A DNA stretch of 64,000 nt from Blasia pusilla. Its lineage: Eukaryota. Made by a program: the position numbers and the translations under genes. The DNA lies in assembly GCA_050084515.1 (NCBI GenBank), contig CM114271.1, positions 11,594,001 through 11,658,000 of the forward strand, read 5' to 3'. This document shows positions 1-64,000 of this stretch, one piece after another (within the stretch, counting starts at the first letter, position 1; each line of letters begins with the position of its first letter). The notes below the pieces were generated by a model. It did not search any database and had not been told where the DNA came from. It worked only from the letters and a program-made list of their open reading frames with translations.

Positions 1-1000
1 TTCCTACGGATTGGGGCACTTTTGCCTATTGGATGATGCCTTTTGGACTATGCAACGCCCCAGCCACTTTCCAAAGAATGATGATTTCTATCTTTCAGGA
101 ATACTTGCAAAGATTCATAGAGATCTTCCTGGATGAATTTTATGTCTTCAGTGTGCCATCCGAGCATTTGCAGAAGTTGGAGCTAAGCTTGGCTTAGTGC
201 AGAGAAGTGCAGATGTCTTTGCACCTGGAGAAGTCTTACATTGTAATGAAGGAGGGTATCCTATTGGGGCATTGAGTGTCTTCACGTGGTATCGAAGTAG
301 ATAAGGCTAAGGTGGAGATAATTTCAGAGTTGGAAGCACCCACGAGTCTTTGTGAGCTAAGAGGATTCTTGCCGCATGTGGGGTACTATCGCCAGTTCAT
401 TAAAGATTACGCACTAAAGGCAAAGCCTTTAACTATCCTACTGCAGAAGACCAAGGAGTGGGAGTGGTCTCCAACTTGTCAAGCTGCATTCCAGGAGTTG
501 AAGCAGGCGCTAATAACAACTCCAGTGCTTCGCCCTCCTGATTGGTCGAAGACGTTCCTGGTGTATGTCGACACCTCTTCGTTTGCAATTGGAGTAGTAC
601 TAAGTCAGTTGGATGAGAAAAAAAAAGGATTACCCCGTCTACTATGCACGTCGGTAACTCTCAATTGCGAAGCAAAAGTACACGACTACGGAGAGAAAAG
701 CCTTAGGAATGGTCTTTGCCTATAAGAAGTTTCGACATTACTTGCTGGGGTATCCGTTTGTCTTTCATGTCGACCATTTTGTGCTTCGTGCCTTAGTGAT
801 CAAAGCGGAGTTGTCTGGGAGGATTGCTAGGTGAATGTTGTTGTTCCAAGAGTTCACCTTTGATGTAGTAACAAGAGCGGGGAAGATCCATACCAACACG
901 GACTTCCTGTCGCGCTTGAGGGTGCCCATGACCAATCTCAAAAAGGCCCTGGAAGACAACTTTCCGGATGAAGATCTGTTCTTGGTGAGCAAAGAGATCT
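1..1000 (+). pseudogene. pol: Ty3/gypsy pol fragment (RT C-terminal half + RNase H), degenerate
   Basis: Translation gives MPFGLCNAPATFQR, FLDEF (YxDD position), GIEVDKAKV, LRGFL..VGYYRQFI, VYVDTSSFAIGVVLSQ and TTTEREALG-like motifs; internal stops and a frameshift near 625. Confidence 0.9.
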
Positions 1001-1089
1001 TGCAGGGGGAGGTGGTTGCAGCGACAAATTGGAGGGCGTGACGCATGCCCAACTTATCCGCGACACCAGCCCAACCAAGAACGAGCGCC

Positions 1090-1215
1090 GCACGTCATGC
1101 GCACTGGCCAAGCAAGGGTGGAATGCTCAATGTGTGCGGGCCCGAGTGCGGGCCACAGGCAACGTGGGCTCATGGAGCCCGCACGGACACGGACTTTGTC
1201 TTCGTGCAACCTTGA
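1090..1215. repeat. GC-rich dispersed repeat, related to 55880-56035
   Basis: Shared blocks GCAAGGGTGGAATGCTC, CATGGAGCCCGCA and ACTTTGTC..CGTGCAACCTTG in the same order at both loci. Confidence 0.6.
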
Positions 1216-1219
1216 TTCT

Positions 1220-2180
1220 GGTAGGCTTCTTCACTTTCTCCTCGTTCCCCCATTATCTTCAAACCATTCTTCTCTAACACGTTATTTCTAAAACTTGTTG
1301 GATTCCTACCACCTATCGGCATCCGACAGGTTGCATGACTCAAGTAGATTGGCCCTGAAAACGTGAAGAGTAAACATGAAGTGACCATGTGCATCTTCCA
1401 CTTTTTACGTCCTCTAGTACACTCCTAAAATCTGCCTCAATATTAGCCCAGATCTTCCATGCATGCCTACTCTATGGTGACTCTAGGAACACCTTCTTGA
1501 TTGATGCCACGTCTTGCAACAAGTTTGATTCAAATGGGTTGTACATGTTCAAACTTGTGAGAGGAAAGCCCCGGTAACTTGTCTTTATCTTGCAACCCGT
1601 CGGATTCCAACGGCTAGGAAGCTAAAGACAAAAAAAGATAGTGCTTGCAATCTGTCGGATTCTGACAAGTTGCAAGCACTTTTAATAATTTCAGTTTCGC
1701 TCGCACCATGGTTGTGTCGAATGGGGTATTTGATATGGGGAATTCGAGATGCCTTCTAATTGGTTGTTAGATTTTCAGAAAGTGTTGGAGATGAGGGTGG
1801 GAGTCTTGGATAAAGAGCCCACTGTAGGGTATTTTCGAACACGGAGATGCAAGTGTTGTTCATTAGTAAATCCACCTATAAGTTCATTCATGATGGTGGG
1901 TTGGTGTCTCTACTAGGAGAGAGATGATGAACTCTCATTCACTTTCATGATTGAGTGTTGATGTAACGTTTCCATCTTCACATTTTGGTCTGAAAAAATG
2001 TGGTTAGTTTTTCCCCCAAAGTGGTGCACTTCTTACTCTCTTTTAAAAATTGCTTGCATTTGAAGTAGGGGAGAAACCTCAAAAATGACAAAAAAATTGG
2101 AGAGAGGTTAAGGATTTGGCCCTTTTTTTTAGAAGAGAGACTCTCCTCTCTTCCTCTCTCATGCCGAATACCAACCCCCC
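1220..2180 (+). mobile_element. Diverged second copy of the right end of the palindrome-rich Mutator-like element
   Basis: 2112-2180 (GGATTTGGCCCTTTTTTT..AAGAGAGAC.CTCCTCTCTT..GAATACCAACCCCC) matches 22698-22765; 1221-1325 resembles 22068-22170; palindrome copies at 1590-1680. Confidence 0.6.
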
Positions 2181-3127
2181 AAGCATGGTACTTGACACTA
2201 GAAGGATTTAAATCCAAAAACCACTATAATTTAATACTCAGTTTAGTTCTCCCGGACTAATAACACTAACTTATAACTAGAAAACAAGTAGTATCAAAGG
2301 ACTCTTCATATAGGATTTCTAGTGTCACAATGATACGTTGGCATAGATTATTAACGTTGAGCTAGAAAGTGTACAAGTGGATAGAATCCTAGTCATCAAT
2401 CCAATGAGTATGACATGGAATTCTTACGATGCTTACGTGGATATTTGTACGATTCTGACACGTGGTAAAGAATGAGTGGTTGTGGTTGAAGTACAAGTGT
2501 GACACGTGGTCGAACGTTCTACATGTAGTGTATACAAATATACAAACTACTTACAATTATCCTGAACCAGTGGTTATTTCTAGTTGTATCCTAGTAACTA
2601 AATATAGTAATTATTTTCAGTGTATAGTTTTGGTATTTGATTAAAACTAGCGGTTATATCTTGTTGTATAATTGAAACTAAATAGTCATTCTTTCTAAAT
2701 GTACAATTTTGGTATTTGATAAAAAAACTAGTGGTCCTTTCTTTTTGTATAAGTGTAACTAAGTATAATCATTCTGTTTTAGTTCTATAGTGTTTGAATC
2801 TAATTAAAAACTAGTTCTAGTTTCATTACATTATTAAGATTATTTCTTTTATTTTTGTTTGATTGTTTATGTACATTGAACAGACTATAAATTTCTTTAG
2901 GAATGAATGTCTCACATACACTCACTTCAATACATTGAGCTGTGTGGTTGCACATCATTTATCAGAAGCATGACATCGAGCAAACCATAATATTTTTAAC
3001 AGTGAATGCATAGAATCATTTGTTCACATCCAATCCAACTTTATTCCATAGAGGATCAACAAAAATGGAAGATTTCCTCAACAAGAACAAGATGTAGAGC
3101 CATCATGGAAAAAGAAAGGAGCCCTAA

Positions 3128-5401
3128 CTAACTTCGGAGTGAAATCTTCTTCACTGATTTCTCTGGCCATAAGACGTTAGTGCCAGAAGCATGCTTTAGA
3201 AGTGTGTGAGGGGGATCATCTTCCAGGTTTGGAAATGGAAGCTCTGCATCCCCATCAATGATGATCAATACATCCACTTTGACAAGTCCCAAAGGAATAA
3301 TTTTTCCATGACAAGAATCCCTACCAGCAATGCCTGATATGCGTCCAGTGCCTACATGTTCCCAACCTCTTCGGCTCTGTGATAGAAAGATTGTATCTCC
3401 TATTCTCAATTGCAAAAGCCACACAATGCAATGAATCAACCCATAAGAAATCACCTGAAGCATATACATAGGTAGATAAGCATTTTTTTACTGTCAATCT
3501 GAAAATTGTACCTTCATGAAACTCCAACCAGGGCTTGGAATGTTGGATGTATAGCTCACTTGCTGCAATCAATTAAGTCATCAACGCGGAAATTGAACCA
3601 CAAGTTCTTTTAATATTGCAATCTTATTGAATCAAACTAAAAATCTAAGATCATACAAAGGTTCAGATCACGTAGAGTTACAGAATTGACTCACCATATT
3701 TCTTTCTTTCCTCTCGAGAAGCGTTGAACCCTTCCTCGTGGGCTTGCTTTTTTGCTTCAATTCGTTTTCTTTTTTTTTTATCCCCAACAAGGTTTTGAAG
3801 TGACTCCACAACCATTCTGGATTCTTGTTGAGGATCTTTAGGGGCAGCAAGCACGGATTCACGAGTCTCCTCCATGCCAATAGAGACACATTGTACATTC
3901 TTGGGCACAGGGCTAACATCCTGAGGTTTTTGTAGAGTAGAGATAGGCATAGTATCTTGTCTCTCTATAAGATTGTCAAGTGAAGAAGATGCTTGAACTT
4001 CAATTGATCTGATGTTCTCACCGAGAGGATCAAGAATAGAATTGGAAATTTTTGGGATCATCACAACCTCAGGGATCTCAACTGGTGATGGAGGAGGTGG
4101 TGTATTGTTTTGTCCCTTACTTACCATACCCTTTAGTTCTGTCATCATTCCCATCAAGATTTCCATGCGTGATTTGAGACCACCCAAGTCCTTTTCCACC
4201 ACTTGTATCCTATCTGTCAAGGTGGATAAACCACTCTAAGAAACAATACCAACATACAAGTGAGATATTTTCTGGTAAGAAAAAATGGATGAAGATACAA
4301 TTTTAGGTCATATGACCAACTTCTAAGTTCACTTTACAGCAAGCCAATTCACCATACTATGCTAAAGAAACTTCTGTATCTGTAGTTTCACTTTACATAA
4401 GGCCAATTTTGAATATTATGCCAAGACAACTTCTGAATTTGTAAGAGAAATTTACAACAAGCCAATTTTGAATATCATACAGCAAGACAACTTCTGAAAT
4501 TGTAAGAGAATTTTACAACAAGCCAATTTCGAATACCATAGAGCAAGTCAACTTCTGAAAGTGTAGCAACGTCTTGCAGCAAGCCAATTAAGAATACTAT
4601 GCCAAGACAACTTCTATTTTTTGTAACATAATTATCAAGAAGGTCACAAATTAGCTTACCTTATTAACAGTTGCTTGGCTTGGGGATGCTCTTCCTACAT
4701 CCAAAGACTCCTCAATGTCTTGTAGTGATGGACTTCTCCCGCCCATCTCTTTCCGCTACATTCCATCAAATCAGGTTAGGATTGCAATTTAAGCTTTAGA
4801 TGTCTAGAAGATTTAGAAACAGAATGTAAACTTGCTTGAAGAGATACTGAGAACAAAAGCACGAGTTTACCAAAGTGTGCTTTGCTCTTGCATAACCACG
4901 CCTTCCATTGGGATTGGGATTCTCCACCTTTGAGCGATTGGCCTTCATACACTTAGATTTGTTTTGTCCTTCGGTAGACAACCAATATGATTTCAAACTT
5001 TCCCAACTCTTAGGATTCACATCCGGAGGAGAGGGGCATTCGGGAGAACACCCTGCCTCTATCCACATCCTCTTCAATCAAGCCCTCTCTCTCTTCATTA
5101 GTTCTTGGAGAGAGTTTCGCCAAAATTTCTCACTAAGTTCACCCCCCGTGTATTCATAGTGGGCATCAACATCCCTACGCACAACTTTTAAATCAGTATA
5201 TGTTTATTTAGCAACATCAACAATGCTGATGTCTAAGTGTCGATGCACTGCAACCTTTACTTCATCGTACCAACTACTTTTTCCGTCACAACCATATACT
5301 ATCTCACTTTCTGTTGTAACCTCAACCAAGAGTTTTAGCCCAGCTCGCTCTCGAATCTTGCTGGCCGCCTTCCATGCATTATAGTCCTCCTTTCTCTTCA
5401 T
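3128..5401 (-). CDS. CACTA TnpA-like protein exons (multi-exon, possibly degenerate)
   Basis: PPDVNPKSWESLKSYWLSTEGQNKSKCMKANRSKVENP..GRRGYA (Transposase_24-like, 4870-5077), coiled-coil exon 3678-4220, C-terminal VGTGRI..CHGKIIP..VKVDV..LPFP..VLWP (3128-3410); exon boundaries not fully resolved. Confidence 0.65.
4330..4620. repeat. ~60-bp minisatellite (about 5 copies) in a CACTA intron
   Basis: Recurrent AGCCAATT..AATA..AT..CAAGACAACTTCT at ~60-bp spacing. Confidence 0.75.
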
Positions 5402-6884
5402 CCATTTAATAGATGATTCTACACCAACAATTTCCCACTTCTACACTTTAGAAAAATCAAAATCCCTCTCCTTACTACATGGTCCAATCAGACATAATAT
5501 GACCCCATTAATACAGTGACTTATCTTACCAAGTGGACCAGGTTGGTAATCACTTGGTGGAACCTGTGGGGCAAGACCAGGATTTGGGGCAAAGAAATGT
5601 CCACTAAAGAAGCCAGGGGGTTGGCCCCATCCAGGAGGAATAGAAACTGCATGCCATACTTCAATATGCATCAACAATATGCTTGTAAGGGCTCATGGAG
5701 CCTGCAAAAAATGACCCCTTGTTCAAACTTCTAACTTCATGAAACATTATGGCAGGTGTTTAGGGTACCTTTTGAGTACTTGACATGGCCGAAGGCCATT
5801 GTGTGAGCATCTGGAACCCTGGGTACATCCCAGGAATCGGCCATTGTAGGACTCCAGGAAGATGGGAAAGTGGATTCTTCTCACTTTCTTTTTGTTTCTT
5901 GCCTGGACTAGGACGCTATCGCCAAACAATTTCATCTAAGTGAGTCATTTTAGTATTTGCAAGAAAGAAGCTATGAACGAATAAAGTTCTATGCAAGTAT
6001 TTCAATGTTTGCAATTAAGAGACTTGTTACTTACACATTCTTCACCCACCTTGCCACGATTCTTCTTCTGCCTTAACGGAGACCTCCCCTTGGCTACTCA
6101 AATCTGTTCTTAACCTTCATGGGAAGATTGTTGAGGTGTTGCATCATAGTCTTTATCGGACTCACTATTACTACTAAACCCTTTCTCTTCATCATTTGAT
6201 GAGTCCTCCAACATAATTGTTTTCTGTGCTACAACACTCTGAGTATTATATACCTTTGGAGTTGATGAACAAGCACCCTCGCTGGTTCTTGCTCTCTTTT
6301 GAAGAACAGGCTCGTTAAGAGGTGGAAGAACTCTCCTTCAAACCAAATTTGCCACCAATCCATCTAATGTTAGTAAGATTATAGTCACAAAGGATGAAAA
6401 TTGAAACCATTATAAAGTAAGTCCAGCAAAGTGCAAGTTCAAAGAGTACTTCTTACCGAAACTCCTCCCCAAGTTTATTTGTCGCCTCTCTCACAAAAGC
6501 CACACGCTCCTCACGTAGTCGATGGTATTTACTGCAAGGACTCTCCTCTACAATGCGGGTCTTGTCATCAGTCTCAGAGTCTCTGCCCACCTCCGATGGC
6601 ATGATCATTCAAACGCTATTGAAATTGGACCCGATGTCAAACTACAAATAAAGTCCAATTGTAAGTACTTCTCTAGGAATTTTTTTCTCAAAAAAGATAT
6701 ATGTCATCAAGTTGGGTAAAGTACCTGAAACAGATAGATCCAAAATCCAAAAAAAAATTAAGAAAACTTAATTTTCACAATACCAAGGCATACTATTATC
6801 ATTGAAAATCCTCCTCACACAAAACCTTACAAGGTAAAGTTGTTGCCCTACTTGTATAGAATAACACTAGCATTCATGAATTGA

Positions 6885-9800
6885 CTATTCATCTTGACTA
6901 TCTGAGCTACTATTTTGCTCCTTCTCATCCTCAAATGTATGAGCCTCATACAGTCCTTCATCTCCATCCTCTATACTAATGGTAGTGTAGTCCATATTCG
7001 CTAGTGCTATTTCTGCATCTGATAGTTGTATTGCCCCAACCAGGGTTACGTTAGGAACTTCACTCTCTAGTTGTGTATGAGCATCAAACCCTCTAGGTTG
7101 CAAGCTATCATTTCTTGATAAGTCTACACTCTCCCCCACTACCCGTCTTGATCGTGCTTCTTTTTGCATAACAACTTTCCATCCTAGCCTATCTTCTACA
7201 TCTCCATAAAATACTTGCTCTACTTGGCTAGGAAAAACAAAAGGATCAGAATTCAAGGGCAGGAATTTTCTAAAGTTGGCTAGTAGGAAACCATTCTCAT
7301 CATAAAGCATGTTGGGTTCTCGGGAGCCCCATGTAGATTGAACCCATTTTCCCCTCATCAAGATAATGGGTTGCTCTAACCGGCCATAATCCATAACTAA
7401 AATATCATACAAGAGGCCAACATAAGGCATGTGATGATTTGCAATGGCTTCCTCCGACGGATGAGATTCAAAGATTGATGCAATCCCCGAATCAAAGGTT
7501 GTGTAATCACTTCCATCATCTACCCTAAAATGGTTTCCATAAGCTTTCATCTTTTTGTATGACAAGTAAAACCGAGAAGGTGGGATCGACAATTTTACAA
7601 CCATATCATCAATGGCATGGCCGAAAGCTATCCATTCTATAATCTTTGGACGGATCCACTGAGAGAATGTGGAATCCCCATTGCCCTCCTCTCTGAACTT
7701 TCTGCACAATAACCAGCGATGACAAACTTTTAAAAACCAACACCTTCCATTAACTACAAAAGGTAGTTATTTCTTTCTGGACAAATAATATGATTCGATA
7801 CAAATAGAAAGGCTAGAAGGAAACTAGATGGAAAGAATTTACATAACACTAGTACTTACTCCAACCATACTGTGAAACATTCACTATTGTGGAGCACATA
7901 TGCATGTGTCACTTCAAGAATTTCAGAGCTCATTTGACGCTTGGTCCCGGCATCTTCTAACACCTCGCCAATAACTCCTTCATCCTCGCTCGCATCCCAA
8001 ACTCTTGTTTGTATGACATCATAGTTTTGCATGTATTCGGTGATGAAACCAAGAGCTTCATCAAGTAGATATCCTTCAGCCATACAGCCTTCTAGTCTAG
8101 CACGTGATCTGACATAATTCTTCAATACACCCAAATATCTCTCCACAAGGTACATCCACCGATATGGAACACGGCCACAAATATCAAGCTCTTCAACCAA
8201 ATGGACAAGGAGGTGAGTCATCACGTCAAAGAAGGAAGGGGGAAAGTGTATCTCCATGAGGCAAAGCGTGGTAGAAATGTCCTCTTTTAAGGATTCAAAA
8301 TCCTCATGGTTGTATGTCTTCACACAAAGGCGTTGGAAAATTGTGGAGATGCGCATGATAGTCATCTTGACTGGGCTTTTCAGGAGTCCACGCAAAAAGA
8401 ATGGTAAGAGTTGTTGCATAAAAATATGATGGTCATGGGACTTAAGTGCACCCACATTCTTCCGTAGAAGATGTTTCTGTAAAGCGCCAGCATAACCGCT
8501 AGGAACTTTTAGACTTTGTACCCTAGCGTCAAATATCTTAATCTCCTCAGGGGTAAGCACGTAATCTGCCTTTGGTTTTAACTTGACGGATGATCTACTA
8601 GGATGCCCTTGAAGCCACAAGTGATGCCTAATTCCCCTAACCTCCATGTCTTGCCTAACTTGAACCGAGTCCTTGTTTTTCATACCAAACAAGGTTTTCA
8701 ACATATTGTTCGCAACATTTTTTTCACAATGCATAATGTCAAGGGTATGACGGATCAATAAATCTTGAAAAATTATCAAGAAGGAATAGTGTGAATTTCG
8801 GGTTCATCCATGCACTCAACAAAGAAACCAGTAGGTGATCAAACCAACACAATTACCACAAGAAATGGAAAGTGTGGAAAAGTATGAAAAAATGCAAACA
8901 TCTTCAATAGGTTTTACTCACCTTCCAATAAGGCAGCTCGAATAGAATGCTCTTTCGTTGGACCCCATACACTTTGTAGGGATCAACCATCCTCTGCTCA
9001 CCCCTCTTGTGCCTAGGTCTTGGCGTTTCATCAAATATCTTCTTCATTTCAGCCCATCTCAATATGTCATGACTGGTCACGCGCTTGGGCCTTGGACAAT
9101 TTTCAATATGTCGATTGAAAAGATGCGCAAATTGGATCTTCCTGTAAGGATGATTCCTATCTTTATACCGTCGGTGGCCTTGAAATGTTGGCTTATGCAA
9201 AGGTTTAGAATAATATGAATCTACTTGTGGTCCACACACCACGCATGCCAGTTTTCCCTTGGTACATTGGCCAGAGACCACACCTAGCCCAAGATAGTCA
9301 CTAATAGTGCATATGATCATGGCTCTAAGAAGGAACTTATCTTGGCCTTCAGGAAGAGAACTATCATATGCAACAACTCCTTTCCAAAGTAGTTGAAACT
9401 CGTTTACAAGTAGGGCTAAATACACATCTAAGTTATGAGAAGACACTGACTCCTTACCATGAATGATCAAAGCCAATTGGAGAAAGAATTTCTTTGTACA
9501 CAACCATGGTGGAAGATTGTAGTTCACCAAAATAACAGGCCAAGTTGACCAAACTAAACTCTTTTCCCTAAAAGGATTTACTCCATCTAAAGCGAGCCCT
9601 AATCGACACTTACGAGGCTCGTTCATGAACTCTGGCCAACGCTCATCTATATCTTTCCACTGTCGACAATCTCCAGCATGACGCACTTTACCATCGCTAC
9701 TTTTGTTTTCTGATGTCCATTTCATTAGTTCAGCTATGGTCTTACATCTATACATACGTTGTAGCCAAGGGATAATTGGAAAGTGTCTGAGAACCTTTAC

Positions 9801-10098
9801 ATCAATCTTTGTTTTCCCTTGCACCTTATATCGAGGGGAGTTGCACTTTGAGCAATTCAACAAGTCCTTATGCTCTCCATTGAAGAGCATACAACCATTG
9901 GGACAACAATGAATTTGAATATAATTCAAACCCAACTTATTGATCAATGTTTTTGCATCATAGTGGTTTCTTGGAACCACATTCTCATTGGGCATGACTT
10001 GCAATGCCAGGAATTTTAGGATCTCATCCACATCAATATTTGAGACATTGTGAGTACCACATATGTTTAAGAACAACATGGTGAATGCAAGTTTGCAA
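6885..10098 (-). CDS. tnpD: CACTA TnpD transposase (Transposase_21 + DUF4218 + DUF4216-type segments), 3 exons, N-terminus missing
   Basis: IHCCPNGCMLF, LRHFPIIPWLQRMY, RLGLALDGVNPF, STWPVILVNYNLPPW, SILFELPYW | RHTLDIMHCEKNV, LKSHDHH, FPPSFFDVMTHLLVHL, RWMYLVERY | PFVFPSQVEQVFY; GT donors at 8921 and 7859. Confidence 0.92.
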
Positions 10099-10500
10099 GG
10101 TGCGGTAAGAGGAGAGGAAGAGAGAAAGAGAGGAGAGAGGAGAGAGGAAACTACCTTCAACCGAAATAGATACTTTTTTTTTAAGAGAGTTTCCGTTGGG
10201 TTGAAGAGAGGAAACTTTTTGTGTGAATTTTTTTGCACTTTTTTGTTCATTTATTAAACAATCCCATAGTTTTTTTTTCCTCTTCCATATTTTGGCAACC
10301 CCTTTGAGTCGGACGAGTTGCAAATTGCACAAAATTTACAAAACTGAGAAATCAATGGAATCATAAGTGTGGAACCAATCACTTTTTCCATCCAAGGTTT
10401 GGAAAAAATCTATCATTTGCCCCGGGCTGAATAGAGTTCAAGCTCACAGTGAAGGTTGAGAAAAAAATAAAAGTACAATCTAAAACCTCATGTTGCATCC

Positions 10501-13500
10501 TCAAAGTGGTTTGTTTAAAATACTTCGAACTTCTTTGAGGGACGAATTGGTTGGTGGATTCCTACTCCTACCTCCGACTCTCTTAAAACTACCAAAGAAC
10601 ACATAGTACATGTGCTTACAAGGGAAATACCTTTTGCCACTTGTCTCTCTTTGGACAAAGTCATCACATGAACATGTGGGAAAGCAACAGATGTGCACCA
10701 CATACACCCCTCTGACACTTGAATTTACAGTGTTGTTCGTGACCCAATACATCCTTCCTATTTCATTGCCACTCAGGACATCTTTCGTGGCAATGATCTC
10801 CATTTTTGCCTCCCGAGTGCTTTGCAATTTGTTTTGCTCTCTCCACCGTTGGCCTACACATCTTTGTTTCTCTTCACCCCATTTCTAGACTCAAACAGAA
10901 ATAATGGATTGAGATCATCCACCTTCTCCGGTACATGTTGACATCAATCTCGGGTTGAATACAAAATGCGAAGGTCTCTGAATGCGAACATGCTCCAAAC
11001 TTCCCCGTCTCACGAGTTTGAAACCGGCACTTGTAAGATTGTCCACCGCCTTGAGTGCGTTCGTACTGCTCATGCAATGGGCCAAATCGTGAGGGTATTC
11101 CCTGGAGCTCCAATGGCAGCGGATAAGACTTCCGAAAGCGCAAGATTCATTTGGGCGAAGATGTACTTCAATTGATCGGTCCTCGTGAAACGATCAAAGG
11201 TTTTGAGTCCCCAAAACCAGGCAATGGTCGTCGATCCCTTGTACGATTCTTAGGAAAGTGCCGCATGCTCTCCTAATGCCATCGATTCTACGCCTGCAGG
11301 TGGGTCCACGCCCAGGGTTGCTCCGAGATATATGCCACCGTTTTAGGTTGCAATCCACCTCCATTACCGGAATCCCATATTGTTGAACCACCCCAGTGAC
11401 ATGATGTTGCGAACTTCCAGCAACGGAGGGCTTTTGAAATAAAACATTCATTGATTTTGGAGAAGTAACTCCATCACGGATTTGGGACGGGTCCGGGGTC
11501 CTCGAATACCTGGGCGGTGTAATTTCCTCATCCAAATCAATCACCGGATTTGTTCCTCGATGTCGCCTCTTCACCGCTCAAGTCAAGATACTTATCTGGT
11601 CTCCACGAGTCTCGTTCGGACTGCTCTACCACCATCTGTATGGGACGTCTTGAAACCCGCCCATGAATATCCCCACCTATGTGTACGTCTTGCTCGAGTG
11701 GAGTTCCAGCTACGCACCGGTTGAAGGCTTCGACATACAATTTTTCATCACCAGATCTCACGGCCATACGACATAGAGCTCGTAGATCGACGACCCTTTT
11801 CCTTTTGTTATGCCTTTTGTGAGGAAGATATGGGATGCTGCAGACTGTAGCATTGCTCTTGCCTGGTCTTGTTGGCATGCCTCCACAAGTGAAATTCGTT
11901 GGCATGCTTGTGACGACCTCCAAGAGGAATGAACACTTTCTGCTCCACTTGTGTTGGGGCAGAGGGCATTTTCATGAACGTTCAATCCCTGCAACGACGG
12001 AAATGTTAGAAGGGAACGAAAATAACCCAGGAGTCAAAGAAATAAGCAACCTGTCGGAACTAGACGGGTTGCAGGCCCGAGGCATCCCATGAACGACTCT
12101 GCGACCCCTCGGGTCCCGACGTGTTGTAACCTTAAACCCACATGCTGCAACCCGTCGGAACCTGACGGGTTGCAAGGCCGAGGCATCCCATGAACGACTC
12201 TGTGACCGGTCGGGTCCCGAATGGTTGCACACTCGGGACGACACCAGACATCTGGATGCAACCCGTCGGTTTCCGTCGGGTTGCACCCTTGGGCAACTCG
12301 TTGGTTTCCGTCGGGTTGCCCGAGTGTGCAACCCGTCGGTTTCCGTCGGGTTGCACACTCGGGCAACCCGTGGCATCCGACAGCTTGCTTGGTTTCTTGG
12401 GTTTGAAATCCATATAATTCCCACGCTTCTCACCCTGAGCTACAACTTTACAAAAAATTCTCAGCGTGAGCTTGACAAGACAAAATAGTGAACTCACCTG
12501 CCGCATGAAGTTTCCCCATTGTCTCATACGTACAGTCCACCAACTCAACCAAGAGCACAACTCTTTGTACTTCCCCTCAATTGCATGCTTCCTCCACCAC
12601 CCATGAAGTTCTTCCTGGCAGTCCATGGCCTGCTTCAAGGTTTTGTTGTCCTTGCATCGTTGGAGTAGAGTGACATGCTCTGTCCTCTTATTCTCCTTGC
12701 TGCAAGATTTGGTGTACCGGGTCACAGACTGTTGCCAATGGAAAGCATCCGACCTTTCCCTCTCCAGTTGAACCTCTCCATCCCATAACACTTCCCGGAT
12801 AGCAATCCACCCAGGTTGTGCATTTTCCGCCATGAACCCATAAATTTCCGGAGGTGGCCTTTTGTTTTCCTTCACCACCTCCAATAAGAGTAACCAGCAC
12901 ATCTTCAAACTGCCAACGTCTTCTGCCTTTACTTCACACACAAATATAGTTTTGAGTCCCTTCTCCACATGGTCATAAACGTGAGCACCCATCGTCAACC
13001 ATCCGTTCAGCACTCTATAGCAAATATCAAAGTTGACCCAGCTCCCGTAAAAATCTTCTCCTTCCCTCATTCGATCTATAAGATCGAGGCCACTCGAGGG
13101 ACCTGTGGTTGACATTTTGAAGACATAGGCCCTGGATCCCTCGCCTCCTTGGCCCATGAACTGCCATCTCTGAATGAATGGAAATCTGGAGTTGGCCTTG
13201 ATTCTGGCGATGGCATCCATTTCGGCCGTCTTTCCATCCGTAACTCGATCGTCGACGCAAACAAATTCGGAAGCATTCAGGATCAGCGAGAAATGCGAGA
13301 TTTTCCCAGAGTTGTTTCTCCTCAACCGCCGTGATCTCGCCCTGTCCAGGGATTCCAAGCAATTGTTCACAAATTTGTGATGCCGTTGTGAGCTTGATCA
13401 CCCCGGGCTTTGAACCCGGAGAGTTTCTGAAGACCTCGGCTACTTTCTTGGCCACATCCTCCTTGATGTGTCTTTGAATTGCATCGGTCACAGGATGAGT

Positions 13501-14475
13501 GTGGGAGCCAACATGAACTGCCAGCCTTGTATACTCTGACGTGGAGCCCAAGTCATGGACAATGAAAAATATGTATGCAAGACACGCTCCAATGCAGAAG
13601 GGCGACGCTTGACAATGAGGACATCGATGGCCTCCCGGCGGTATTGTGGCACCCACCTCGTATGGAGTTTCTGCATTCTTGGGGGGGAATTGCGACGTAT
13701 TGACTCACCCGTTGCGCTCTAGATACGGGCATGCTGGACTTCTACACTCCAAGGCTCCCACGCATTGGCGGCGGGAGACAATCCAAGGACCATCTGGGAT
13801 GGAAGCACTGGTCCGTTGAAGCCTGCACCATCGATGACAATCAGACTTTCTGTCCATACCCTTCAGGCGTCCTCCATCCTTCTTTTGAGCAAGAGCAGCA
13901 AGTGGAGGCAACTCAAAAATGCAATTACCATCGTACGTGGGCGGCACCTCGTCGACAAGAATGTGCTTGAACATTTTCAAGGGCAGAGACGAAAGCAAAC
14001 TATTGCCTGATACTCGCAAGAGGAACGAGTAGGCGGACACAGGGCCCGATTGGTGTCCGACAGATCCGCTGAGGTTGATAACATCCGGGATCTCTTCAGG
14101 AAGAACAACGTTGTTACGAGTGTGCAAAGTTGGAGTCGAAGCCGGATCTGCAGAGCTTGGAGTTGCAAACGTAGAGCTCGGAGCACTAGGAAATTCTAGA
14201 CCGTCTATTTGGGAAACAAACGAATTCAGGGGCAGGCCGTAAACTCTGTATTGACCATTTGCAACAGGTAGGAGATTCCATACTTTACGGTCTGAGGTCA
14301 CTGGCTGGACCGTCTCACCTATTATGTCTTCCGTACCTTCCATCCTAACATCTTTGGATACAAAGATGGTTCCAATTTGAAGAAGAGATCGAACAGACAG
14401 AAAATTTTCATCCACTACTACGAAAGACTCACGAGCTTGGGGTCGAATGATTTCTGATTGAGGAAGGGCCGCCAA
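10501..14475 (-). pseudogene. MULE/Mutator-type DDE transposase with N-terminal GCM/WRKY-like Zn finger and C-terminal SWIM finger (frameshifted)
   Basis: CVGALECRSPAC..CPHC..HVGSHTHP (13490-13765); VNFDICYRV, GFMAENAQ, RSDAFHWQQS (12730-13040); GT-AG intron 12497-11989 joins QWGNFMRQ to GLNVHENALCPNTSGAESVHSSW (third catalytic E); SWIM CSCDDF..PCKHMYYV (10600-10680). Confidence 0.8.
12045..12385. repeat. Palindrome array in the transposase intron
   Basis: Repeated GCAACCCGTCGG-N3-CCG(A/T)CGGGTTGC units inside intron 11989-12497. Confidence 0.9.
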
Positions 14476-14764
14476 GTGAGCTTAACATAATTATCCATTC
14501 CAAGAAGATTCCTACGGGAGGAGACTGAGAATGAGAATGAGAATGAGAATATTTAATTTATAGTGAATAGGAAACAGATACTCCTGACAGATTTTTACTG
14601 ACAAGATGAATTCGGTGGGGGAGATTGTCTGACACAATGGATCCAATTTTGTAACACATTCAATTGTGTTGCAATATGTTACCGGATTTGGGAAGAAGAG
14701 GGTTGCGCATCACTTGGAACCCATCGGAGTCCTGGTAACTCAGAAATTACCCGAAGCTTACCGA

Positions 14765-15432
14765 AGCCTGCAACACGTCGGCATCGGACGGGTTGCAAGC
14801 TTCTGCTAAACATTGTCGAAGCGAGCAACCCGTCGCTCTCCGACGACTTGCTGGGATACCGCTCCTTCTTGCTTGAAGATGCCGGAGGCGTGCAAACCGT
14901 CTGTTCCCGACGAGTTCCACGGGTGCCTCGCCTTTTAGCCCAAAGACGGCGAGGCGTGCAACCCGTCGCCGTCCAACGGGTTGCGCAAGGGCGTCGCCTT
15001 GTGGTGCAGCCAGCCAGACTCCGACGACTTGCACGGGAAGCCATCGTTCCTAACCCTTGATGAGGGAAGCGCACCCAACAGCTCTCGACGGATTGCCCAA
15101 AATACGTCCCGTTCCCGTCCCAAACATGGCGGAGGCGCGCAACATGTCGGTCTCCGACGGCTTGCGCGGGTACCTCGCGTTGTTTTCCGAAGACCACGGA
15201 GGCGCTCAACCCGTCGGTCTTCGACGGGTTGCTCGCGCACATGGCGATGTTCGCAGGATGGCGGAGGCGCGCAACATGTCGGTCTCCGACGGGTTGCGCG
15301 GGTACCTCGCGTTCTTTTCCGAAGACGACGGAGGCGCTCAACCCGTCGGTCTCCGACGGGTTGCTCTCGCACGTGGCGACGTACCCAGGATGGTGGAGCC
15401 GCGCAACTTGTCGGACTCCGACGGGTTGCAAT
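14765..15432. repeat. Palindrome array in the divergent intergenic region, including a 132-bp tandem duplication
   Basis: For example CAACCCGTCGG-TCT-CCGACGGGTTG at 15339-15363; tandem units start at 15126 and 15258. Confidence 0.9.
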
Positions 15433-15518
15433 TTTTCACGTCCGGACTTCCGTAACATTTGGCACGTCGCCGTCGAAAGGACGACGGGACCCAACGGTCA
15501 GCCCAACGGCTAGAAAAG

Positions 15519-15526
15519 TATAAATA
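15519..15526 (+). promoter_or_regulatory. Candidate TATA box of the ParB-MTase gene
   Basis: TATAAATA just downstream of the array, ~280 bp upstream of ATG 15803. Confidence 0.45.
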
Positions 15527-17009
15527 GGGCAGAAATCGCTCATTTCCGGTTTCTCATTTTGCAATCTTCATTCCTCACTCCTCACTCTCCGCGCAAGCAG
15601 CCTGATCGATATCTGAAGGGGCATTTCACGCGGCGACACATCGCGAGTCGATAGGAGGGAACGAGAGCGAGACGGTTCGACCGAGCAATATGGGGACGAT
15701 TCGAGCTAACCATCAAGGCGAGACGAGCTCCCATCTCGACATCAGCAAGGCGACTGATCAAGGGATTTGTCATGGACATAGGTGGAGGCATTTCCGGCAA
15801 AAATGACGAGGAAAAAAACACAAGCCAACAAGTCTGGGAGCTTCACTCCCAAGTCCATTAGGACTCCTGCATCAGCTTCTCCTGGGCCTCGTTCGGCAAA
15901 TGAAATTAGGCAGCAAGAAATCGAGGATCGGGAAAGGGAAGCGGAGATGCACAACCAAGTGCTTCTGGCGAGACGTGTTCAAGCGGCGCTGGATAAACAT
16001 AACGAAGAGGCCGAGACGTCGCAGGCCTTGAAGAAAAGGATCGCCGACGAAAAGAGAGAAAAGAAGCGTCTAGACGCGTCGGTGAGGAGGGCAAAATTGG
16101 CTAAAGCGAGGCGGGAAAAAGCGATAGCCATTGACGATAGCCCAGCCCGTCCAACCGCAAGTGTTGAGATGTGGGAAATGTCCCCCACGAATTCCGGGGA
16201 CACAATCAACATAGTGGAAACAACACCAGTTCAAATTGATGACGACGAGGTCATGAGGACCGCCAGCGTGGAGATGGTGGACATGGCCAAAGAAGCCGGA
16301 GAGCGGTCATTCTCGACTCCAAGCCCGGCGGAGGACATTGACCTCTATCGAATCAACGAGTTCCCAGTCGATTTTCCAGCCCCTGTCTCAGACAAGTTAG
16401 CTGGTCAAGAAACCGACTCCATTTTCGAGCGGGTAAGAGAGGTTCTGGGTTTTTTTAATTATGTGAATTGCAATTCATTGGGATTTCAGTGTAGCTTATT
16501 CCTCTTGTCCTGGTTCGACGGTGGTAAAGCAGATGGCACTCATGGAGGGCCACAACGCCCGAGGATTCCACTCTGCCGACAGGACAATGGAATACGTCCC
16601 GCGAAATCTGATCCGGCGAGGACATCGCAAAGCTAAAACAATCGCGGCGACAAAGATCCCACGTGGGACGGACTTTCCTCCCTTCTATGTTCAGCCTTAC
16701 GACGAGCATGGAACCCAAGCTCAGTTATCGAGGAGGACTTGGAAAATCTCGACACATCTCGGAGGATGCGAGACCAGGACTTGAAGGCAAGTTGAGGGCA
16801 CGGAATTCAGCTGGATGAGGAATCGCATTTCTTCATCTCTGGGGATGGAAATCACAGTTCATGGCGTGGACCAAGTTTGCGGAGAAGCGCCACAACTCAT
16901 TGAGGCACATTTTGCGTGAAGGCGGTGGTCCTTCACCCATACCCTCATCACATGGCGACGGTGGAGATGGCAATGCATGCCATGAACACGTGAGTATCTT
17001 TAACATTTT

Positions 17010-17968
17010 CGCAACTCGTCGGACTCCGGACGAGTTGCTCGATTGATGAATGGGTTAGGTTTTTTAGCGAAAGCAACTCGTCGGACTCCGACGGGTTGCT
17101 AGATTGCACGCTTTTCCGGATGTTTTTTTAAGATTGCAACTCGTCGGACTCCGACGACTTGTTTGATGGAACATAGATTTAACTAGTTTTTGGCCCAAAG
17201 CAAACCGCCGAGTCGGACGGGTTGCTCGACAAAGTCGCATTGTGAGGATGTTTTTGAAGAGTCAACTCGTCGGACTCGAGCGACTTGTTTGATTGAACAT
17301 AGATTTAAGTAGTTTTGGCCCAAAGCAAACCGTGAGTCCGGCGGGTTGCTCGATAGGTCGCCTTGTGAGGTTGTTTTTAAGAATGCAACTTGTCGGACTC
17401 GACGAGTTGCTCGAGGATCGCAGGTTTAGAAGGTTTTGCCCCAAAGCAACCCGCCGAGTCCGACGAGTTGCTTGCCTCAAACGCTTTTGGCGAAATCAAC
17501 CCGCGGACTCCGGACGGGTTGATATGGGGAAAAATAGTTGAGGCAAGCAACCCGTCGGACTCGGACGACGGGTTGCTTTGGGGAAAAACCTTCTAAACCT
17601 GCAGATCCTCGAGCAACTCGTCGAGTCCGACGAAGTTGCATTCTTAAAAAACTCACAAGGCGTTAATCAGCAACCCGCCGGACTCACGGTTTGCTTTGGG
17701 CCAAAAACTAGTTAAATCTATGTTCAATCAAACAAGTCGTCGGAGTCCGACGAGTTGCAATCTTAAAAAAACATCCGAGAAAGCGTGCAGTCCAGCAACC
17801 CATCGGAGTCCGACAAGTTGCTTACCTGGCATTAGCAAATGTGAATGCAAACCGTCGGACTCCGATGGGTTGCATCATTTAGCTTGTTGCTAGAATCCGA
17901 CCCTGATCTGTGACGACCCGTCGGAGTCCGAAGGGTTGCAAGAACCCATGTAACTTCCTGACGGGTTG
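17010..17968. repeat. Palindrome array forming a long foldback inside intron 16990-17983
   Basis: ~17075-17505 is reverse-complementary to ~17515-17825, e.g. GGTTTAGAAGGTTTT/AAAACCTTCTAAACC and ACATAGATTTAACTAGTTTTTGGCCCAAAGCAAACC/GGTTTGCTTTGGGCCAAAAACTAGTTAAATCTATGT. Confidence 0.9.
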
Positions 17969-20074
17969 AGTTTGGATGTGCAGGATTGTATCAGAGGGGA
18001 ATGTCACCCACCATTGGATCCAGGACTGCGATCGGGTGAGGAAGGTGCTTACGACGACCGGGAGAGTCTGAGGGGTTCTTGGGCGATGCCCTCGTCAATC
18101 AGATGCTTGCAAAGGGTGCTTAGATTAAGAAGAAAACTTGGGCAAACAAGTTTATTTCTCAAGATGCAGCCGTAACCATCCTTTGATGGTCGAAGATACA
18201 GGCCGCGAAGAAAAGCGCTGCATTGGAGCTGGAGCGGAGGGAGAAGGTATCTGCGTCTGGCGCGCTAAATTCATCAGCTGCCAGATCTGCTGCAACAAAA
18301 TACACGGCGAGCAAGATGCGGCGATACATCAAGCATTCTCAACCCCGATCTTGGTCCGGAGTTCTACAAGGAGCTCAAGGCGATTATCAAGCGTCGGCCG
18401 AAGAGGGATGAAGATCCGCATGGTCCGATTGGGAGAAAGTGTCGCCAGATCGCGTGCATCGTTTTGCGTTATCCGGGATTAGCGATTCAGGAGGATACGA
18501 TCGATGAAAATCGATCTCGAGGGCTCAGAGGCCAGAAGAGGGCGGCACACCATCCTCCGGGTGTGTCCGATCCAATGATCTCGCATTGGCTACGCGAATG
18601 GTCGTTCTGGGACGCGTTGCGGGTAATCGGGAAGTCCGCGGCCGACCGGCAAGCCGGAGCTCGGAAGATTAGAGCCCATTCGGCCGGAAGCAAACCTTGA
18701 AAGTTCCGAGATTACGAGGTTTGGCTCGACGACATCCGGGACAAGCCAACCAAGAACCCTGGATTCAAGACCATGTTCAAGGTTTGCGTCCTCCCTCAGG
18801 CAGAGCTTGACGAAGAAGTAGAGGGTAACAAACGGGATCAAGCGAAGAAGAAGCGAGATCTACAGGAGCAGACGGCCGATAATGTTCGACTAAAAGCTGC
18901 CCAACGGATGGTATTCATGTACCTCGTCCAGTGTAAGAACGCACGTACGTGGGGAAAATTACCGGTAGCCTTGAAATTGTGGGCATCACCGCCGGATGCA
19001 GAGACATTCTCCATGTACGACGTGGAGATGGGTCAGCACATGTCGGATTGGGAGGTGGAGAATTGCCCCATTTGGCTCGACTTCAACAACCCTGAAGACA
19101 TCACGGATAAGGACTTACGAGTGCCTCATGATGATGCAAAGGGCTGAGGATAAGACGACATCCCCAATTCGTCCCGGCCTGAAGACTTCTTGGAGGAGAT
19201 GAAGAGTAGGCCCACGAGGCAGTGAGTTGGCTTCCAAGGTCCGGATAGCCAAAGACAAATCCACAGCGGGTCTCAAAGGCAAGGCGAGGGAGGGAAAATT
19301 CAGAGGCCGAGACTTCCCAAAGAGAGCCTAAAGATGAGAGGCCGAGGCGGAATCGTCGGACGAGCGAGGGAGAGAGGGTCGGACCAGGTCCTCGGCGAAG
19401 AAAACGCCACCAGAATCTGAGGTCATAGAAACCCCGACAAGCCGTCCCCATACTAGGGAGAAGCGGAAGCGAGAGGTGCCCGGGTTGTCCCAAGGAGAAT
19501 ACAGCCCATCATCCTTGGGAAGACACAGACAAACAACGACCGGACAAGCGTGCTCCTTGTTCACCTCTTTCTTGGATGAGAGCGACTTCAATTCTCAGCG
19601 TTGACAACTGCCATCGAAAAATTGACAACGCTGGGACGGAAGCTCCAACGAAACGGGCACGCTGCCTGGACGGTGAATGGAGTGGTCGAAGAGGTTGCGA
19701 TGGATCTCTTGATCGCCGATCTGCCCTCGGGGTTGCGACTTTGGGGCGAAAATCCGGCGGACGAGGTACCTGAGTGGAATCTGCCGCTCACTTATGACCA
19801 GATTGCACTTTTGTTCTCTTTGCGCACGCCTATCCGAGTGACAGGGGCTGCTTCTTGGTGTTGACTGGAGGGAGCAAGGAAGAGCTCTTCAACCTCCAGT
19901 GCGTCAAGAGGTCGCTAAAGTGGAGGACGGCACAATCGTGGATCATCAAAAACGAGTACCCACTCCGATCCGCGACGAGTCAGATTCGGGTAAGGCTCAA
20001 TTCCTGTACAATAATTTCAATTATCTTATAATGATGTGTAGAATGAGAGTCAATCTGGGTTTTTTTTGTCCGTG

Positions 20075-20450
20075 AGCAACCCGTCGGAAGGCGACGGGTT
20101 GCTGGCTTAGAGCAGCCCATGCTCGGCTGAGAGCAACCCGTCGGTTTCCGACGGGTTGCATCTTTCCCACATACACAGGGAAAACCGCGGTGTACCTGCA
20201 ACCCGTCGGAACCCGACGGGTTGCAGTTGATTTTGGTTTTTGGATGCAACCCGTCTAATAGCGACGGGTTGCTATCAGACGGGTTGCTCTCAGGCGAGCA
20301 TGGGCTGGTCTAGGCCAGCAACCCGTCGCCTTCCGACGGGTTGCATCCGAAAACCAAAATCAACTTGGAAAACCCAAAAGCAACTGCAACCCGTCGGGTT
20401 CCGACGGGTTGGTCCGGGACAAAACAACCCGTCGGACTCCGACAGGTTGA
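20075..20450. repeat. Palindrome array with nested inverted repeats in the intron splitting the MTase domain
   Basis: Perfect GCAACCCGTCGG-TTT-CCGACGGGTTGC at 20133-20159; 20076-20142 is inverted relative to 20278-20345. Confidence 0.9.
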
Positions 20451-22769
20451 TCCAAAGTCAGTTATTGAAAATCTTCTCAAGGCGACTTCTTTAGTTTCTG
20501 ACATTGTTTCGTCTTTGATTCTGGATGGACCACTCCTACGTGTCGCCGTTCGCCCGAGCACAATTTCCAGGTGTTCAAGATCCAGGATCCTGTGGATCCA
20601 TGCTCAGATGGGTACAGCTTAGATAGTTTGTACAATTCCCCCCCGGGAATTTACATGCAAGATAGTACCCCGCAGGAGGAAGGAAAAGTCGTCGCCACCA
20701 CGATGCAACGCTCATCGAGCTCTGCTCAAGGCCGGGTGACTTGGTGTTCGACTTAGTGGGCCTTTCGGGGCGAGTATCGAGGCGCTGGCGAGTGGCGGGA
20801 ACATTCTCGCCTCGAGGGAAGACAGAATCGTTTGACCTTTGCAAGGAGGCAAAGGCGAATCGAAAGGCTCGTTGGGGCGTACAACTCTCCACGAAGCCGA
20901 GAGCTCCGGTTCGAGCCACCCTTGGTAGTGACTCCATCGTCACTTCCAACGATTCCCAAAATCGGGAGGGCAAGGCGAAAGTGATTTTGCAAGAGCTCTC
21001 GGACGATGACGAGTGAGTTCAAAGAACTCAACGACCAGCTTGATGCACTGCGTTTGGAGTAGGGAGTTTTTGATAATTTGGCAAAAGATTTCATAGAATA
21101 GATCAAATGTACAATTCGAGCTTTTTTCGGATGATATAAAGCGAGAAGATTTTTTCGATCGATGGTGGTGCTTGTAAATGTTTTTGATCATTTTGTCTTT
21201 TCGAATGTGATCGTCTATGTACTCCACGGTCTTCTACTTTGCAACCCGTCGGATTTCTCCTGCTTGCAATTTTCACTTTATGACCACCGCAACCCGTAGG
21301 ATTTCTCCTCCTTGCAACTTTTCGCTTTTGACCATCTGGACCCTTTTACCACCTCCAGGCAACTGCGATTCGACCAGTTGCTCGATCGACCCTTTCGGAT
21401 CAGCGATCTGGCGGGCTTCTTCCTTGGCACCTTCCCCTCAACTCGTAAAGGCGGCGAGGCTTCTTTTCTTCTCTCAGGCGTGTTGGATTCCTTCTACTGT
21501 GCGGTTGCCATAGTGGTATTACCGGGGCGGAGCAGATATTGATATTGGATGGGTGTCACATTGCGGAGCGTACAAGGTATCTTTGCCGAGGAAGGCGGTG
21601 GGACTCGAGACAGTTACATGGGACCGTTATGGTGTACCTAGGGGGGCCAAGGCTCTCGAGTCGCCAACATTTTCGATCCCCGTCTACAATCGGCCGGAGG
21701 AGCCACTTGAATCCCAAGACATTCCTTTGGTACATCACCGAGGAGAGTTAGGAGTAAATTTGTAGATGACGAGGTGAAGAAATCATAGACTAGGTTCAAT
21801 GTACATTTCGAGGTTCCTTCGGAGGTAATAAGGACGAGATTTTTCAACCCATAATGGTGTTTGTAAAAGTTTTCTAGAATATGTTTTTGGACTTGTGGAT
21901 TGTGTTCTTTTAGCTACTCGAATTACAATTACGCAACCCGTATGATTCGACTTTTTGCTTTTTGTCCACCGCAACTTTTTAACCATTTCAGGCAACCTCT
22001 CGGATTCCGACAGGTTGATTGCTTGAGTGATCGGACTCTATCCGGTGAGACCAACCGGCGCATTGTGGCGGGCTTCTTGACTTTTGGCTCGTTCCCTTCA
22101 TTCGTCCAACCGGTTGTAGGCTTCTTTTCTTGTCTAAGATGTGCAAGATTCCTACTACCTGTCGGATTGCCATTTCGGATTCCCAACCCGTTAGATCGTC
22201 GTGGGTGCAGGGTGGAAGAAAATCACTTCTAAAAATCTTTCGTTTCTTATGGTGAGCTTTCTTACGGGTTGGGAGGTGCGACTTCTCGGTTTGAGCCTAG
22301 GATCTGATTTTTCACATTTCAAAAAGTTGGTCTTGAGCAGACACCATTCATAACCGACAGAAAGTTGGTTATGGGGCAATTTAGGGGAGGCCATGATGCA
22401 AGCAACAATCCCTGCAAAAAGAGAGGTACCCATCCGGGTGTTCCTCCAACAAAAATACCAAGGGCACTGCTTTTTGTTGACCGATACAGGGAATGTTAAG
22501 AAACTTAGGCTCACATGGACAGTGATGGAAAAATGTTTAGGGTGGTCTTATGATGTCTCCTTTTTTCTCACCCCCAGGAAAGAGGAGGCTTTTTTAGGGC
22601 CAAATGTGGACCACTACCTACTCTCTTCTAAAGATCTCCTGAATTTGAAAGCAAACGAAAATTTCAAATATGTCAAAAAGTTTTGAAGAGAGGAGGCGGA
22701 TTTGGCCCTTTTTTTTGAAGAGAGACACTCCTCTCTTACTCTCTCTTGCCAGAATACCAACCCCCGACA

Positions 22770-23674
22770 GGATGGTGCTAGAAATTATCTGCAAGTAAAG
22801 AAAGGGAAAACTCTTCACAAAGAAAAGGATGATGGTAGTGAGGAAGATGTCAGTCACGGCAAGAGAAGAGAACGTGGACCCGTTTCTTCCAAATTTCAAG
22901 GTCGGGCTCCTAGCCATGACCGGCACAACAAGCCCGACCTTCACGATTCAAGGCGATCAACATCTAGTCATCATGGTTGCAACTATCAGGTTCAAGCTCC
23001 GCGCGCCAGTTGTGATTCTTACAGTGATGCCCGACGCAATGGAGATTACGATCATCCGGCACTTGATGAGACACGAGTCTCGACAGAGGATACTGAGGGA
23101 CGAGATAGAGACAAGGGCAGAGAAAGAGATAGAGAAACGAGAAAGGGAAGCGAAAGAGAAAGAAGGAACGAGGATCGAGAAAGAGATACCGAATTAGCGC
23201 CAAAGGTAAAATTGGAGTTAGGGAGTCCAACATTGACAAAGATATGGGCAGGGAAGGGAGAATTGAGAGAGATAAGAGCAAGGAAAGAGAACGTGAAAAA
23301 GGAAGAGAACAAGGCAGGAGTAGGTTGAAAGGGAGGGACTTCTTTGACAAGGATAAGGACATGGAGAGGAGGAATGGAGGTGGTCAGAGCAGAGACGGCT
23401 ACAGAGATAGAGATAGAGATAGAGACAGGGAAAATGAAAGGAACAGAAGTAGGTACACCTCTAGAGATTCCAGCAATCACAAAGAGGTGGATTCAGGAGA
23501 TGGACGAGGGAGGAGCAAAGACAAAGAGAGAGTGAGAGACAAATTCCAGTCCAAAGCGGGAGCTAAAAGTTATCCATACTTGGATGGAGAAGAGAAAGAT
23601 GTGATTCATGACAAAGAGAAAGAACGAGAGAAAACTGGAGACAAGCCTTCAGGCAAAGAAATCCTTGTCGACAA
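22770..23674 (+). pseudogene. Arg/Asp/Glu/Lys-rich host-gene-like exon, 5' part (interrupted by the gypsy element)
   Basis: RDRDRDRDRENERNRSR-type low-complexity ORFs; reading frame rejoins 33358 onward once the insertion and TSD are removed (…EILVDNDLHMEKEN…). Confidence 0.6.
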
Positions 23675-24041
23675 TGTCATGACTATACGGATTATGTCGT
23701 AGAGTATGGTGTGCTAGTAGAGGCCATTCCTTATGTAGGACCGTAGTGGATTGGTAGAGATGCGGTTCCATACATAGGGTTGGGGGTTAGTCAGTTGGGG
23801 GTGACTTTCCCAGTAGGGCCCGCTCTTAGGTTGGAGGATATAAGGTGGAGTGCACTCAAAGAACAGTCACTTCTTTGAGTTGAGCCTGTTGCGTTGGGAG
23901 TTAGCCTTGGTAGTGAGTAGAGCTCTTGGCTATGGTGTTCCCGTAAGCTTCGACCTAGATTCTCCCATCGTGGAGTGGGTTTGGCTCGACTGTATGTGAT
24001 TGTAAACGTGTTTTATGACATGAGGTCTTTCACGGATTTCA
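23675..24041 (+). repeat. Terminal repeat B1
   Basis: Near-identical to 32877-33247. Confidence 0.93.
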
Positions 24042-25697
24042 CTCAAGAACAGGAGTAGATCGATGGTAACCGATTGTAGATCATAGGATCTGGTTAGGGT
24101 GATTGTGTACTCAGCCGTGGATGTTTGCGGCTTGTTGCCTATGTTGGAGGTGTGAATCAGGTGCGTGGTTGGTTGGGGAAAGAAGCGCCTTGCTGAGAGC
24201 TTTCAACGCGCTTTAGATCGCGGATTTCGTCAAGGGAGTTGGAAGTTATCAAGGATTGAAGATTACAGTTCGTGTTCGACGGTTTTCGATGTGGAGAGCT
24301 TGGAGTGCGGAAGTGTGTTGAAGTTCATCCAGATCGGGTGAGAGGTTCCTGTTGCTACTCATATTGTGATCTCCTATGAATCTATATTTCGAGTGTGTGG
24401 AGCGTTATGGATTTCTGCGTGCATGAAACTTGGCGGAAGCTATTTGCCAGTTTGCGATTCTCGGAGGTGTATGGATGACAAGTTTGTTTGATTTTTAGCT
24501 CGAGTCTGAGCTCGGTTGTAGCTGATTTTCTGTGGAGAGATAGCTATGGTGGTCAATTGAATTCTGATTGAAACAGATTTGATTTCGGTCACGTATTTGT
24601 GAAGTAATTTCTAATCGAAATTTTGCGGACTAGCTCAAGGTCTGGCTATGGTGGACAGCGGATCGGAGGGGCTGGTTGGTTGGTGACTTGTTCATTTTTG
24701 GAGACGCCTATCCCATTGGGGGCGCCCTGGTTGGACCTCTCTCCATAGCGAAGCATGGCGAAGCGTGGCGATAGGGGCATTTCTCGGCGTTTCGAGGCTT
24801 CGAGGCTTCGAGGCAACTCGTGGTAGCTCGGGGCGAGTGGGCGTGAGAGGCGGAGTAAGGAGCAAGGAGCAAGCAAGCAAGGAGCAAGCAAGCAAGCTTG
24901 CTTGCTTGGGCGTGAGGAAATTTTTGAAGGATTTGGGATTTGAGTTTTGCATAAGTGGTCACCCATCTTTGGGCTATTCTGCCTGGAGGACGCTTAACTG
25001 CTGAGTTCTTAACTATGCCAATGTCTGTTTGTTGTAGCTCATTTGGTCTTTGTTCGGAGATGTGTTAGGCGCTTTATGCATCTCAGGTTTTTGGTTGATG
25101 TACCTCTAGCGCATAGTACGGTGTAGCCTCTCCATGTAGGTGATATTTTCAGGTGCTGCGCGTTCGACTAGCACGTCATCGATCCGCGGCGGAATAGCTA
25201 TTGCGTTAGAATTGTGTGGTGGGTTTTGTGGATTCAGAGGGCACCACGTTTGGTGGATTGTGTTACCTTGATTTCCATTTGCGATTGGAGGGTTGTCGTT
25301 GGATTTCTTGTGTTTGGATCCCCTCCATCGTGCTTCTTCTGCTTGGCGCCCATTGTTAGGGTTGACGCTGATTTCGAGTAGTGTTACTCTGTGTGCTACC
25401 GGTAGTGAGGCTGGAGGGATGACGAGTAGATTGTGGGAGACTTCTTGTGGTGATGACAAGTTAGGTTGCCTACACCCATAGCTAGTAGAGCTAGAATAGT
25501 ATAGCGACATCGACGTCACTTGGTAATTTGGTGGTGGTGCGGCATCGGCGTTGGTCATCACGGAGTGTCGGGTGGTCTGGTTGGGGACCGTGTAGTGTGC
25601 GGGATGTGGTGGTTTCACACGGAGTGGATTTAGGTATCGGCTACCTTTTCCACTTCCGACGGTTGATGAAGAGGAGGACGAGGGTGTTCCAGCTCCA

Positions 25698-27000
25698 TTG
25701 ATTTGGGATATGGACGGTGGATATGGGGCCATGAAGGGCCCACGACGATACTCGGGTGCAGTGGGTACCATTGAGTTGGAGGACTTCATGCAGGAGTTTG
25801 ATACGTGGTGTGATATGCAGATGTTGCGGAACGCCACGTTGTTTACACCCTTCTTGGCTTGGAAGGGGTTGTTTCAGCACTTGGAAGGACCACCCATGGA
25901 TGATTACCATGAGTTTAGGAAGGACCATGTTCCTGAGATTGAGGCATGGACACAATATTGGTCTCCAGGCTATGTGTCTATCATCCATGGTGGTATTGGT
26001 AGTAGTGCTCCTACTATGCCAGCCAGCCCGACGTTGAGTGGTACGAGTACGAGCCGGAGTGGGGGTACCAGTGGAGGTACTAGTGGGGATACTAGTGGAG
26101 GTATTAATGCCCCACCATCGTTCACCCCGGTTGCAGAGTTCTTCAAGAGGTTGAAGAAGAACTATCAAGGAGTGAAGACGGAGAAGTTGAGGAATCTTCA
26201 GGACTTTGAGCGAAAGGCGGTGAGAGTCTTAAGTGAGGCATACACAGCGTATGCCACGCTTGATTTTAGTTACCAGGTGTGGCGAGGATCGAGCGATCCG
26301 ATTTTGGTATGGGATCTTGGGCAGAGATTTGCCGTAAGGGTGCGTGATGCTACTCTTATGAGTGATGATTCACCCACATTGACCCATGTGTTTGCTTTAT
26401 CTCGAGAAGATTGAGCTTAACATGGTGAAGGAGAGAGTGGTGACATCCGCATTCAAGAGGGGATACAACTACTACTTCTCGGGTTCAGCCGCCCACCTCT
26501 GATCTCGTAGTAGTGGTGGTGGTAGTAGTAGTGGGAGTCGTGGGGTACACGCGACCTCAGTCAAGTCCTAGAGGACATTTGTGCAGAGACCATTGCCTTC
26601 ATTTGCTGCCCGAGCAAGGACAATCATGTTGGACATGTGGAGGTGATCATGTTAGGAAGTTTTGTCCCCAAGAGGATGGGAGGCGGACTTTGGAGGATGG
26701 GCCTCGATCGGCCCCAACTCGGTGTGATCATTGCGGGGAGACTAGGTCATCCTCGAGGCGTTGCTTTGATCTTCATCCGAGTTGAGATCAGGCCGTGGCC
26801 GTGGTGGAGTAGCTCGAGAGGCCGAGGTGGTAGAGGTGGTAGGGGTGGTAGAGGTGGACCGGTGGTTGGAGAGCCTACGGTGGCTACCCCTACCACTCTG
26901 ACAGTCGACTATGGCTTCGAGGATTGAGCGGTTGGAGGCGGTTGGCTACTATGGTTGGTATCCATAATAGATCGGTTCGGGGGCGGGGCTTCCACCTCTT
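25698..27000 (+). pseudogene. gag: gag with two CCHC Zn knuckles (frameshifted)
   Basis: YSGAVGTIELEDFMQEFDTWCD; CWTCGGDHVRKFC; CDHCG(RLGHP)..C. Confidence 0.8.
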
Positions 27001-27599
27001 ATGGAGGGATGATCTCTCTTATATGGCGAAAAGGCCGGGTTGAGGCATCAGTGCGATTCTGAAAGGAGCCACTCGGCGTCGAGCCACGTGGTGCTCTTTG
27101 TGGAGTTGGACCCCTGAGAGGGGGTGGGGGGGCGGCTAGGCTTCCCAGTCATTCTTGTTGCCTCGAGGTGCTTAGGACTCCATCCATGGTTCCTCGCGAC
27201 CTATTGAGCCGGCAGTGGGGCCGAGGCATCTACATCGGCGTGTAGTAGACACGGATCAGCATCGATCGATTGCGGATGGCAAGCCGGTGTTAGGATCCCC
27301 ATTGTTTTCGACCACGAGGCGATGGCTTTAGGAGTTGACTTAGCTCTGTATTTCAGCTAAGCGACCACATTGTGTGACGTGGGGTATTCTTGCTACTGCG
27401 TGTTGAGGTGGATGAGGATGTTGCGATGGAGCGACCCTCTATGTCGGGAGTAGCATTGAGTACGGTGCTACTTGGCGGCGGGCGGCGAAGATGGATGCAT
27501 TACCGGCCCGGCCAGCCATTGATCGTGAGAGGCTTACACTGGTGTATGTATGTTGGACAACCGGAGTGGGATCTTCCGATTGGTGAGTCCTCAGGCAGT

Positions 27600-27970
27600 G
27601 TATAGACCAGATAGAGTCTTGTTAGGCTCGGTGCCCAACCTTTGATGTTGGGAAAGGCGGCATGTATTGGTTTGGGTATTCGGAGGTGAGCTTGAGCCTT
27701 GCCCATTCAGATTCAAACATCACTTGGGCAGCCAATGATAGGTCTCAATTCATGACACGGGAGAAGTTTTCTGTATAGTTGAGACCAGATCATGCGATTG
27801 ATAGCTCCCGGTTGGGAGTATCTGCGGTAGTCACATCGGCCGAGTCGTATGATGTACTAGTTGGAGGAGCGATGTGTACCCGATGGGTTTCAGATGGATT
27901 TGGTGAGGCAGCGTCTTATAGACCAGGTTGGCGATCCGAGGATGGGCGTATGAGCCAAGTTCTGTGAGAT
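27600..27970 (+). pseudogene. Aspartic protease (damaged)
   Basis: RVLL-SGAQPLMLG (DSG active-site position with a deletion); YDVLVG downstream. Confidence 0.65.
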
Positions 27971-28299
27971 TTATTTACGGGGCTCGACCATGAGGGTCTT
28001 CCCCATGTGTTAGCATCTGTGGTGGTTTTAGTGGAGTAGTCACTTGGCCAGAGACTTTTTGGAGGTAATGTTTTCGCTATGGATTCTCCTGCATGAGGAG
28101 GTAGAGGAGGTCCCTATTTTTGCAGTGGCATCCTCATCGTTGGATGTGCCACTTTGGAGTTCGAGGCGGTGCACTACGGCAGAGGCGTCGCCTAGTGCAG
28201 GAGGCTTGGTGTGAGGCTGTTATACCTCACGAGGAAGAGGAGGCCCCACGGCGGACTCCTACTTCTGGTCCAGTTGGGTTATCCCCTTTGGATACTACA

Positions 28300-29275
28300 C
28301 CCATTGTATGGCAGTATCCGCCGGAGGGTATTTGTGTGTTAGATCTCTTTGGTGGGATTAGCACTGGTTTGGCTGTAGTGTTGCAGGCCGGTATTCCTGT
28401 GCGGAGATACGTGTATGTGGAGCGAGATGAGACGGCCCAGAGAGTCTCATCTCGACATATTGGTCAGTTGATGCGGAGATACCCTGAGTTGTTGCCGCCA
28501 TCAGCTATTCGTGGGTACCAGCGTGCTTTACCATCACACATTGCATTGTTGGGGGTGCAGGACCTTGAGAGAATTGGTCCTGTGGATTTGGTGATTGCTG
28601 GATGGCCATGTCAGGGTCATACACATGCTAGTCGTGGTGAGGGATTACATGACCCTAGGTCTCGATTGTTTTGGGAGATGTTACGGATGTTCGACATCTT
28701 GAGTTCATCAGCACATGCTCTAGCTTACATTCGGAGAATGTTCCATTGTTAGGTGACACTCGGACCCGGATTATGGCGAGTGTTCATCAGTGCGGTCTTG
28801 GATTGGACCAGCGGTGTTGTTGGATGCTGGCCATGAGTTGGCTCGCGTGCACATCGTCGAGCTTGTGGTGGACAAACTTGTTGCCTAGGAGGTTCTCGTC
28901 GAGCATATGATGCGGTCTGGCGGGATCCTCGCCTTATAAAGTGGATAGTATCTTGAATCTTGGCGACTTTCTCAAGTGGTGAGGGTTATTGATCGGTCAC
29001 CCATGGCGGTGGTGAACGGTGTGGGCGACCTAGGATGGCACTACCCACATTTGTGAGTTTTTCAGCGTCACATGCCTCTGAGGAAGGTGGTCGGGGCTTG
29101 TATGGGATTCTCATGTGCGGCGGTTGGTGTTAACGCCGATGAGAGAGAGAGCGCGATGGGATTTGCTCTTTTGGTGTGACATGGTTGCTTCTATTTACGA
29201 GGCTTCACAACGTCATGTGTTGGGTCACGCCATGGACCTGAATTGTTTGACTTGGATTTTGAGTCTTGGTATGGC
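28300..29275 (+). pseudogene. C5 cytosine DNA methyltransferase domain (Dnmt3-like) within pol
   Basis: Motif I VLDLFGG, II YVERD, IV DLVIAGWPCQG, VI ENV, VIII (R)xRLWWTN, IX ERERAMG-like, X LGHAMD; several frameshifts. Confidence 0.9.
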
Positions 29276-29739
29276 GAGCGGCGTCGACCGGACTATGTCG
29301 TGGGTCTTCCACCCCTTGTAATGAGCTCGATGGCTCCGGGATGGTAGAGGCATCGGTGGGCGAGGAGAGTAGTATTTTGCATCCTTGGAGTAAATGGGAT
29401 GTAATGGCTGGGCATGTGGAGTTGGTTGCTCATGGTGGTGGAGGAGTTATTTGCTCAGATGATGGTGTAGCTAAGGGTGTACCATCTTGTGAGGGGGTTG
29501 CATAGCAGCCAATGGCATCGTCCTCTCCCTCTAGTGTGCCAGTGGAGGAGACTTGGGAGCCATTACTTGGGCCCAAGCTTACGGGAGGTGAGAAACGACG
29601 CTTGACACAGTTCCTACGTGCTTATAGGAGTTGTTTTGCCTTTAGCATGAAGGAGTTGGGTTCCCTGGTTGGACCGGTATACGGATTGATTTGGCTAGTG
29701 ATACGCCAATCTTCCGTCGTCCCTACCGATATAGTGATA

Positions 29740-30975
29740 TGGAGAGGGAGTTGATTGAGTAGGGCGTTGGACCTTTTGGAGGTGGATTAGTGGAGTTGTC
29801 GCATGGAGAGTATGCATCGCCCTTGTCATGCTGCTAAAAAAGGATATGCATGGCAACTACGGATAGGCGGATGTGTGGAGATTCTTGTCTATCAATCGGC
29901 AAACCAAGGCCGATAGGTATGCCATGCCTACACCGAGGAGATCTTTGATGTGGTGGGACAGGCAAAGATTTTCAGTACTTTGGATCTTCGGGCACGATAC
30001 CATCAATTTGATTCGGGAGAGTGACAAGGCCAAAGACAACATTTTGGGGAGTCAACTCTCATGGCAAGGATTGTTTGTACATGTGGAAATTCTTACCCTT
30101 TGGGTTGAAGAATGCACTGCCGAGTTTCAAAGAGTGATGGTCTGGATCCTAGCAGGGTTGGATTTTGTTCGGTGTTACATTGATGATATCTTGGTGTTCA
30201 GTAACACGGTGGAGGAGCATCAGATACATTTGCAGATGGTGTTTGAGCGGTTGAAAGCTCATGGTCTACGTTTGCATCTAGGAAAGTGTAAGTTCTTCCA
30301 TGAGGATGTTGAGTACTTGGGTCATGTGATCTATCCAGGTGGTTTGGGAGTTCAGCAAGCAAAGGTGGAGGCTATTGCACTTATTCCGCATCCGGTAGAT
30401 GTGAGTAGAGTTCGAGCATTCATGGGATTGGCGAACTACTATCGGAGGTATGTGAAGGGATTTAGTGCTATGGCAAAGCCTTTGAACCAATTGCTGAAAT
30501 CAGATCAAGAGTGGCATTGGGGAGATGATCAGGAGAGAGCTTTTGTGGAGCTTAAGGCCCAGTTGGTGGCGGCGCCTATCTTGAGGAGACCTATCAGAGG
30601 GCGCCCATTCAAGTTACACACCGATTGGAGTAGGTTGGGACTTGGAGCGGTGTTGACACAACACGATGATGAGCACATCGAGTTTGTGGTGGCCTATGCA
30701 AGTCGTTCGAATAATGCAAAAATGAGTCGTGCTATAGTTCATATGAGGGAGAGTGCTTGGCGAGTAGTGTGGTGTGGCACACTTTAGGTGTTACTTGTTT
30801 GGCACCCAGTTTTACCCTTTTCTTGATCACCAACCGCTCAAGTGGTTGATGGAGTCGGACAAGCTTACGAGGGGAAGCTTGCACGGTGGGCTCTTATCTT
30901 ACGGGAGTATGACTTCCGGGTGGTACATAGACCGGAGTTGCCAACCTTGATCTTTGATGGGTTGAGTAGGAACCC
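29740..30975 (+). pseudogene. pol: Reverse transcriptase + RNase H
   Basis: YIDDILVFS, LHLGKCKFF..VEYLGH, VRAFMGLANYYRRYV, LHTDWSRLGLGAVL, VAYASRS, DHQPL, ARWALIL.EYDF. Confidence 0.93.
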
Positions 30976-31289
30976 ATGTACTAGCCAAGAGGATACAACA
31001 GGGGCTAGATTGCATGGCGAGGTTGATGAGGAGATGGTGCCAGGTTGGCATGCATCCGCCTTTTTATGTTGGTTAGGGGTGGACTCTAGTATGGAGGACC
31101 ACATGATATCTTACTCTAGTCAGAGGGTAGATGGCCAGCCTTCAGATCCTAAGGTTGGAGATGGTGGTACGGATCAGCGTGATATTCATGATGATGCGTT
31201 GGTGTTGGAGTTCCTACGGACCGGTAGGGTGCCAGGCATAGTGAGTGCCAAGGAGCGAGACCGTGTTCTTCAACGTGCTAAGAGGTATT

Positions 31290-32450
31290 GATTGGAGGGA
31301 ACACATATTCTCCGCGTATGGGAGGATGGTAGAGTACGAGTAGTGCTACATTTGGCTCAGAGAGAGCGCATTGTGCGACATGCCCATGAGGAGTTGGGAC
31401 ATTTTGGGGTAAAGCGTACGTATAGCTTACTCCTTGGCCAGTATTGGTGGCGTGGCATGCATACTCAGTGCAGTGATTGGTGTCACGTTGTATGGTTTGT
31501 GACCGGGTGAGGCATCATTTAATGCCCTACACCACAATTACACCCCTTGCCTATTATGGGGTTGGGTTACCGTTGGAGTGTGGACTTTGCGGGACCGTTA
31601 CCGTTGGTATGCGACATCATCGATATGTGTTGGTGATGGTGGAGCACTTCTCAAGTGGATTGAGTTGGTGGCATTACCGGACAAAGCGAGTGAGGAACGG
31701 CGTATGCGTTTGGATAGAGTGCTTAGTCATTTTGGTGCACCGGTTGAAGTCTTGACCGACCAGGGTAGAGAGTTTGAGGTGAGTTTGGTCTTGTGTGACA
31801 AGGCGTTGATTGATCATCGGACCACGTCTCGAGATCATCCAGGCGGATGGTTTGGCTGACCGTGTGGTTCAGGGCGGTGAAGAGGGCATTGTGCAAGTAT
31901 GGCCTCTGAAGGGCATCTTGGAGACCAGGATATTCGATTGCCATGGTTAGCCATGGGGTATAGGTTCGATCGCCAAGCATCCTTGGCTTCCTTCTCACCT
32001 TATTTTTTCATTATACGGCCGAGATCGGACTTGCCGCGAAGCAATTAGTGTCGGAGTCTAGTGAGGTGGTGAACCTTGATGACCCGGAGAAATGTGGATG
32101 AGGTGTGTTCTCGAGCGGAGCTCTTTCGGAGAGTTATGCCAATAGCCTTTGAGAATCTTGCCATTGCTCAACACAGGGATACGTTGCGGTATGCAACCAT
32201 TCAAGGTGGAGGTTATCGACCATCGATTTGTAGGTTCCATGTGGGGGACTATGTCTATTTGCAGCAGATTGCCCGACAACGTTGGATGTGTGGCGGGGCG
32301 CACTATTTTCGAGTCGCGAGGTGTTAGCTTCTAGAGTTCTCATGTTGGAAGGTCGTGATGGAGTTGTTTGGAAGGACCATGTGCGTAATTGTGCGCCATG
32401 TCATCTTCCAAATGTGGATGGTACTGTTGACCCAAGCTTAGCCATGATAC
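31290..32450 (+). pseudogene. DDE integrase (HHCC finger + core), frameshifted
   Basis: HEELGHFG..CMVC, WSVDFAGP, VLTDQGREF, AIAQHRDTLRYA, HVRNCAPCHLP. Confidence 0.88.
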
Positions 32451-32460
32451 GTGCTTGAGA

Positions 32461-32601
32461 TGCATGTTGTGTGGGTCTGCTGGTAACGCAGCCCGTATGT
32501 TGGTGTGTGATCGGTGTTCTAGGGGTTGGCACATGATGTGTTTGACTCCACGTTTGGATGTTGTTCCTACTGGAAGTTGGGTTTGTCCTCGATGTACTTA
32601 G
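32461..32601 (+). CDS. C-terminal PHD finger of the pol polyprotein
   Basis: CMLC..MLVCDRCSRGWHMMCL..WVCPRCT* = C4HC3. Confidence 0.92.
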   Translation, partial: CMLCGSAGNAARMLVCDRCSRGWHMMCLTPRLDVVPTGSWVCPRCT

Positions 32602-32757
32602 GAGAGGTAGATGACTTGATCTTTGCATGATATGGATTACAGATGTGCGACTAACGATGGGACAACCTAGCACCCGGCCTTCTGATTCGGGCACCCAAGA
32701 AGGTGTATAGCATGTAGTAGATGTATAGGGCTACAGGAGTTAGAGGACCTAACCGCT

Positions 32758-32772
32758 AGTTAGGGGGCGAGT
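32758..32772 (+). other. Polypurine tract
   Basis: AGTTAGGGGGCGAG immediately before repeat A1. Confidence 0.65.
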
Positions 32773-33353
32773 TGTGGTACATTTTTGTTTGTGGATACTC
32801 GTCTATGTTATGTATGTATGTGAGTATGGTATGTCGGCGATGTATGTTGTATGACGATGTGGATTACAGACGATATTGTCATGACCATACGGATTATGTC
32901 GTAGAGAGAGTATGGTGTGCTAGTAGAGGCCATTCCTTATGTAGGACCATAGTGGATTGGTAGAGATGCGGTTCCATACATAGGGTTGGGGTTAGTCGGT
33001 TGGGGTGACTTTCCCAAAGAGGGGCCCGCTCTTAGGTTGGAGGATATAAGGTGGAGTGCACTCAAAGAACAGTCACTTCTTTGAGTTGAGCCTGTTGCGT
33101 TGGGAGTTAGCCTTGGTAGTGAGTAGAGCTCTTGGCTATGGTGTTCCCGCAAGCTTCGACCTAGATTCTCCCATCGTGGAGTGGGTTTGGCTCGATTGTA
33201 TGTAATTGTAAACGTGTTTTATGACAGTAGGTCTTTCACGAATTTCAATTGTGGTACATTTGTGTTTGTGGATACTCTCGTCTATGTTATGTATGTATGT
33301 GAGTTTGGTATGTCAGCGATGTATGTTGTATGACGATGTGGATTCGCACGACA
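32773..33353 (+). repeat. 3' A1-B2-A2 repeat block (A1 32773-32875, B2 32877-33247, A2 33250-33353)
   Basis: TGTGGTACATTT..GATGTGGATT occurs twice, flanking a copy of B1. Confidence 0.92.
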
Positions 33354-33357
33354 ACAA

Positions 33358-34119
33358 CGATTTACATATGGAGAAGGAAAATAATCTGACCAAGAACAAA
33401 GATTCCGGTAGAGATGGAGAGAGAGAGGGGGCTGACGACCGAGGAGTTCGAGAGTGCAGTGTCTCAGACTTAGACAAAGATAAGGCCTCCAGAGATTGGG
33501 ATGACGACAAGGGTCAAGATCGCCGGAAAGGACAGGATCGGTACTCTGAGGGGGTTGATCGAGAGCAGAAATTGAAAGACAGTAAAGATACTGTCCGGCC
33601 TAAAGATAGGAATGAACAGAAGGAACAAGATGGTCCTAGGGACAAAGCTAAATGTAGAGACAGAGATCTGTAGATTGAGAAAGATGAGTTGGGAACCGCT
33701 AGTGAGCTCTCTAAAGTCAAGTATCGGCAGGAGAAGATCAGCAGCGGGAACAAAGTGAAAGATGGGGGAAATAGTGTTCCAAGGGACAGAGTTCAAGGGA
33801 AAGACAGACGATCCGAGGAAAGACAACGTGACAATGAAAAGATTCCGCATAGTCCCGTTGTGGCAAATGATCACGGAGTGAAAAGGAGCCAATTGAGCAC
33901 GAAGGAGTGTGATGGTGATGGAAACTCAAAGTTAGAGACAAGGGATGGAGAAAGTAGAAGCGATTGGAAGGTCAGCAAGGGAGATATGGAGAGTGCAGGG
34001 CAGAGGGCACGTTTATCTGGTTTTTCTAGTGATTCAGAAAAGAAGTTGCCAAGTTCATCTAATGGTAAAGTTACAAAAGAGTCAAAGTGGGGTCCTCAGG
34101 CATCAGATTCTGCCATTGT

Positions 34120-34120
<1 letters not shown>
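33358..34120 (+). pseudogene. Continuation of the R/D/E/K-rich host-like exon, truncated at ~34120
   Basis: In frame with the 5' part; contains one stop (33671) and ends …ESKWGPQASDSAIVES where a repeat unit begins. Confidence 0.55.
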
Positions 34121-34592
<472 letters not shown>

Positions 34593-35170
34593 AACACTTC
34601 CAATGAAGCAACGGTGGTTATGCCAAGCTAGTTGAACACAAGGAATAGATTAGCACATTGTATTCTGCATTGGCAATACCAAAAACTGATCAAACAACGA
34701 TTGATAAACGCAACAGAAGAATATTTGCAGAGTACGACACAAAGCGGGACTCATCTTTTTATTCAGTATCAACAAGTGACAAAGTGGATAGGCGTGCTGA
34801 GAATGAACAGCTAGTAGAGGCGACCATAAGAAGTATAAGGACAAAGCTCACCCGAGTTTGACGACTTCGACTAGCAAAATGGAGATGCACAAAGGTGATT
34901 GCACATTCACAAGAGTAAGCAACCAAAAGTTGATTGGGAGCGCTAAGAAGGCAAACTCTTGGCAGAAGCTGATTGATCGCCCGCACAACATCTTACAACC
35001 AAGCAGCAAAAGAACATACTATGAATTGAGAGTAAGAGAGCTTGACGACAAGAACTAATTGAGCGGGAAAAAGGAAGGCGGTGTGGACTGAGATGGAAAG
35101 GAAATAACGCAAGATCGTAGAGTTGTTGTAACAACTTCTTCATTGCTAACTAGAAGCGCACCTGATCTGA

Positions 35171-35542
<372 letters not shown>

Positions 35543-38155
35543 TAAGTGCATATCCAGCCGTCGTGAGAACAGATAATGTCAAATAACTTTGATATCCGTA
35601 AGCCTTCCAAAGGTCGGGCGGACGGTAGTATTTGTAAGTAGCGTTCTTGAGTTGTGCACCTCGGAGTAGAGTAAGAGAGGGAGAGAGAAGGAAGGAAGGA
35701 GGTAAGTAAGGGCTTTGCAGTGCATGGCCCGTAGTCCAAACCAAATAACAATCCAACTCACGCAATATGGTTTCTCTGTCCCTGACAGGGAGGAGTTGGA
35801 AAGACGCATGAGGTGTCCTTCCATCTCCCAGCTTGGGAGAGAAAGTGATCAAATGTGTAGAAAAGAAAAATGCGTAAAAGAGAGAAAGGGCACCTTCAAG
35901 ACTCAGGACCCGAGGGATCGTTTCCAATCTTTGTGGGCTCGACCGGTGGTTGGATGCTACACCTCTCCTTCCCCAAATACGCACTTCGTGCTTATGGCAG
36001 GCATTGGCAGCTAAAGGCCCTTCGTCCCACCCATTCAAAAGCTTTGATGCGACCTTTCTAGCCGGAGTCACAGATGCGGTAGATATTTCTTCCTTGTGCT
36101 CTTCCTAGCCCGAGTCAGAGATGCTTTGTTTGCCCTTTCTTCGTGCTGATCCCTACTTGTCCACGGATGAATCCACACTCTTCAGAAAATAGATACAGAT
36201 TGAGGATCGATGCTATCATCACGAGTTCTTAAACTTCCAACTTAGAGCTTTCTCAAACTTTCAACCTAAAGCATATGCGCGGCCGCGGGACGCGAGCTCC
36301 AAGAGTGTGGGAAAGTACTAGGAGTGCGGGAAAGTACTTAGCGTCTCAAAACTCAAAAAGAGGGTCTAAACAAACTGATGTGGCTTTATTTTATTAGGAT
36401 CTTATTTGCCAACTTGGCAATAATTTTAATGTACCAACTATTTTTAAAATTAGATGGAAGTTTTTTTAATCCTACCAGTTCTAATCTCGTCTTATTTTTA
36501 CATGTCATGTTATGAATTAAATTTTAATTTTAATTAATTCATAAGAAATGCCATGTCTAAGTCCTTTTTGCAGTTATCTAGTCTTTCCTAATGACATGCC
36601 ATTAATTTATAGTAATTATATTTTACAAAATAATTAATTAATAAATTTCCATGTCATATCCTCTAGTCATTTTTTGTAACTAATTAATACTATAGTATGC
36701 CACCTAGACCTCTCTAGTTACATGTAGTTGTATTGGACTTCAATTGTAAGCAACTACTAAGCCATATCCACGTCCTTTATGCACTAATCTAGTCATTTAT
36801 AATAACATGTCATTACTTTGTAATACTTATTTTTAAAAATATTTTAAAAATCTAGAAAGAAAATTCCATGTCATATTCTCTAGTCATTCTTAGTAACTAA
36901 TTAATACTATATTTTGCCATCTATGACTCTTTAGTTATATGTAGTTGTATTTTAGTTGTATTGGACTTTAGTTGTAAGTGACTTAGTGCTAAATTCGCTA
37001 TATTCCTTCTAGTGTGATGAGCAGGGGTTTTTATTGGCAAACTTTCGCAAGTGCTTACCACTTGGACAAGAGCCATTTGTCTTTCCTAGTCAAGTAGAGC
37101 AAGTCTTCTTTGAAAATATAGAAGAAAAACTAGGATGGAAAATAGTGCTCCAAAAGCAAGTTCGAGGTAGAAGAGTGGTTTGTGGTGGTGTTGACCAGGA
37201 TTCTTATGATCACCTTTACTTATTTGGATTCAGACCTCACTCAAGTATAGATATAGAAAATGTGGAAGTATTTTTAGAGGGGGCTACTACTCTTACAATT
37301 GCAGAACGTGTTGTGGCTTCAAAAACATCTCAATCTGCTTCTATAGAAGACACAACCATGAATTCACATTCTGATATAATATATGAAGACTCATCTCATG
37401 ACTGAGCCACTAATTATTCATATTTCCAAAGCCAAGGCTATTAAGTGACTTGGATCATCCTAGTACTTGAGGAGATATTCTTACAATTTTTTTTTGGTAT
37501 TTTCATAGAAAGAGAATGGCATACTACTGCATTCTGAATATTGTATGATATGAATAAATGTGGTGATACTAAGTGGGTTCAAAGTGTAAGATATTCCTTG
37601 CACTTATACTACTATGCATTGTCTTAGACTCTTATGCCTTTTGACAGTTTTCCCATGATTATAATTGGCTACTTGTTACGGTTTTAATTTATAGTCATCC
37701 ATGATACTGTAAAACCATTCGAGGAAAACCTTTCGCTACACTTTAGTGGATGCTACCAAGGGAATTGTATGTCTACCAATTTGGAATATATGTGGTACTA
37801 TCAGCGAAGATGGTCCTACATGTGAGGACCTTGAGTATTTTCGTGCCAAGGAGGAGCGTGCAAACTTGCCAAAGAGTTCCGGTCAGTGGTATAGTTTATA
37901 GATTGATGAACTTATGCAGTATAACCAATTCAGCTTCTTCATTTACTAATTTTGAATGATATGCATCAACATCGTTAGTAACCCTTTTATGTTCTCAGCT
38001 GGTTTGTTGTATGATTTATTGCAATGGGGAATATATTATGCACGGTCTAATCCCGGTTTTCCTTCTACATCTACAAAGAAGAAAAATCGGGATTGGACCA
38101 TTCATAATATATTCCCCATTGCAATAAATCATACAACAAACTAGCTGAGAAACCG

Positions 38156-38430
38156 TTTAAGAAAAGAAATTGAGGTCATTGTGCATACATTTCTCTCTTC
38201 AGTTGGAAGTACCAAATCATTCCACTATAGAAAGAAACCATCTATTGTAAATCAGGAAACTTTGAGAACCTACTAAAGTGCCACAATATGCCATGGAATT
38301 CCATGGGCATATCGTGGTTTTCAAAGTTTCTTGATTTACAATAGATGGTTGCTTTCTATAGTGGAATAATTGGGTACTTTCAATTGAAGAGAGAAATGTA
38401 TGCACAATGACCTCAATTTCTTTTCTTAAA
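38156..38430. repeat. ~275-bp foldback (inverted repeat)
   Basis: Arms of ~115 bp (TTTAAGAAAAGAAATTGAGGTCATTGTGCATACATTTCTCTC / GAGAGAAATGTATGCACAATGACCTCAATTTCTTTTCTTAAA) around central ATATGCCATGGAATTCCATGGGCATAT. Confidence 0.9.
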
Positions 38431-39728
38431 TTTGTAGTACTAACCTTGGTACTAACAATCATGTTTCACATTGTTTATAGGGAAGCAATCCCAAGTCTAG
38501 CTCCCAAAAGGCAGATTCCAAGACGTTTGAGCAGCGAGCGAGTAGGATCCTCAATCCCTTCAAAAAAATACCACACTCGACAACGTTGTCTAGAGGAGAC
38601 GGTGGATGAATAAATTGATAGATCGAGAGATTATTCAGATGAGCTATCTAAATCAGATGATGAGTTTGATGTGACAATGGAGAAGGAATCCTCTAAGTCT
38701 CCATCAAAGAACCCACCCACTATGGACAAATCACCAACCATAGTGCCATCACCACATCATTCCAATAAGCGAGCCAAATTGAATAGACAAAAGGTGATGC
38801 TCCAATCTCGTATTAATTTTCATTGAGTGAAAGTGTTTGATAGTATGCTATTGGGTGGATAATAGAATGCTTTATGCAACTATCACTTATTTCATTTTTT
38901 GATATCTAACACCTTATGATATAAGCAGGAGGTGTCACATGCGGTTGGAGATATTCCCTACCGCATGCCACAAGTCAACCAATGGCCCTTACCTCCTTTT
39001 ACTAGGTTTCCACAATGGCCTATCCCACCAGGTTCGTGCCCAATTAAGTTTTTTCTTTCAATGGTAATGATGTTTAGAGTAAGTTAGAGATTTAAGACTT
39101 ATAAAAATCTGCATGGTTCCATATGATAGAATTTTAATTACATTTGTTCTGATTTTGTAATGTATTTGATTGGCAACAAGCCTTGGATCCTCCTATCCAT
39201 CTAATCCATACTATGGATTGATGTCCACTCATGGCATCAATCCATCACAAGCCAACCCCACCACAGCAAGAAAGAGTGAAAAGTCTCTTGGACGCCATCC
39301 TAGAGCTCCTACACCTCCCAGTGGTAAGTCTCTTTTACCATAGAAGTTGCAACTTGACCTATAAACATGAAAATCTACAATTTGTTGTAATTGGTATGTC
39401 CATAAGTTTATTAGGGTCCATAAAATTATTCTCTCAGTTTGTTATGATGATGTTACAGCAAGTTCTAAAGTTGGACATCATCGACCAGAAAGTCTAAGGG
39501 AATGGAAGACAAGTACAAAGTCTCTTATCAAGAGGGGTTTAAAACCAAGAGTTTAAGTTGCATCATCAGGTGAAATTGTATCTGGTTGTGTTGAAAAAAC
39601 AACACGTCATGATGAATTGAAGGTTTGTGCCTTTTGCTGTTTGGACCTTAGAAGGGAGATTGATGAAGGATGGGAGTATGTTGGGAATGAGCTAAGTGAT
39701 TTTTAAATCGACCTTGGAAAATATCATG

Positions 39729-39731
<3 letters not shown>

Positions 39732-39814
<83 letters not shown>
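39732..39814. repeat. (AG)n microsatellite
   Basis: Direct reading. Confidence 0.95.
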
Positions 39815-39816
<2 letters not shown>

Positions 39817-41600
39817 ACACGCTTGAAGAAACTTTTCTATACTTTAGGGCTTAGCAAGGAATGCCCAACACCTCCAGATTATGCTTCTAGAAACTTGGGA
39901 AGCCCTGAAAATGTATTGGCCCTCACCAGAGGAAAAGGAAAAAGCAGAAAGGATGAAGATGAATAGAGGAAAGGTTGAGCACCCAAATAGAATCGGTCGA
40001 ACTGGTCACAAAGGAGTGAAACTCTCCCTGGTATGTAATTAGTTATGGTATTATGGATTTTATTCTAAAGATTCAGTGAAGTTTGATGCATATGCAATGT
40101 AAGTGGTAAACTCCTCTCTAACATTATCTTTTGTTTAGTAGATGGATCCTTCAAGTATGGTGTTTAGAGCAACAACATGATGGTAATGAGATTGATTCAC
40201 GTATTTATGGTGTTTGGTTATAAACTTGTAGATAAAAGAAAGAGGTGAAAGCCCCTTATTATATGACTTGGGAGAATCACTAGGGACAGATGAGGTTGGA
40301 CCAAGTATGGCGACTACCGGCACCAAGGTACATTATTTTCAGAGATTCAGTATGTGTTCTAAGTTTTAATTGATTCTCAAACTCTCCATTTGATCTCTTT
40401 ACTACATCTGTACGAGTATGTCATGTTTTAACTCCATCACACTATCGTGCACAGTTTTGCATATGGTCCTTCCAAACCATAGCATGAACCATACAGCACT
40501 CCCATGAACCATGAACCCCATCCGCAACTGTAAAGAAGTCAAATACCAATAGTTAGCAAGGGACTAAATGTCGTAAAAGATCTAATCTCTTTGAAATCAT
40601 ATTATTCCATCAATTACCTCAATGAAGGTCAACCCTCCTATTGGAAAGTTTCAAAGGAATTTCACGACATCTGGTCGGGTTTCCAACATAAGAATTGACT
40701 TGCATAAAGAGAGAGATTTTCAATTGACGTACTCCTATGATCTAGCAAGAAATTTCAATCTAGTACAAAAATATTCATTTGAAAAAGAATATCTAAAATT
40801 TTACCCTTTGCTTCTTATTGTTGTAATTGGAGCCTTTTACTTCCCCTTCGGTCATGCTTCCAACCCTCCCAATACAATGAGTCATAGGCTTGGACTTCTT
40901 CTTATTTCTCAGTGAGGACTTGATTTCTAACTCCGCGTGGTGTGCACCAAATAAAAACTAATGAGCAAGTATAATAGCTTGAAGGTGACTAAATTGTAAG
41001 AATGGCAATTGTGTAGACCTTGAGTAACTGCATTAGCCAAGTGTTCCTCTTTAGGATCTGAATGAAAATCATGGTGCAAAGTCTTCAAATTTTCAACACC
41101 TATAAATTAAAAGAGACAGCGAATATTTAAAAAATCAATCATTAGTCAAAATATTTATTGCATAGGACTCTAAAGGTAAAGCACTTATGATTTGCTGAGA
41201 CATGCATCCATAGAAGGTACCAAAAACACTCCATTTTTTCCACCAACTTGAAATATATTTAAGTGGTTCTAACCTTTAGCAAAGTGATTTGATGGGGCTT
41301 TATTCTTGTCCACACCATATGAACGTACACTATGTGGCTTTTCTTGACCTAGGAGATAAAAATTATTTCATCACAGAATTACACCCAAAGTGGGAAGAAG
41401 AAGCCATACAAAAGCGTGTCGACAAGCTCTTTAAGTTTTGAACTTCACCCATCCCGGAAAATTGCATAATCATCTCTACTAGTATTGACTAGAGTGTCGC
41501 TTCTCTTTGGCAACTTAATAATATCTAGTACCAATAAATCTTTATCTATTGGAACAAGTTCTTTTCCATATTGACCTAGGAGCAAATTGATTTAAACACA

Positions 41601-41663
41601 TCAATCAGAAGGGCAAGCATTTGAACGAATTGAACTTACTCCATTAAAAGGAAAACAAAGATG

Positions 41664-41718
<55 letters not shown>

Positions 41719-42008
41719 TCACTCTTTGGAGTTATGGCTTTGGGACCAAATCCACCATCACTTGAGGCACATGGTGAAGGGTCCCCATCTCCTTTGGCCA
41801 ACTTTGCCACCATACCCATAAGCACATTCAAATTCTCTTCTAAGTGTTGTTGGTTTCTTTGTAGCTCATGGAACTTGTTATCTTGTGACCTTTGACATGT
41901 TTCTATTTGGGCCATCAAAGTGCGCACCCCTTCATCCATCCTATTCCTCTTCACTGAGCTAACTCGTGAGATTTGACTCCTTTTCCTATTATAAAACAAC
42001 CCCCTCAA
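41601..42008 (-). pseudogene. TnpA-like coiled-coil exon remnant with (AG)n tract at 41666-41713
   Basis: LEENLNVLMGMVAKLAKG resembles MEILMGMMTELKGMVSKG of ORF 3678-4220. Confidence 0.35.
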
Positions 42009-42109
42009 AGTTAAGATGTAGGGAACAAGGGTGGACGCTCATCACAGATATAAGTAGCAAAAGTGGTTCACATATCTTGTCTGGTTCTTGTTGGTCATGT
42101 AAATTTTTC

Positions 42110-42630
42110 CTCTCTTGCCTACACTATTTGGAGTGTTAATAGATAAGATTGAAAAGTGGTTGGAAGATTATGAAAGTGAAGGTCCAAAGCTTGGTAATTT
42201 TCTTACCAAAGCTTTATTATATGTAGACGATATCAACTTATTAACACATGATGCTTGTGGTTTAAAAAAAATCTTGATGTTTTGGAGCATTTGCATAAGA
42301 AGAATGAAGCAAATACAAGTTAATTAACTTGGAGAAGTCTAAAATCATTGCAATGGATACTAAATGAAAGTTCATGTTCTCTTATAGAGATCATTAGAAC
42401 AAGTGAAGGGATACAAGGATCAAGGCATTTATTTCTCTCGTGATTAATTCTAATCGGGGAAAAATTTATTCAAAAGAGATAAGAATTTGGTTATAAAAAT
42501 TTGGATTCATATTTTAATCCATGCAAACGTGTTCATCTAGTTTCTTGGGGTCTCAAGAAGTTATTATTTAAGAGCTTAGTCCTTTTGGTGGTTTTAATAT
42601 ATGGTTGTTACATTGTCAAAAAGTTTCTTG
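42110..42630 (+). pseudogene. LINE (non-LTR) reverse transcriptase fragment
   Basis: LPTLFGVLIDK..ALLYVDDINLL (SPxLF / YADD motifs); degraded downstream. Confidence 0.7.
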
Positions 42631-42635
42631 CTATA

Positions 42636-43215
42636 TGTAATGTACAAGTGTTTCTATTTTATAGTTGATTTAGTAAGTTCGATCCCCAAGAGGATCATTG
42701 CTTGATGAAAAGAGAGTTCGGAATTACAATTCTGTTGTAATAATTGTATTTAAATGTGTGTGAGTTATATTCAATGTCTTATCAATATCTTCTGATATTT
42801 CTTAGTACCAAAGGATCTTTTCTTGGTTCTCTCTAGTGGAATTGACAGCATGTTCAGGTAGATTTTCTTCTCGACATCAAGAAACCTCACAGAGATCTCA
42901 ACACAGAAGCTGGCTTCTCCTACTTTCGGAACTCAATCCGTCTCGGCACGTTACTCTCTGTCAAACAGATTTCCTACAACTCATGTTGATTATTTCACTG
43001 ATGAGAAAGGTTCTCCTGATTCACTCCTCATTCTGCAGACCCAAAAAGAATACTCAGATATAAGCATCGCACATCAAAATGAATGAATGACTGCTTTACT
43101 ACTCCATCAAGAACGAGAAAGCTTCAAAATGTATACAAGCTCGAGAGGGTACTACTCTCTTGCTCGGACCATTCCTACAACATAAGGACTTCGTAAGAGA
43201 ATGATGATAATGACT
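42636..43215 (+). mobile_element. Partial copy of the ~1.25-kb LTR family (5' ~580 bp)
   Basis: Starts TGTAATGTA and matches 57569-58145. Confidence 0.85.
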
Positions 43216-45329
43216 TCTGCTTTGATGGTAGAAATGGCTCTCATAAGCCTTCTTTTTTTATTTCGAGCCTTAAGAGTATCTGGGAGTTTTAGGGTTTGCT
43301 AGAGCTTGAGTGCTAGAGTCCGGATTTCCTCATTGTAGAGGATGGGCATGGCTTGATATGACGATGTGGTTTCAAGAGTTGATACGATCAGGAATATCAC
43401 TTTTACTTTGATTTTACACGTATATGTCAAATCTATCCATGTGTTAGGAAAATCAATGATGTTTGGTATGTAGATGTGATCAACTATGTGGACTGTGCAA
43501 CGACGTGTGTGCACATGACATAGTACTCAAAATTTGAGTCTTGACTATAAGAAGATAGGATGGAAATGTTTTGAGAGGTTTCAAAAGATTTTTCCACAGG
43601 AGGAGGTGTAAGGAACTAACTCCTTATACTATTCCACTCGCAGAAACAAGTTGTCTATCCCTTGGAACGAAAGCTCTCTACTTGGGCATCACTTATATTT
43701 ACGAGGTTGAGATCTCTTAGCATGTCTCGCCTTCCTTGTCAGCTACAAGCTAGATGCTCAATGAGATGGCTTTCGTATGTGGTTTCCTGGTCTTCTAGGT
43801 GGAATGTGGTTGAGCAAGATTGGGACTTGAAATGTGCGAGACTTCGCAAGATTGTGATATGAATTGTCCTTGTGCATGATAATCTTATAGGTGTAGCTCT
43901 CGAGGACAAAATTTGCAAGATTTGAACATGATTCTAAACACTTCTTGTGCTCTATGATGATACGCAAAGTGCTGCTCACCTATATGGTTCATCTTTAGCG
44001 AGTGAAAGCATTGTTAGTGTCTCGAGGGCATCTAACCAGTGATCAAATCTCCCTTCTCCAGCAGTCATCTAACTAGTGACCATATTTCCTGAAGAAAAAC
44101 CATATCCCATCTATATAAAATTTAATCTTACAGAATTTTCTATCTCCTAAATCTGATTAGTCATAGTGCTAGTGTGGCACTGGTCTTGTGGATATTCAGA
44201 CAGTTTAGGAATGCATTCATAAAAGATGGGGGAAGTTGGACTTTGATTCAAAGTCCAGTCTTCCACACAGGTGATATTGCGGAGAAATTTAAACATTTGG
44301 GCCTTTAATTGTAGGCGCCAGGGGTGTGGATGAGAGGCAACAGACAGATGCATATTCTCTGGTGTGAGCCAAGATGCCTTGTAACGTTAATATCAGGAAG
44401 TACGACCCCACATTCAATAGCACCCACATTAGGGAATGGGAAAAATAGGATGAAATCAAACCTGATGCACGATTAGAACTAGGCGATTGTCGAAGGAACC
44501 GTCCCGCAACAAGTTGTGCCTCCATCACCCCTGAAGGCACATCCAGCACCAATGTGGCTGGTTTGGCATGGATGTTAAGGATGGTCCAGCACCTTTATTG
44601 GTCAATAATAGCCTTGAAGTAGAACTGATGTCTCATGTAACAAGTTCCAACAAGGCAAGTGAAGACTGTAAACACCTATGCAGCATGTATCAGGCACAAG
44701 ATTGTGTGTCTCCAATGCATCTTAAGGACTAATTTGCGACACTAAAGGACATTCTCAATCAACTGTCAATGGGAGGCTGTGTTGTGAATGGACAAGAATG
44801 TTGTGCTGGCATGGATGAGAGGCATGCCAGAGCTGTAGACCATTCGTACTCTCTTCATTCCCATTCAAATCTGACCCTCCAGGTTCGTATCAATTTCTAC
44901 TTCAGGAAGAAATCTTTCAGAATTTTGTCAGGAGAGTTGATTTTTCATCAATAGCCCTTGTAGGGACAACTACTGGTTCACTTCAATATCAGGTTCATGA
45001 AGTTGGATAAGACACTGGGAAAACTTCATATAAGTCCTCAAAGGAGAAGACCTAGTTATGCATGCGACAAGAAGCAGAAGATCTACCTAAAAAACTGAGC
45101 AAAGATTTACCTGCTTCTACTGCAGCAAGTAAGGCCACATGGCTAGAGAATGTTGAGAAAAATTCCAAGACAAGGCCACCAATAGCAACTCGAATTTTGT
45201 GGGCGCAAAACACTTGTGGTAGCTCTCTCATGCTGTTGAAAATCCGACCTGAACAGGGCTCCACGCTCTGGTTTCAAATATTTGATTCCTATTTGTTGCA
45301 TGTTAGGTTCGAGAACTTCCGTTGATCAA

Positions 45330-46915
45330 AATTTATAGTTCATCAGATCAGGAGAGCAGTGTGTCATACTTGCTCTCACTTGCACTGTACTGATGATTCA
45401 GTCAATGTTACCAATGATCAGAATGCCTTCTACAGGGTGATGGATTTGATGGGTCAAGAATTTGAAATGATAGACCCGGGAGCGATTGAAGAGTTCCTTG
45501 GAATAGGAATTGGCAGAAACCAAGAGGAACACTGGATTTGAATTCATCAGAGAAGATATATCTCCGAGGTCTTTAAGAAGTTTTGGACGCAGGATTGTGA
45601 ACCAATCTCCAGTCCTGTGGAAACACTGAAGAAACTAACTGAAGAGGACTGCCCTGGGACTGATGACAACCAAGCGAAAATAGCTAAGGTGGCATATCAA
45701 AGTGCAGTTTGGCAGCCTTGTGTGGGCTGTGATCTGCACCAGACCTGACCTGTCAAATGGAGTTGGAAATGTTGCCAGAAACATGAAAGATACTGGATTC
45801 CAGCACTGGAAAGTTGTTGAGAGGATTATGCAATCTCTAAAAGTGACATCAATAGATGTTTAATGTATCAGAAAATTGTGTACTTCGATGATCTTGTCGG
45901 ATATTCTAATGCTGACTGGGCAGGAGATTTGGATTGAATATATTTGTTGTAAAATATAGTAACTTGGAGTTTACTATAGTGAAAAGTAACTGATAGAATT
46001 ACTATAGTAACTTAGTGTTTTACCACAGTAAATAGTAATTTCTTGTTACCATAGAATTACCTCAGTAATTCTGAGAATTACTATGGGCGGCAGGCCCTAA
46101 CCCGAAAAACCCTAAAACCTAGAAACTCATTCTCTTGGCTGTATATAACCCCCTGAGGATGCCCTGCGAATTTACATTCTCTTAAACCTTTCTGGACACA
46201 ACTCTCTGAGCTGAGGAGCTGATTGAGAAGCACTGAGTGTGCTTTGCTTACCTGAGTGGATTGTGCTTCTGACCTTAGTAGTTCAGTGTGCTAAGCACTG
46301 AGTGTGCTGCTGCTTACAGACTGAGAGGTCTGCTGACTTGAGGAGTTCAGTGAGTCTTGTGATACAAGGTGTATAGTAGTACTAACCTGAGTGGTTGCTA
46401 TTGAGATGTCTACTGCTGCTAACCTGAGTGGTTGCTATTGCACTAAGTGTGCTTGAGAATGCAAGGTGATCTGGTGATGCAGGTTGTCTAGCTCTTTCCT
46501 CTACAATCTAACCTGAGTGGTTGCTATTGCACTAAGTGTGCTTGTAATAGCTAGGTTGTAGAGAAACTCTGATTCTAAAAATATTCAACTTAAAGAAATT
46601 GTTTTCTGTTGGGTAATGGTTATATCAGCTGAAACTCCAAGTTACGGAGGATTCTTGCTTTATCAAGCACTGAAGCTTAGTGTGCAGCACTACCGAGGGC
46701 TGAAAGTGAAGCCATTTGTTTAGAGTCATTGCTTGGAGACATTGATTTCAAGCAAGGAGCTACTCAACCGCAGCCATTTGTTCACAAATTTTGCTTGGAG
46801 ACATTGACTTCAAGCAAGGAGCTACTGTGATTCATTGTGGTAATCAGACTGCTATGCTATTACTCTGATTGATGCATAGAAGTTTCATGAAAGAATGAAA
46901 CATGTGGAGTAGCAA
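45330..46915 (+). pseudogene. Ty1/copia RT-RNase H remnant, split by an insertion
   Basis: FEMID.G..FLGI, HQRRYI, CTRPDLS, GYSNADWAGD (to ~45935); resumes ALSSTEA (~46660). Confidence 0.85.
45945..46627 (+). mobile_element. Solo-LTR-like insertion
   Basis: TGTTG…TATCA ends, TATATAA at 46143, internal repeats AACCTGAGTGGTTGCTATTG x3; no TSD found. Confidence 0.55.
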
Positions 46916-47175
46916 CCTATCTTTGTTCGGTCTGCAACAAGTTGGTATCAGTGAGGGTGAGGAATCGCGTCAAGTCAATACGCAAATGTCAAAATTGTTA
47001 AATGGAACTCAATACAGGTGGATGCAGTGAATCCAGACTGAATCAATGTAAAGAGGATAATTGGTGGATGATTCATCATTTACTTCCATAACCCAAACTC
47101 TAGATTTCTAAACTACCAGTCATTGCGGGCTTGGCAAAACCCGCTTGAACTGAATCTATAGGTTTCTGAACATGG

Positions 47176-47187
47176 GCTCTGATACCA
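47176..47187 (-). other. tRNA-iMet primer binding site of an LTR-element remnant
   Basis: Reverse complement reads TGGTATCAGAGC. Confidence 0.55.
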
Positions 47188-48427
47188 CAGTCGAGAAGAA
47201 CCCAGTGAACAATCAGCTACTGGAGGGTTCTGTTGCAACTATTCACATAGCAAGTTTTAAGTCCAGCAGAGGACTGTAACTGTTTGAACCATGTACGATC
47301 AAGTTATACAAACTATTTTACCCTTAGTTAACGAGCATACTCTAAGCTACTCGCCTGACCATGAGAAGAGTTGGGAGTTCCAAATCTACGTGGAGAAGTG
47401 TGCACTATCAGACTATTCAAAGTGAGGGACACAAGGAGAAAAATCATACAGAACAGCTCATCACACCAATTTTTCATCATATGAAGTCAGTTAGCCCCTT
47501 GTATGCTAGAATCAACACCATCGCGACTTCTTATGTTCATCTCCACACCGCTGCTGGAACAAAACCCTGATCGCCCACCGTTTCAAACTCTGCAAATCTG
47601 CAAGGAGTGGGATATTAGGCACACGTCATGAGCTGCTAATATGGCAACTTGGTCGGCACAAAGGAAATCCAAGAACACTACTACTATAGCAAGTAGCTGC
47701 AACCAGCATGGTCGGCACTCCTTTGCTAACTATACGTGCACATTCGACCATCCACGTCACTATGTAGCTGCTCAGATTCCTCTTCATTCTTTAGTCCAGA
47801 AACCTCACCTACTACACCACATGAGTCAGTTTCAGCCGAGAAGCAAAAACATATTCTGTAACAGCATTGCAGGACCTGCTCAAGACTGTGTTGTCTACAA
47901 AAGTGCTGGTCAGTACACTGTAGAAGGGAGAATTGGAAGCTTCTGGCAAAGGGTGCATGCAGAAGTAGGGTTCGCGCAGTATGACATTGACTTATTCATG
48001 GTTACCAAGAATCCACACGCAAAGCTTCGATTTACCAGTTACTGAATTGGCAAAATAATGCTTCAAATTATTCAATACCGAACCCACATTCATCAGTCTT
48101 AGCTGGAATCTTCCAGACTTCAAATGCATGAGTTGCTCAGGCTCTTGCCAGCGAAGCACTATGACAGTTCAAAGACGATCCCTCTTACAACAGTGCTACG
48201 GCAAAGAAAAGATAAATACTCTCCGACCTTGTTCATTTTATTTTAAAAGCCGAAATTGAAAAAACCGTTAAAGCTAGCCAAATTCACATCCACCGAGCTC
48301 GGATGAACACTGGCTAACATACCAATGTTAGCAATTTCAACCACAGGATACTACAGGAGTCTCTTGCACTCTTCTGCTCCTCTGCTCTAAATATTGCGCT
48401 TGAAATTCAGTCAGACATCACCATAGA

Positions 48428-49276
48428 TCAACTTCCACTTTCGCTGTCTCTATTCTTAGTTCTTTCCATGAGCAAAGCTTGAATTCGTTCCCGCTTCGAA
48501 GTATCGTGAGTAGGTTCTACGACTCGACTAGGACTTTTTCGGTGATATGAACCCTGTACTAGCTCAGCACGAGCCCATAGCAAAACAGCTCCGAAGAATG
48601 CGCATCCCATTGCCAATCCAACGCCCCAAACGGTTGCAGCTCTAGGAGTGAATCTTGGATGTGGATGCTGCGCGTAAATCACAGGCCCATGGTACCTTCC
48701 ACCAGAACTCTTGGAGGGAACTTCAATTGTGTTTTTACTCATGATTCGACGATACGCTGCTGTAATTCGTACGAATTCTTGACCATCTTTCTTGTTCAGG
48801 TCCGGGTGACTGCAGAGAGGAAGTAACCAGAAAAATATGAGCAACCAGAAATAATGTCGCTCCCATACTGACATAAAATGCCCTTGACTCATGTTGAAAC
48901 GCTTAAAAAGATTTATCATTTGCAATTTCCAGGGCTCAACGAAGACAAGGCTACGTCATGTTGAATGTTAACACTCTCGGCAGTGAACGAACGAGAAAGC
49001 CATCAACTCTATCATTCCTGAAGCTGCAACGTTAAATTTTCTGACACGCTTTGAAATCGTAAGCGGAATATAGGTAGGTTTTAGAGGAACAAGATCGGAC
49101 CACCGCAAGGCAAGCCGGCGATAAGCTCCCTTGACCTCCTCCACACTTGCATCAGTAGTAAGTCCAAGCTGGGAATAAGCAGCGGGTAGGGAATCGCGAC
49201 CTTGGCCTGAACTGTAAAAGAGACGATGTGTAAAAATTTGAAACAAAACTGGTGGAGATATGGTCTGACGAGCCAT
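48428..49276 (-). CDS. J-domain (DnaJ) protein, 185 aa, 2 exons (49276-49101, 48809-48428), with a hydrophobic segment after the J domain; possibly organellar
   Basis: AYSQLGL..ASVEEVKGAYRRLALRC|HPD..FVRITAAY; GT-AG intron 49100-48810 restores the HPD motif in frame; 558 nt total. Confidence 0.9.
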
Positions 49277-52200
49277 AATGCTGCCTGATTGCCTTCATGT
49301 ACACCTCGGGTGATCATCAAATTGTCACCTGAGCATCATGCCCTCTATCAACCCTCACGTCTCTCCGCCATCCCGTTCATTCCTTTCCATCACAATATAG
49401 ACCTTCTGTACGGATCTTTGGAGAACGAATAAATCTTGAATGTTCTACCTTCAATCAAATCCTCCAACTGTGTGCAATTCCCACGGTCGTCTCATCAACT
49501 GCAACAACTCGCACATCCATCCTCTCCAAACGAATTTTCCCAAAAAAAAAAACTCAATTCCCATCTTCCATGCCAATGCCAATCCAAAACCCTGATCCAA
49601 TCATTTTCGCCTCGCTGCGATGAAGAAGACTTAGACTGCGCGTCCTAAGAAGCACCAAATAAACACCAGAATACACCTGCGACGTGCGATCGGCAACTAC
49701 TCACGTTGCTTGAACGCAGGTCTCCAATTCTCCCAGTCTATCACTAGCAAAACAGATCGAACGTACACAACGTCGACGAACTCTGAGTTCTGTAGTCCCA
49801 GAACTCAGAGCCTTTATTGGCTCTGGGTTCTGGAACTCCGGAACCCCCCTACCACCCCTACCCACCCGTTATCCCAACCCCTACCCGTTATCACCCACGC
49901 CGGAAGGATAGTCCCGGCCGACGACCATATTTCCGCCACGTGGGTCGGATAGCGGATCGGGGGTTCACCAATGAACCTAACCTACCCACATGCGATGGCA
50001 ATGTGATTCGATGGCACATTCTCATGCTCACATGAACGTGGGCAGCGATGGCGGAGTGAAGTCTAGGACAAATGAAGTTTTTTTGGCCCTCCCTCCATTT
50101 AACCGCGCTCCGTCATTTGGTTGGATGCTTGATCATGACCGCCACCAATGAGCAGCCTTCGAGAGTCAATCCTCGCCTTCTTTGTGTGGCGAATGGTAGG
50201 TTGTCCTTGATTGACGGTGCAGATATGGGGGTCTTATGATCCAACCGTTACTTCGGTGTGAACGACCTCCTTTGTCTGGAGATCGATGCCTTCACTTTCC
50301 TTGCTCCACTTTGGCAATGAGGCAGCAACGAGGGGGAGCGGGGTTCTAGTGGTGTTGCACAAGGAGAGGAACATTCAACTCGTTTGGTCGGCTTTGACGT
50401 TCCTGGAATGCTTCGCAGATGAGATTGGGCAGGCCGTTTAGCAACGTAGTTCAAAGTAGAGACAGTGGCCGGGTGAAATTTTCTATCACATTAATTGGAA
50501 TGCTTACAGGTTTTGGTGGATGGTTGAAGGAAGGCGATCATCATTACAGCAAGGGGCTCCAAAAGTTTCAAGCAGGCTAAAAACGTTGGTGATTCCGAAA
50601 TACTTGAAGGCATGAGGGTTCGTTGTCTCTGATAGGTATGTTTGAATATTCCCTCTGAATCCAATTATTTTTATTATTCTTTCTCGTGCACTATAGTTGT
50701 GTCCGTCCGTATTGCATGTGAAAAGGCGTAAAGACTATTTTAATCGATGTGCCAAATCCCGAGCCCATACGAAAGTTTCAGTTTGTGTGGTAATTTTTTC
50801 CTCCAACTGTCACTATAGCCTTTTACAATTCACTTTTGTGCTTTCTTCTTGCTTTTTTCTCGATGTAAGAGTTGCTCGCTTTAGGGTTGTCTGACTCTAT
50901 CCTCTTGAACTGTAATTCAAGGGAAGCTTATGATGAATGCCATCATCACTAACAAACCTTTGATTTATTTCATGAATCAAAGTTTCATAAACATGTACCA
51001 CAATGGTTAATGGTAGCAAAAATCTCGGATACCCTTCATACTGTTGATCTCTTGTGCTTTCTTTTTCAACTTCTTCTTGCTTGTTAGCAATATTGTAACT
51101 GGTCTCAGTTGGTGACTCTGGTGTTTGCAAGAACCTTGCCCAAGCACAAAATGTCTAATGGTAAACAACAGTGTAGGACCTGAAGATATTGATTTCCACA
51201 TGAATATATCTTGAAGCCTTTTATTACTGATCTTAAATCTTCACCACCCGGAGAAACATTAAACAGCAAAGAGCAGAAGGCATTCCAGATCAAGAGGCTG
51301 ACTTTTGATATATGCTTTACTTCACCATTCACATTGCAATTCTGGCAATTTAGTGCAAAACCCTAGGACACTGTCACATGAAACTTTACCCAACCTTCCA
51401 TTATAAAACAAGGGCATAAATGATTTTCACCTTAGAAGGGAATTTGGATGGAGTTGATTCTCAAATCTTACCATAGTCAACTCTGGATTTTACACAAGAA
51501 ATTATGCTTATGTTTAGATGACCTACATAGAGGTCATTCAAAACATCTCATCTATCCTTCGCCCTCATCTACACTTGCCCTTCATCTCCACTCTCATCAT
51601 CTATCTCTTCAAAATCTTCAGCATGACGATTTCTTCTATGTCCATCCACGGTAGATAGTATGCCTCTAAGGCTTCTTGACAATCCACCTTGCGGATAACG
51701 CCGTGATGATGCTCATGGTGATGAAGCTTCCACTCTTGCCCGTTTAAATAATGGCGGTGGGGTTATACTATCTTCTTATCTTGGTTTCTTATCTCTTCTT
51801 GAAGACCCCTCATCCACATTGCCATGGTTAACCTCCATATCTTTCATCAACTGCGCAACTTTGAGTTGAACAAATATCTTGCTCACTAACTTCCTTGTCC
51901 TCTTTGGGAGGTCTTCGTAATTTAGGACGCCATTGAACAAAGCCCAATCCTTTGTCCACTCATTCTCTTCCACTTTCCTTGCAAATTCTCCAATTGCATG
52001 CTCCGGCCACTTCACTTGCGACTTCTTGAACTCTCTTTTTAGAACTTGTGGGTCATTGGCGCTATCCAAGTGCACCTTCAATTCATCTTTCTTGACGAAT
52101 TGCGAGACCTTCTTCTTGTTCACCTTCGCAGGGTTCTTTGGTGTCTACGTATCAAGGGGTTCTTTCTATCATCCTCATTGTTGTGAGGGCTACAATCTTC

Positions 52201-52413
52201 ATGAGGTGGCAACTCCATCTTGTCTTTTATCAAAATACAAAAAGAAAGGGTGATTTAGAAATGATTCCAATAATAGTGATACGATGAAACATGATACATC
52301 CATAGATCAATCAAGATTCATCATTTATAAAAATTCATAGTAACACATTCATCTTTTTGAACCAAGTCTTCCATTTCTCATGAAAAATATCCAATCCTCA
52401 AACGGATTTACAA

Positions 52414-53620
52414 TCACACTACCACTATTACTGGCCTTAATCCCGAATTTACATCATCTACACCTAATACTTTCGCATTTGCTCTGATATATGCAATAAG
52501 ATACTCTAAGCTTTTGCAATTAGAGGGATTTGGAGCTAATGCCTTATTTTGAATCCTTTCCAAATAGGTAAATCTCACATTCACTTGGGCATTCCCTACA
52601 GCGAGGTTGTATGTCACATAGTTCAAATTCGTCACAATCATTCTTAGGGCATAGATTTCAGTGGCCTTTCTAAAAGGAAGATTCTTAGGGCCTACTCTTA
52701 ACTCCAATGTTATATGCCCAACATGATTTTTTGTTCATGCTGCCACCATCTATGAGGTGACTCTAAGATTTCATCAGTCCATATGGCATTTCCCAATCTC
52801 CAACGCCGATGTATGGGTTAGAGTTGGATCCCAAATGGATGAAAATGTTCCTAGCATGGAGGCCCGCATGAAAAAACCCACGCTTGTTGACACTCTCCAT
52901 GGTACCAAGAAGGGAAACCACAAGTTGGACGACATTTGATGCTATTGCGAGACATCTCATCTTTTCCAACTCTCCTAGACTAGCCCCGTCGTTCTTCAAG
53001 GCATGGCATGCTCGCAGCCATTTTTCAAGGTGCTCACCATTCCAATATGGATAGATGGCACGAGGTGGATCCTCGATCAACCTTCCCACCATGCAAACAA
53101 CACCGCGATGTAAAATACTCACAAACAACTCATCGCGCATCATTGATTTTCTAGAACATGATAGAGATGATTCCTTATACACCTTCATGCAATAGTACAT
53201 ATCTTCATTAAAGCCATGGAAACCCTTTATTTTACAACGGTACCCAATTTCGGGTAAACTGGTTGCCACAATATCGCTTGGATCATCTCCTACTACTACT
53301 TTATTGTCAGAAATCAATGTTATTGCATATGGAATTGTCAATGTCACCCCCACAATAGTACTACGTCCCTTGAAAAGACGTTGAGCACTTCTTAACTCTT
53401 CACCGAATCTTTATAGGAGAGCCCACTTAGCAAAATTCAGCTTCTCATCCTTATATATCTTGAGATCGACATATGCTCTCTCAAGGTTAACACCTTGTTG
53501 GGCATAAAATTTAGTCCTATCAGCCTCCGCGACATCCACTTCCCAGTTAAATGTCTTTGCCACTCTCTTGGACAATCTTAGCAATTCCAAGGTCTACTCA
53601 TGGAAACCATCCATACCCCT
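52414..53620 (-). pseudogene. Degenerate protein kinase-like gene, probably TE-borne
   Basis: GFFHAGLHARNIFIH (HxDLHxxN with D lost), IGVGDWE (DFG position), ELR..ATEIYAL; frameshift near 52750. Confidence 0.6.
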
Positions 53621-53895
53621 CGAGATGTAGGATCGTCATTCTCTAATAAAATTTATAAAAACCAGTCTAACCATGCTTTTCTTATGATCATGTTGAAATC
53701 ATTCCGAATTTACTCTTTGCCTCTTGGCACTAACATTGGACTCATTTCGGTTCTCTTCCACTCTCGATGACCTAGCCCTACTAGACATTCTCCTCGGATG
53801 AAGAAGATAATAAAATATTTTTTAAATACAAGGGAAAGAAATGTACGGGTTGAGATAAGAAAATACCGAACAGATAATAACGCAAGATGCTAAAA

Positions 53896-55174
53896 TGTGA
53901 TACCCATAATTTTGTACTTTTGAAGAAATACCTCTTTTTATTCAACGAATACTTGTATATACACTATGATTTTGATTATTATATATTATTATGGAGAAGA
54001 ATGAGTAAGATTAAAATGAATCACGAAGCCCCAAGGACAAGGCAGAGAGATAGAAAATCAAGGATTTTCTTGAGAGGAGAGGAGAATACAATAACGAAGT
54101 CTAAAGACCCATCAAAAAGCTTCGAAAGGACAACGAAGCTCTGTTAAGAACTTGTCTATGAAGTGCTTCGCTCCTGAACGAAGCATGAAGAAGAAGAAGA
54201 AGAAGAGAAAGAAGTACTTCGCTCTTGAATGAAGCTCAAAGAACGAAGCACCTGGAACAAGAACAAAGAATGAAGCGCTTCGTCTTTATATCAGGAGAAA
54301 GAGCTTCGTCCTCAAGCAAAGCTTGAGGACTTAACAGCGAAGCAAAGCTAAGATTGACAGTGATTTCAAGCAACACATAGTTAGAACAGTTAGAATAGGA
54401 AAAGGCACAACTCTTTGTATCCGATAAGTAGTTAAGACAGTTTTGTTTTGCGGATTCATAGGGATCTTAGGAAAAGAGAAGAGCACCATAGCTCTAGGTA
54501 GTTACAAATGTTGAAGAGACATCAACTACATCAAGAACGCTTCGAATCTTTGGATCACTCCTACTTCAGAGAGTTTTTAAGAAACATGCAAGTAGCTATC
54601 ATCATCATTCTCTTACGAAGTCCTTATGTTATAGGAATGGTCTGAGCAAGGGAATAGTACCCTCTCGAGCTTGTATACACTTTTGAATCTTTCTCATTCT
54701 TGATGGAGTAGTAAAGCACTCATTCATTCATTCTGATGTGCGATGTTTATGTCTGAGTATTCTTTTTGGGTCTGCAAAGTGAAGAGTGAATCACGCGAAC
54801 CTTTCTCATCAATGGAATAATCAACATAGAGTTGTAGGAAATCTGTTTGATAGAGAGTAGCCTGCCGAGACGGATTGAGCTCCGAAAGTAGGAGAAGCTA
54901 GCTTTCATGTTGAGGTCTCTGTGAGCTTTCTTGATATCGAGAGGCAATCTACCTGAGCGTGTTGTCAACTCCACTAGAGAGAATAGAGAAAAAAAAACCT
55001 TGGTACTAAGAAAGATCCTAAGATATTGATAAGACATTGAATTTAAATCATACACACTTAAATACAACTATTACAACATAATTGTAATTTTGAACTCTCT
55101 TTTCATCAAACAATGATCCTCTTGGGGATCGAACTCAGTAAACGACTATAAAATTGAAACTCTTATACATTACA
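53896..55174 (-). mobile_element. Solo LTR (1279 bp)
   Basis: Ends TGTAATG…TATCACA on the minus strand; perfect TSD TAAAA (53891-53895 / 55175-55179). Confidence 0.92.
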
Positions 55175-57479
55175 TAAAACAATGGCTCAGAATGTACGAG
55201 AGCGTGAATGATGGAACAACGGTCTCGGATTAGGGTTGGGCACTCAAAAGGAATAGGTAGATATGGGCGTGTTTAGATAAGTTTCCTTGGTCGCCTCCAC
55301 ATCTCCGACGTGATAAGGAGAACCAATGAAACAAATCTAAAAACTCGAGTCTATGAATCAAAAATCTCAAAATCACCAAAAAAGTTTAGTGACAACAAGA
55401 GATTTCTACACTCACAAACACTCACCTAATGTTGAGTCAATTGGAGTTTCTTTAGGATGCAACAAGGAGTGCAAATATCCAAGTTGGTCCCAATAAAATC
55501 CAAGTACCCCCAAAAGGCACTTAAAGGATTTCCCCAAAATTCCTAGTAACCTTGAAAGCCCTTAGTTCTCAAGGCACCAATGAAATTTGGAGCCTAATCC
55601 AAAATGTCACCAAAAGATGGCTAAAAAATGAGAAAATAGAGATAAATAGGTTAATTAACCCTATATCCCCCCTTCTTTTATTCATTTTGGGGGCCCCTTG
55701 TGGGCCCTTCCCTTATGGGTTTTACCCATAAGGGAAGGGCCCACAAGGGGGACTCGTAGGCCCGCACTCAGGCTCATGGGCTTGTGGGGGGGCTGGCGGG
55801 CCCACGTCGCAAGCCCTAGAGCCCGCATGTGGGCTAGGGCCCGACGTGGGCCCGACTTAAGAATGGGTGCCGAGCGTGATGCACATTGGTTGAGCAAGGG
55901 TGGAATGCTCGAGGTGCGTGGGCTCGGGTGTGGTCCAAGGCACACGGGCCCATGGAGCCCGCATAGGACGGACATAAGTTTGCGGATACAGACATGTCTG
56001 CAGACACGAACTTTGTCCGCGTGCAACCTTGGTCTCAAGGGAACAAGATGGAATAAGAGTTTGGTGTTGGAACTCGAAACCCAAACCTGATCCAAGGGAG
56101 TGGATTTCGTAAGCCACACTTGGATTCCAACTCGCGATTCATTTTTGTGACTTGCAGTTAGGAACTCATTAGATGTCTATTGGGAAATTGGAACCACCAG
56201 GCATGCAAATGTTGTTTGAGGTTCTTGAAGCGACCAAAAAGTCTGTCCCAAGTCTTCAAAGACTTTCCTATGTTGTAAACTGCAAGAGGAAGGTTGAGCT
56301 TGATGAGAGGCTGAGTTGAGAACTCGAAAAGTTAGAATGTTGATTGACCCAGACTCGACTAACGTGAGTGCCTGTTTGGGTGCAGATCAAGATTGAGAGC
56401 GTGTTCTACTAAACGCACACTTCCGCAACATTAATGATTTATGTTCAAGGAGAGTAGGCGCACACGTCGTGTCAGCATGGGCACATACGTATGGTGCTAT
56501 AGGGCTAGCAAGAAGTTAAGGAGGGCCAGGTCGGGCTCAGAGTAGGAACATTGGAAGTGCGCGAGCAGCTGCAAGAGTTTCAAGGGGTAAGGAAGTGAGG
56601 ACCGGACTGAGTCATTATGACTCATGGCCATAGGTGTTGGAGTGGAAAAGGAGAAGCCATTATTATAGCTCCAAGGAAATAGGGCATTGGGAGAGGAAGC
56701 AACCATATGGGACTACGGGCCGAAAAGAGGCAATTAAGAGTGTCAAGGGAGCAGGGTTCTTGGGGGACGCGGGCCTAAGGGTCGCGTAGTACAGGAGGAG
56801 TTTTGCGGAGGAAGGGAGAGGATGAGAGAGCCATTATGGCTCCAAAGACAGGGGAAGGTGCATAGGGCACCGTGCTATGTGATCGACTCGCTATGCGAGG
56901 AGATGGTTGTGCTACCAAAGTTGTCGTATCACATGGAGGAGTGAGTGATGACGGTGTATTGATTGGCGGGCATGTTCAGGTTACCCATTTGAGTCCCTTT
57001 TCCTACACTTATCTCGTGTCATTGAGGGTGATGGGTATCGGGAAGTAGCTAGTGCTAGATAGGTGTAGCGATGGTGACGAGTGTAGACTCCTTGCATGTG
57101 TAGCATGTTTGTGGAGATAGGGCAGTTGTCTGAGTAGGGTATGACCCGAGAGAGAGTGTTAGTAGTTTAGGTGAGTTAGTTCGAGAGGCGCATGGTAAGG
57201 TCGGGTGTGTCATCACGGGATTGGCATTAGCATAGGTAAGCTAGTGAAGAGTGTGGGAGACTCTCGGTGAGTCTGAGTGCTTGAGCGGGTGAGACAAGAT
57301 TGTCATCATGGCATTCTTCAAGGGTTCAAAAGAATGGGGTAGTACAAGGTAGTACGTGAGGTATTGAGGGGTTTCTAGTGAGGAACCACCCTGACTTCCA
57401 TCTGTGGTTGGATCGTCATCACTAGACAGCGGGTCAGGTGACGAGATCGCAGACGGAGATAATGTCACGAGGGGAGAGA

Positions 57480-60400
57480 TGGACGACATGGGCCACCAAG
57501 GCATGCGTCATTTCTTGGATGCAATAGGCACCATAGACCTTGATGATTTCATCCAAGAGTTTGACACATGTAATGTATAAGAGTTTCTATTTTACAGTCA
57601 TTTAATAAGTTCAATCCCCAAGAGGATCATTGTTTGATGAAAAGACAGTTCGAAATTACAATTCTGTTGTAATAGTTGTATTTAAATGTGTATGAGTTAT
57701 ATTCAATGTCTTATCAATATCTTCGGATCTTTCTTAGTACCAAGGGATCTTTTCTCAATTCTCTCTAGTGGAATTAACAACATGCTCAGGTAGATTTCCT
57801 CTCGATATCAAGAAACCTCATAGAGATCTCAACAAGAAAGCTGGCTTCTCCTACTTTCGAAACTCAATCCGTCTCGGCAGGCTACTCTCTATAAAACAGA
57901 TTTCCTACAATCTTTATGTTGATTATTCCATTGATGAGAAAGGTTCGCCTAATTCACTCTTCACTCTGCAGACCCAAAAAGAATACTCAGACATAAGCAT
58001 CGCACATCAGAATGAATGAATGATTGCTTTGCTACTCCATCAAGAATGAGAAAGCTTCAAAGTGTATACAAGCTCGAGAGGGTACTACTCCCTTGCTCGG
58101 ACCATTCCTATAGCATGAGGACTTTGTAAGAGAATGATGATTATGGCTTGTGTTTTGCTTCTTAAATATTCGTTGGAGTAGGAGTGATCCAAAGATTCGA
58201 AGCGTTCTTGATGAAGGTGGTGTCTCTTCAGCATTTGTAACTACCTAGATCTATGGTTATCTTAGCTTTTCCTACGATCCCTGTGAATCCGCACAACAAA
58301 ACTGTCCTAACTATCTATCTGATACAAAGGGTCACGCCCTTTCCTAGTCTAACTGTTCTAACGGTGTGTCGCTTGAAATCACTGTCATTCTTAGCTTCGC
58401 TTCGCTGGACTTCTTGAGGACAAAGCGCTCCATTCTTCGTTCTTCTTTAAGGTGCCTTGTGCTTCGCGCTTCGTACAAGAGAGAATTACTTCTTTCTCTT
58501 CTTCTTCCTGCTTCGTTATGCTTCGTTATAGAGCAAATCACTTCGTAGACAGAGCTTCGTTGAGCTTCGTTATCATTCCGAAGCTTCTTGTTGGGTCTTG
58601 AAACTTCGTTATTTTATTCTCCTCTCCTCTTAGGAAAATCCTTGATTTTCTATCTCTCTGCCTTGTCCTTGGAGCTTCTTGATTCACTTTAATCTTACTC
58701 ATTCCTCCTCATAATAATAAATAATAATCAAAATCATAATGTACAAGAGTCTTCGTTGAATAAAAATATATATTTCTTCAAAAGTACAAACTTATGGGTA
58801 TCACAATACATGGTGCGACTTCCAAGAGATCCGAGCCCCTACGCAGGTTAACCCTTTCATGGCGTGGAAGGGTCTATTCAAGCATTTAAAGGGTCCTCTG
58901 ATGGATGACTACATGGAGTTTCGATCTGTATACTCAATAGAGATCGATGCCTGGAGGGTGTATTGGGCTCTAAGGTATGTGTCCACTAGTGGTCGTGAGG
59001 TGTATGATGGGATGGTAAGGGCGGAGAGGCCTACACCATCAACCAGGGGACTAGATGGAAAGGACATCAGTGAGAGTGGTTAGGTGGCAGAGACCTGTCG
59101 TGATAGAGGACCACCGAGTTTCAGTCCTTTAGTGGAGTTCTTCCAAAATTTGGGGAGGAGCTTCCAGGGCGTACGGACCAATCAACAAGCTGAAGAGTCT
59201 ACGGGATTTTTAACGGAGATCGGGTGAGAGTCTAAGGGAGGCGTTCACGCGCATGCAATGGCTGATCATTGCCACATATGGGATAGTTGAGGCGCAATCA
59301 ATACAACATTGGTACAGAGTGCTGGACCAAGAGCTATGGAGGAGAGTTCAGGATGCAATGTTGCTTCACATGGAGAAGCCCACGTTGAAGGTGGTCTTCG
59401 AGTTGTCTAAGCAGATGGAGCTAAACATGAATGAAGAGTAGGTGGTGACCATGGGATATTCAAAGGATTTGACAGGTTTTTGAGTAGGAGTAGCCCCACA
59501 TGTGCCCGAGCATGCACCAATACCACAGGAGCCAGCCGATGGACCTAGAGAGCAGGGCGAGTATCGTGAGCCAATGAGGCAACAACCAGTACCCACATAT
59601 GTTACTTAGCAAGGACCAAGGTTGACTTGTTGGACTTATGGTGGGCCACATAGGCACAGGGACTTCCCACAATATGGTAGAGGGCTGAGGGTGGCTCCGA
59701 TTGTTGAGGAGCCACCTTGGATGGCCCCACCACAGTTGCAATGTGATCATTGCCATCGATATAATCACACTAGGGATAGGTGTTTTGATCTTTGCTGGGA
59801 GGTACGGTTAGAGGTTGGCAGAGGAGGCGGGGGCAAGAGAGTTGGTGGAGATCGAGTAGTGGATGATCGTGGTGGTAGAGTTCCATCACGAGTCACAAGA
59901 GATGGAGGACGTGCACCAGATGCAGCGCTCCTTACTCACATCGATCAGTTAGAGCAGAGGATTGTTGCCATGACAATGATGCATCTAAGAACAGGCACGA
60001 AGTTGAGAGTAGCTAGTGTGGCTCCAACCTCCACATCTTACCACAATATTGGCAAGGATTCTCCTGGTATGGGATTTATGTGTAGTGCAGCTCAGGTTGA
60101 GGCTACTGCGAGAGCAATCGAGCCATCGAGAGGAGGGGTTGAGATTGACCTATAGAAGAGGACTGATGGGCGGAAGGCCAGGGTTCCACAATCATGTACG
60201 TTATTAGGTGCACTTCATACACCGTCGATGGTGCCTTGACAACCAATAGTGCCCAAAAGTGAGGCAAGTGGGTTGACGTCACGAGGAGTTGGAGAGACAA
60301 CTCCTATGCCAGCTCAGGTGGAGCCAACGTCGACTATGTTGTTGAAGGTGGCCACTAGAGTGAGTTGGGCTCCATTGTTTTCCGCCATGGAGTTGGCGAC

Positions 60401-61710
60401 TTTGGGAGCTAGACAAGGGGAGGTGTTCCGGCTGGATGCTATGTTGTGTGAGCATAGAGAGGTGATTGCCTCTTGTTTAGAGATAGTTGAGGAGGTGGTG
60501 GACTTGCCTTCGGAAGAGGTGTTGGGGACGTCCCCCACTGAATCATGGCATGCTGCGGCGGCAAAGTTGGTAAATATGCCAGCTAGGCCAGCGATAGAGT
60601 GAGCCATGATCACACCAGGTGTGGTGTTGTTGGATAATTGAGTTGGGGTGTTTCACTTGGCTAGTCCCATAGGTACAATGTATCACCCTGTTTTGGGAGC
60701 GCAACCCTTGATGTTAGGGAAAGAGGCATGTTTGGCGTTAGGATTACGGAAAGGTGACATTAAGCCTTGTCCCTTTCAGATACATACCTCAATTGGGGGC
60801 GTATCACCCACGCAATACATGACTCGACAGGAGTTGGTGGTTAGACTTTAGCCAAAGCATGTGTCAGATAGTGCGATGGTGCGCACTCAGGAAATTACAA
60901 TACCGACAGAGTTGTATGATGTGCTGGTAGGGAGTACGATGTTGTATCCCCTTGGGTTCATTGTGGATTTTTGGGAGGAGATGGTGTCTTATCGACTAGG
61001 ATGACGATCAAGTGATGGATGGGTGAGCCATCTATCAGTGATGTTTGCATGGGGTAGTGGTGGTCGACCACGTGAGGATACGGTGACCACGTTGGCAGCA
61101 TTCACACGTGGTGTTAGCTGATCATGAGGGTTTGGGGAGAGGAGCACACATGCAGAGGGCATTCCCATAGCGAATAGTCCCACGGAGAGACAAGCCAAGA
61201 TGGGTGTCTCTACCATGGTGCAAAGCTTCTTTATCCTTGTTGAGTTGCGTGGAGTGCACACGAGCTCGTGAGGCAGGCGTGGAGTTGTGCCTATATCTTG
61301 GAGCAAACAAGTCAGATGACGGTCGTAGTCTTGGAGTAGAGACTTGATATCTCCGAGTTCCGCATATGTTATGTGGCAGCGTTTGGAGCATGGTACGAGA
61401 GTGTTATATCTTTTAAGAGGGATCAACACGGCGAGCTATTGCAATGTTACAGTATTGTGGGAATGACGGCACCGATGGTACTAGATATGTGTAGGATAGT
61501 AGATCATGTCGGGTACATATATGTGTGCTATGTGGAGTTAGGGGGATCCAACTCCTAATTAGAGGGGCGGTTGTGGTGTCTCGATGTATATGCATGAGTT
61601 TGTTTCGTTTATGGATGGATCGACCCATGTGTTTGGAAGATCGGTGTTGTGTGGTGTGTATATATGACGAGAAATATGGATTATGTAGTGATGTGTATGC
61701 TCACGACAGT
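57480..61710 (+). mobile_element. Degenerate relative of the 23675 gypsy element (gag + protease, internally deleted)
   Basis: GTIDLDDFIQEFD|TWCD, AWKGLFKHLKGP, CDHCHRYNHTRDRC, GAQPLMLGK, YDVLVG; PPT at 61561, then an A-type repeat ending CACGACA at 61708. Confidence 0.8.
57569..58805 (+). mobile_element. Solo LTR (1237 bp) inserted in gag
   Basis: TGTAATG…TATCACA; TSD ACACA/ATACA; removal restores TTT GAC ACA TGG TGC GAC (FDTWCD). Confidence 0.92.
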
Positions 61711-61947
61711 TGTCACATCTTAATAGCCAATAGGTAGAGATCTATCACGGCAACGACATAGAGAGCGAGAAAATTGCCTAAATTGTAACTTCATCCCAAG
61801 ATGTTGGATGAGGTTGGTGACAAGTCTGTTGTGTCAAGAGCGTCATTTATGGCGATTTCCCTAATTTGTTCTTGGTCCGTCAGGTGACCTGTTGATAGAG
61901 TGAACGATCACCGGATAATGTGTGCACACAAGTTACCGTTAGGAGGG

Positions 61948-64000
61948 TGTCATGCGCATACATATCGCTACACGACATACATCGTTGTCATCGAACACAC
62001 ACACAAACACGTACGATCCCATGCTAACTCATGGCATCCAAACAATGAGACAAGAAGTACCAAAATATCTCCAATAAAATAAGGTCCAATCTCTCTCTCA
62101 ACACCATAGTTCTCACATGTCTCTCTCAATGTCAAACCCAAACCACTCTCCTAATGAGAGGCTTGGGTTACACACACAAGGCAAGCAAGACCATAGCTCC
62201 GCCGCCTCATGCCAAGAAGTTCAACAAAGAGAGAATGAGCTCTCAAACTCTCTCTCCTTGAGGTATACCCCTCTCCTCTCATCTCCCAAGCTCTCTCCAT
62301 GAAAACATATGCTCCCAAGTCACCTCCTTGGCTCTTGACCTGATGTAGGAGGTCAAGGGCCACTTACCAAAAATAGAAATTCGATCATATACTCAAAACA
62401 ATACTTGCCTAAAATAGTAAGTTCCTCAATATGGCTCCAAATGAGCTGAAACGAAGGGAAAACCTGCTCTCTCAAGTTTCCCGAGGCCTCAGTAGGTCAT
62501 CCTCAACCTCTTGAGTCCGTCCTCCACTACTCACAAAGGCGCTCTACTAGATTTCACTGATCTATTCTAAAAGACGTGATAGTTATCATGCGCATATACA
62601 TCGCTACACAACATACATAGCTGTCACCGAACACGCACACAAATACGCACGATCCCATGCTAACTCATGGCATCCAAAAAATGAGACAAGAAGTACCAAA
62701 ATATCTCCAATCGCCCCACTAGCTGGTGATTAGGTCCTTCTAACTCCAGATAACCATCTATCCCTACCTACCATGGCATACATCTCTCAGACGCTAAGAG
62801 CAAGAAGGTCGGGTGCTCATGTGGCCCCATCGTTAGTCGCATTCTCGTAATCCATAACAAGTCAAAAGTCAAAATGTAGAACTACCTACTCTATGTACAT
62901 GTGGGACACATCCATCATTCTTGAGGAACCCTAGTGAGAGGTGGCGTAAAGCATGCCATATGCCATCCTCTCGAACATCCATCACAGACTAGCACGGTGG
63001 TTGCACCACGGGAATAACCACATAACATACATCGCAAGCATGTAGGAACTACTGCTTAGCTCGGATCAATTGTATCATCAATGTTTGGAAGGTGACACGG
63101 CGCATAATTACGCACATGGTCCTTCCAAACCATACAATCATGTCCCTCCAATAAGAGAATATCTGATGGAAAAACCTCACGCATTCTAAAAATGGTGCGC
63201 CCTGTAGTCATATCCAACGTTATGGGTGTCGTCTGTTGCAAGTAGACATAGTCTCCCTGATGAAACCTCCGGATAGTAGGTCCATAACCTCCCTCCCAAA
63301 TAGTCACATACCTCAATGTATCCCGGTGTTGCGCAATCGCCAAGTTCTCAAACGCCATGGGCATCACTCTCCAAAACAATTCAGCCCTCTGAGAATATGC
63401 TCGCATCCAAACATCAGGATCACCAAGGTTCAACACCTCACCAACATCTCGACAAATGGCCATAGGTAAATCAGGCTCTCGGCCATACAAAAGCAAGTAG
63501 GGTGAGAAAGACGCTAGGATGCCTGCCTGTTGAATCTGTATGCCATCACCAACCACGGCAACTGGAGGTCCCAATCTCCTATGTGACCTCTCTGCAAGCC
63601 ATACTTGCGTAGTCCTCTCTTCACCCTATGCACAACCCGCTCCGCTAGTCCATCCGCCTCAACATGATCTCGCAAAGTAGTGCGATGGTTGATCAGTGCC
63701 TGATCACATAAGGCTTGAAACTCCGGCGGAACTCTGTACCCTGGTCTATCAACACCTCAGCTGATGCGCCATAATGACTCAACACTCAATCTAGGAAGGC
63801 ATACGCTACTCCTAGATTTATGCACCACGTGGAAGTCATACTCCCTCTACCTTCGTCTACTGCAAACCAAGGCCCCCTGGGTATATTGTATGACCTAGGT
63901 ACTCAATCTGGTTGTAGAAGAACTTGCCCTTGCTTGGATGTAGCTTCAGCCCATGTAACTACAATCGTCAAAATATCTCCTCTAGATGTCGCTCATGCTC
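61948..64000 (-). mobile_element. 3' part of a third family member: RT fragment, integrase, PHD, PPT and A-B-A repeats
   Basis: AFENLAIAQHRDTLRY (ORF 63056-63574); PHD CMLC..CDGC..WHMAC..CPTC (62891-63033); PPT ~62712-62722; 128-bp repeats 62584-62711 and 61948-62075. Confidence 0.88.

What the first reader, a model, noticed from the sequence alone, without database searches (positions are those of the whole stretch)
10306..22190. One 27-bp palindrome repeated dozens of times, confined to the non-coding parts of this element
Seen: roughly 40-50 copies (counted by eye) of GCAACCCGTCGG-N3-CCGACGGGTTGC cluster in the transposase intron (12045-12385), the divergent intergenic region (14765-15432), two introns of the ParB-MTase gene (17010-17968, 20075-20450) and near the ends (10306, 21240-22190). 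The only others seen are at 1590-1680 in the paralogous end. Exons lack it. Spacers differ by cluster (TTT, TCT, ACT, ATT), implying local amplification with arm symmetry retained. Established: ParB proteins load on palindromic parS sites, and transposases bind reiterated subterminal motifs. Inference: these are cis binding sites for the element's own ParB-MTase or GCM-like transposase, forming a parS-like self-recognition system in a eukaryotic transposon.
Basis: partly seen in the sequence, partly recalled or inferred. Interest (0 to 1): 0.85.

Follow-up and report, generated by a model that had tools for sequence, protein, structure and literature searches.

The report
Palindrome arrays inside a decayed transposon
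A 27-base palindrome is repeated about 45 times, only in the introns, shared promoter and ends of one decayed two-gene Mutator-like transposon, where it most likely served as a binding site for the element's own protein and now also folds into long hairpins.

Summary
GCAACCCGTCGG-N3-CCGACGGGTTGC gives 24 matches at up to 3 mismatches (0 expected) and 45 loci under a relaxed rule (0-2 per simulated 64 kb). All lie at 10.3-22.0 kb or in a diverged paralogous end at 1.3-1.7 kb. None lies in homology-supported exons or in the other 50 kb.

The copies form four arrays: 67% and 93% of two GT-AG introns, most of a third, and the region between two divergent genes. The motif is conserved across arrays but the linkers are unrelated. 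The arms show no compensatory covariation. Arrays grew by tandem and inverted duplication and fold into hairpins of up to about 450 bp.

The host element is a multiply broken Mutator-like transposon. Its second gene is methyltransferase-like, on a weak lead only. No ParB domain was detected.

Best reading: a family-specific, reiterated protein-binding motif, as in Muta1 and foldback elements, but palindromic and internal. The parS/ParB part is unsupported. Binding is untested. Other copies of the element could not be examined.

The parts
10295..10321 (.). Single decayed palindrome (5 of 24 arm positions off consensus) at the left edge of the element, 45 bp from the neighbouring CACTA TNP2 ORF.
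   Evidence: It no longer folds as a hairpin (-1.7 kcal/mol).
10504..14481 (-). Gene 1: Mutator-like transposase, broken. It has an N-terminal Cys/His region, a DDE-type core and a C-terminal SWIM-like finger. There is an in-frame stop at 13705-13707, a frameshift near 13255-13292 and an in-frame stop at 11194-11196.
   Evidence: Homologue P0001 (742 aa, 44% identity, E=6e-69) mapped by tblastn. Atlas features score 0.95 to MULE/ZSWIM clusters. SWIM E=0.054. No Pfam family passes a cut-off.
11989..12497 (-). GT-AG, phase-0 intron of gene 1 (509 nt), read from the sequence. It splits the catalytic core. P0001's ORF breaks at the same residue.
   Evidence: The acceptor was chosen by eye: a pyrimidine tract plus the downstream frame that carries a ...AES... 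motif.
12046..12388 (.). Array 1: 8 palindromes filling 67% of the gene 1 intron. Periods are 46-56 bp, then 35 bp. Spacers are AAC/GTC/TTT.
14770..15429 (.). Array 2: 10 palindromes between the two divergent genes. It is flanked by TATA-like boxes at 14556-14562 (-) and 15519-15526 (+). The period is about 66 bp, with a 132-bp unit repeated 2.3 times at 92%.
15804..21013 (+). Gene 2: family of unknown function, methyltransferase-like on a weak lead, broken. There is an in-frame TGA at 18698-18700 and a frameshift near 19816. Further frame changes near 18173-18335 and 20740 were read by eye. It has DLPS where amino-methyltransferases have DPPY; the homologue has DLPT.
   Evidence: P0002 was the only hit among 1.84 billion representatives (E=4e-10), mapped by tblastn. 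Also. No ParB.
16990..17983 (+). GT-AG, phase-0 intron of gene 2 (994 nt). As RNA it folds into a nearly continuous hairpin of about 450 bp.
   Evidence: MFE -657.9 kcal/mol against -314 +/- 8 for 20 shuffles (z=-41).
17011..17939 (.). Array 3: 14 palindromes, 93% of that intron. It is a foldback centred near 17509. Arms 17071-17207 and 17687-17823 are 95% complementary. Spacers are ACT on the left arm and AGT on the right.
20076..20450 (.). Array 4: 7 palindromes, the best preserved (two are perfect). They lie in the gene 2 intron that starts at 19990 (GTAAGG); the acceptor was not determined. Inverted duplications are interleaved.
   Evidence: RNA fold of 19990-20480: -282.6 kcal/mol, z=-18. 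P0002's ORF breaks at the same residue.
21241..22018 (.). Right subterminal copies. Two half-sites with decayed partners lie at 21241 and 21289 (48-bp tandem unit). Decayed palindromes lie at 21933 and 21992. All have ATT-type spacers.
22062..22787 (+). Right-end block collinear with 1215-2200. Homology stops at about 22787/2200, which is a candidate right boundary.
1308..1673 (.). Three decayed palindromes (4-5 of 24 off consensus; spacers CAT, ATT, ATT) in a diverged paralogous right end. That end abuts a retrotransposon fragment.

Best explanation
The 27-bp palindrome is the family-specific, reiterated cis motif of a Mutator-like DNA transposon of about 12.5 kb with two genes. This copy is dead.

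Most likely each palindrome is, or was, the site for a dimer of an element-encoded DNA-binding protein. Each 12-bp half-site would be read by one subunit across a 3-bp spacer of fixed length. The best candidate is the Cys/His N-terminal region of the transposase.

Copies sit at the element's ends, as subterminal repeats do in other Mutator and foldback elements. Copies also sit in every large non-coding stretch inside it. There they multiplied by tandem and inverted duplication into arrays with about 55-67 bp between centres. The arrays now make up most of three introns and the shared promoter region. As a by-product they fold into long hairpins.

Shown: the motif, its counts, its confinement to the element, the array anatomy, the foldbacks, the broken genes and the lack of arm covariation.

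Inferred: that a protein binds the motif, which protein it is, and what binding achieves (end recognition, or control of the divergent promoter).
For: 1. Specificity. All 45 relaxed copies and all 86 half-site hits at >=12 bits lie in the element or its paralogous end. None lies in the other ~50 kb.
2. Ancestry. The diverged paralogous end (1215-2200, collinear with 22062-22787) keeps copies with the same ATT spacer. One left arm plus ATT aligns with 22152. So the motif predates that duplication.
3. The motif, not its surroundings, is the conserved unit. 2 of 279 between-array linker pairs exceed the 99th percentile of a shuffled null, about what chance gives. Within arrays it is 19 of 99.
4. 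Half-sites decay independently. There are 80 one-arm changes against 10 two-arm changes (6 complementary; 5.8 expected; permutation p=0.19 and 0.11). This fits sequence read-out rather than selection for pairing.
5. The spacer is exactly 3 nt in 36 of 45 copies, with free sequence.
6. Precedent. The Mutator-like element Muta1 has 12-bp subterminal repeats separated by 3-4 bp. These raise transposase binding and excision. Its terminal palindrome also matters for binding (passages of PMC5499845). Tm1 is a Mutator/foldback family with ~14-bp reiterated motifs (passages of PMC3169594).
7. Gene 1 is Mutator-like (SWIM E=0.054).
Against: - No binding data exist, and no DNA-binding domain was confirmed. 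Pfam found nothing in P0001 and AlphaFold gave pLDDT 31.7.
- No terminal inverted repeats or target-site duplications were found. The ends of the element, and so the 'subterminal' status of the end copies, are unsure.
- Most copies are internal, which known subterminal repeats are not.
- Both genes are broken, so nothing in this copy need be under selection now. Recent duplications (92-95% identity) could be neutral.
- Conservation of the motif across arrays could come from repeated seeding or homogenisation rather than selection.
- Only one full copy and one end could be examined.
- 25 of the 100 arm mismatches are C-to-T at positions 6-7. This points to plain methylation-driven decay.
Confidence: 0.45

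Rival explanations
1. A palindromic minisatellite with no protein partner. A hairpin-prone 27-mer spreads and is homogenised by replication slippage, template switching and unequal exchange. It survives only where it does not destroy coding sequence.
For: Arrays grew by tandem duplication (periods 35, 67/132, 126 and 48) and by inverted duplication (137-nt arms 95% complementary, interleaved inverted units at 20 kb). Perfect copies form stable DNA hairpins (-15.2 kcal/mol). The copy is dead, so recent changes are probably neutral.
Against: This does not explain why four arrays with unrelated linkers share one 27-mer and a similar 55-67 bp spacing. It does not explain why the motif also sits at both ends and in the paralogous end. 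It does not explain why the motif is absent from the other non-coding ~50 kb of the window.
Confidence: 0.22
2. The internal arrays are nested insertions of foldback-type non-autonomous derivatives of the same family. Such derivatives are built only from the reiterated end motif. They were tolerated only in introns and the intergenic region.
For: Arrays 3 and 4 are foldbacks. Foldback derivatives made of subterminal repeats are known for Mutator-like families (passages of PMC5499845 and PMC3169594).
Against: No target-site duplications were seen by eye at array or foldback edges. Linkers are unrelated between arrays, whereas copies of one derivative should share them. No free-standing copy exists elsewhere in the window. 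Extra palindromes lie outside the long foldback in the same intron.
Confidence: 0.12
3. The arrays act as RNA. The intronic hairpins are diced into small RNAs that carry the 27-mer and direct silencing to the promoter array. This would be self-limitation or host defence, in the manner of Mu killer.
For: The intron 16991-17985 folds into a stem of about 450 bp (z=-41) and 19990-20480 folds with z=-18. The same motif lies in introns of both genes and in their shared promoter region. Mu killer is a hairpin-forming inverted duplication that silences MuDR (abstract start of PMC3440606, in the listing).
Against: Compensatory changes do not keep the arms paired. High long-range complementarity is explained by recent duplication. 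There are no small-RNA or expression data. Rfam gives only four generic hairpin hits, far below the gathering scores (29-37 bits against 80-128). End copies and the promoter array need no RNA role.
Confidence: 0.1
4. One reading: a ParB-methyltransferase encoded by gene 2 loads on the palindromes as ParB does on parS.
For: The sites are palindromic, arrayed and dispersed over the element's non-coding parts. Gene 2 has a weak methyltransferase-like signal.
Against: No ParB or Srx domain was found by Pfam at E<=1 in 42 ORFs of gene 2, by NCBIfam or by PDB sequence search. P0002 finds nothing in phage or plasmid records. The exact motif is absent from 596 Gb of prokaryote genomes. The putative catalytic tetrapeptide is DLPS/DLPT, not DPPY.
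Confidence: 0.05

Closest known systems
Subterminal repeats of Mutator-like foldback elements (Muta1 of Aedes aegypti; Tm1 of Meloidogyne)
   Same: A Mutator-type transposase accompanies a 12-15-bp motif reiterated with short linkers. In Muta1 the motif is 12 bp with 3-4-bp linkers. The repeats form foldback structures. In Muta1 more repeats give more transposase binding and more excision, and a terminal palindrome matters for binding (passages of PMC5499845; PMC3169594).
   Different: Here the 12-mers are paired head-to-head into 27-bp palindromes rather than lying in direct tandem. The palindromes are about 55-67 bp apart. Most lie inside the element, in three introns and the shared promoter region, not in long terminal inverted repeats. 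No terminal inverted repeats or target-site duplications were found.
Bacterial ParB-parS, and dispersed operator sets such as KorB on RK2 or sopC on F (recalled; no call)
   Same: Short palindromes are reiterated and dispersed in non-coding parts of a mobile replicon and are bound by the replicon's own protein.
   Different: No ParB domain was detected in either gene. The motif is 27 bp and is absent from prokaryote genomes. There is no evidence of segregation or spreading. This is a nuclear transposon.
Mu killer and other hairpin-forming inverted duplications of transposons
   Same: A long inverted repeat in a Mutator-type context would give double-stranded RNA if transcribed (abstract start of PMC3440606).
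   Different: Mu killer duplicates transposase-coding and terminal-repeat sequence. Here the arms are non-coding arrays inside spliceosomal introns. They share only the 27-mer with the promoter region.
En/Spm (CACTA) subterminal 12-bp TNPA motifs (recalled; no call)
   Same: 12-bp motifs occur in both orientations, some as inverted pairs. They are bound by an element-encoded protein and overlap the promoter.
   Different: This element has a different transposase superfamily and a different motif sequence, and its arrays lie in introns. The CACTA TNP2 gene next door (6888-10250) carries no copy of the motif.

Membership tests
ParB-parS type system | An encoded protein with a ParB/Srx N-terminal domain and a helix-turn-helix | tested here: not met
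   0 families at E<=1 in 42 ORFs of gene 2 and 25 of gene 1. NCBIfam found none. PDB phmmer on 16467-16781 found none. P0002 had no Pfam family and no phage or plasmid match. Caveat: the gene is fragmented, so sensitivity is reduced.
ParB-parS type system | Palindromic loading site recognised by that protein; CTP-dependent loading and spreading | not testable with these tools
   The palindrome exists. Binding and spreading need experiments.
Mutator-like (MULE) transposon | DDE transposase of the MULE/IS256 type | tested here: inconclusive
   Atlas features scored 0.95 with 168 shared features; all ten best hits that carry a family share a family or clan with the best of them, the MULE/ZSWIM RNaseH-like set. 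SWIM E=0.054, below the cut-off. PF10551 was not found by hmmscan.
Mutator-like (MULE) transposon | Terminal inverted repeats and 8-10-bp target-site duplications | tested here: not met
   No inverted match was found between 10150-10520 and 21000-23300 beyond 10-13-nt chance hits. The 25 longest of 274 inverted pairs in 10000-23200 are all internal. The copy is old and its edges are unsure.
Foldback-type reiterated transposase-binding repeats (Muta1/Tm1/FB) | A short motif reiterated many times with short linkers, giving secondary structure | tested here: met
   There are 45 palindromes and 86 half-sites. Foldbacks are shown.
Foldback-type reiterated transposase-binding repeats (Muta1/Tm1/FB) | The repeats make up the long terminal inverted repeats of the element | tested here: not met
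   39 of 45 copies lie in four internal arrays. Only 3 decayed copies lie near this element's edges, and 3 lie in the paralogous end.
Foldback-type reiterated transposase-binding repeats (Muta1/Tm1/FB) | The transposase binds the repeats | not testable with these tools
   Needs EMSA or DAP-seq.
   Within the window: 0 hits at >=12 bits outside the element and its paralogous end. A genome-wide test was not possible; no eukaryotic genome collection was open.
Introner-like elements | A repeated element itself creates the intron: its ends match the splice sites, it has target-site duplications, and homologues lack the intron | tested here: inconclusive
   The arrays fill 67% and 93% of two introns. 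But the ORFs of the distant homologues P0001 and P0002 break at the same residues, followed by V (GTN). This suggests that the introns are older than the arrays. No duplications were seen.
Known RNA families | A match to an Rfam model at its gathering score | tested here: not met
   Four miRNA-model hits at 12300-12382 scored 29-37 bits, against gathering scores of 80-128.

The most novel reading that the evidence does not exclude
A rare, undescribed two-gene transposon family carries a self-recognition system. Each of its genes has only one detectable relative in libraries of billions of proteins. An element-encoded protein would read a 27-bp palindrome that the element has planted in its own promoter, in the introns of both its genes and at its ends. 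That protein could be the transposase's Cys/His domain or the methyltransferase-like gene 2 product. The element would thereby be marked, regulated or assembled as a unit along its whole length rather than only at its tips. This would be a eukaryotic counterpart of dispersed operator or centromere-like site sets on plasmids.
Probability: 0.15. Interest if true: 0.8.

Novelty: new variant of a known kind. Interest (0 to 1): 0.45.

Why it matters
Reiterated binding motifs are a known feature of DNA transposons, but they are normally confined to the ends. Here one palindromic motif fills the introns of both genes and the shared promoter region of an element from a very sparsely sampled family.

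If a protein of the element reads these sites, that would show a transposon organising or regulating itself through internal sites. It would also give a defined 27-mer and protein pair to test.

The intronic arrays also form some of the longest near-perfect hairpins one could expect in a spliced intron. That bears on how transposon transcripts trigger or avoid RNA silencing.

If the arrays are only a palindromic minisatellite, the case is a tidy example of non-coding repeat growth within a dead element and nothing more.

Tried and rejected
- Array ORFs as protein queries, a proxy for a database-wide motif scan. The ORFs 14679-15497(-) and 12037-12429(-) gave no hit at E<=0.01. They had 4433 and 3 word-sharing candidates, and only proteins of 149-476 and 72-230 aa were searched. 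This is a weak negative.
- Exact motif in 596 Gb of bacterial and archaeal genomes: 0 matches.
- Transposase alignment A2 against the same collection: 31 pattern matches, none confirmed by tblastn.
- Literature search for either 12-mer: 2 papers, both unrelated by title and abstract start (listing only).
- AlphaFold on 186 residues of P0001's Cys/His region, single sequence: pLDDT 31.7, unusable. No fold search was made.
- PDB sequence searches with P0001 and three gene 2 pieces: nothing significant. The best was E=0.063 to a hypothetical protein. A precorrin methylase motif-I match scored E=0.28.
- Terminal inverted repeats were not found.
- Continuation of the neighbouring CACTA gene to the right of the element was not found: 67 ORFs in 21000-27500 gave 0 Pfam families at E<=0.01.
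- A 'nano-MITE' reading, in which each 27-mer is two abutted ends with target duplications, was rejected. No direct repeats flank individual copies (by eye).
Their sources, names and contig context are therefore unknown.
Other copies of the element stayed unchecked.

Full report
OBSERVATION

The motif GCAACCCGTCGG-N3-CCGACGGGTTGC is real and far beyond chance. With up to 3 mismatches it occurs 24 times, while none of 100 dinucleotide-preserving shuffles gave a single match. The 12-nt half-site occurs 17 times exactly and 52 times with at most one mismatch. All 52 lie in the 1, 12, 14, 15, 17, 20 and 21 kb bins.

A relaxed rule allowed up to 4 mismatches per arm, up to 6 in all, and a spacer of 0-9 nt. 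It gives 45 non-overlapping loci. The same rule gives 0-2 in each of 20 simulated 64-kb sequences with the element's composition.

A half-site weight matrix at 12 bits finds 86 sites, against a mean of 1.7 in 30 block shuffles. Seventy-seven are in four arrays, five are near the element's edges and four are in the paralogous end. None lies in the exon blocks or in the remaining ~50 kb. The matrix came from 26 of the 45 copies, so only the absence elsewhere is independent evidence.

ANATOMY

The arrays are 12046-12388 (8 copies), 14770-15429 (10), 17011-17939 (14) and 20076-20450 (7). Decayed single copies lie at 10295, 21933 and 21992, half-sites at 21241 and 21289, and three decayed copies at 1308-1673.

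- Thirty-six of the 45 copies have a spacer of exactly 3 nt, and its sequence is free.
- Centre-to-centre distances inside arrays are mostly 55-67 bp. Distances of 120-133 bp occur where a unit has decayed, and 35 bp in one tandem run.
- Arrays grew locally. Tandem Repeats Finder reports periods of 35 (12258-12371), 67/132 (15118-15429, 92% for the 132-bp unit), 126 (17125-17472) and 48 (21241-21334).
- Arrays also carry inverted duplications. Arms 17071-17207 and 17687-17823 are 95% complementary. 20061-20159 pairs with 20261-20359, and 20199-20241 pairs with 20369-20411.
- As RNA, 16991-17985 folds into an almost continuous hairpin of about 450 bp: -657.9 kcal/mol against -314 +/- 8 for shuffles, z=-41. 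For 19990-20480 z is -18.
- Perfect 27-mers form DNA hairpins of -15.2 kcal/mol. The end copies no longer do.

WHAT IS CONSERVED

The linkers between palindromes are recognisably related within an array: 19 of 99 pairs lie above the 99th percentile of a shuffled null. They are not related between arrays: 2 of 279 pairs, which is what chance gives. The palindrome itself is shared by all arrays. So the 27-mer is the conserved unit, not a longer repeat.

The two arms do not co-vary. Of 432 mirrored positions in the 36 copies with a 3-nt spacer, 80 differ from consensus in one arm only and 10 in both. Six of those 10 are complementary, and 5.8 two-arm changes are expected. Permutation gives p=0.19 and 0.11. 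Pairing is thus not kept by compensation; each half-site simply stays near one consensus. A quarter of all arm mismatches (25 of 100) are C-to-T at positions 6-7, in CG/CHG context. I read this as methylation-driven decay; that is an inference.

THE HOST ELEMENT

Gene 1 (minus strand, 14481 to 10504) has one long relative, P0001 (742 aa, 44% identity over 79% of the query, E=6e-69).
- Language-model features place its core with MULE/ZSWIM RNaseH-like clusters (0.95, 168 shared features).
- A SWIM finger scores E=0.054 at 10504-10884.
- No Pfam family passes any cut-off.
- tblastn with P0001 shows an in-frame stop at 13705-13707 and a frameshift near 13255-13292. Another in-frame stop lies at 11194-11196.

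Gene 2 (plus strand, 15804 to 21013) has one relative among 1.84 billion representatives, P0002 (E=4e-10).
- tblastn and the three-frame read show an in-frame TGA at 18698-18700 and a frameshift near 19816. More frame changes were read by eye.
- Both proteins carry DLP[ST] where amino-methyltransferases have DPPY.
- The atlas gives 0.85 to TRM11/UPF0020/N6_N4_Mtase clusters, which is a lead only.
- A motif-I-like stretch matches a precorrin methylase at E=0.28.
- Nothing supports ParB: Pfam, NCBIfam, PDB and phage and plasmid records all gave no match.

This copy is dead, and its family is very thinly sampled.

INTRONS AND PROMOTER REGION

Read from the sequence, array 1 lies in a GT-AG, phase-0 intron (12497 down to 11989, 509 nt) and fills 67% of it. 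Array 3 lies in a GT-AG, phase-0 intron (16990-17983, 994 nt) and fills 93% of it. Array 4 follows a GTAAGG donor at 19990; its acceptor is undetermined.

The ORFs of P0001 and P0002 break at exactly the residues where the first and third of these introns begin, each followed by a valine codon. This suggests that the introns are older than the arrays.

Array 2 lies between TATA-like boxes at 14556-14562 (minus strand) and 15519-15526 (plus strand), that is, in the shared upstream region of the two divergent genes.

ENDS

No terminal inverted repeats or target-site duplications were found. The block 22062-22787 is collinear with 1215-2200, and homology stops at about 22787/2200.

The paralogous end keeps palindromes with the same ATT spacer as the right end here. 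One left arm plus ATT aligns with 22152. The motif therefore predates that divergence.

On the left the element abuts a CACTA TNP2 gene (6888-10250). No continuation of that gene was found to the right.

MECHANISM

I commit to the following reading. The palindrome is the family's reiterated protein-binding site, most likely for a dimer of the transposase's N-terminal Cys/His region. It is present at the ends and was amplified in all non-coding parts. The hairpins are a by-product.

What favours this:
- The motif is specific to the element.
- Half-sites decay independently of each other.
- The spacer has a fixed length but free sequence.
- The motif is conserved over unrelated linkers.
- The arrays lie in the shared promoter region.
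- There is a Mutator-like precedent. Muta1 has nine 12-bp subterminal repeats separated by 3-4 bp, which raise transposase binding and excision, and a terminal palindrome whose symmetry matters for binding (passages of PMC5499845). Tm1 is a Mutator/foldback family with reiterated ~14-bp motifs (passages of PMC3169594).

What is against it:
- No binding data exist and no DNA-binding domain was confirmed.
- The termini are not defined.
- Most copies are internal.
- The copy is dead, so its recent duplications may be neutral.

Confidence is 0.45.

Rivals:
- A protein-free palindromic minisatellite (0.22).
- Nested foldback derivatives of the family (0.12). No target duplications were seen, and the linkers are unrelated between arrays.
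- Intronic hairpins as a small-RNA source in the manner of Mu killer (0.10; only the abstract start of PMC3440606 was seen).

COMPARISON AND NOVELTY

The nearest known kind is the reiterated subterminal repeat of Mutator-like foldback elements. Here the motif is palindromic and internal, and the defining 'long terminal inverted repeats' were tested and not found. So I do not file it as a member, only as working like one.

ParB-parS, KorB operators, sopC and the En/Spm TNPA motifs are analogies that I recall; no call supports them. ParB fusions to adenine methyltransferases in some chlorophytes and chytrids are described in PMC4738411 (passages), but nothing links them to this gene.

The 12-mers appear in the searched literature only in two unrelated papers (listing). 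Rfam has no family for the arrays. I rate this a new variant of a known kind.

LIMITS

Only one full copy and one end could be studied. No eukaryotic genome collection was available.

Noticed in passing
window 6888-10250 (-): Pieces of a plant-type CACTA TNP2 transposase gene directly abut the left edge of the palindrome element: Transposase_21 E=1e-60, DUF4218 E=1e-36, DUF4216 E=3e-4. Its N-terminal part is missing, and no continuation was found to the right of the element.
   Followed up: partly
window 1-1000 (+): Fragment of a retrotransposon pol gene with stops (RT_RNaseH_2 E=1e-16 at 276-722). It lies just left of the paralogous end at 1215-2200, which it may have truncated.
   Followed up: no
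window 23669-33247: Direct repeats 23669-24041 and 32871-33247 are 94% identical. They bracket a tract with strong GC skew of 0.24-0.33. The tract holds an ORF with a C-5 DNA methylase match (28105-28749, E=1.3e-5) followed by RVT_1 and RNase H (29867-30784). This looks like an LTR retroelement carrying a cytosine methyltransferase-like piece.
   Followed up: no
window 34117-35539: Near-perfect tandem repeats (97-100% identity). The many offset self-matches indicate a short-period array.
   Followed up: no
window 42628-43224, 53896-55182, 57568-58805: Repeat family at 85-90% identity in direct and inverted orientation. 53896-55175 is inverted against 57568-58805. A protein kinase ORF lies at 52766-53410.
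   Followed up: no
window 22687-23699 (+): Long ORFs rich in Arg, Glu, Asp and Ser (RS/RD/RE repeats) lie just right of the element. They have no Pfam family.
   Followed up: no
window 31700-32770 vs 62711-63806: A 1.1-kb inverted match at 70% identity between distant parts of the window.
   Followed up: no
window 21100-22300: The 3' non-coding tail of the element contains a diverged direct duplication: 21409-21511 matches 22066-22173 at 72%. The decayed palindromes and half-sites on either side appear to lie at matching places, as judged by eye.
   Followed up: partly

Follow-up and report, generated by a model that had tools for sequence, protein, structure and literature searches.

What does the gene at positions 15803–21016 (plus strand) of the window encode, and what might it do for the repeated element in which it seems to lie? 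The window is the whole stretch of 64,000 nucleotides that was analysed. The original prediction described a transposon-borne fusion of a ParB/Srx-like domain with a beta-class amino-DNA-methyltransferase, pieced together from peptide strings in different frames. All of the quoted strings were found on the plus strand at 15803–21016, in three frames; the question is whether they belong to the families to which they were assigned.

Layout of the gene and state of the copy

The stretch 15803–21016 is a real gene of multi-exon appearance, running from an ATG at 15803 to a TGA at 21014–21016, the same start and stop as predicted. As had also been claimed, no single open reading frame (ORF) shows the whole gene. 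An intact version would span roughly 900–1000 codons and would encode a charged N-terminal region, a central domain and a C-terminal methyltransferase-like domain. With an in-frame TGA in the central domain (18698–18700) and several frame changes, this copy is a decayed, non-functional pseudogene.

The first coding block (15803..16432, +) begins with the ATG and continues as a charged, K/E-rich N-terminal region within ORF 15782–16636; it has no family match in Pfam, NCBIfam or PHROGs. It is followed by a candidate GT..AG intron of 57 nt (16433–16489, +), predicted from the letters, and by the stretch earlier read as ParB/Srx (16490..16990, +), which lies in three frames and ends at a donor-like GTGAGT at 16991. 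The next 855 nt (16991..17845) form a foldback of hairpin units, GCAACCCGTCGG-N3-CCGACGGGTTGC, with a folding energy of −376.6 kcal/mol (z −38.9). One DNA contig of the family has 16990 joined to 17846, with 13 other letters replacing the foldback.

The central domain (18335..19117, +) is homologous to residues 38–281 of the Riccia sorocarpa protein R1sor_013312 and is probably helical. The methyltransferase-like N-half (19613..19992, +) carries motif IV as DLPS followed by the motif V–VIII region, changes frame between 19780 and 19822, and terminates at a donor-like GTAAGG, the same point at which the Riccia gene model terminates. This donor would open an intron (19993..20689, +) that contains a hairpin array at 20060–20450 and whose acceptor side is only approximate; ORF 20502–20756 may belong to the last exon. 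RNA reads partly cover the predicted intron, and no splice joint for the gene is among the joints listed (15 of 20). The methyltransferase-like C-half (20690..21016, +) carries motif X–I, LIELCSRPGDLVFDLVGLSG. Its frame breaks near 20700, 20768 and 20833, and expressed paralogues vary in length at 20707 and 20761, where loose read ends are seen.

A relative in Riccia sorocarpa

With ORF 18269–19147 as the query, a single protein among 1,835,955,588 was matched at E ≤ 0.001 (E 3.9e-10). This sole database match, R1sor_013312, is a hypothetical protein of 488 residues from the liverwort Riccia sorocarpa, and no relatives were found in viral and metagenome collections. It covers the central and C-terminal parts of the gene, tblastn placing it on the window at 18335–19117 (E 5e-16) and at 19613–19780 plus 19822–19992 (E 2e-12). 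Both have the central domain, the methyltransferase-like N-half, DLP[ST]..RLW..VPEWN and P[LM]RSAT.Q, with DLL.xDLP[ST]xxRLWxxNxxxxVPEWN the best-conserved block between them. The two are only about 30–35% identical, however, and the Riccia protein is annotated as uninterrupted, lacking both the N-terminal region and the motif X–I exon.

The C-terminal domain

Remote similarity points to the C-terminal domain being a very distant relative of the circularly permuted (beta-class, 'Group-1') amino-methyltransferases. Part of the beta-class prediction is therein upheld, in that motif IV precedes motif I, while a curated profile match and the (D/S)PPY motif were not found. The strings concerned are IEKLTTL, DLLIADLPSG and EWN in ORF 19580–19864, SDRGCFLVL in ORF 19798–20031, LIELCSRPGDLVFDL in ORF 20666–21016 and ASIEALASG.NIL in the third frame at 20770–20832. 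They stand out beyond chance, lying in a block conserved with the Riccia protein and giving a collinear profile–profile pair that exceeds all controls.

For this comparison the window read-through, with X at the breaks, was combined with the Riccia protein and aligned by hhalign to templates from 64 phage and bacterial N6_N4 methyltransferases. Query residues 41–119 aligned to template 133–208 (motif IV–VI; score 24.9, E 0.011) and residues 146–170 to template 294–318 (motif X–I; score 28.0, E 0.0037), both with hhalign probabilities below 10%. The matches are collinear and thus reproduce the permuted order, IV–VI then X–I. None of 150 column shuffles reached the single score of 28.0 (top 24.4) or the pair sum of 52.9 (top 37.7). 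The pair sum was likewise reached by none of 143 natural ORF-segment controls (top 42.9), in which single matches reached 28.0 in seven cases and 31.1 in three. Unjoined sequences gave the same blocks: Riccia residues 341–488 alone aligned to template 133–224 (19.9), raw ORF 19580–19864 to 134–167 (19.4) and raw ORF 20666–21013 to 294–313 (31.1, E 3e-4). A phage MT-A70 protein was also best aligned at motif IV (20.3). Atlas leads for residues 345–488 of R1sor_013312 included MTS, UPF0020 and N6_N4_Mtase clusters (0.86–0.91). The Atlas model of this protein has a TM of about 0.5 to methyltransferase clusters, fold matches that carry little weight because its pLDDT is 0.33.

That the methyltransferase likeness is due to chance, the C-terminal block being an unrelated alpha/beta domain and the gene an unknown transposon gene or a captured host gene, is rather unlikely, though it has some substance. 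The PF01555 search gave nothing at E ≤ 1 (Pfam; 11 window pieces and R1sor_013312), no methyltransferase was found in NCBIfam and PHROGs searches or in PDB sequence searches (nearest, precorrin-6y methylase motif I, E 0.28), and an N6_N4 HMM built here gave just 1.3 bits across 14 residues. These results favour chance, as do the low hhalign probabilities, the seven natural controls that equal the top single score of the pair and an AlphaFold model of R1sor_013312 with a pLDDT of 39, which is unusable; picking the motifs out of 64 kb read in six frames, as was first done, moreover raises a problem of multiple testing. Chance would nevertheless have to account for three separate unjoined sequences each matching the expected template block in the correct order, for a pair sum reached by 0 of 293 controls, for a putative motif IV that falls within the best-conserved block of two such divergent proteins, and for independent Atlas feature leads that indicate amino-methyltransferase families.

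Motif IV is DLPS in this copy and DLPT in the Riccia protein, both aligned to DPPY, and neither is of the form (D/N/S)PP(Y/F/W). The DLPS had been taken to suggest that this particular copy may be altered; as the Riccia homologue reads DLPT, the missing (D/S)PPY is instead a trait of the family. Since the motif of both known members has no aromatic residue to stack on a flipped base, the domain most probably lacks the function of a canonical N6A/N4C DNA methyltransferase. By analogy with METTL14 and the DIRS1 domain discussed below, it would more likely be a SAM- or nucleic-acid-binding module serving the element. Motif I, DLVGLSG aligned to DPF.GSG, is known solely from the family of the window gene, the Riccia model stopping at the exon end. 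In this copy the frame breaks directly after it; the reads of expressed paralogues stay in frame beyond it.

The stretch read as ParB/Srx

By the profile and alignment searches made here, no ParB/Srx domain is demonstrable in the gene. The strings of the N-terminal part, RIPLCR (frame 2, near 16565), EDIAKLK (frame 1, near 16618), FYV (frame 0, near 16685), DGNH (frame 2, 16844–16855) and FMAW (frame 1, 16858–16869), did no better than chance in any test run. The arginine of the predicted 'DGNH[R]' is absent, just two bases separating the H codon from the F codon, so that the frame breaks directly after DGNH and the DGxHR / GxxRxxA motif cannot be read in one frame.

The reading as a spliced gene of bacterial or phage ancestry that fuses ParB to a methyltransferase, travels as the cargo of a transposon and actively marks or protects the DNA of the element with 4mC or 6mA is accordingly hard to sustain and we consider it distinctly improbable. 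The permuted motif order fits it, phages do encode such fusions (38 viral records yielded 8 ORFs that combine the two domains), IPL..IRP..DP.EDI..L..PPFYV..DGNH.FMAW follows the Srx/ParB motif order by eye, and the two bases that separate the H codon from the F codon may be what is left of an Arg codon. No Pfam match to PF02195 was found on the window ORFs, however, and a ParB HMM built here gave −1.8 bits for the joined read-through, equal to the raw frames. The hhalign score against ParB (14.0–14.2) was within the range of shuffles (mean 11.9, sd 2.5, max 21.2), with a different stretch aligned from that in the original prediction, and tblastn with 10 phage ParB proteins placed nothing at 16500–16900 among the best 40 of 646 HSPs. 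The reading would also require four frame changes in about 310 nt, one more stop to be read through and about 45 extra residues separating the PPFYV block from the DGNH block. Among family contigs from the DNA run, omission of 2 nt at 16840 (1,298/4,559 depth) gives a reading without DGNH, and another variant omits 3 nt at 16839 (2,052/5,082 depth). On the noise-level scores, the multiple frame changes and the DGNH-less length variant, a ParB/Srx identity of 16490..16990 is not supported. The fusion reading is further opposed by a motif IV that lacks the first Pro as well as the aromatic residue in both known members, and by the want of any relative in the viral and metagenome collections.

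The neighbouring gene and the element

The divergent neighbour (10504..14481, −) is a probable Mutator-like (MULE) transposase, an assignment for which the evidence consists of leads. In the Atlas feature search its top match scored 0.95, and the named families among the matches listed were all MULE or ZSWIM RNaseH-like. A SWIM-like CxC..CxH lies at about 10600–10680, and ORF 10504–10884 matched SWIM (PF04434) at E 0.054, with 13.5 bits against a cut-off of 19.6; the MULE transposase domain PF10551 had no Pfam match in the neighbour at E ≤ 10. The N-terminal part is Cys/His-rich, the catalytic-like part lies at 12497–13397, and seven RNA reads carry the joint 11987->12497 across an intron at 11988–12496. 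This gene is also decayed, with an in-frame stop at 13705–13707 and a frame change.

Between the two genes lies an array of hairpin units (14680..15500), with a summed DNA depth of 189–465 against thousands on either side, the sole low-depth part of 11900–22400 in the DNA run. Arrays of one palindromic 27-nt hairpin unit (59 matches against 0.43 expected) occupy this spacer, as well as the intron-like gaps within each gene. From the head-to-head arrangement and the common arrays we infer that a Mutator-like DNA transposon carries 15803–21016 as its second gene. Of the claim that the gene is transposon-borne, the highly repeated family adjoining a transposase-like gene is borne out, while no terminal inverted repeats (TIRs) or target-site duplication enclosing both genes were found in the stretch compared, and the ends of the element may lie outside it or be decayed.

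Copy number and transcription

When the contigs of DNA run X1 were aligned to 11900–22400 (10.5 kb) at a likeness of at least 90%, 90,351 matched, indicating many genomic copies. The family is a very abundant repeated element of a plant-like genome, with its nearest protein relative in a liverwort. Summed word depth in the same run was 1,500–30,000 over the 15803–21016 gene and up to about ten times higher over the transposase gene, so the two may not always travel together. RNA depth over the gene was 0–6.6 in three runs, the family being weakly transcribed, and most RNA reads were just 90–95% alike (116/191, 209/274 and 147/236). Over this gene most first mates mapped to the minus strand, and over the neighbour most mapped to the plus strand, consistent with the orientations of both.

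It is very improbable that a Pack-MULE-like element captured a host gene, with the Riccia protein as its ordinary orthologue, and amplified it into dead passengers with no role for the element. In favour of this, the Riccia relative carries the annotation of an ordinary single gene with no other member in its cluster, the window copy is heavily decayed and the depths of the two genes differ up to tenfold. Against it, the hairpin units are common to the gaps of both genes, the paralogues are transcribed from the sense strand and a host-like intact copy is not known; annotation also commonly masks the genes of transposons, which leaves little weight to there being one annotated Riccia protein.

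Discussion

It would seem probable that 15803–21016 is a decayed copy of a large gene of an abundant family, the second gene of a Mutator-like transposon, in which the C-terminal domain is a distant permuted amino-methyltransferase relative, likely non-canonical in function, with a DLP[S/T] motif, and in which no ParB/Srx domain is demonstrable. Methyltransferase-like domains in transposons are already known, examples being the DNMTs of retrotransposons and the DIRS1 domain, which is inactive; they show mobile elements tampering with or mimicking the marking systems of the host. A further case would be a domain of the permuted amino-methyltransferase type carried by the second gene of a very abundant land-plant DNA transposon, here with an altered catalytic motif that is conserved between two distant species. 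Should intact members bind SAM or nucleic acids, they would be candidate transposon-side regulators. It is unlikely, though conceivable, that the family is an unrecognised liverwort-type clade of permuted amino-methyltransferases with DLP[S/T] whose intact members, as products of the second gene of this abundant element, are active on DNA or RNA, such that the element writes its own mark. Activity would be relevant to how non-5mC DNA marks arose in liverworts, and self-marking would add a transposon-encoded layer to their unusual base methylation. Land plants show few N6A methyltransferases, according to Iyer et al (2016; PMC4738411).

Comparison with known systems

A second gene is present in autonomous Mutator elements of the MuDR type (mudrA and mudrB). 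The window element is alike in pairing a transposase gene with a second, lineage-specific gene of unclear function, and differs in that its genes are head-to-head, its ends and TIRs were not found and its transposase is assigned from leads.

In the MT-A70 clade, which is circularly permuted, the active-site motifs of METTL14 representatives are often disrupted and these proteins are described as likely inactive by Iyer et al (2016; PMC4738411). The window domain is permuted like the inactive METTL14/Kar4 type, and its motif IV stretch is also where the phage MT-A70 protein aligns; in contrast to MT-A70, of which one sequence was compared, the window gene has no Pfam MT-A70 match and its motif X–I block resembles N6_N4 methyltransferases. 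In the DIRS1 retrotransposon, the same source describes a methyltransferase-like domain in which catalytic and substrate-binding residues are substituted and which is proposed to be non-catalytic. This too is a transposon-borne amino-methyltransferase-like domain with altered catalytic residues, although it is of the PCIF1 (Group-2) type, unpermuted and within a retroelement polyprotein, whereas the window domain is permuted and adjoins a DNA-transposase-like gene.

The Marchantia proteins MpDN4MT1a/b, compared here by description only, have the canonical TSPPY motif, are encoded by two host genes in tandem that are expressed late in spermiogenesis, and are shown to make 4mC, according to Walker et al (2021, bioRxiv). 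These liverwort proteins have their motifs in the beta-class order of prokaryotic amino-methyltransferases, as does the window domain, which differs in its DLP[ST] and in belonging to a high-copy repeat. Set against the prokaryotic and phage beta-class N6A/N4C methyltransferases (N6_N4_Mtase; for example E. coli YhdJ and the phage ParB-methyltransferase fusions), the window gene has no Pfam match, DLP[ST] for (D/S)PPY, DLVGLSG for DPF.GSG, no demonstrable ParB, an intron-containing look and a place in a eukaryotic repeat, but it likewise places motif IV–VI before X–I, with roughly 110–170 residues between motifs IV and I.

The decayed gene and its relative in Riccia sorocarpa

The copy of the gene at 15803–21016 on the plus strand is dead. 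All the peptide strings cited in the original prediction are found on this strand within the interval, scattered over three frames. The ORF at 15782–16636 (+), with an ATG at 15803, encodes a charged region rich in lysine and glutamate, and the pieces that had been read as a ParB domain lie at about 16560–16870 (+). The ORF at 18269–19147 (+) is open but for a single TGA at 18698–18700, and is followed by two overlapping ORFs in different frames, 19580–19864 and 19798–20031 (+), which contain DLLIADLPSG..EWN and SDRGCFLVL. A donor-like GTAAGG closes the frame at 19993 (+), and the ORF at 20666–21016 (+), which holds LIELCSRPGDLVFDLVGLSG, terminates with a TGA at 21014–21016.

With the ORF 18269–19147 as a HMMER query, its TGA entered as X, against 1,835,955,588 representative proteins (E ≤ 0.001), the sole match was P0001 (E 3.9e-10), a hypothetical protein (R1sor_013312) from the liverwort Riccia sorocarpa that forms a cluster of one. 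In tblastn against the window, residues 38–281 of P0001 align to 18335–19117 (E 5e-16), and residues 357–413 and 427–485 align to 19613–19780 and 19822–19992 in two frames (E 2e-12), placing a frame break of the window copy between 19780 and 19822. Since P0001 aligns to both, the central ORF and the putative motif IV block belong to one protein. The most conserved stretch in the whole alignment of the window with P0001 is DLL.xDLP[S/T]xxRLWxxNxxxxVPEWN. P0001 ends four residues past the position of the donor-like GTAAGG, at which point the Riccia gene model has probably entered an intron. The gene is real, and represents a conserved family common to the window and a liverwort. No further members were recovered: a homologous-protein search with the last exon, restricted to longer proteins, gave no match, and one with P0001 returned only P0001 itself. 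Scans of metagenomes with window peptides and of viruses with P0001 gave 51 and 18 pattern matches, respectively, none of which was confirmed, and the 24 metagenomic loci matching a degenerate DNA pattern for NCPIW[IL]DF were all chance matches as judged by tblastn.

A remote methyltransferase resemblance at the C-terminus

Direct searches were silent. Neither P0001 nor any of 11 pieces from the window had a relevant Pfam match at E ≤ 1, and nothing relevant was found for the pieces of the gene in NCBIfam or PHROGs. Searches of PDB sequences with phmmer likewise gave nothing relevant, the nearest entry being a precorrin-6y methylase aligned at motif I (E 0.28), and a PDB profile search returned designed coiled coils only. 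The structure predicted for P0001 by AlphaFold, with four aligned rows as input, was unusable (pLDDT 39).

For profile comparisons, a set of N6_N4 methyltransferases was seeded from E. coli YhdJ, whose own homologue search gave close orthologues only and was of little use. From 80 viral loci returned, 53 ORFs of at least 200 residues were kept (L029–L083); PF01555 was confirmed by Pfam in all 12 long ORFs checked. Eight phage ParB–methyltransferase fusions, from the 11 of 38 viral records matching ParB_N, were added. A plain HMM of 56 N6_N4 sequences scored the window read-through, in which the frameshifted pieces are joined with X at each break, at 1.3 bits, with only LIELCSRPGDLVFD aligned, to the stretch before motif I, and hhalign of the window alignment to the YhdJ family matched 14 columns at motif IV only (E 0.22).

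When the window read-through together with Riccia residues 341–488 was compared, profile to profile, with 64 methyltransferases, two matches emerged. Query columns 146–170 align to template 294–318 (II..sS..GDlVLDPF.GSGTT) with a score of 28.0 (E 0.0037), and columns 41–119 align to template 133–208 (idLIFADPPY, W, Lk..Gs..v, Gf) with a score of 24.9 (E 0.011); the two are collinear. Top scores over 150 column shuffles averaged 14.0 (sd 2.4, maximum 24.4), and the best collinear pair among them summed to 37.7 as against 52.9 observed. Natural controls were 143 ORF segments, left from a pool of 209 ORFs (247 residues or longer) once the 53 that matched a methyltransferase HMM at E ≤ 10 and near-duplicates had been removed. 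A single score of 28.0 was reached by 7 of these 143, the pair sum by none (maximum 42.9). The matches are also found with unjoined sequences: Riccia 341–488 aligns to template 133–224 (score 19.9), the raw ORF 19580–19864 to 134–167 (19.4) and the raw ORF 20666–21013 to 294–313 (31.1, E 3e-4; reached by three of the 143 controls), so that each of three separate sequences falls on the template block expected for it. For the one phage MT-A70 protein compared, the best alignment is likewise at motif IV, with a score of 20.3; only 2 of the 38 viral records had an MT-A70 match, which is not enough to build a profile. For P0001 345–488, Atlas feature leads include MTS, UPF0020 and N6_N4_Mtase clusters (0.86–0.91), and its Atlas structural matches are based on a model of pLDDT 0.33.

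Overall, the C-terminal domain probably belongs, as a very distant member, with the circularly permuted amino-methyltransferases. The beta-class methyltransferase originally proposed has remote support from the collinear profile matches, and its repeat-borne setting stands, but the domain libraries Pfam, NCBIfam and PHROGs do not recognise it. Motif IV reads DLPS in the window, and its Riccia counterpart is DLPT; the family as a whole has therefore lost the first proline and the aromatic residue, as a conserved trait. The DLPS motif, raised at first as a possible alteration of this copy, is thus no lesion of it.

The proposed ParB/Srx domain

The N-terminal half of the gene had been assigned a ParB/Srx domain, and this did not hold up. 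The reading passes through frames 2, 1, 0, 2 and 1 inside about 310 nt, reads through one more stop, and has to accommodate some 45 inserted residues separating PPFYV from DGNH; the window sequence lacks the R of DGxHR. Pfam found nothing in the ORFs of this stretch. An HMM built from the N-domains of 10 phage ParB proteins scored the read-through at −1.8 bits, with the raw frames just as good, and hhalign to ParB gave 14.0–14.2, within the range of shuffles (mean 11.9, sd 2.5, maximum 21.2), with the alignment falling on ..KRHNSLRHILREGGGPSPI.. and not on the stretch originally read as ParB. Among the best 40 of 646 HSPs in tblastn with 10 phage proteins (E ≤ 50), none lies in 16500–16900. 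A resemblance by eye to the Srx/ParB order of motifs is a lead at best, and a ParB/Srx identity seems unlikely.

Variation within the family bears on the same stretch. Two length variants occur in the DNA of the family: 3 nt are missing at 16839 in 2,052 of 5,082 in depth, and 2 nt are missing at 16840 in 1,298 of 4,559. The 2-nt variant leads the frame straight to that of FMAW, and the DGNH reading is lost, which also speaks against a ParB/Srx identity.

Copy number and transcription

One DNA run and three RNA runs under the same species label were placed on 11900–22400 at a likeness of at least 90%. The family is massively repeated: 90,351 short DNA contigs matched. Summed word depth, which is not a copy number, was about 1,500–30,000 over the gene and 12,000–71,000 over most of the neighbouring minus-strand gene, dropping to 189–465 at 14708–15409. 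RNA depth was low (0–6.6 per bin), and most reads were only 90–95% alike (116 of 191, 209 of 274 and 147 of 236 in the three runs) and so come mainly from paralogues. First mates lay mostly on the minus strand over 15400–21700 and on the plus strand over 12250–13000, which in stranded libraries of the usual kind means sense transcription of both genes.

Among the 15 splice joints listed of 20, none belongs to the gene or supports the inferred intron 19993–20689, part of which is covered by reads. Among the sequence records listed for the stretch of the gene, none is recorded as RNA. Loose ends of RNA reads before 20707 and behind 20761 (10–16 reads per run) show that a paralogue of different length at these two positions is expressed; its frame is continuous from ..EEGK.. 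through LIELCSRPGDLVFDLVGLSG to ..AS...

At 21613–21645, 16–28 RNA reads per run match no more than these 33 nt and diverge on both sides. Either an expressed repeat has a short conserved segment here, or the sequence is that of a small exon from a gene located elsewhere.

Neighbouring transposase-like genes and hairpin arrays

Mobile elements fill the window, which overall has the look of a plant nuclear genome. Head-to-head with the gene, a second decayed gene runs on the minus strand from 14481 down to about 10500. ORFs 13705–14481 and 13027–13704 (−) share a frame with one stop between them and are overlapped in another frame by ORF 12132–13397 (−); seven RNA reads support an intron at 11988–12496 (−) with CT..AC ends, and further ORFs extend down to 10504–10884 (−). 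For 12497–13397 the top Atlas feature match scored 0.95, a value that according to the tool shuffled proteins reach about once in 100, and the named families among the rows listed are all MULE or ZSWIM1-3 RNaseH-like. Pfam found no MULE domain in this gene even at E ≤ 10; in ORF 10504–10884, at the position where MULE transposases have a SWIM finger, it gave one below threshold (E 0.054). Because of the Atlas matches and the position of the finger, the gene is read as a divergent Mutator-like transposase, a lead and not proof.

A transposase of CACTA/En-Spm type, in three consecutive ORFs at 6885–10250 (−), adjoins the Mutator-like gene and is apparently separate from it (Transposase_21 E 1e-60, DUF4218 E 1e-36, DUF4216 E 3e-4). 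No terminal inverted repeats, of CACTA or other type, were found bounding an element. A direct repeat of about 180 nt (79% identity) lies at 2016–2195 and 22600–22782, 20.6 kb apart, and might mark the ends of a larger composite element.

For the palindromic unit GCAACCCGTCGG-N3-CCGACGGGTTGC, 59 occurrences were counted where 0.43 are expected, located within 11970–22020 and at 1323 and 1593. Clusters of it occupy the spacer between the two genes (14680–15500), the transposase-like gene's intron, and the gaps of the studied gene at 17010–17970 and 20060–20450. As the arrays are transcribed within both genes, they could yield hairpin RNAs. The 855 nt at 16991–17845 form one long foldback (−376.6 kcal/mol, z −38.9), which in one family contig is replaced by 13 other letters. 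No Rfam family was found in 10000–23000, the palindromic unit included.

Other features of the window

A decayed Ty3-like retroelement at 28105–30787 (+) carries a C5 cytosine methyltransferase-like ORF (28105–28752, +; PF00145 E 1.3e-5), with DLFGGIS at motif I and GWPCQG at motif IV, just upstream of its RT and RNase H (29867–30787, +; RVT_1 7e-15, RT_RNaseH_2 3e-17). An ENV-like motif lies at about 28730 in another frame. DNMTs within retrotransposons are described from dinoflagellates and charophytes (PMC5890265), and such an ORF in a plant-like genome may merit separate attention. A long simple repeat of (GA/TC)n type at 34300–35600 reads as ERERER.. or SLSLSL.. in ORFs 33674–34522 (+) and 35325–36104 (−), and GC skew is strong over 24–36 kb. 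ORF 52763–53410 (−), possibly a fragment of a host gene, weakly matches a protein kinase family (PK_Tyr_Ser-Thr E 3.4e-5).

Possible function and comparison with known systems

The family is highly repeated and transcribed in sense. A Mutator-like element would carry the gene as its second one, and the gene product would end in a degenerate permuted methyltransferase-like domain. Canonical base flipping and methylation are unlikely because the PP-aromatic motif is absent; by analogy the domain is more likely a SAM- or nucleic-acid-binding module, a role proposed for METTL14-type proteins and the DIRS1 methyltransferase-like domain (PMC4738411). The hairpin units might be candidate binding sites of this product or of the transposase.

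Our literature searches yielded no description of such a gene, a thin basis for regarding it as not in print. The same review gives few N6A methyltransferases in land plants, and its passages on transposon-linked cases, DIRS1 and the Dam-like genes of Trichomonas, contain nothing resembling it (PMC4738411). In Marchantia, MpDN4MT1a/b carry a canonical TSPPY motif; these host genes lie in tandem and their expression falls in late spermiogenesis (bioRxiv 10.1101/2021.02.12.428880). Going by that published description, the present family is set apart from them both in its motif and in not consisting of tandem host genes.

Follow-up and report, generated by a model that had tools for sequence, protein, structure and literature searches.

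RESULTS

Coding regions of the element

We analyzed a window of 64,000 nucleotides of Blasia pusilla DNA. Repeat comparison across this 64-kb window confirmed a retroelement with the arrangement B1...PPT-A1-B2-A2 at positions 23675-33353, in which A and B are repeat parts. The gene order of its lineage is gag, protease, Dnmt3-like methyltransferase, reverse transcriptase (RT), RNase H, DDE integrase, and PHD finger, and the plus-strand frames of this copy gave Pfam matches to RVT_1, RT_RNaseH, Integrase_H2C2, and DNA_methylase. All of the features described below for this copy lie on the plus strand. A gag-like region (25710 to 26779) was located by tblastn with proteins P0006 and P0045; it gave no Pfam match but has a CCHC-like knuckle, recognized by eye, near 26627-26665. 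The region from 27289 to 27960 matched the protease part of the relatives' polyproteins by tblastn, with weak Asp_protease_2 matches found in relatives only and not in this region itself. Within pol, a C5 cytosine DNA methyltransferase domain of Dnmt3-like type (28105 to 29280; PF00145, E = 1.3e-05) is 59 to 75% identical to those of relatives, and the corresponding part of the relative P0018 had DNMT3A as its top solved-structure match (E = 2e-06).

RT and RNase H, interrupted by stops and frameshifts, occupy 29335 to 31315 (PF00078, PF17919, PF17917, and tblastn), and the RT of P0018 had the Ty3 RT 4ol8 as its top solved-structure match (E = 4e-48). The integrase follows at 31292 to 32455, with an H2C2 zinc domain (PF17921), a DDE core at 31496-31841, and a C-terminal part, identified by tblastn to the rve region of P0045. 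A PHD finger 3' of the integrase (32455 to 32598) is 83% identical to residues 171-218 of P0057, a protein that carries PF00628. The initial annotation had called this a Ty3/gypsy element with a DDE integrase, and the order of RT, RNase H, and integrase (H2C2 and DDE core) found by Pfam and tblastn bears this out. We found no match to a tyrosine recombinase (PF00589) in the 33 ORFs of this element and of a second element, E2, described below, and the polyproteins of relatives carry rve, not PF00589.

The ORF list and translations showed that many stops and frameshifts break the coding of the element, which is probably an old, dead copy of a Ty3/gypsy lineage of streptophytes and bryophytes. 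Among 56 protein matches, the nearest named relatives came from Sphagnum, Marchantia, and Calypogeia; those from Closterium and Mesostigma were more distant, and none was named from Klebsormidium. When assembled contigs of four sequencing runs were aligned to the window, they stacked far more deeply over the element than over its flanks.

Repeats, junctions, and target site

The element has a single 5' repeat part, B1 (23675-24041), which we read as U3-R-U5, and no A-like sequence flanks B1 on either side. At the 3' end, a G-rich PPT that is conserved in relatives (32762 to 32771) directly precedes A1 (32772 to 32875), an internal copy of A that would make up the first 104 nt of the repeat in the reverse-transcription sense. 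A spacer of 1 nt (32876) leads to B2 (32877 to 33247), and a single base (33248) separates B2 from A2 (33249 to 33353), the terminal copy of A. In relatives the A-to-B spacer is 2 nt, mostly GC or AC, and at the B/A joint they mostly have a G, which is the final base of the PPT. B1 and B2 (32877-33247) are 94.9% identical over 373 nt, and A1 (32772-32865) and A2 (33249-33344) are 94.8% identical over 96 nt; we extended A by eye to 32875 and 33353. The two like LTRs that bound a Ty3/gypsy element and provide its outer integration ends were therefore not found; the family has B only at the 5' end and A-B-A or A at the 3' end. Repeats of the form B...A-B-A in place of two LTRs had been proposed from the initial reading, as had a likeness of the A1/B2 junction to CA-nn-TG. 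The likeness stands, the relatives having CA, two bases, and TG, with the correction that in this copy B2 begins at 32877 after a one-base spacer.

The outer termini, TGTCATG at the start and CACGACA at the end, have the TG..CA form reported initially. They are flanked by ACAA on both sides (23671 to 23674 and 33354 to 33357), and the claim that removal of this 4-bp target-site duplication mends a host reading frame held up. Excising the element with one ACAA in silico gave a single open host frame of 285 amino acids from 23133 to 33670, and control excisions of the element with 3, 5, or 6 nt gave just 188 to 190 amino acids.

The layout recurs in related copies

The second element in the window, E2, lies on the minus strand and is truncated by the window edge (61948 to 64000). 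Its identity to the first element is about 70%, and it has the same PPT-A-B-A 3' end: integrase-PHD, PPT (62720-62711), A1' (62710-62584), a 2-nt spacer, B' (62581-62076), and A2' (62075-61948). A protein-alignment scan provided 80 related metagenome loci. The PPT was followed by A-spacer-B in 25 of the 80, which comprised 12 distinct A-B-A inserts, 2 fold-back variants, and 1 copy truncated by the locus end. A was followed directly by flanking sequence in another 25, representing 22 distinct B...A inserts. There are thus two classes of insert among the relatives: 22 distinct copies of the B...A form and 12 of the B...A-B-A form, to which the 2 window copies can be added. We left out of these classes 21 loci without an A match; 17 of them end less than 520 bases past the match, and L074, L075, L078, and L079 are long enough and yet have no A match.

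All 14 distinct 5' ends read flank, B, primer site. The initial annotation had allowed that most family copies might have ordinary A-B...A-B LTRs, leaving this copy a one-off rearrangement; A preceded B in none of the 14. Exact 4-bp duplications flanked 8 of the 10 distinct inserts with both ends visible, and the other 2 matched at 3 of 4 positions; TG..CA termini with a short target duplication are those of Ty3/gypsy elements. The aligned contigs of the four sequencing runs also contained A-GC-B and B/A joints in other copies, the B/A joint varying among them. Among 11 elements with both ends visible, the form B...A-B-A occurred 5 times and the form B-A-B...A not once. Long open frames were absent from all 12 full or near-full relatives examined, as from both window copies. 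A search of viral contigs with the RT frame returned no related locus, and the exact 22-nt B-start pattern had no match in the metagenome contigs.

The B...A-B-A layout is characteristic of the family and not a one-off, since it occurs in E2 and in 12 distinct metagenome inserts that represent at least two further lineages. As a description of the whole family it needs qualifying, since most relatives are B...A without the repeated part. The B...A class could equally have arisen by later deletion through A1/A2 recombination and so lends no specific support to the mechanism proposed below.

Putative priming sites

B1 contains a TATA-like box (23839-23845) and, about 31 nt past it, a putative 10-nt self-primer (23870-23879), and the start of the transcript is predicted here from TATA spacing. 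B1 also contains a copy of the primer-binding sequence (23855-23864), and the putative self-priming primer-binding site itself directly follows B1 (24042 to 24050), with one base lost in this copy. In relatives the site is 10 nt long and complementary to the start of R: the 10 nt past B are the reverse complement of 10 nt that lie 32 nt after the TATA box in B. Site and primer match at 10 of 10 positions in L007, L015, and L024/L055 and at 9 of 10 in four more, and the L041 subfamily has two compensatory changes across site and primer. In two independent inserts (L009 and L030/L034), a covalent joint links plus-sense U3 and primer to sequence complementary to the B end, which is what priming at that site would leave. 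A scan for primer/primer-site pairs at the 5' end of a partial third element (54500-57600) gave nothing convincing.

A primer site after the upstream repeat and a PPT before the downstream repeat are found here as in Ty3/gypsy elements, with functions that we infer. The terminal A copy starts exactly at the PPT boundary, as would a DNA end made there. Among 12 inserts resembling the first element, B and A are separated by the final G of the tract in 7 and by an A in 3, and the L040 joint contains four further PPT bases and a 17-nt filler. We considered L040 and L048 as a case of an inherited filler at the B/A joint and rejected it because their shared flanks make them one insert. The initial annotation had likened the A/B junction to a circle junction; it is instead the B/A joint that looks like joined ends. 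The poly(A) site and use of the primer are predicted from sequence.

DISCUSSION

A repeat probably permuted relative to the inserted ends

The anatomy of the element, its duplications, and their recurrence in many independent copies are observed. With the PPT at the start of A and the self-priming site at the end of B, the repeat built by reverse transcription is likely to be A plus 2 nt plus B and hence permuted relative to the inserted ends, as the initial annotation had supposed of the intermediate. The reading that we favor, as the probable one, is that this A+B repeat forms during reverse transcription, that integration takes place at the A/B site inside it, and that the cDNA ends are joined beforehand in the A-B-A copies. 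Minus-strand synthesis would begin at a Tf1-like self-priming site immediately 3' of B, to which the transcript's first 10 nt are complementary, and plus-strand synthesis at the PPT immediately 5' of A. The integrase would bypass the repeat ends and use an inverted pair of sites inside the repeat, CACGACA at the A end and TGTCATG at the B start with a two-base spacer between them, so that the insert would start at the B start, stop at the A end, and gain a 4-bp duplication. This A/B site is palindromic and the insert ends fall on it, in line with the integrase sites proposed initially, and integration apparently occurs there.

Two products would be expected. One is B...PPT-A, with no repeats. 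The other, B...PPT-A-B-A, would arise when the right cDNA end (the B end) had first been joined to the left end (the A start), either in a 2-LTR circle cut by integrase or by an end-to-end template switch that gives an over-length linear cDNA. The second product alone should be capable of replication because only that form keeps a downstream B, with the 3' R and poly(A) signal.

Alternative explanations

Rearrangement, nested insertion, or misassembly of an ordinary element with two A-B repeats might be suspected in so old and heavily mutated a copy. The recurrence of the layout in E2 and the 12 distinct inserts speaks against such a local accident, as do the duplications, which bracket the entire B...A-B-A unit, and the same repeat arrangement in a published relative (PMC5890265, figure legend). 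The layout and duplications in related metagenome loci refute this explanation, and we give it practically no weight. A DIRS/PAT/Ngaro-like route, in which a closed circle is inserted through its A/B joint by a tyrosine recombinase, either the element's own or one provided in trans, would account for a topology identical to that of split direct repeats (PMC5890265, same legend). However, an H2C2 and DDE-core integrase is present and no PF00589 match was found in the 33 ORFs of the two window elements, and 8 of 10 inserts have TG..CA ends and exact 4-bp duplications. To our knowledge, tyrosine recombinases leave neither such ends nor target-site duplications; the duplications already contradict this route, which is highly improbable.

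Scarcely more probable is that reverse transcription itself yields a linear cDNA ending at the B start and A end, with no joining and no internal cutting. The insert ends do bear inverted terminal motifs and duplications, as ordinary cDNA ends do, but the minus strand of such a cDNA would need its primer site at the B start, and the plus strand its primer at the A end. No purine-rich stretch marks the A end, and the conserved G-run tract adjoins the A start; the complement of the R start, with its compensatory changes, follows B and is not at the B start. The product would moreover be B...A, without room for the extra B-A tail, whose A starts at the PPT boundary, at times with tract bases.

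Integration inside an A+B repeat leaves two versions of the intermediate, a circular or over-length cDNA, to weigh. A permuted or circular intermediate was part of the initial proposal; the permuted repeat stands, and the circle in its simplest version is at odds with the counts, since a randomly cut 2-LTR circle should yield B-A-B...A as often as B...A-B-A, and we counted 0 against 5. We regard as tentative the idea that a closed circular cDNA (2-LTR, perhaps 1-LTR) is the obligatory integration substrate, opened at a palindrome built into the repeat, which would make this the first such LTR retroelement with a DDE integrase. Somewhat less likely still is a version with no circle, in which RT, on reaching the B end, jumps to a cDNA end at its A start and integrase takes the outermost B start and A end of the resulting over-length linear cDNA. 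Such a switch accounts for the missing B-A-B...A form, for a joint that is usually precise with a templated G, and for both insert classes, but the filler in the L040 joint fits end joining equally well.

Comparison with known elements

Split direct repeats had been described initially as foreign to DDE-integrase gypsy elements, a view now out of date. KnitGypsy-Dnmt3 of Klebsormidium nitens has DIRS-like repeats (A-coding-B-A-B) with gypsy domains (de Mendoza et al. 2018, PMC5890265, Fig. 4c legend). By comparison of descriptions, the Blasia element shares with it a Dnmt3-type methyltransferase within gypsy pol and DIRS-like repeats; the legend gives no mechanism, primer site, duplication, or B...A class (PMC5890265). 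In a literature word search, the name KnitGypsy occurred only in that paper.

PAT, Ngaro, and SymbioDIRS-Dnmt3 likewise have one repeat part at one end and three at the other, with an internal joint of two element ends brought together, a split-direct-repeat arrangement also found here. The Blasia element differs from them in its DDE integrase, TG..CA ends, 4-bp duplications, and lack of a recombinase; we know of no target-site duplication in DIRS, PAT, or Ngaro elements. In Tf1, the primer site lies right after the repeat and pairs with the initial bases of the transcript. The element here resembles Tf1/sushi and plant Tcn1 elements in this priming feature, with its RNA start predicted from TATA spacing, and members of the plant Tcn1/Tf1-sushi clade are predicted to self-prime (PMC6317226, excerpt). 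Two features set this lineage apart: a PHD finger takes the place of the chromodomain of chromoviruses, and the repeat and the integration ends are permuted relative to each other. With canonical Ty3 (Metaviridae) it shares the RT-RNase H-integrase order, PPT, short duplications, and RT match of P0018; it differs in having no two identical flanking repeats and in integration ends that are not the reverse-transcription ends.

PFV integrase cleaves the palindromic 2-LTR junction (PMC1180852, excerpt), and the cutting that we propose would resemble that by foamy virus and HIV-1 integrases, in which an internal palindrome of two end motifs is cut to give processed ends (excerpts of PMC1180852 and PMC1905944). 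There the palindrome arises only on ligation of two repeats, whereas here each repeat contains it from the outset, with a 2-bp spacer. For the integrase of P0056, a distant relative, the top solved-structure match was PFV integrase (E = 2e-20, against 6e-12 for Ty3), which gives weak grounds for a shared property.

Implications

By the textbook account, reverse transcription makes the ends at which LTR retroelements integrate. In this family the predicted cDNA ends and the integration ends lie about 110 bp apart, a pattern seen in many independent inserts of several lineages. Word searches of the literature, which are not proof of absence, found no paper on a gypsy element that integrates by sites lying within its repeat. 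What is probably new is that the reverse-transcription repeat is A+B and that integration occurs inside it; the DIRS-like layout of a Dnmt3-bearing gypsy element was already known from Klebsormidium (2018), without a mechanism.

If our reading holds, a retroviral-type integrase routinely cuts within its substrate, and integration follows the joining of cDNA ends, which bears on the old question of circular cDNA as an integration precursor. Were the circle indeed the substrate, a gypsy element would have arrived by convergence at a circle-based strategy like that of DIRS elements and pararetroviruses, and the repeat-less B...A copies would be direct, dead-on-arrival products rather than later deletions. 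Integration inside an A+B repeat would also supply a mechanistic reason for the DIRS-like repeats of the Klebsormidium gypsy-Dnmt3 element. LTR finders that pair B1 with B2 are predicted to miss the terminal A and the duplication, and to miss B...A copies altogether, so that the annotation of an abundant bryophyte family may be systematically off.

Repeat organization and insertion of the window element

The degraded element at window positions 23675-33353 (+) carries a single repeat part, B1, at its 5′ end and a polypurine tract (PPT) followed by A1, B2, and A2 at its 3′ end. Repeat search and blastn gave 94.9% identity over 373 nt between B1 (23675-24041) and B2 (32877-33247) and 94.8% identity over 96 nt between A1 (32772-32865) and A2 (33249-33344), and reading the sequence by eye extended A1 and A2 to 32875 and 33353. 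The same comparison found no A-like sequence beside B1. The element begins with TGTCATG, ends with CACGACA, and has ACAA on either side. Excision of the element with one ACAA produces one uninterrupted 285-aa frame across the insertion site, whereas excision with 3, 5, or 6 extra bases instead leaves frames of only 188 to 190 aa. The repeat pairs, the ends, the ACAA duplication, and the restored frame bear out the B...A-B-A layout described in the initial annotation. The interrupted frame (23133-23674 plus 33358-33670) has many R, D, E, and K residues, with RD/RE repeats, and no Pfam match. Two long, almost perfect (AG)n/(GA)n tracts, at 34282-34590 (309 bases) and 35332-35539 (208 bases), lie just downstream of this frame.

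The coding part is heavily decayed and follows the gypsy order. Pfam detected DNA_methylase, RVT_1, RT_RNaseH, and Integrase_H2C2, and tblastn with relatives added gag, the DDE core, and a PHD finger. No tyrosine recombinase was found in 33 open reading frames of this element and the second window element, E2. C is scarce on the plus strand (GC skew of +0.24 to +0.33 and AT skew of about -0.1 to -0.2 over window positions 24000-34000), and relatives appear G+T-rich likewise. Differences between the window copy and other copies are mostly transitions.

E2 (61948-64000, -), which is cut by the window edge, is ~70% identical to the window element in the integrase region. Its 3′ layout consists of the same PPT, A (126 nt, 92% between copies), B (~506 nt), and a second A, and its terminus has the GACA motif seen in the window element. 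E2 has an internal deletion between its RT part (63839-64000) and its integrase part (63806 downward). A third, partial element (57479-61240, +) contains gag, protease-like, and methyltransferase-like pieces with 30 to 58% protein identity to relatives; it stops near the E2 3′ end, so one may have been inserted into the other. A scan of its 5′ region revealed no convincing pair of primer and primer site to define its 5′ end. An RT-like frame at 21-626 (+), ~33% identical to the RT of the window element's family, is probably another retroelement.

The layout is a family trait

For the methyltransferase piece, 56 longer relatives were recovered, and those that are named belong to Sphagnum, Marchantia, Calypogeia, Closterium, and Mesostigma. 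Polyproteins of relatives combine CCHC, DNA_methylase, RT, RNase H, rve, and PHD domains with weak protease matches. For one protein relative, P0018, the best matches among solved structures were Ty3 RT for the RT-RNase H part and DNMT3A for the methyltransferase part. All 12 full or near-full relatives examined were decayed.

Alignment of the integrase C terminus identified 481 related stretches in metagenome contigs, 80 of which we kept as loci, and many of these are homologous to the window element even within A and B. At 25 of the 80 loci, PPT-A is followed by a 2-nt spacer and B; they comprise A-B-A inserts (12 distinct), fold-back variants (2 distinct), and L017, truncated by the locus edge. 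Another 25 loci (22 distinct inserts) have unrelated flank directly after the A end. L069 is a deletion derivative, and A is incomplete in a few loci (the last 2 to 3 bases missing in 2, a truncated A in 4, and the locus end inside A in 2). No A match was present at 21/80 loci, 17 of which end <520 bases after the match; L074, L075, L078, and L079 are long enough yet have no match.

At the 5′ side, B is preceded by flank and followed by the primer site in 19 of 48 B matches (14 distinct inserts, including the window's), and A|B followed by internal region occurs in none of the 48. The initial annotation would have been refuted if most copies carried ordinary AB...AB LTRs; A precedes B at 0/14 distinct 5′ ends. 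Among 10 distinct inserts with both ends visible, 8 (L002, L007, L012, L016, L040, L055, L070, and the window element) carry identical 4-base sequences immediately before the B start and immediately after the terminal A end, and L015 and L072 agree at 3 of 4 positions. These counts of ends and duplications show two insert forms, B...A and B...A-B-A, with common end motifs and duplications. The B...A-B-A layout is a family trait and no accident. A further diverged lineage (L023:2392-3070) has the same layout, with A (107 nt, 98% between copies), a GT spacer, B of ~465 nt, and A.

Two joints with different signatures

The internal A|B joint consists of the A end, two bases, and the B start. Most copies have GC or AC as the spacer; single loci show AT, GT, or TC, the window element has just one T, and contigs from two other organisms have GC. 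The A-end and B-start motifs form an imperfect inverted repeat, and these two motifs also delimit every insert. If both strands were nicked after CA, this site would open with 2-nt 5′ overhangs. CA ends with 2-nt 5′ overhangs are the form that retroviral integrases use for strand transfer.

In the window element, E2, and relatives, A begins immediately after a conserved G-run tract, and the terminal A of A-B-A inserts starts at the same PPT boundary. Across 12 inserts like the window element (11 metagenome inserts plus the window's), the B end and A start are separated by a G, the last PPT base, in 7 and by an adenine in 3. The joint is GAA in L071, and in L040 (10837-10858; the same insert as L048) it holds a 17-nt filler that is similar to nearby B sequence and then four more PPT bases. 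Further variants occur in contigs of other copies. Given the PPT boundary and these bases, the B|A joint looks like a cDNA right end (the B end) joined to a left end (the A start). It thus resembles a 2-LTR junction whose right end would lie beside the primer site and whose left end would be made at the PPT.

A putative self-priming site

The 10 bases directly 3′ of B1 are CTCAAAGAAC in most copies, the reverse complement of GTTCTTTGAG within B. The GTTCTTTGAG motif starts 32 nt after a TATA box in B, where the transcript should start. Complementarity is 10/10 in L007, L015/L076, and L024/L055, 9/10 in L002/L003, L013, L017, and L072, and drops further in copies with more decay; one base is missing from the putative site of the window copy. 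In the L041/L065 subfamily, the sequence following B is TTCGAAGAAC and its counterpart in B2 is GTTCTTCGAA, making two compensatory pairs. Judged from these pairings, priming in the window element's lineage would be Tf1-type self-priming, a mode predicted earlier for plant elements of the Tcn1/Tf1-sushi clade (PMC6317226).

Two independent inserts, L009 (1168-1798) and L030 (3246-3876; the same insert as L034), have fold-back 3′ ends. Their order is A, spacer, full B, primer-site sequence, a 3-nt loop, inverted B positions 1 to ~180, and flank, so that the right-hand integration end comes from the inverted B start. On the opposite strand, the fold-back reads as plus-sense U3 and the 10-nt primer, running directly into the complement of the B end. 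We infer that the fold-backs are covalent primer-cDNA joints, fossils of priming at that site by the 3′ primer copy.

A copy of the primer site lies in B just upstream of the primer and is able to pair with it. The resulting hairpin of 9 to 10 bp (window 23855-23879, and the same place in B of L055, L007, and L012) consists of the primer-site copy, a short loop, and the primer; the inferred transcription start falls within this hairpin, which is weaker in the L041 subfamily. Since the primer-site copy sits in U3, it would occur on RNA only in the 3′ copy, and we speculate that it might mask the 3′ primer copy.

Proposed origin of the two insert forms

We propose that the repeat made by reverse transcription would be A-spacer-B and that integration would use sites inside this repeat. 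Cleavage of a linear cDNA at both of its internal sites would give B...A, and a cDNA with its B end joined to an A start would give B...A-B-A. This joining could occur as in a 2-LTR circle, which integrase would then cut at either of two equal sites; cutting of palindromic 2-LTR junctions has been documented for foamy virus integrase (PMC1180852) and, in vitro, for HIV-1 integrase (PMC1905944). However, a randomly cut circle should also yield B-A-B...A, and among 11 elements with both ends visible, we saw 0 B-A-B...A versus 5 B...A-B-A. An end-to-end template switch that produces an over-length linear cDNA agrees better with this count. The B...A class may instead reflect later deletion between A1 and A2. 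The main line of the initial annotation, a family trait in which the cDNA is permuted relative to the integration ends, is supported, with its details corrected.

The layout has a one-line precedent in print. KnitGypsy-Dnmt3 of Klebsormidium nitens is described as having a DIRS-like repeat arrangement with gypsy domains (PMC5890265), and this description anticipates the central observation of the initial annotation. The description offers no mechanism for the repeats. We found no other literature naming KnitGypsy, nor did our literature search turn up a gypsy element reported to integrate through sites inside its repeat. As far as these searches go, the following are new: the self-priming site, the cDNA permuted relative to the integration ends, the two classes of insert, and the fold-back fossils. 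Only B...A-B-A has a downstream B to supply the 3′ R and poly(A) signal, and it should therefore be the sole fertile form of the family.

Follow-up and report, generated by a model that had tools for sequence, protein, structure and literature searches.

The window considered here, i.e., the whole stretch of DNA analysed, comprises 64,000 nucleotides of Blasia pusilla (assembly GCA_050084515.1, contig CM114271.1, positions 11,594,001 to 11,658,000 of the forward strand). Positions 23675-33353 are occupied by an element of 9,679 bp, which sits in a host ORF and is flanked by a 4-bp target duplication. It is very likely a dead, exon-inserted Ty3/gypsy LTR retrotransposon of the kind termed here "Gypsy-DNMT3", a reading that includes the mechanism proposed below for live copies. 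Its layout is A1, leader, ORF1 (Gag with CCHC, aspartic protease, DNMT3-like C5-MTase), TAG CAG CCA, ORF2 (RT, RNase H, DDE integrase, PHD finger), polypurine tract, B1, A2 and B2. The features are located as follows:

23671..23674, no strand: target-site duplication, left copy, ACAA; the flank reads ..GTCGACAA/TGTCATGAC..
23675..24041, plus strand: repeat A1 (5' long repeat, TG...CA), from its match to A2
25710..26780, plus strand: Gag region, decayed, with the CCHC zinc knuckle at about 26612-26779, from tblastn with Marchantia P0172
27470..27961 (about), plus strand: aspartic-protease region, decayed, with LLGS at the active-site stretch
28300..29275, plus strand: DNMT3-like C5 cytosine methyltransferase domain, motifs I-X linear and split among three frames
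29276..29502, plus strand: C-terminal tail of ORF1 past the DNMT domain, ending ..EGVA*
29503..29511, plus strand: in-frame stop in the leaky-stop context TAG CAG CCA (= UAG-CAR-YYA)
29512..30900, plus strand: ORF2 start, reverse transcriptase and RNase H, decayed, from Pfam and tblastn
31300..32270, plus strand: DDE integrase (zinc-binding domain and core), decayed, from tblastn with P0058 and L029 ORF2
32452..32595, plus strand: PHD-finger remnant (CLRCMLCGS...GWHMMCL...WVCPRC) at the integrase C-terminus
32762..32771, plus strand: polypurine-tract-like AGGGGGCGAG, immediately 5' of B1, read from the sequence
32773..32876, plus strand: repeat B1 (short; TG...CA in relatives) and a short linker to A2
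32877..33247, plus strand: repeat A2, from its match to A1
33250..33353, plus strand: repeat B2, forming the actual 3' terminus of the element (...CGCACGACA)
33354..33357, no strand: target-site duplication, right copy, ACAA; the flank reads ..CGCACGACA/ACAACG..

Once the element and one ACAA are taken out, the host ORF is continuous as ..KEILVDNNDLHMEKENN.. and a 4-bp duplication is present in all three copies with both ends (ACAA in the window, AAGG in L023, CACA in L015). The long repeats A1 and A2 align over 365 bases with 11 mismatches, 8 of them transitions, and 8 gap columns, which amounts to 3% divergence. The short repeats B1 and B2 are 94.8% identical, and the 3' end of B1 is degenerate in the window copy. 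The A-coding-B-A-B order of the repeats is found in the window and in L023, and L015 and L007 are consistent with it. At the site corresponding to the polypurine tract, L023 and L007 carry AGGGGGGCGAG. No tRNA-like primer binding site was found 3' of A1, and the leader (24042-25680) has no similarity to related copies.

The coding region can be read despite its decay. P0172 aligns to the Gag region with residues 1-229 (58% identity) and 297-352, and the zinc knuckle reads CWTCGGDHVRKFC in the window ORF 26444-26785. The protease active site differs from that of the intact P0172, which has LLDSG; the gag-asp_proteas profile scores 30.9 bits in the related protein P0015, and Asp_protease_2 matches in L029 and P0206 are weak and under the cut-off. 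RVT_1 (55.7 bits) and RT_RNaseH_2 (63.1 bits) are matched by the window ORF 29867-30787. The Ty3/gypsy-type series of RT, RNase H and DDE integrase is seen in the window ORFs (RT/RNase H) and in ORF2 of L014, L029 and L031; in L029, residues 614-780 of ORF2 correspond to Integrase_H2C2 and rve. The PHD profile PF00628 is matched in ORF2 of L029 (40.6 bits) and L031 (39.9 bits), and the homologous stretch in the window is the remnant at 32452-32595. A chromovirus was ruled out, as the integrase C-terminus of L029 and L031 is a PHD finger and a domain scan of their ORF2 gave no Chromo match. A DIRS element was likewise ruled out by the DDE integrase (rve, Integrase_H2C2) and the 4-bp duplications of the complete copies. 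The A-coding-B-A-B repeats go together here with a DDE integrase.

The first-pass annotation had reported all main C5-MTase motifs, including the catalytic PC and ENV, at 28300-29275. They were located there in the normal order, over three frames. Under the motif names of the classical C5-MTase literature, motif I is FGGISTG (28348-28368, frame 1), motif IV is GWPCQG (28600-28617, frame 1, with PCQ at 28606-28614), motif VI is ENV (28734-28742, frame 3), and motif VIII is VGSRAHRR (28837-28860, frame 1) followed by LWWTNLLP (28863-28886, frame 3). ERESAMGF follows at 29141-29164 in frame 2, and the motif X region reads RHVLGHAMDLNCLTWIL (29211-29261, frame 3). The suggested search with PF00145 also agreed. 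Among nine window ORFs scanned, the one match was to 28105-28752 (215 aa), the sole long open piece of the domain, with 25.3 bits (E 1.3e-5) against a Pfam cut-off of 22; intact relatives reach 35.6-51.1 bits. A protein atlas yielded generic PF00145 clusters and was uninformative. In a set of 1.84 billion representative proteins, this ORF gave 1337 matches with E<=1e-3, 321 with E<=1e-10 and 12 with E<=1e-30, the best at 8.1e-64. The number and strength of these matches place the C5-MTase identity far beyond chance.

The reading path of the DNMT changes frame at least eight times between 28680 and 29380 (1>3>1>3>2>1>2>3>1). In a codon alignment with one relative (449 codons), the window shows 2 stops and 21 indels, of which 15 shift the frame. 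Since the motifs are scattered among three reading frames, the window copy is, to judge from its sequence, dead, and no protein can come from it. Part of these frameshifts could be assembly errors instead of decay.

By profile search and predicted fold, the domain appears closer to DNMT3 than to DNMT1, CMT, DNMT2, DRM or bacterial enzymes. The class assignment stems from these two comparisons, as the tree that was built held TE-type domains only. A profile of 25 relatives matched the PDB sequences of DNMT3A (2.5e-28), DNMT3B (1.2e-26) and DNMT3C (2.3e-26) best, followed by plant DRM (1.5e-15), M.HhaI (1.3e-8) and DNMT2 (5.9e-6); neither DNMT1 nor CMT was among the 55 PDB matches listed. The AlphaFold model of the relative P0169 (pLDDT 80.8, pTM 0.82) was compared by Foldseek, and all 32 matches listed (ranks 1-50) were DNMT3A/B/C; for isolated MTase-domain chains, the target-normalised TM was 0.78-0.84 at a sequence identity of about 20%. 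With animal DNMT3A/3B/3C and plant DRM, the domain has in common RxR-x-[FW]W-x-N-L past motif VIII and E-x-ER-x-x-GF ahead of motif X. It differs from the animal enzymes in being without PWWP or ADD domains, and its linear motif order contrasts with the rearranged order of DRM.

Relatives are found in both mosses and liverworts. Among 55 matches, those from named organisms were Marchantia polymorpha (15), Calypogeia fissa (2), Sphagnum troendelagicum (1) and S. fallax (1), and the Marchantia, Calypogeia and Sphagnum proteins are 53-72% identical to the window ORF. A second search, with 120 of 227 matches listed, added Marchantia paleacea and S. tenellum, and an alignment-based search among proteins of 1491-4255 aa gave 8 matches. 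Further relatives lie on metagenome contigs. Open copies exist on such contigs, and intact ORF1 gene models in M. polymorpha. The ORF1 of P0172, P0174, P0206 and L029 (1248-1369 aa) is open, intron-free and unites gag, protease and DNMT. Metagenome copies with 72-78% nucleotide identity are collinear with the window over gag, protease, DNMT, stop and RT, and L023 was aligned over 8170 bases. In one DNA run, 50,686 contig pieces fell on a 2.4-kb stretch, a figure which shows that the family is highly repeated there and is not a copy number. Contigs 90-95% alike from two runs cover much of the stretch; the molecule type of these runs was guessed, and they do not count as evidence of transcription. 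The Gypsy-DNMT3 kind is common in bryophytes, M. polymorpha included; on this point, the earlier view of such an element in a land plant is supported.

Absence of the domain from other copies, or its neutral evolution, had been named as findings that would speak against an element-encoded enzyme. Each of the 23 close relatives aligned from metagenomes carries the domain, and the substitution pattern is one of constraint. The DNMT of intact relatives is under purifying selection, with dN/dS in intact or near-intact pairs of 0.12 (L029-L031), 0.125 (L029-L028), 0.10 (L031-L028) and 0.17 (L014-L007). The window compared with the 23 copies gave 0.20-0.32 (median 0.258), and RT-RNase H gave a median of 0.279 against 13 copies. 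In the pair L029-L031, the DNMT (0.12) is less constrained than RT-RNase H (0.036). Among dead moss-type copies, the median for the DNMT is 0.58. Each of the 23 metagenome copies has at least one stop in a 472-codon stretch, and the three codon positions are equally diverse among them (0.092/0.088/0.091); most sampled copies are therefore dead.

Motif conservation was followed in 90 full-length domains. At motif IV, 63 of them read PCQ, 22 ECQ, 2 PCE and 1 DCA; the catalytic Cys is thus kept in 88. Motif VI is ENV in 67 domains, and at least 18 more have EN with another residue. Motif X has GQ, GR or GH instead of GN in most of these relatives. The bryophyte-type clade retains motifs I, IV (PCQ), VI (ENV) and VIII (RxR).

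The DNMT had been described as lying between protease and RT and inside pol. Its place between the protease (about 27470-27961) and RT/RNase H (29867-30787) was borne out; the assignment to pol was not, as the domain ends an ORF1 of Gag, protease and DNMT, and an in-frame stop (29503-29505) precedes RT. ORF2 encodes RT, RNase H, integrase and PHD finger. The stop occupies one column in all 24 aligned copies (the window and 23 loci), being TAG in 18 and TAA in 6. The next codon is CAA in 23 copies and CAG in one, and the one after that is CCC in 22 and CCA in two. Marchantia and Calypogeia ORF1-type proteins terminate at the equivalent place; the ends read ..EGVA* in the window and P0173, ..QCVA* or ..EQVS* in Marchantia and ..KVAA* in L014. 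In L029, ORF1 (1369 aa) and ORF2 (1047 aa) are both open and share one frame, and ORF2 was in the same frame and abutted the stop in every case looked at.

UAG_CAR_YYA is the type I leaky stop of tobamoviruses (Firth and Brierley 2012, PMC3542737). This exact context with an in-frame downstream ORF is present in the window, L014, L028, L029, L031 and L074. The divergent lineages use different codons (TAG CAG TTA in L029/L028, TAG CAA TCA in L031/L074, TAG CAA CCA in L014). The encoded residues past the stop thus vary (Q-L, Q-S, Q-P) while CAR-YY(A/C) is kept, which indicates a constraint on the nucleotides. As in tobamoviruses, a polymerase lies in the downstream ORF; the difference is that the stop here follows protease and DNMT in a retrotransposon, whereas that of the viruses is inside the replicase. 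Most moss-type copies (22/24) have CAA CCC and are without the final A of CAR-YYA. An RNA consensus fold 3' of the stop reached -28.11 kcal/mol with a weak covariation term of -0.89 kcal/mol; the hairpin was not used as readthrough evidence because it overlaps conserved coding sequence.

For live elements, the following mechanism is proposed. The DNMT would be an active SAM-dependent cytosine-5 methyltransferase. Every ribosome passage would yield Gag-protease-DNMT, and occasional UAG readthrough, deduced from the tobamovirus-type CAR-YYA context, would add RT-RH-IN-PHD. Since the DNMT is within the ORF1 product and ORF2 would be reached via readthrough alone, the enzyme would reach a Gag-like abundance and probably be packaged at that level. 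A packaged DNMT would adjoin the new cDNA or the integration site and would methylate it, and the PHD finger of the integrase probably reads histone tails, thereby contributing to the choice of integration site. The DNMT on the Gag-protease product and the PHD finger on the integrase point to an action on chromatin or cDNA at integration. Pre-methylation of cDNA or insertion sites, already raised by the first-pass annotation, is an inference only. A more specific version, in which the live family has a Gag-protease-DNMT fusion in every virus-like particle and nascent cDNA is methylated before PHD-guided integration, is tentative and somewhat doubtful. If it is true, new insertions would carry the host CG mark on arrival, and the element would determine its own epigenetic state, which could be tested in a tractable land-plant model.

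Other explanations have to be weighed against the proposed mechanism. The broken state of the window copy and the nested transposons throughout the window could suggest that the DNMT stretch is foreign to the element, i.e., a host DNMT3 fragment, another insertion, or a nested or chimeric artefact. This is extremely improbable: the gag-PR-DNMT-stop-RT order is collinear in the metagenome copies, single open ORF1s unite all three domains, and the DNMT stretch is without flanking repeats or target duplication of its own. ORF2 might also be reached without readthrough: ribosomes could reinitiate after termination or start internally, or ORF2 could have its own or a spliced mRNA. The stop would in that case just close a Gag-PR-DNMT gene. 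An ATG lies two codons past the stop in 23 of the 24 moss-type copies, the window included, and the context is imperfect (CAA CCC) in most copies. However, L014 has GTG instead of this ATG and the first Met of its ORF2 is residue 48, L029 has no Met within the first 50 residues of ORF2, ORF2 is always in frame and abuts the stop, and CAR-YY(A/C) is kept despite the residue changes. We therefore hold such a route to be unlikely, and readthrough is preferred.

It is equally unlikely, in our judgement, that the live DNMT-like domain is no DNA methyltransferase and acts as a non-catalytic DNA/chromatin-binding module, or as an RNA methyltransferase on its own transcript. In favour of this, the Gypsy DNMT of Klebsormidium gave no methylation in yeast, and RNA methylation was raised by the authors for another TE DNMT (de Mendoza 2018, PMC5890265); moreover, ECQ replaces PCQ in 22/90 domains, and motif X is mostly GQ/GR/GH and not GN. 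On the other hand, the bryophyte-type clade keeps motifs I, IV, VI and VIII, the Cys is present in 88/90, and the DNMT dN/dS is 0.10-0.17. The nearest solved structures are the active DNMT3A/B, and motif X of DNMT3A is itself GR. An active methyltransferase is thus the preferred reading for live elements.

Retrotransposon-encoded DNMTs are, as the first-pass annotation stated, known from dinoflagellates and from the charophyte Klebsormidium (de Mendoza 2018, Nat Commun 9:1341, PMC5890265). The closest known system in that paper is KnitGypsy-Dnmt3 of Klebsormidium nitens, a Gypsy element with a DNMT. It has in common with the present elements a non-rearranged Dnmt3-like DNMT in the polyprotein of a Gypsy-type element, a streptophyte host, DIRS-like A-coding-B-A-B repeats, as worded in the legends of PMC5890265, and purifying selection on the DNMT (Ka/Ks <0.2 there, 0.10-0.17 here). 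The host there is an alga, whereas mosses and liverworts are concerned here, and KnitGypsy-Dnmt3 is not known from PMC5890265 to have a leaky-stop ORF1/ORF2 split, a 4-bp TSD or a PHD finger. At the level of repeat layout, the common A-coding-B-A-B order suggests descent from the Klebsormidium elements; no Klebsormidium protein was among the named matches listed (55 in one search, 120 of 227 in the other). Among mosses and liverworts, the survey table of 2018 covers Physcomitrella only (PMC5890265). No publication on bryophyte copies was found in a search of openly accessible article text.

In yeast, the Klebsormidium Gypsy DNMT gave no de novo methylation, but the authors call this assay inconclusive because human DNMT3B failed as well (PMC5890265). 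The SymbioDIRS-Dnmt3 domain of Symbiodinium methylated CG de novo in yeast (PMC5890265). SymbioDIRS-Dnmt3 is also borne by a retrotransposon with a Dnmt3-type domain and A-coding-B-A-B repeats, and SymbioLINE-Dnmt of Symbiodinium is a further DNMT carried by a retrotransposon (PMC5890265). They differ in their mobility, as SymbioDIRS has a tyrosine recombinase and SymbioLINE is a LINE, in contrast to the DDE integrase and target-site duplications here. EpiLTRs/DAM-LTRs are LTR retrotransposons which likewise combine a methyltransferase with a reader domain (bioRxiv 10.64898/2026.05.21.726589). According to the same preprint, EpiLTR DNMTs are sister to DNMT4 and occur alongside a chromodomain and the adenine methyltransferase DAM, and DAM-LTRs are absent from Streptophyta. 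The present elements have a DNMT3-like DNMT with a PHD finger as reader, and a domain scan of the L029 ORFs gave no DAM match.

With Gypsy-DNMT3 elements in print for one alga, the present find adds land plants to the range of a known oddity. The puzzle is that a transposon bears the enzyme by which hosts silence transposons. Marchantia polymorpha is genetically tractable and carries the kind, so that the question of DNMT-bearing transposons would come within experimental reach. The ORF structure narrows the hypotheses, as the DNMT is the tail of what would be the abundant Gag-protease product and not part of the scarce RT-integrase product. For annotation, the many bryophyte gene models named "DNA (cytosine-5)-methyltransferase" or "hypothetical protein" that match the Gypsy-DNMT3 family are to be regarded as transposon ORFs, not as host methylation genes.

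Elsewhere in the window, nested transposons are abundant. A second gag-protease copy (57479-61169), uninformative as to presence or absence of the DNMT, ends just short of the expected DNMT start and adjoins an inverted third copy.

The Ty3/gypsy-type retrotransposon of the window (23675-33353; 9,679 bp) is well supported in identity and anatomy. The long repeats A1 (23675-24041) and A2 (32877-33247), 367-371 bp in length, differ by 11 mismatches and 8 gap columns over 365 aligned bases, and A2 is flanked on both sides by a short repeat (B1, 32773-32876; B2, 33250-33353; 94.8% identity). The repeat layout is therefore A-coding-B-A-B. The ends are exact: ACAA lies beside A1 and B2, and when the element and one ACAA are taken out the host reading frame is continuous (..KEILVDNNDLHMEKENN..). 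All three copies holding both ends, i.e., the window copy and the related metagenome loci L023 (AAGG) and L015 (CACA), share this layout and a 4-bp duplication. A polypurine run, AGGGGGCGAG, is found immediately 5' of B1. According to tblastn with intact relatives and Pfam searches on relatives, the coding order is Gag with a CCHC knuckle, aspartic protease, DNMT, stop, RT, RNase H, DDE integrase and PHD finger. RT and RNase H were detected by Pfam in ORF 29867-30787, and a remnant of the C-terminal PHD finger lies at 32452-32595. The protease reads LLGS in the window copy and LLDSG in the intact related protein P0172.

In two other loci (L011, 6945-7057; L009, about 7999-8111), the internal region runs through a B repeat directly into unrelated sequence, without A2, as expected if B1 and B2 had recombined and A2 had been removed. 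The sense strand of the family is G/T-rich and C-poor (window element G 0.32, C 0.18; L023 G 0.29, C 0.17). The strong GC skew of 23675-33353 is therefore a family trait, shared with L023, L007 and L014. The CpG observed/expected ratio is 0.28 in the near-intact L014 versus 0.76 in the window copy.

The first-pass annotation described C5-methyltransferase motifs, including the catalytic PC and ENV, within this element, and they were recovered at the claimed place by three-frame translation of 28000-29620 with motif look-up:

28348-28368, frame 1, motif I FGGISTG
28600-28617, frame 1, motif IV GWPCQG
28734-28742, frame 3, ENV
28837-28860, frame 1, VGSRAHRR
28863-28886, frame 3, LWWTNLLP, next after VGSRAHRR
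29141-29164, frame 2, ERESAMGF
29211-29261, frame 3, RHVLGHAMDLNCLTWIL

Only one of the nine ORFs scanned matched PF00145, namely the longest open piece (28105-28752, 215 aa), with 25.3 bits against a Pfam threshold of 22. Among 1.84 billion representative proteins, this piece has 1337 matches at E<=1e-3; 321 of them reach E<=1e-10 and 12 reach E<=1e-30. The copy in the window is dead, a fossil: inside the domain the path switches frame at least 8 times, and the codon alignment contains 21 indels, of which 15 shift the frame, together with 2 stops. Part of these indels and frameshifts could be assembly errors.

The METHYLTRANSFERASE is of DNMT3 type, as judged by profile and modelled fold. When a profile of 25 relatives was searched against PDB sequences, DNMT3A was the best match (2.5e-28), followed by DNMT3B (1.2e-26), DNMT3C (2.3e-26), plant DRM (1.5e-15), M.HhaI (1.3e-8) and DNMT2 (5.9e-6); neither DNMT1 nor CMT was among the 55 matches listed. 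Plant DRM has a rearranged motif order, whereas that of the element's DNMT is linear. An AlphaFold model of the related protein P0169 (pLDDT 80.8, pTM 0.82) retrieved only DNMT3A/B/C chains among the 32 Foldseek matches shown, with TM scores of 0.78-0.84 normalised to isolated MTase domains.

The proposed occurrence of such elements in land plants is borne out by named proteins. With the window ORF, 55 matches of 378-2000 aa were obtained at E<=1e-5 among 2346 candidates, including Sphagnum troendelagicum (one match, 72% identity), Marchantia polymorpha (15 matches, 53-68%; P0172 represents 18 member sequences), Calypogeia fissa (two), Sphagnum fallax (one), Closterium (two) and Mesostigma (one). 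A separate profile search (E<=1e-15, 120 listed of 227) added a further Closterium as well as Marchantia paleacea and Sphagnum tenellum; no Klebsormidium protein was among the named matches in either list (55 and 120). A metagenome scan yielded 189 relatives, and 80 loci were kept. Of these, 27 (L001-L027) share 53-83% amino-acid identity with the query protein P0169. The listed loci are collinear with the window element at 64-79% nucleotide identity, and in L023 the alignment spans 8170 bases and takes in the repeats.

A midpoint-rooted FastTree of transposon domains only (94 domains, 323 columns, LG+gamma), restricted to domains that span roughly 90% or more of the model, which excludes the partial named Sphagnum proteins, grouped the window DNMT with the moss-type copies (support 0.90). 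This group next joins six Marchantia proteins (0.94) within a bryophyte-type clade of 20 tips with Calypogeia and L014 (1.0). Elements ordered RT-RH-DNMT-INT-PHD fall into a group apart (0.94). On a distant branch of the family, three proteins (P0041, P0157, P0158) contain, besides the DNMT, an N6-adenine methyltransferase domain of Dam type (PF05869, 45.9 bits) and resemble the dual-methyltransferase elements in the available text of a 2026 preprint (bioRxiv 10.64898/2026.05.21.726589).

Between DNMT and RT lies an in-frame TAG (29503-29505) with CAG CCA as the next two codons; the frame runs on into RT. A stop stands at the same column in all 24 aligned moss-type copies, the window copy and 23 closely related metagenome loci (18 TAG, 6 TAA), followed by CAA (23) or CAG (1) and then CCC (22) or CCA (2). 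These 24 sequences amount to about one lineage because of common ancestry, and the weight of the stop context rests on independent lineages. L014 has TAG CAA CCA (its ORFs 3195-4508 and 4512-6809 share a frame), L029 and L028 have TAG CAG TTA (in L029, both ORFs are open, ORF1 with 1369 aa and ORF2 with 1047 aa), and L031 and L074 have TAG CAA TCA. In L030, TAG TAG CCA is apparently a mutated CAG. Across the independent lineages the bases CAR-YYA are kept while the encoded residues vary (Q-L, Q-S, Q-P), and a stop followed by CAR-YYA is what Firth and Brierley (2012; PMC3542737) give as the consensus for type I readthrough in tobamoviruses. A start codon 3' of the stop is not conserved, and none occurs in the first 50 residues of L029 ORF2.

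ORF1-type proteins from Marchantia, from Calypogeia and from several metagenome clades terminate at the equivalent point. In Marchantia, two gene models (P0181, P0184) extend from the DNMT region to downstream RT sequence, and we infer that they bypass the stop by a predicted intron. In more distant clades, for example in P0058 (2188 aa), gag-PR-DNMT-RT-RH-INT form a single uninterrupted ORF. Beyond the stop, at 29514-29640 and in homologous stretches, the pyrimidines of CCTCTTCCTCT can pair with a purine run some 55 nt further on, and an invariant hairpin, CTTGGGAGCC...GGGCCCAAG, would lie inside this pairing; support for the pairing from covariation in this alignment is weak.

The gene order thus confirms the earlier placement of the DNMT between protease and RT, but not "inside pol": it ends the Gag-protease ORF1, with a conserved stop before RT. 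In the clade with this stop, it is the C-terminal domain of the Gag-protease product. The RT-RH-IN-PHD part would be made via occasional readthrough. As the DNMT tails ORF1, the ORF structure suggests that it is produced, and may also be packaged, in amounts like those of Gag, and the PHD finger suggests chromatin-guided integration.

Selection on the DNMT was assessed by the dN/dS comparison that the first-pass annotation had proposed. All 23 closely related copies carry at least one stop in a 472-codon stretch; among them, the median dN/dS is 0.58 (243 of 253 pairs with dS>0.05), and the three codon positions are equally diverse (0.092/0.088/0.091). This pattern is post-insertion decay. Deeper comparisons show constraint. 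Between the window copy and the 23 copies, DNMT dN/dS is 0.203-0.319 (median 0.258), similar to RT-RNase H of the same elements (0.223-0.307, median 0.279, 13 copies). Between intact or near-intact elements, it falls to 0.12 (L029-L031), 0.125 (L029-L028), 0.10 (L031-L028) and 0.17 (L014-L007); RT-RNase H is tighter (0.036 for L029-L031). In 90 full-length domains, the motif IV triplet is PCQ (63), ECQ (22), PCE (2) or DCA (1); the catalytic Cys is kept in 88 and ENV is present in 67. Methyltransferase activity is plausible from motifs, modelled fold and selection.

The element is a land-plant instance of the already known Gypsy-DNMT3 kind. De Mendoza et al. (2018; PMC5890265) describe KnitGypsy-Dnmt3 of Klebsormidium as a Gypsy element whose Dnmt3 is non-rearranged and has Ka/Ks <0.2; its repeats are "the same as that of a DIRS retrotransposon", a layout written there as A-coding region-B-A-B. 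The window-type element has all these features. In their assay, the Klebsormidium enzyme gave no de novo methylation in yeast, and neither did human DNMT3B. Physcomitrella and Klebsormidium are in that paper's survey table and Marchantia and Sphagnum are absent; its main text mentions neither Marchantia nor readthrough, Gag or a target site. The available text of the 2026 preprint names "streptophytes (Gypsy-DNMT3)" and does not contain the words bryophyte, Marchantia, land plant or moss. Published bryophyte copies were not found in the literature searched, most subscription journals being outside its scope. The chief interest of the find is that Marchantia may make it testable why a transposon carries a silencing-type enzyme.

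Other features lie in the window. The element sits inside a long R/D/E/K/S-rich open frame (22687-23674 and 33358-34522, +), which reads across the empty site with ..KEILVDN joining NDLHMEKENN..; two pieces of this frame had no Pfam match, and it may be a host gene or another repeat. In front of each of two long (GA)n/(CT)n arrays (34117-34650, 35168-35590) lie about 300 bp that are 96% identical between the two sites, apparently a local duplication with a spacing of about 1050 bp. A second gag-protease copy from the element's superfamily (57479-61169, +; 39-43% amino-acid identity to Marchantia P0172) stops just short of the expected DNMT start. It adjoins an inverted third copy (64000-62711, -), which covers RT to integrase, has 70% nucleotide identity to 31700-32770 and runs off the window end. 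CACTA/En-Spm-type transposase ORFs (6888-10250, -) match Transposase_21 (tnp2; 204.9 bits), DUF4218 (125.8 bits) and, weakly, DUF4216. The window opens with another fragment of Gypsy RT/RNase H (15-915, +).
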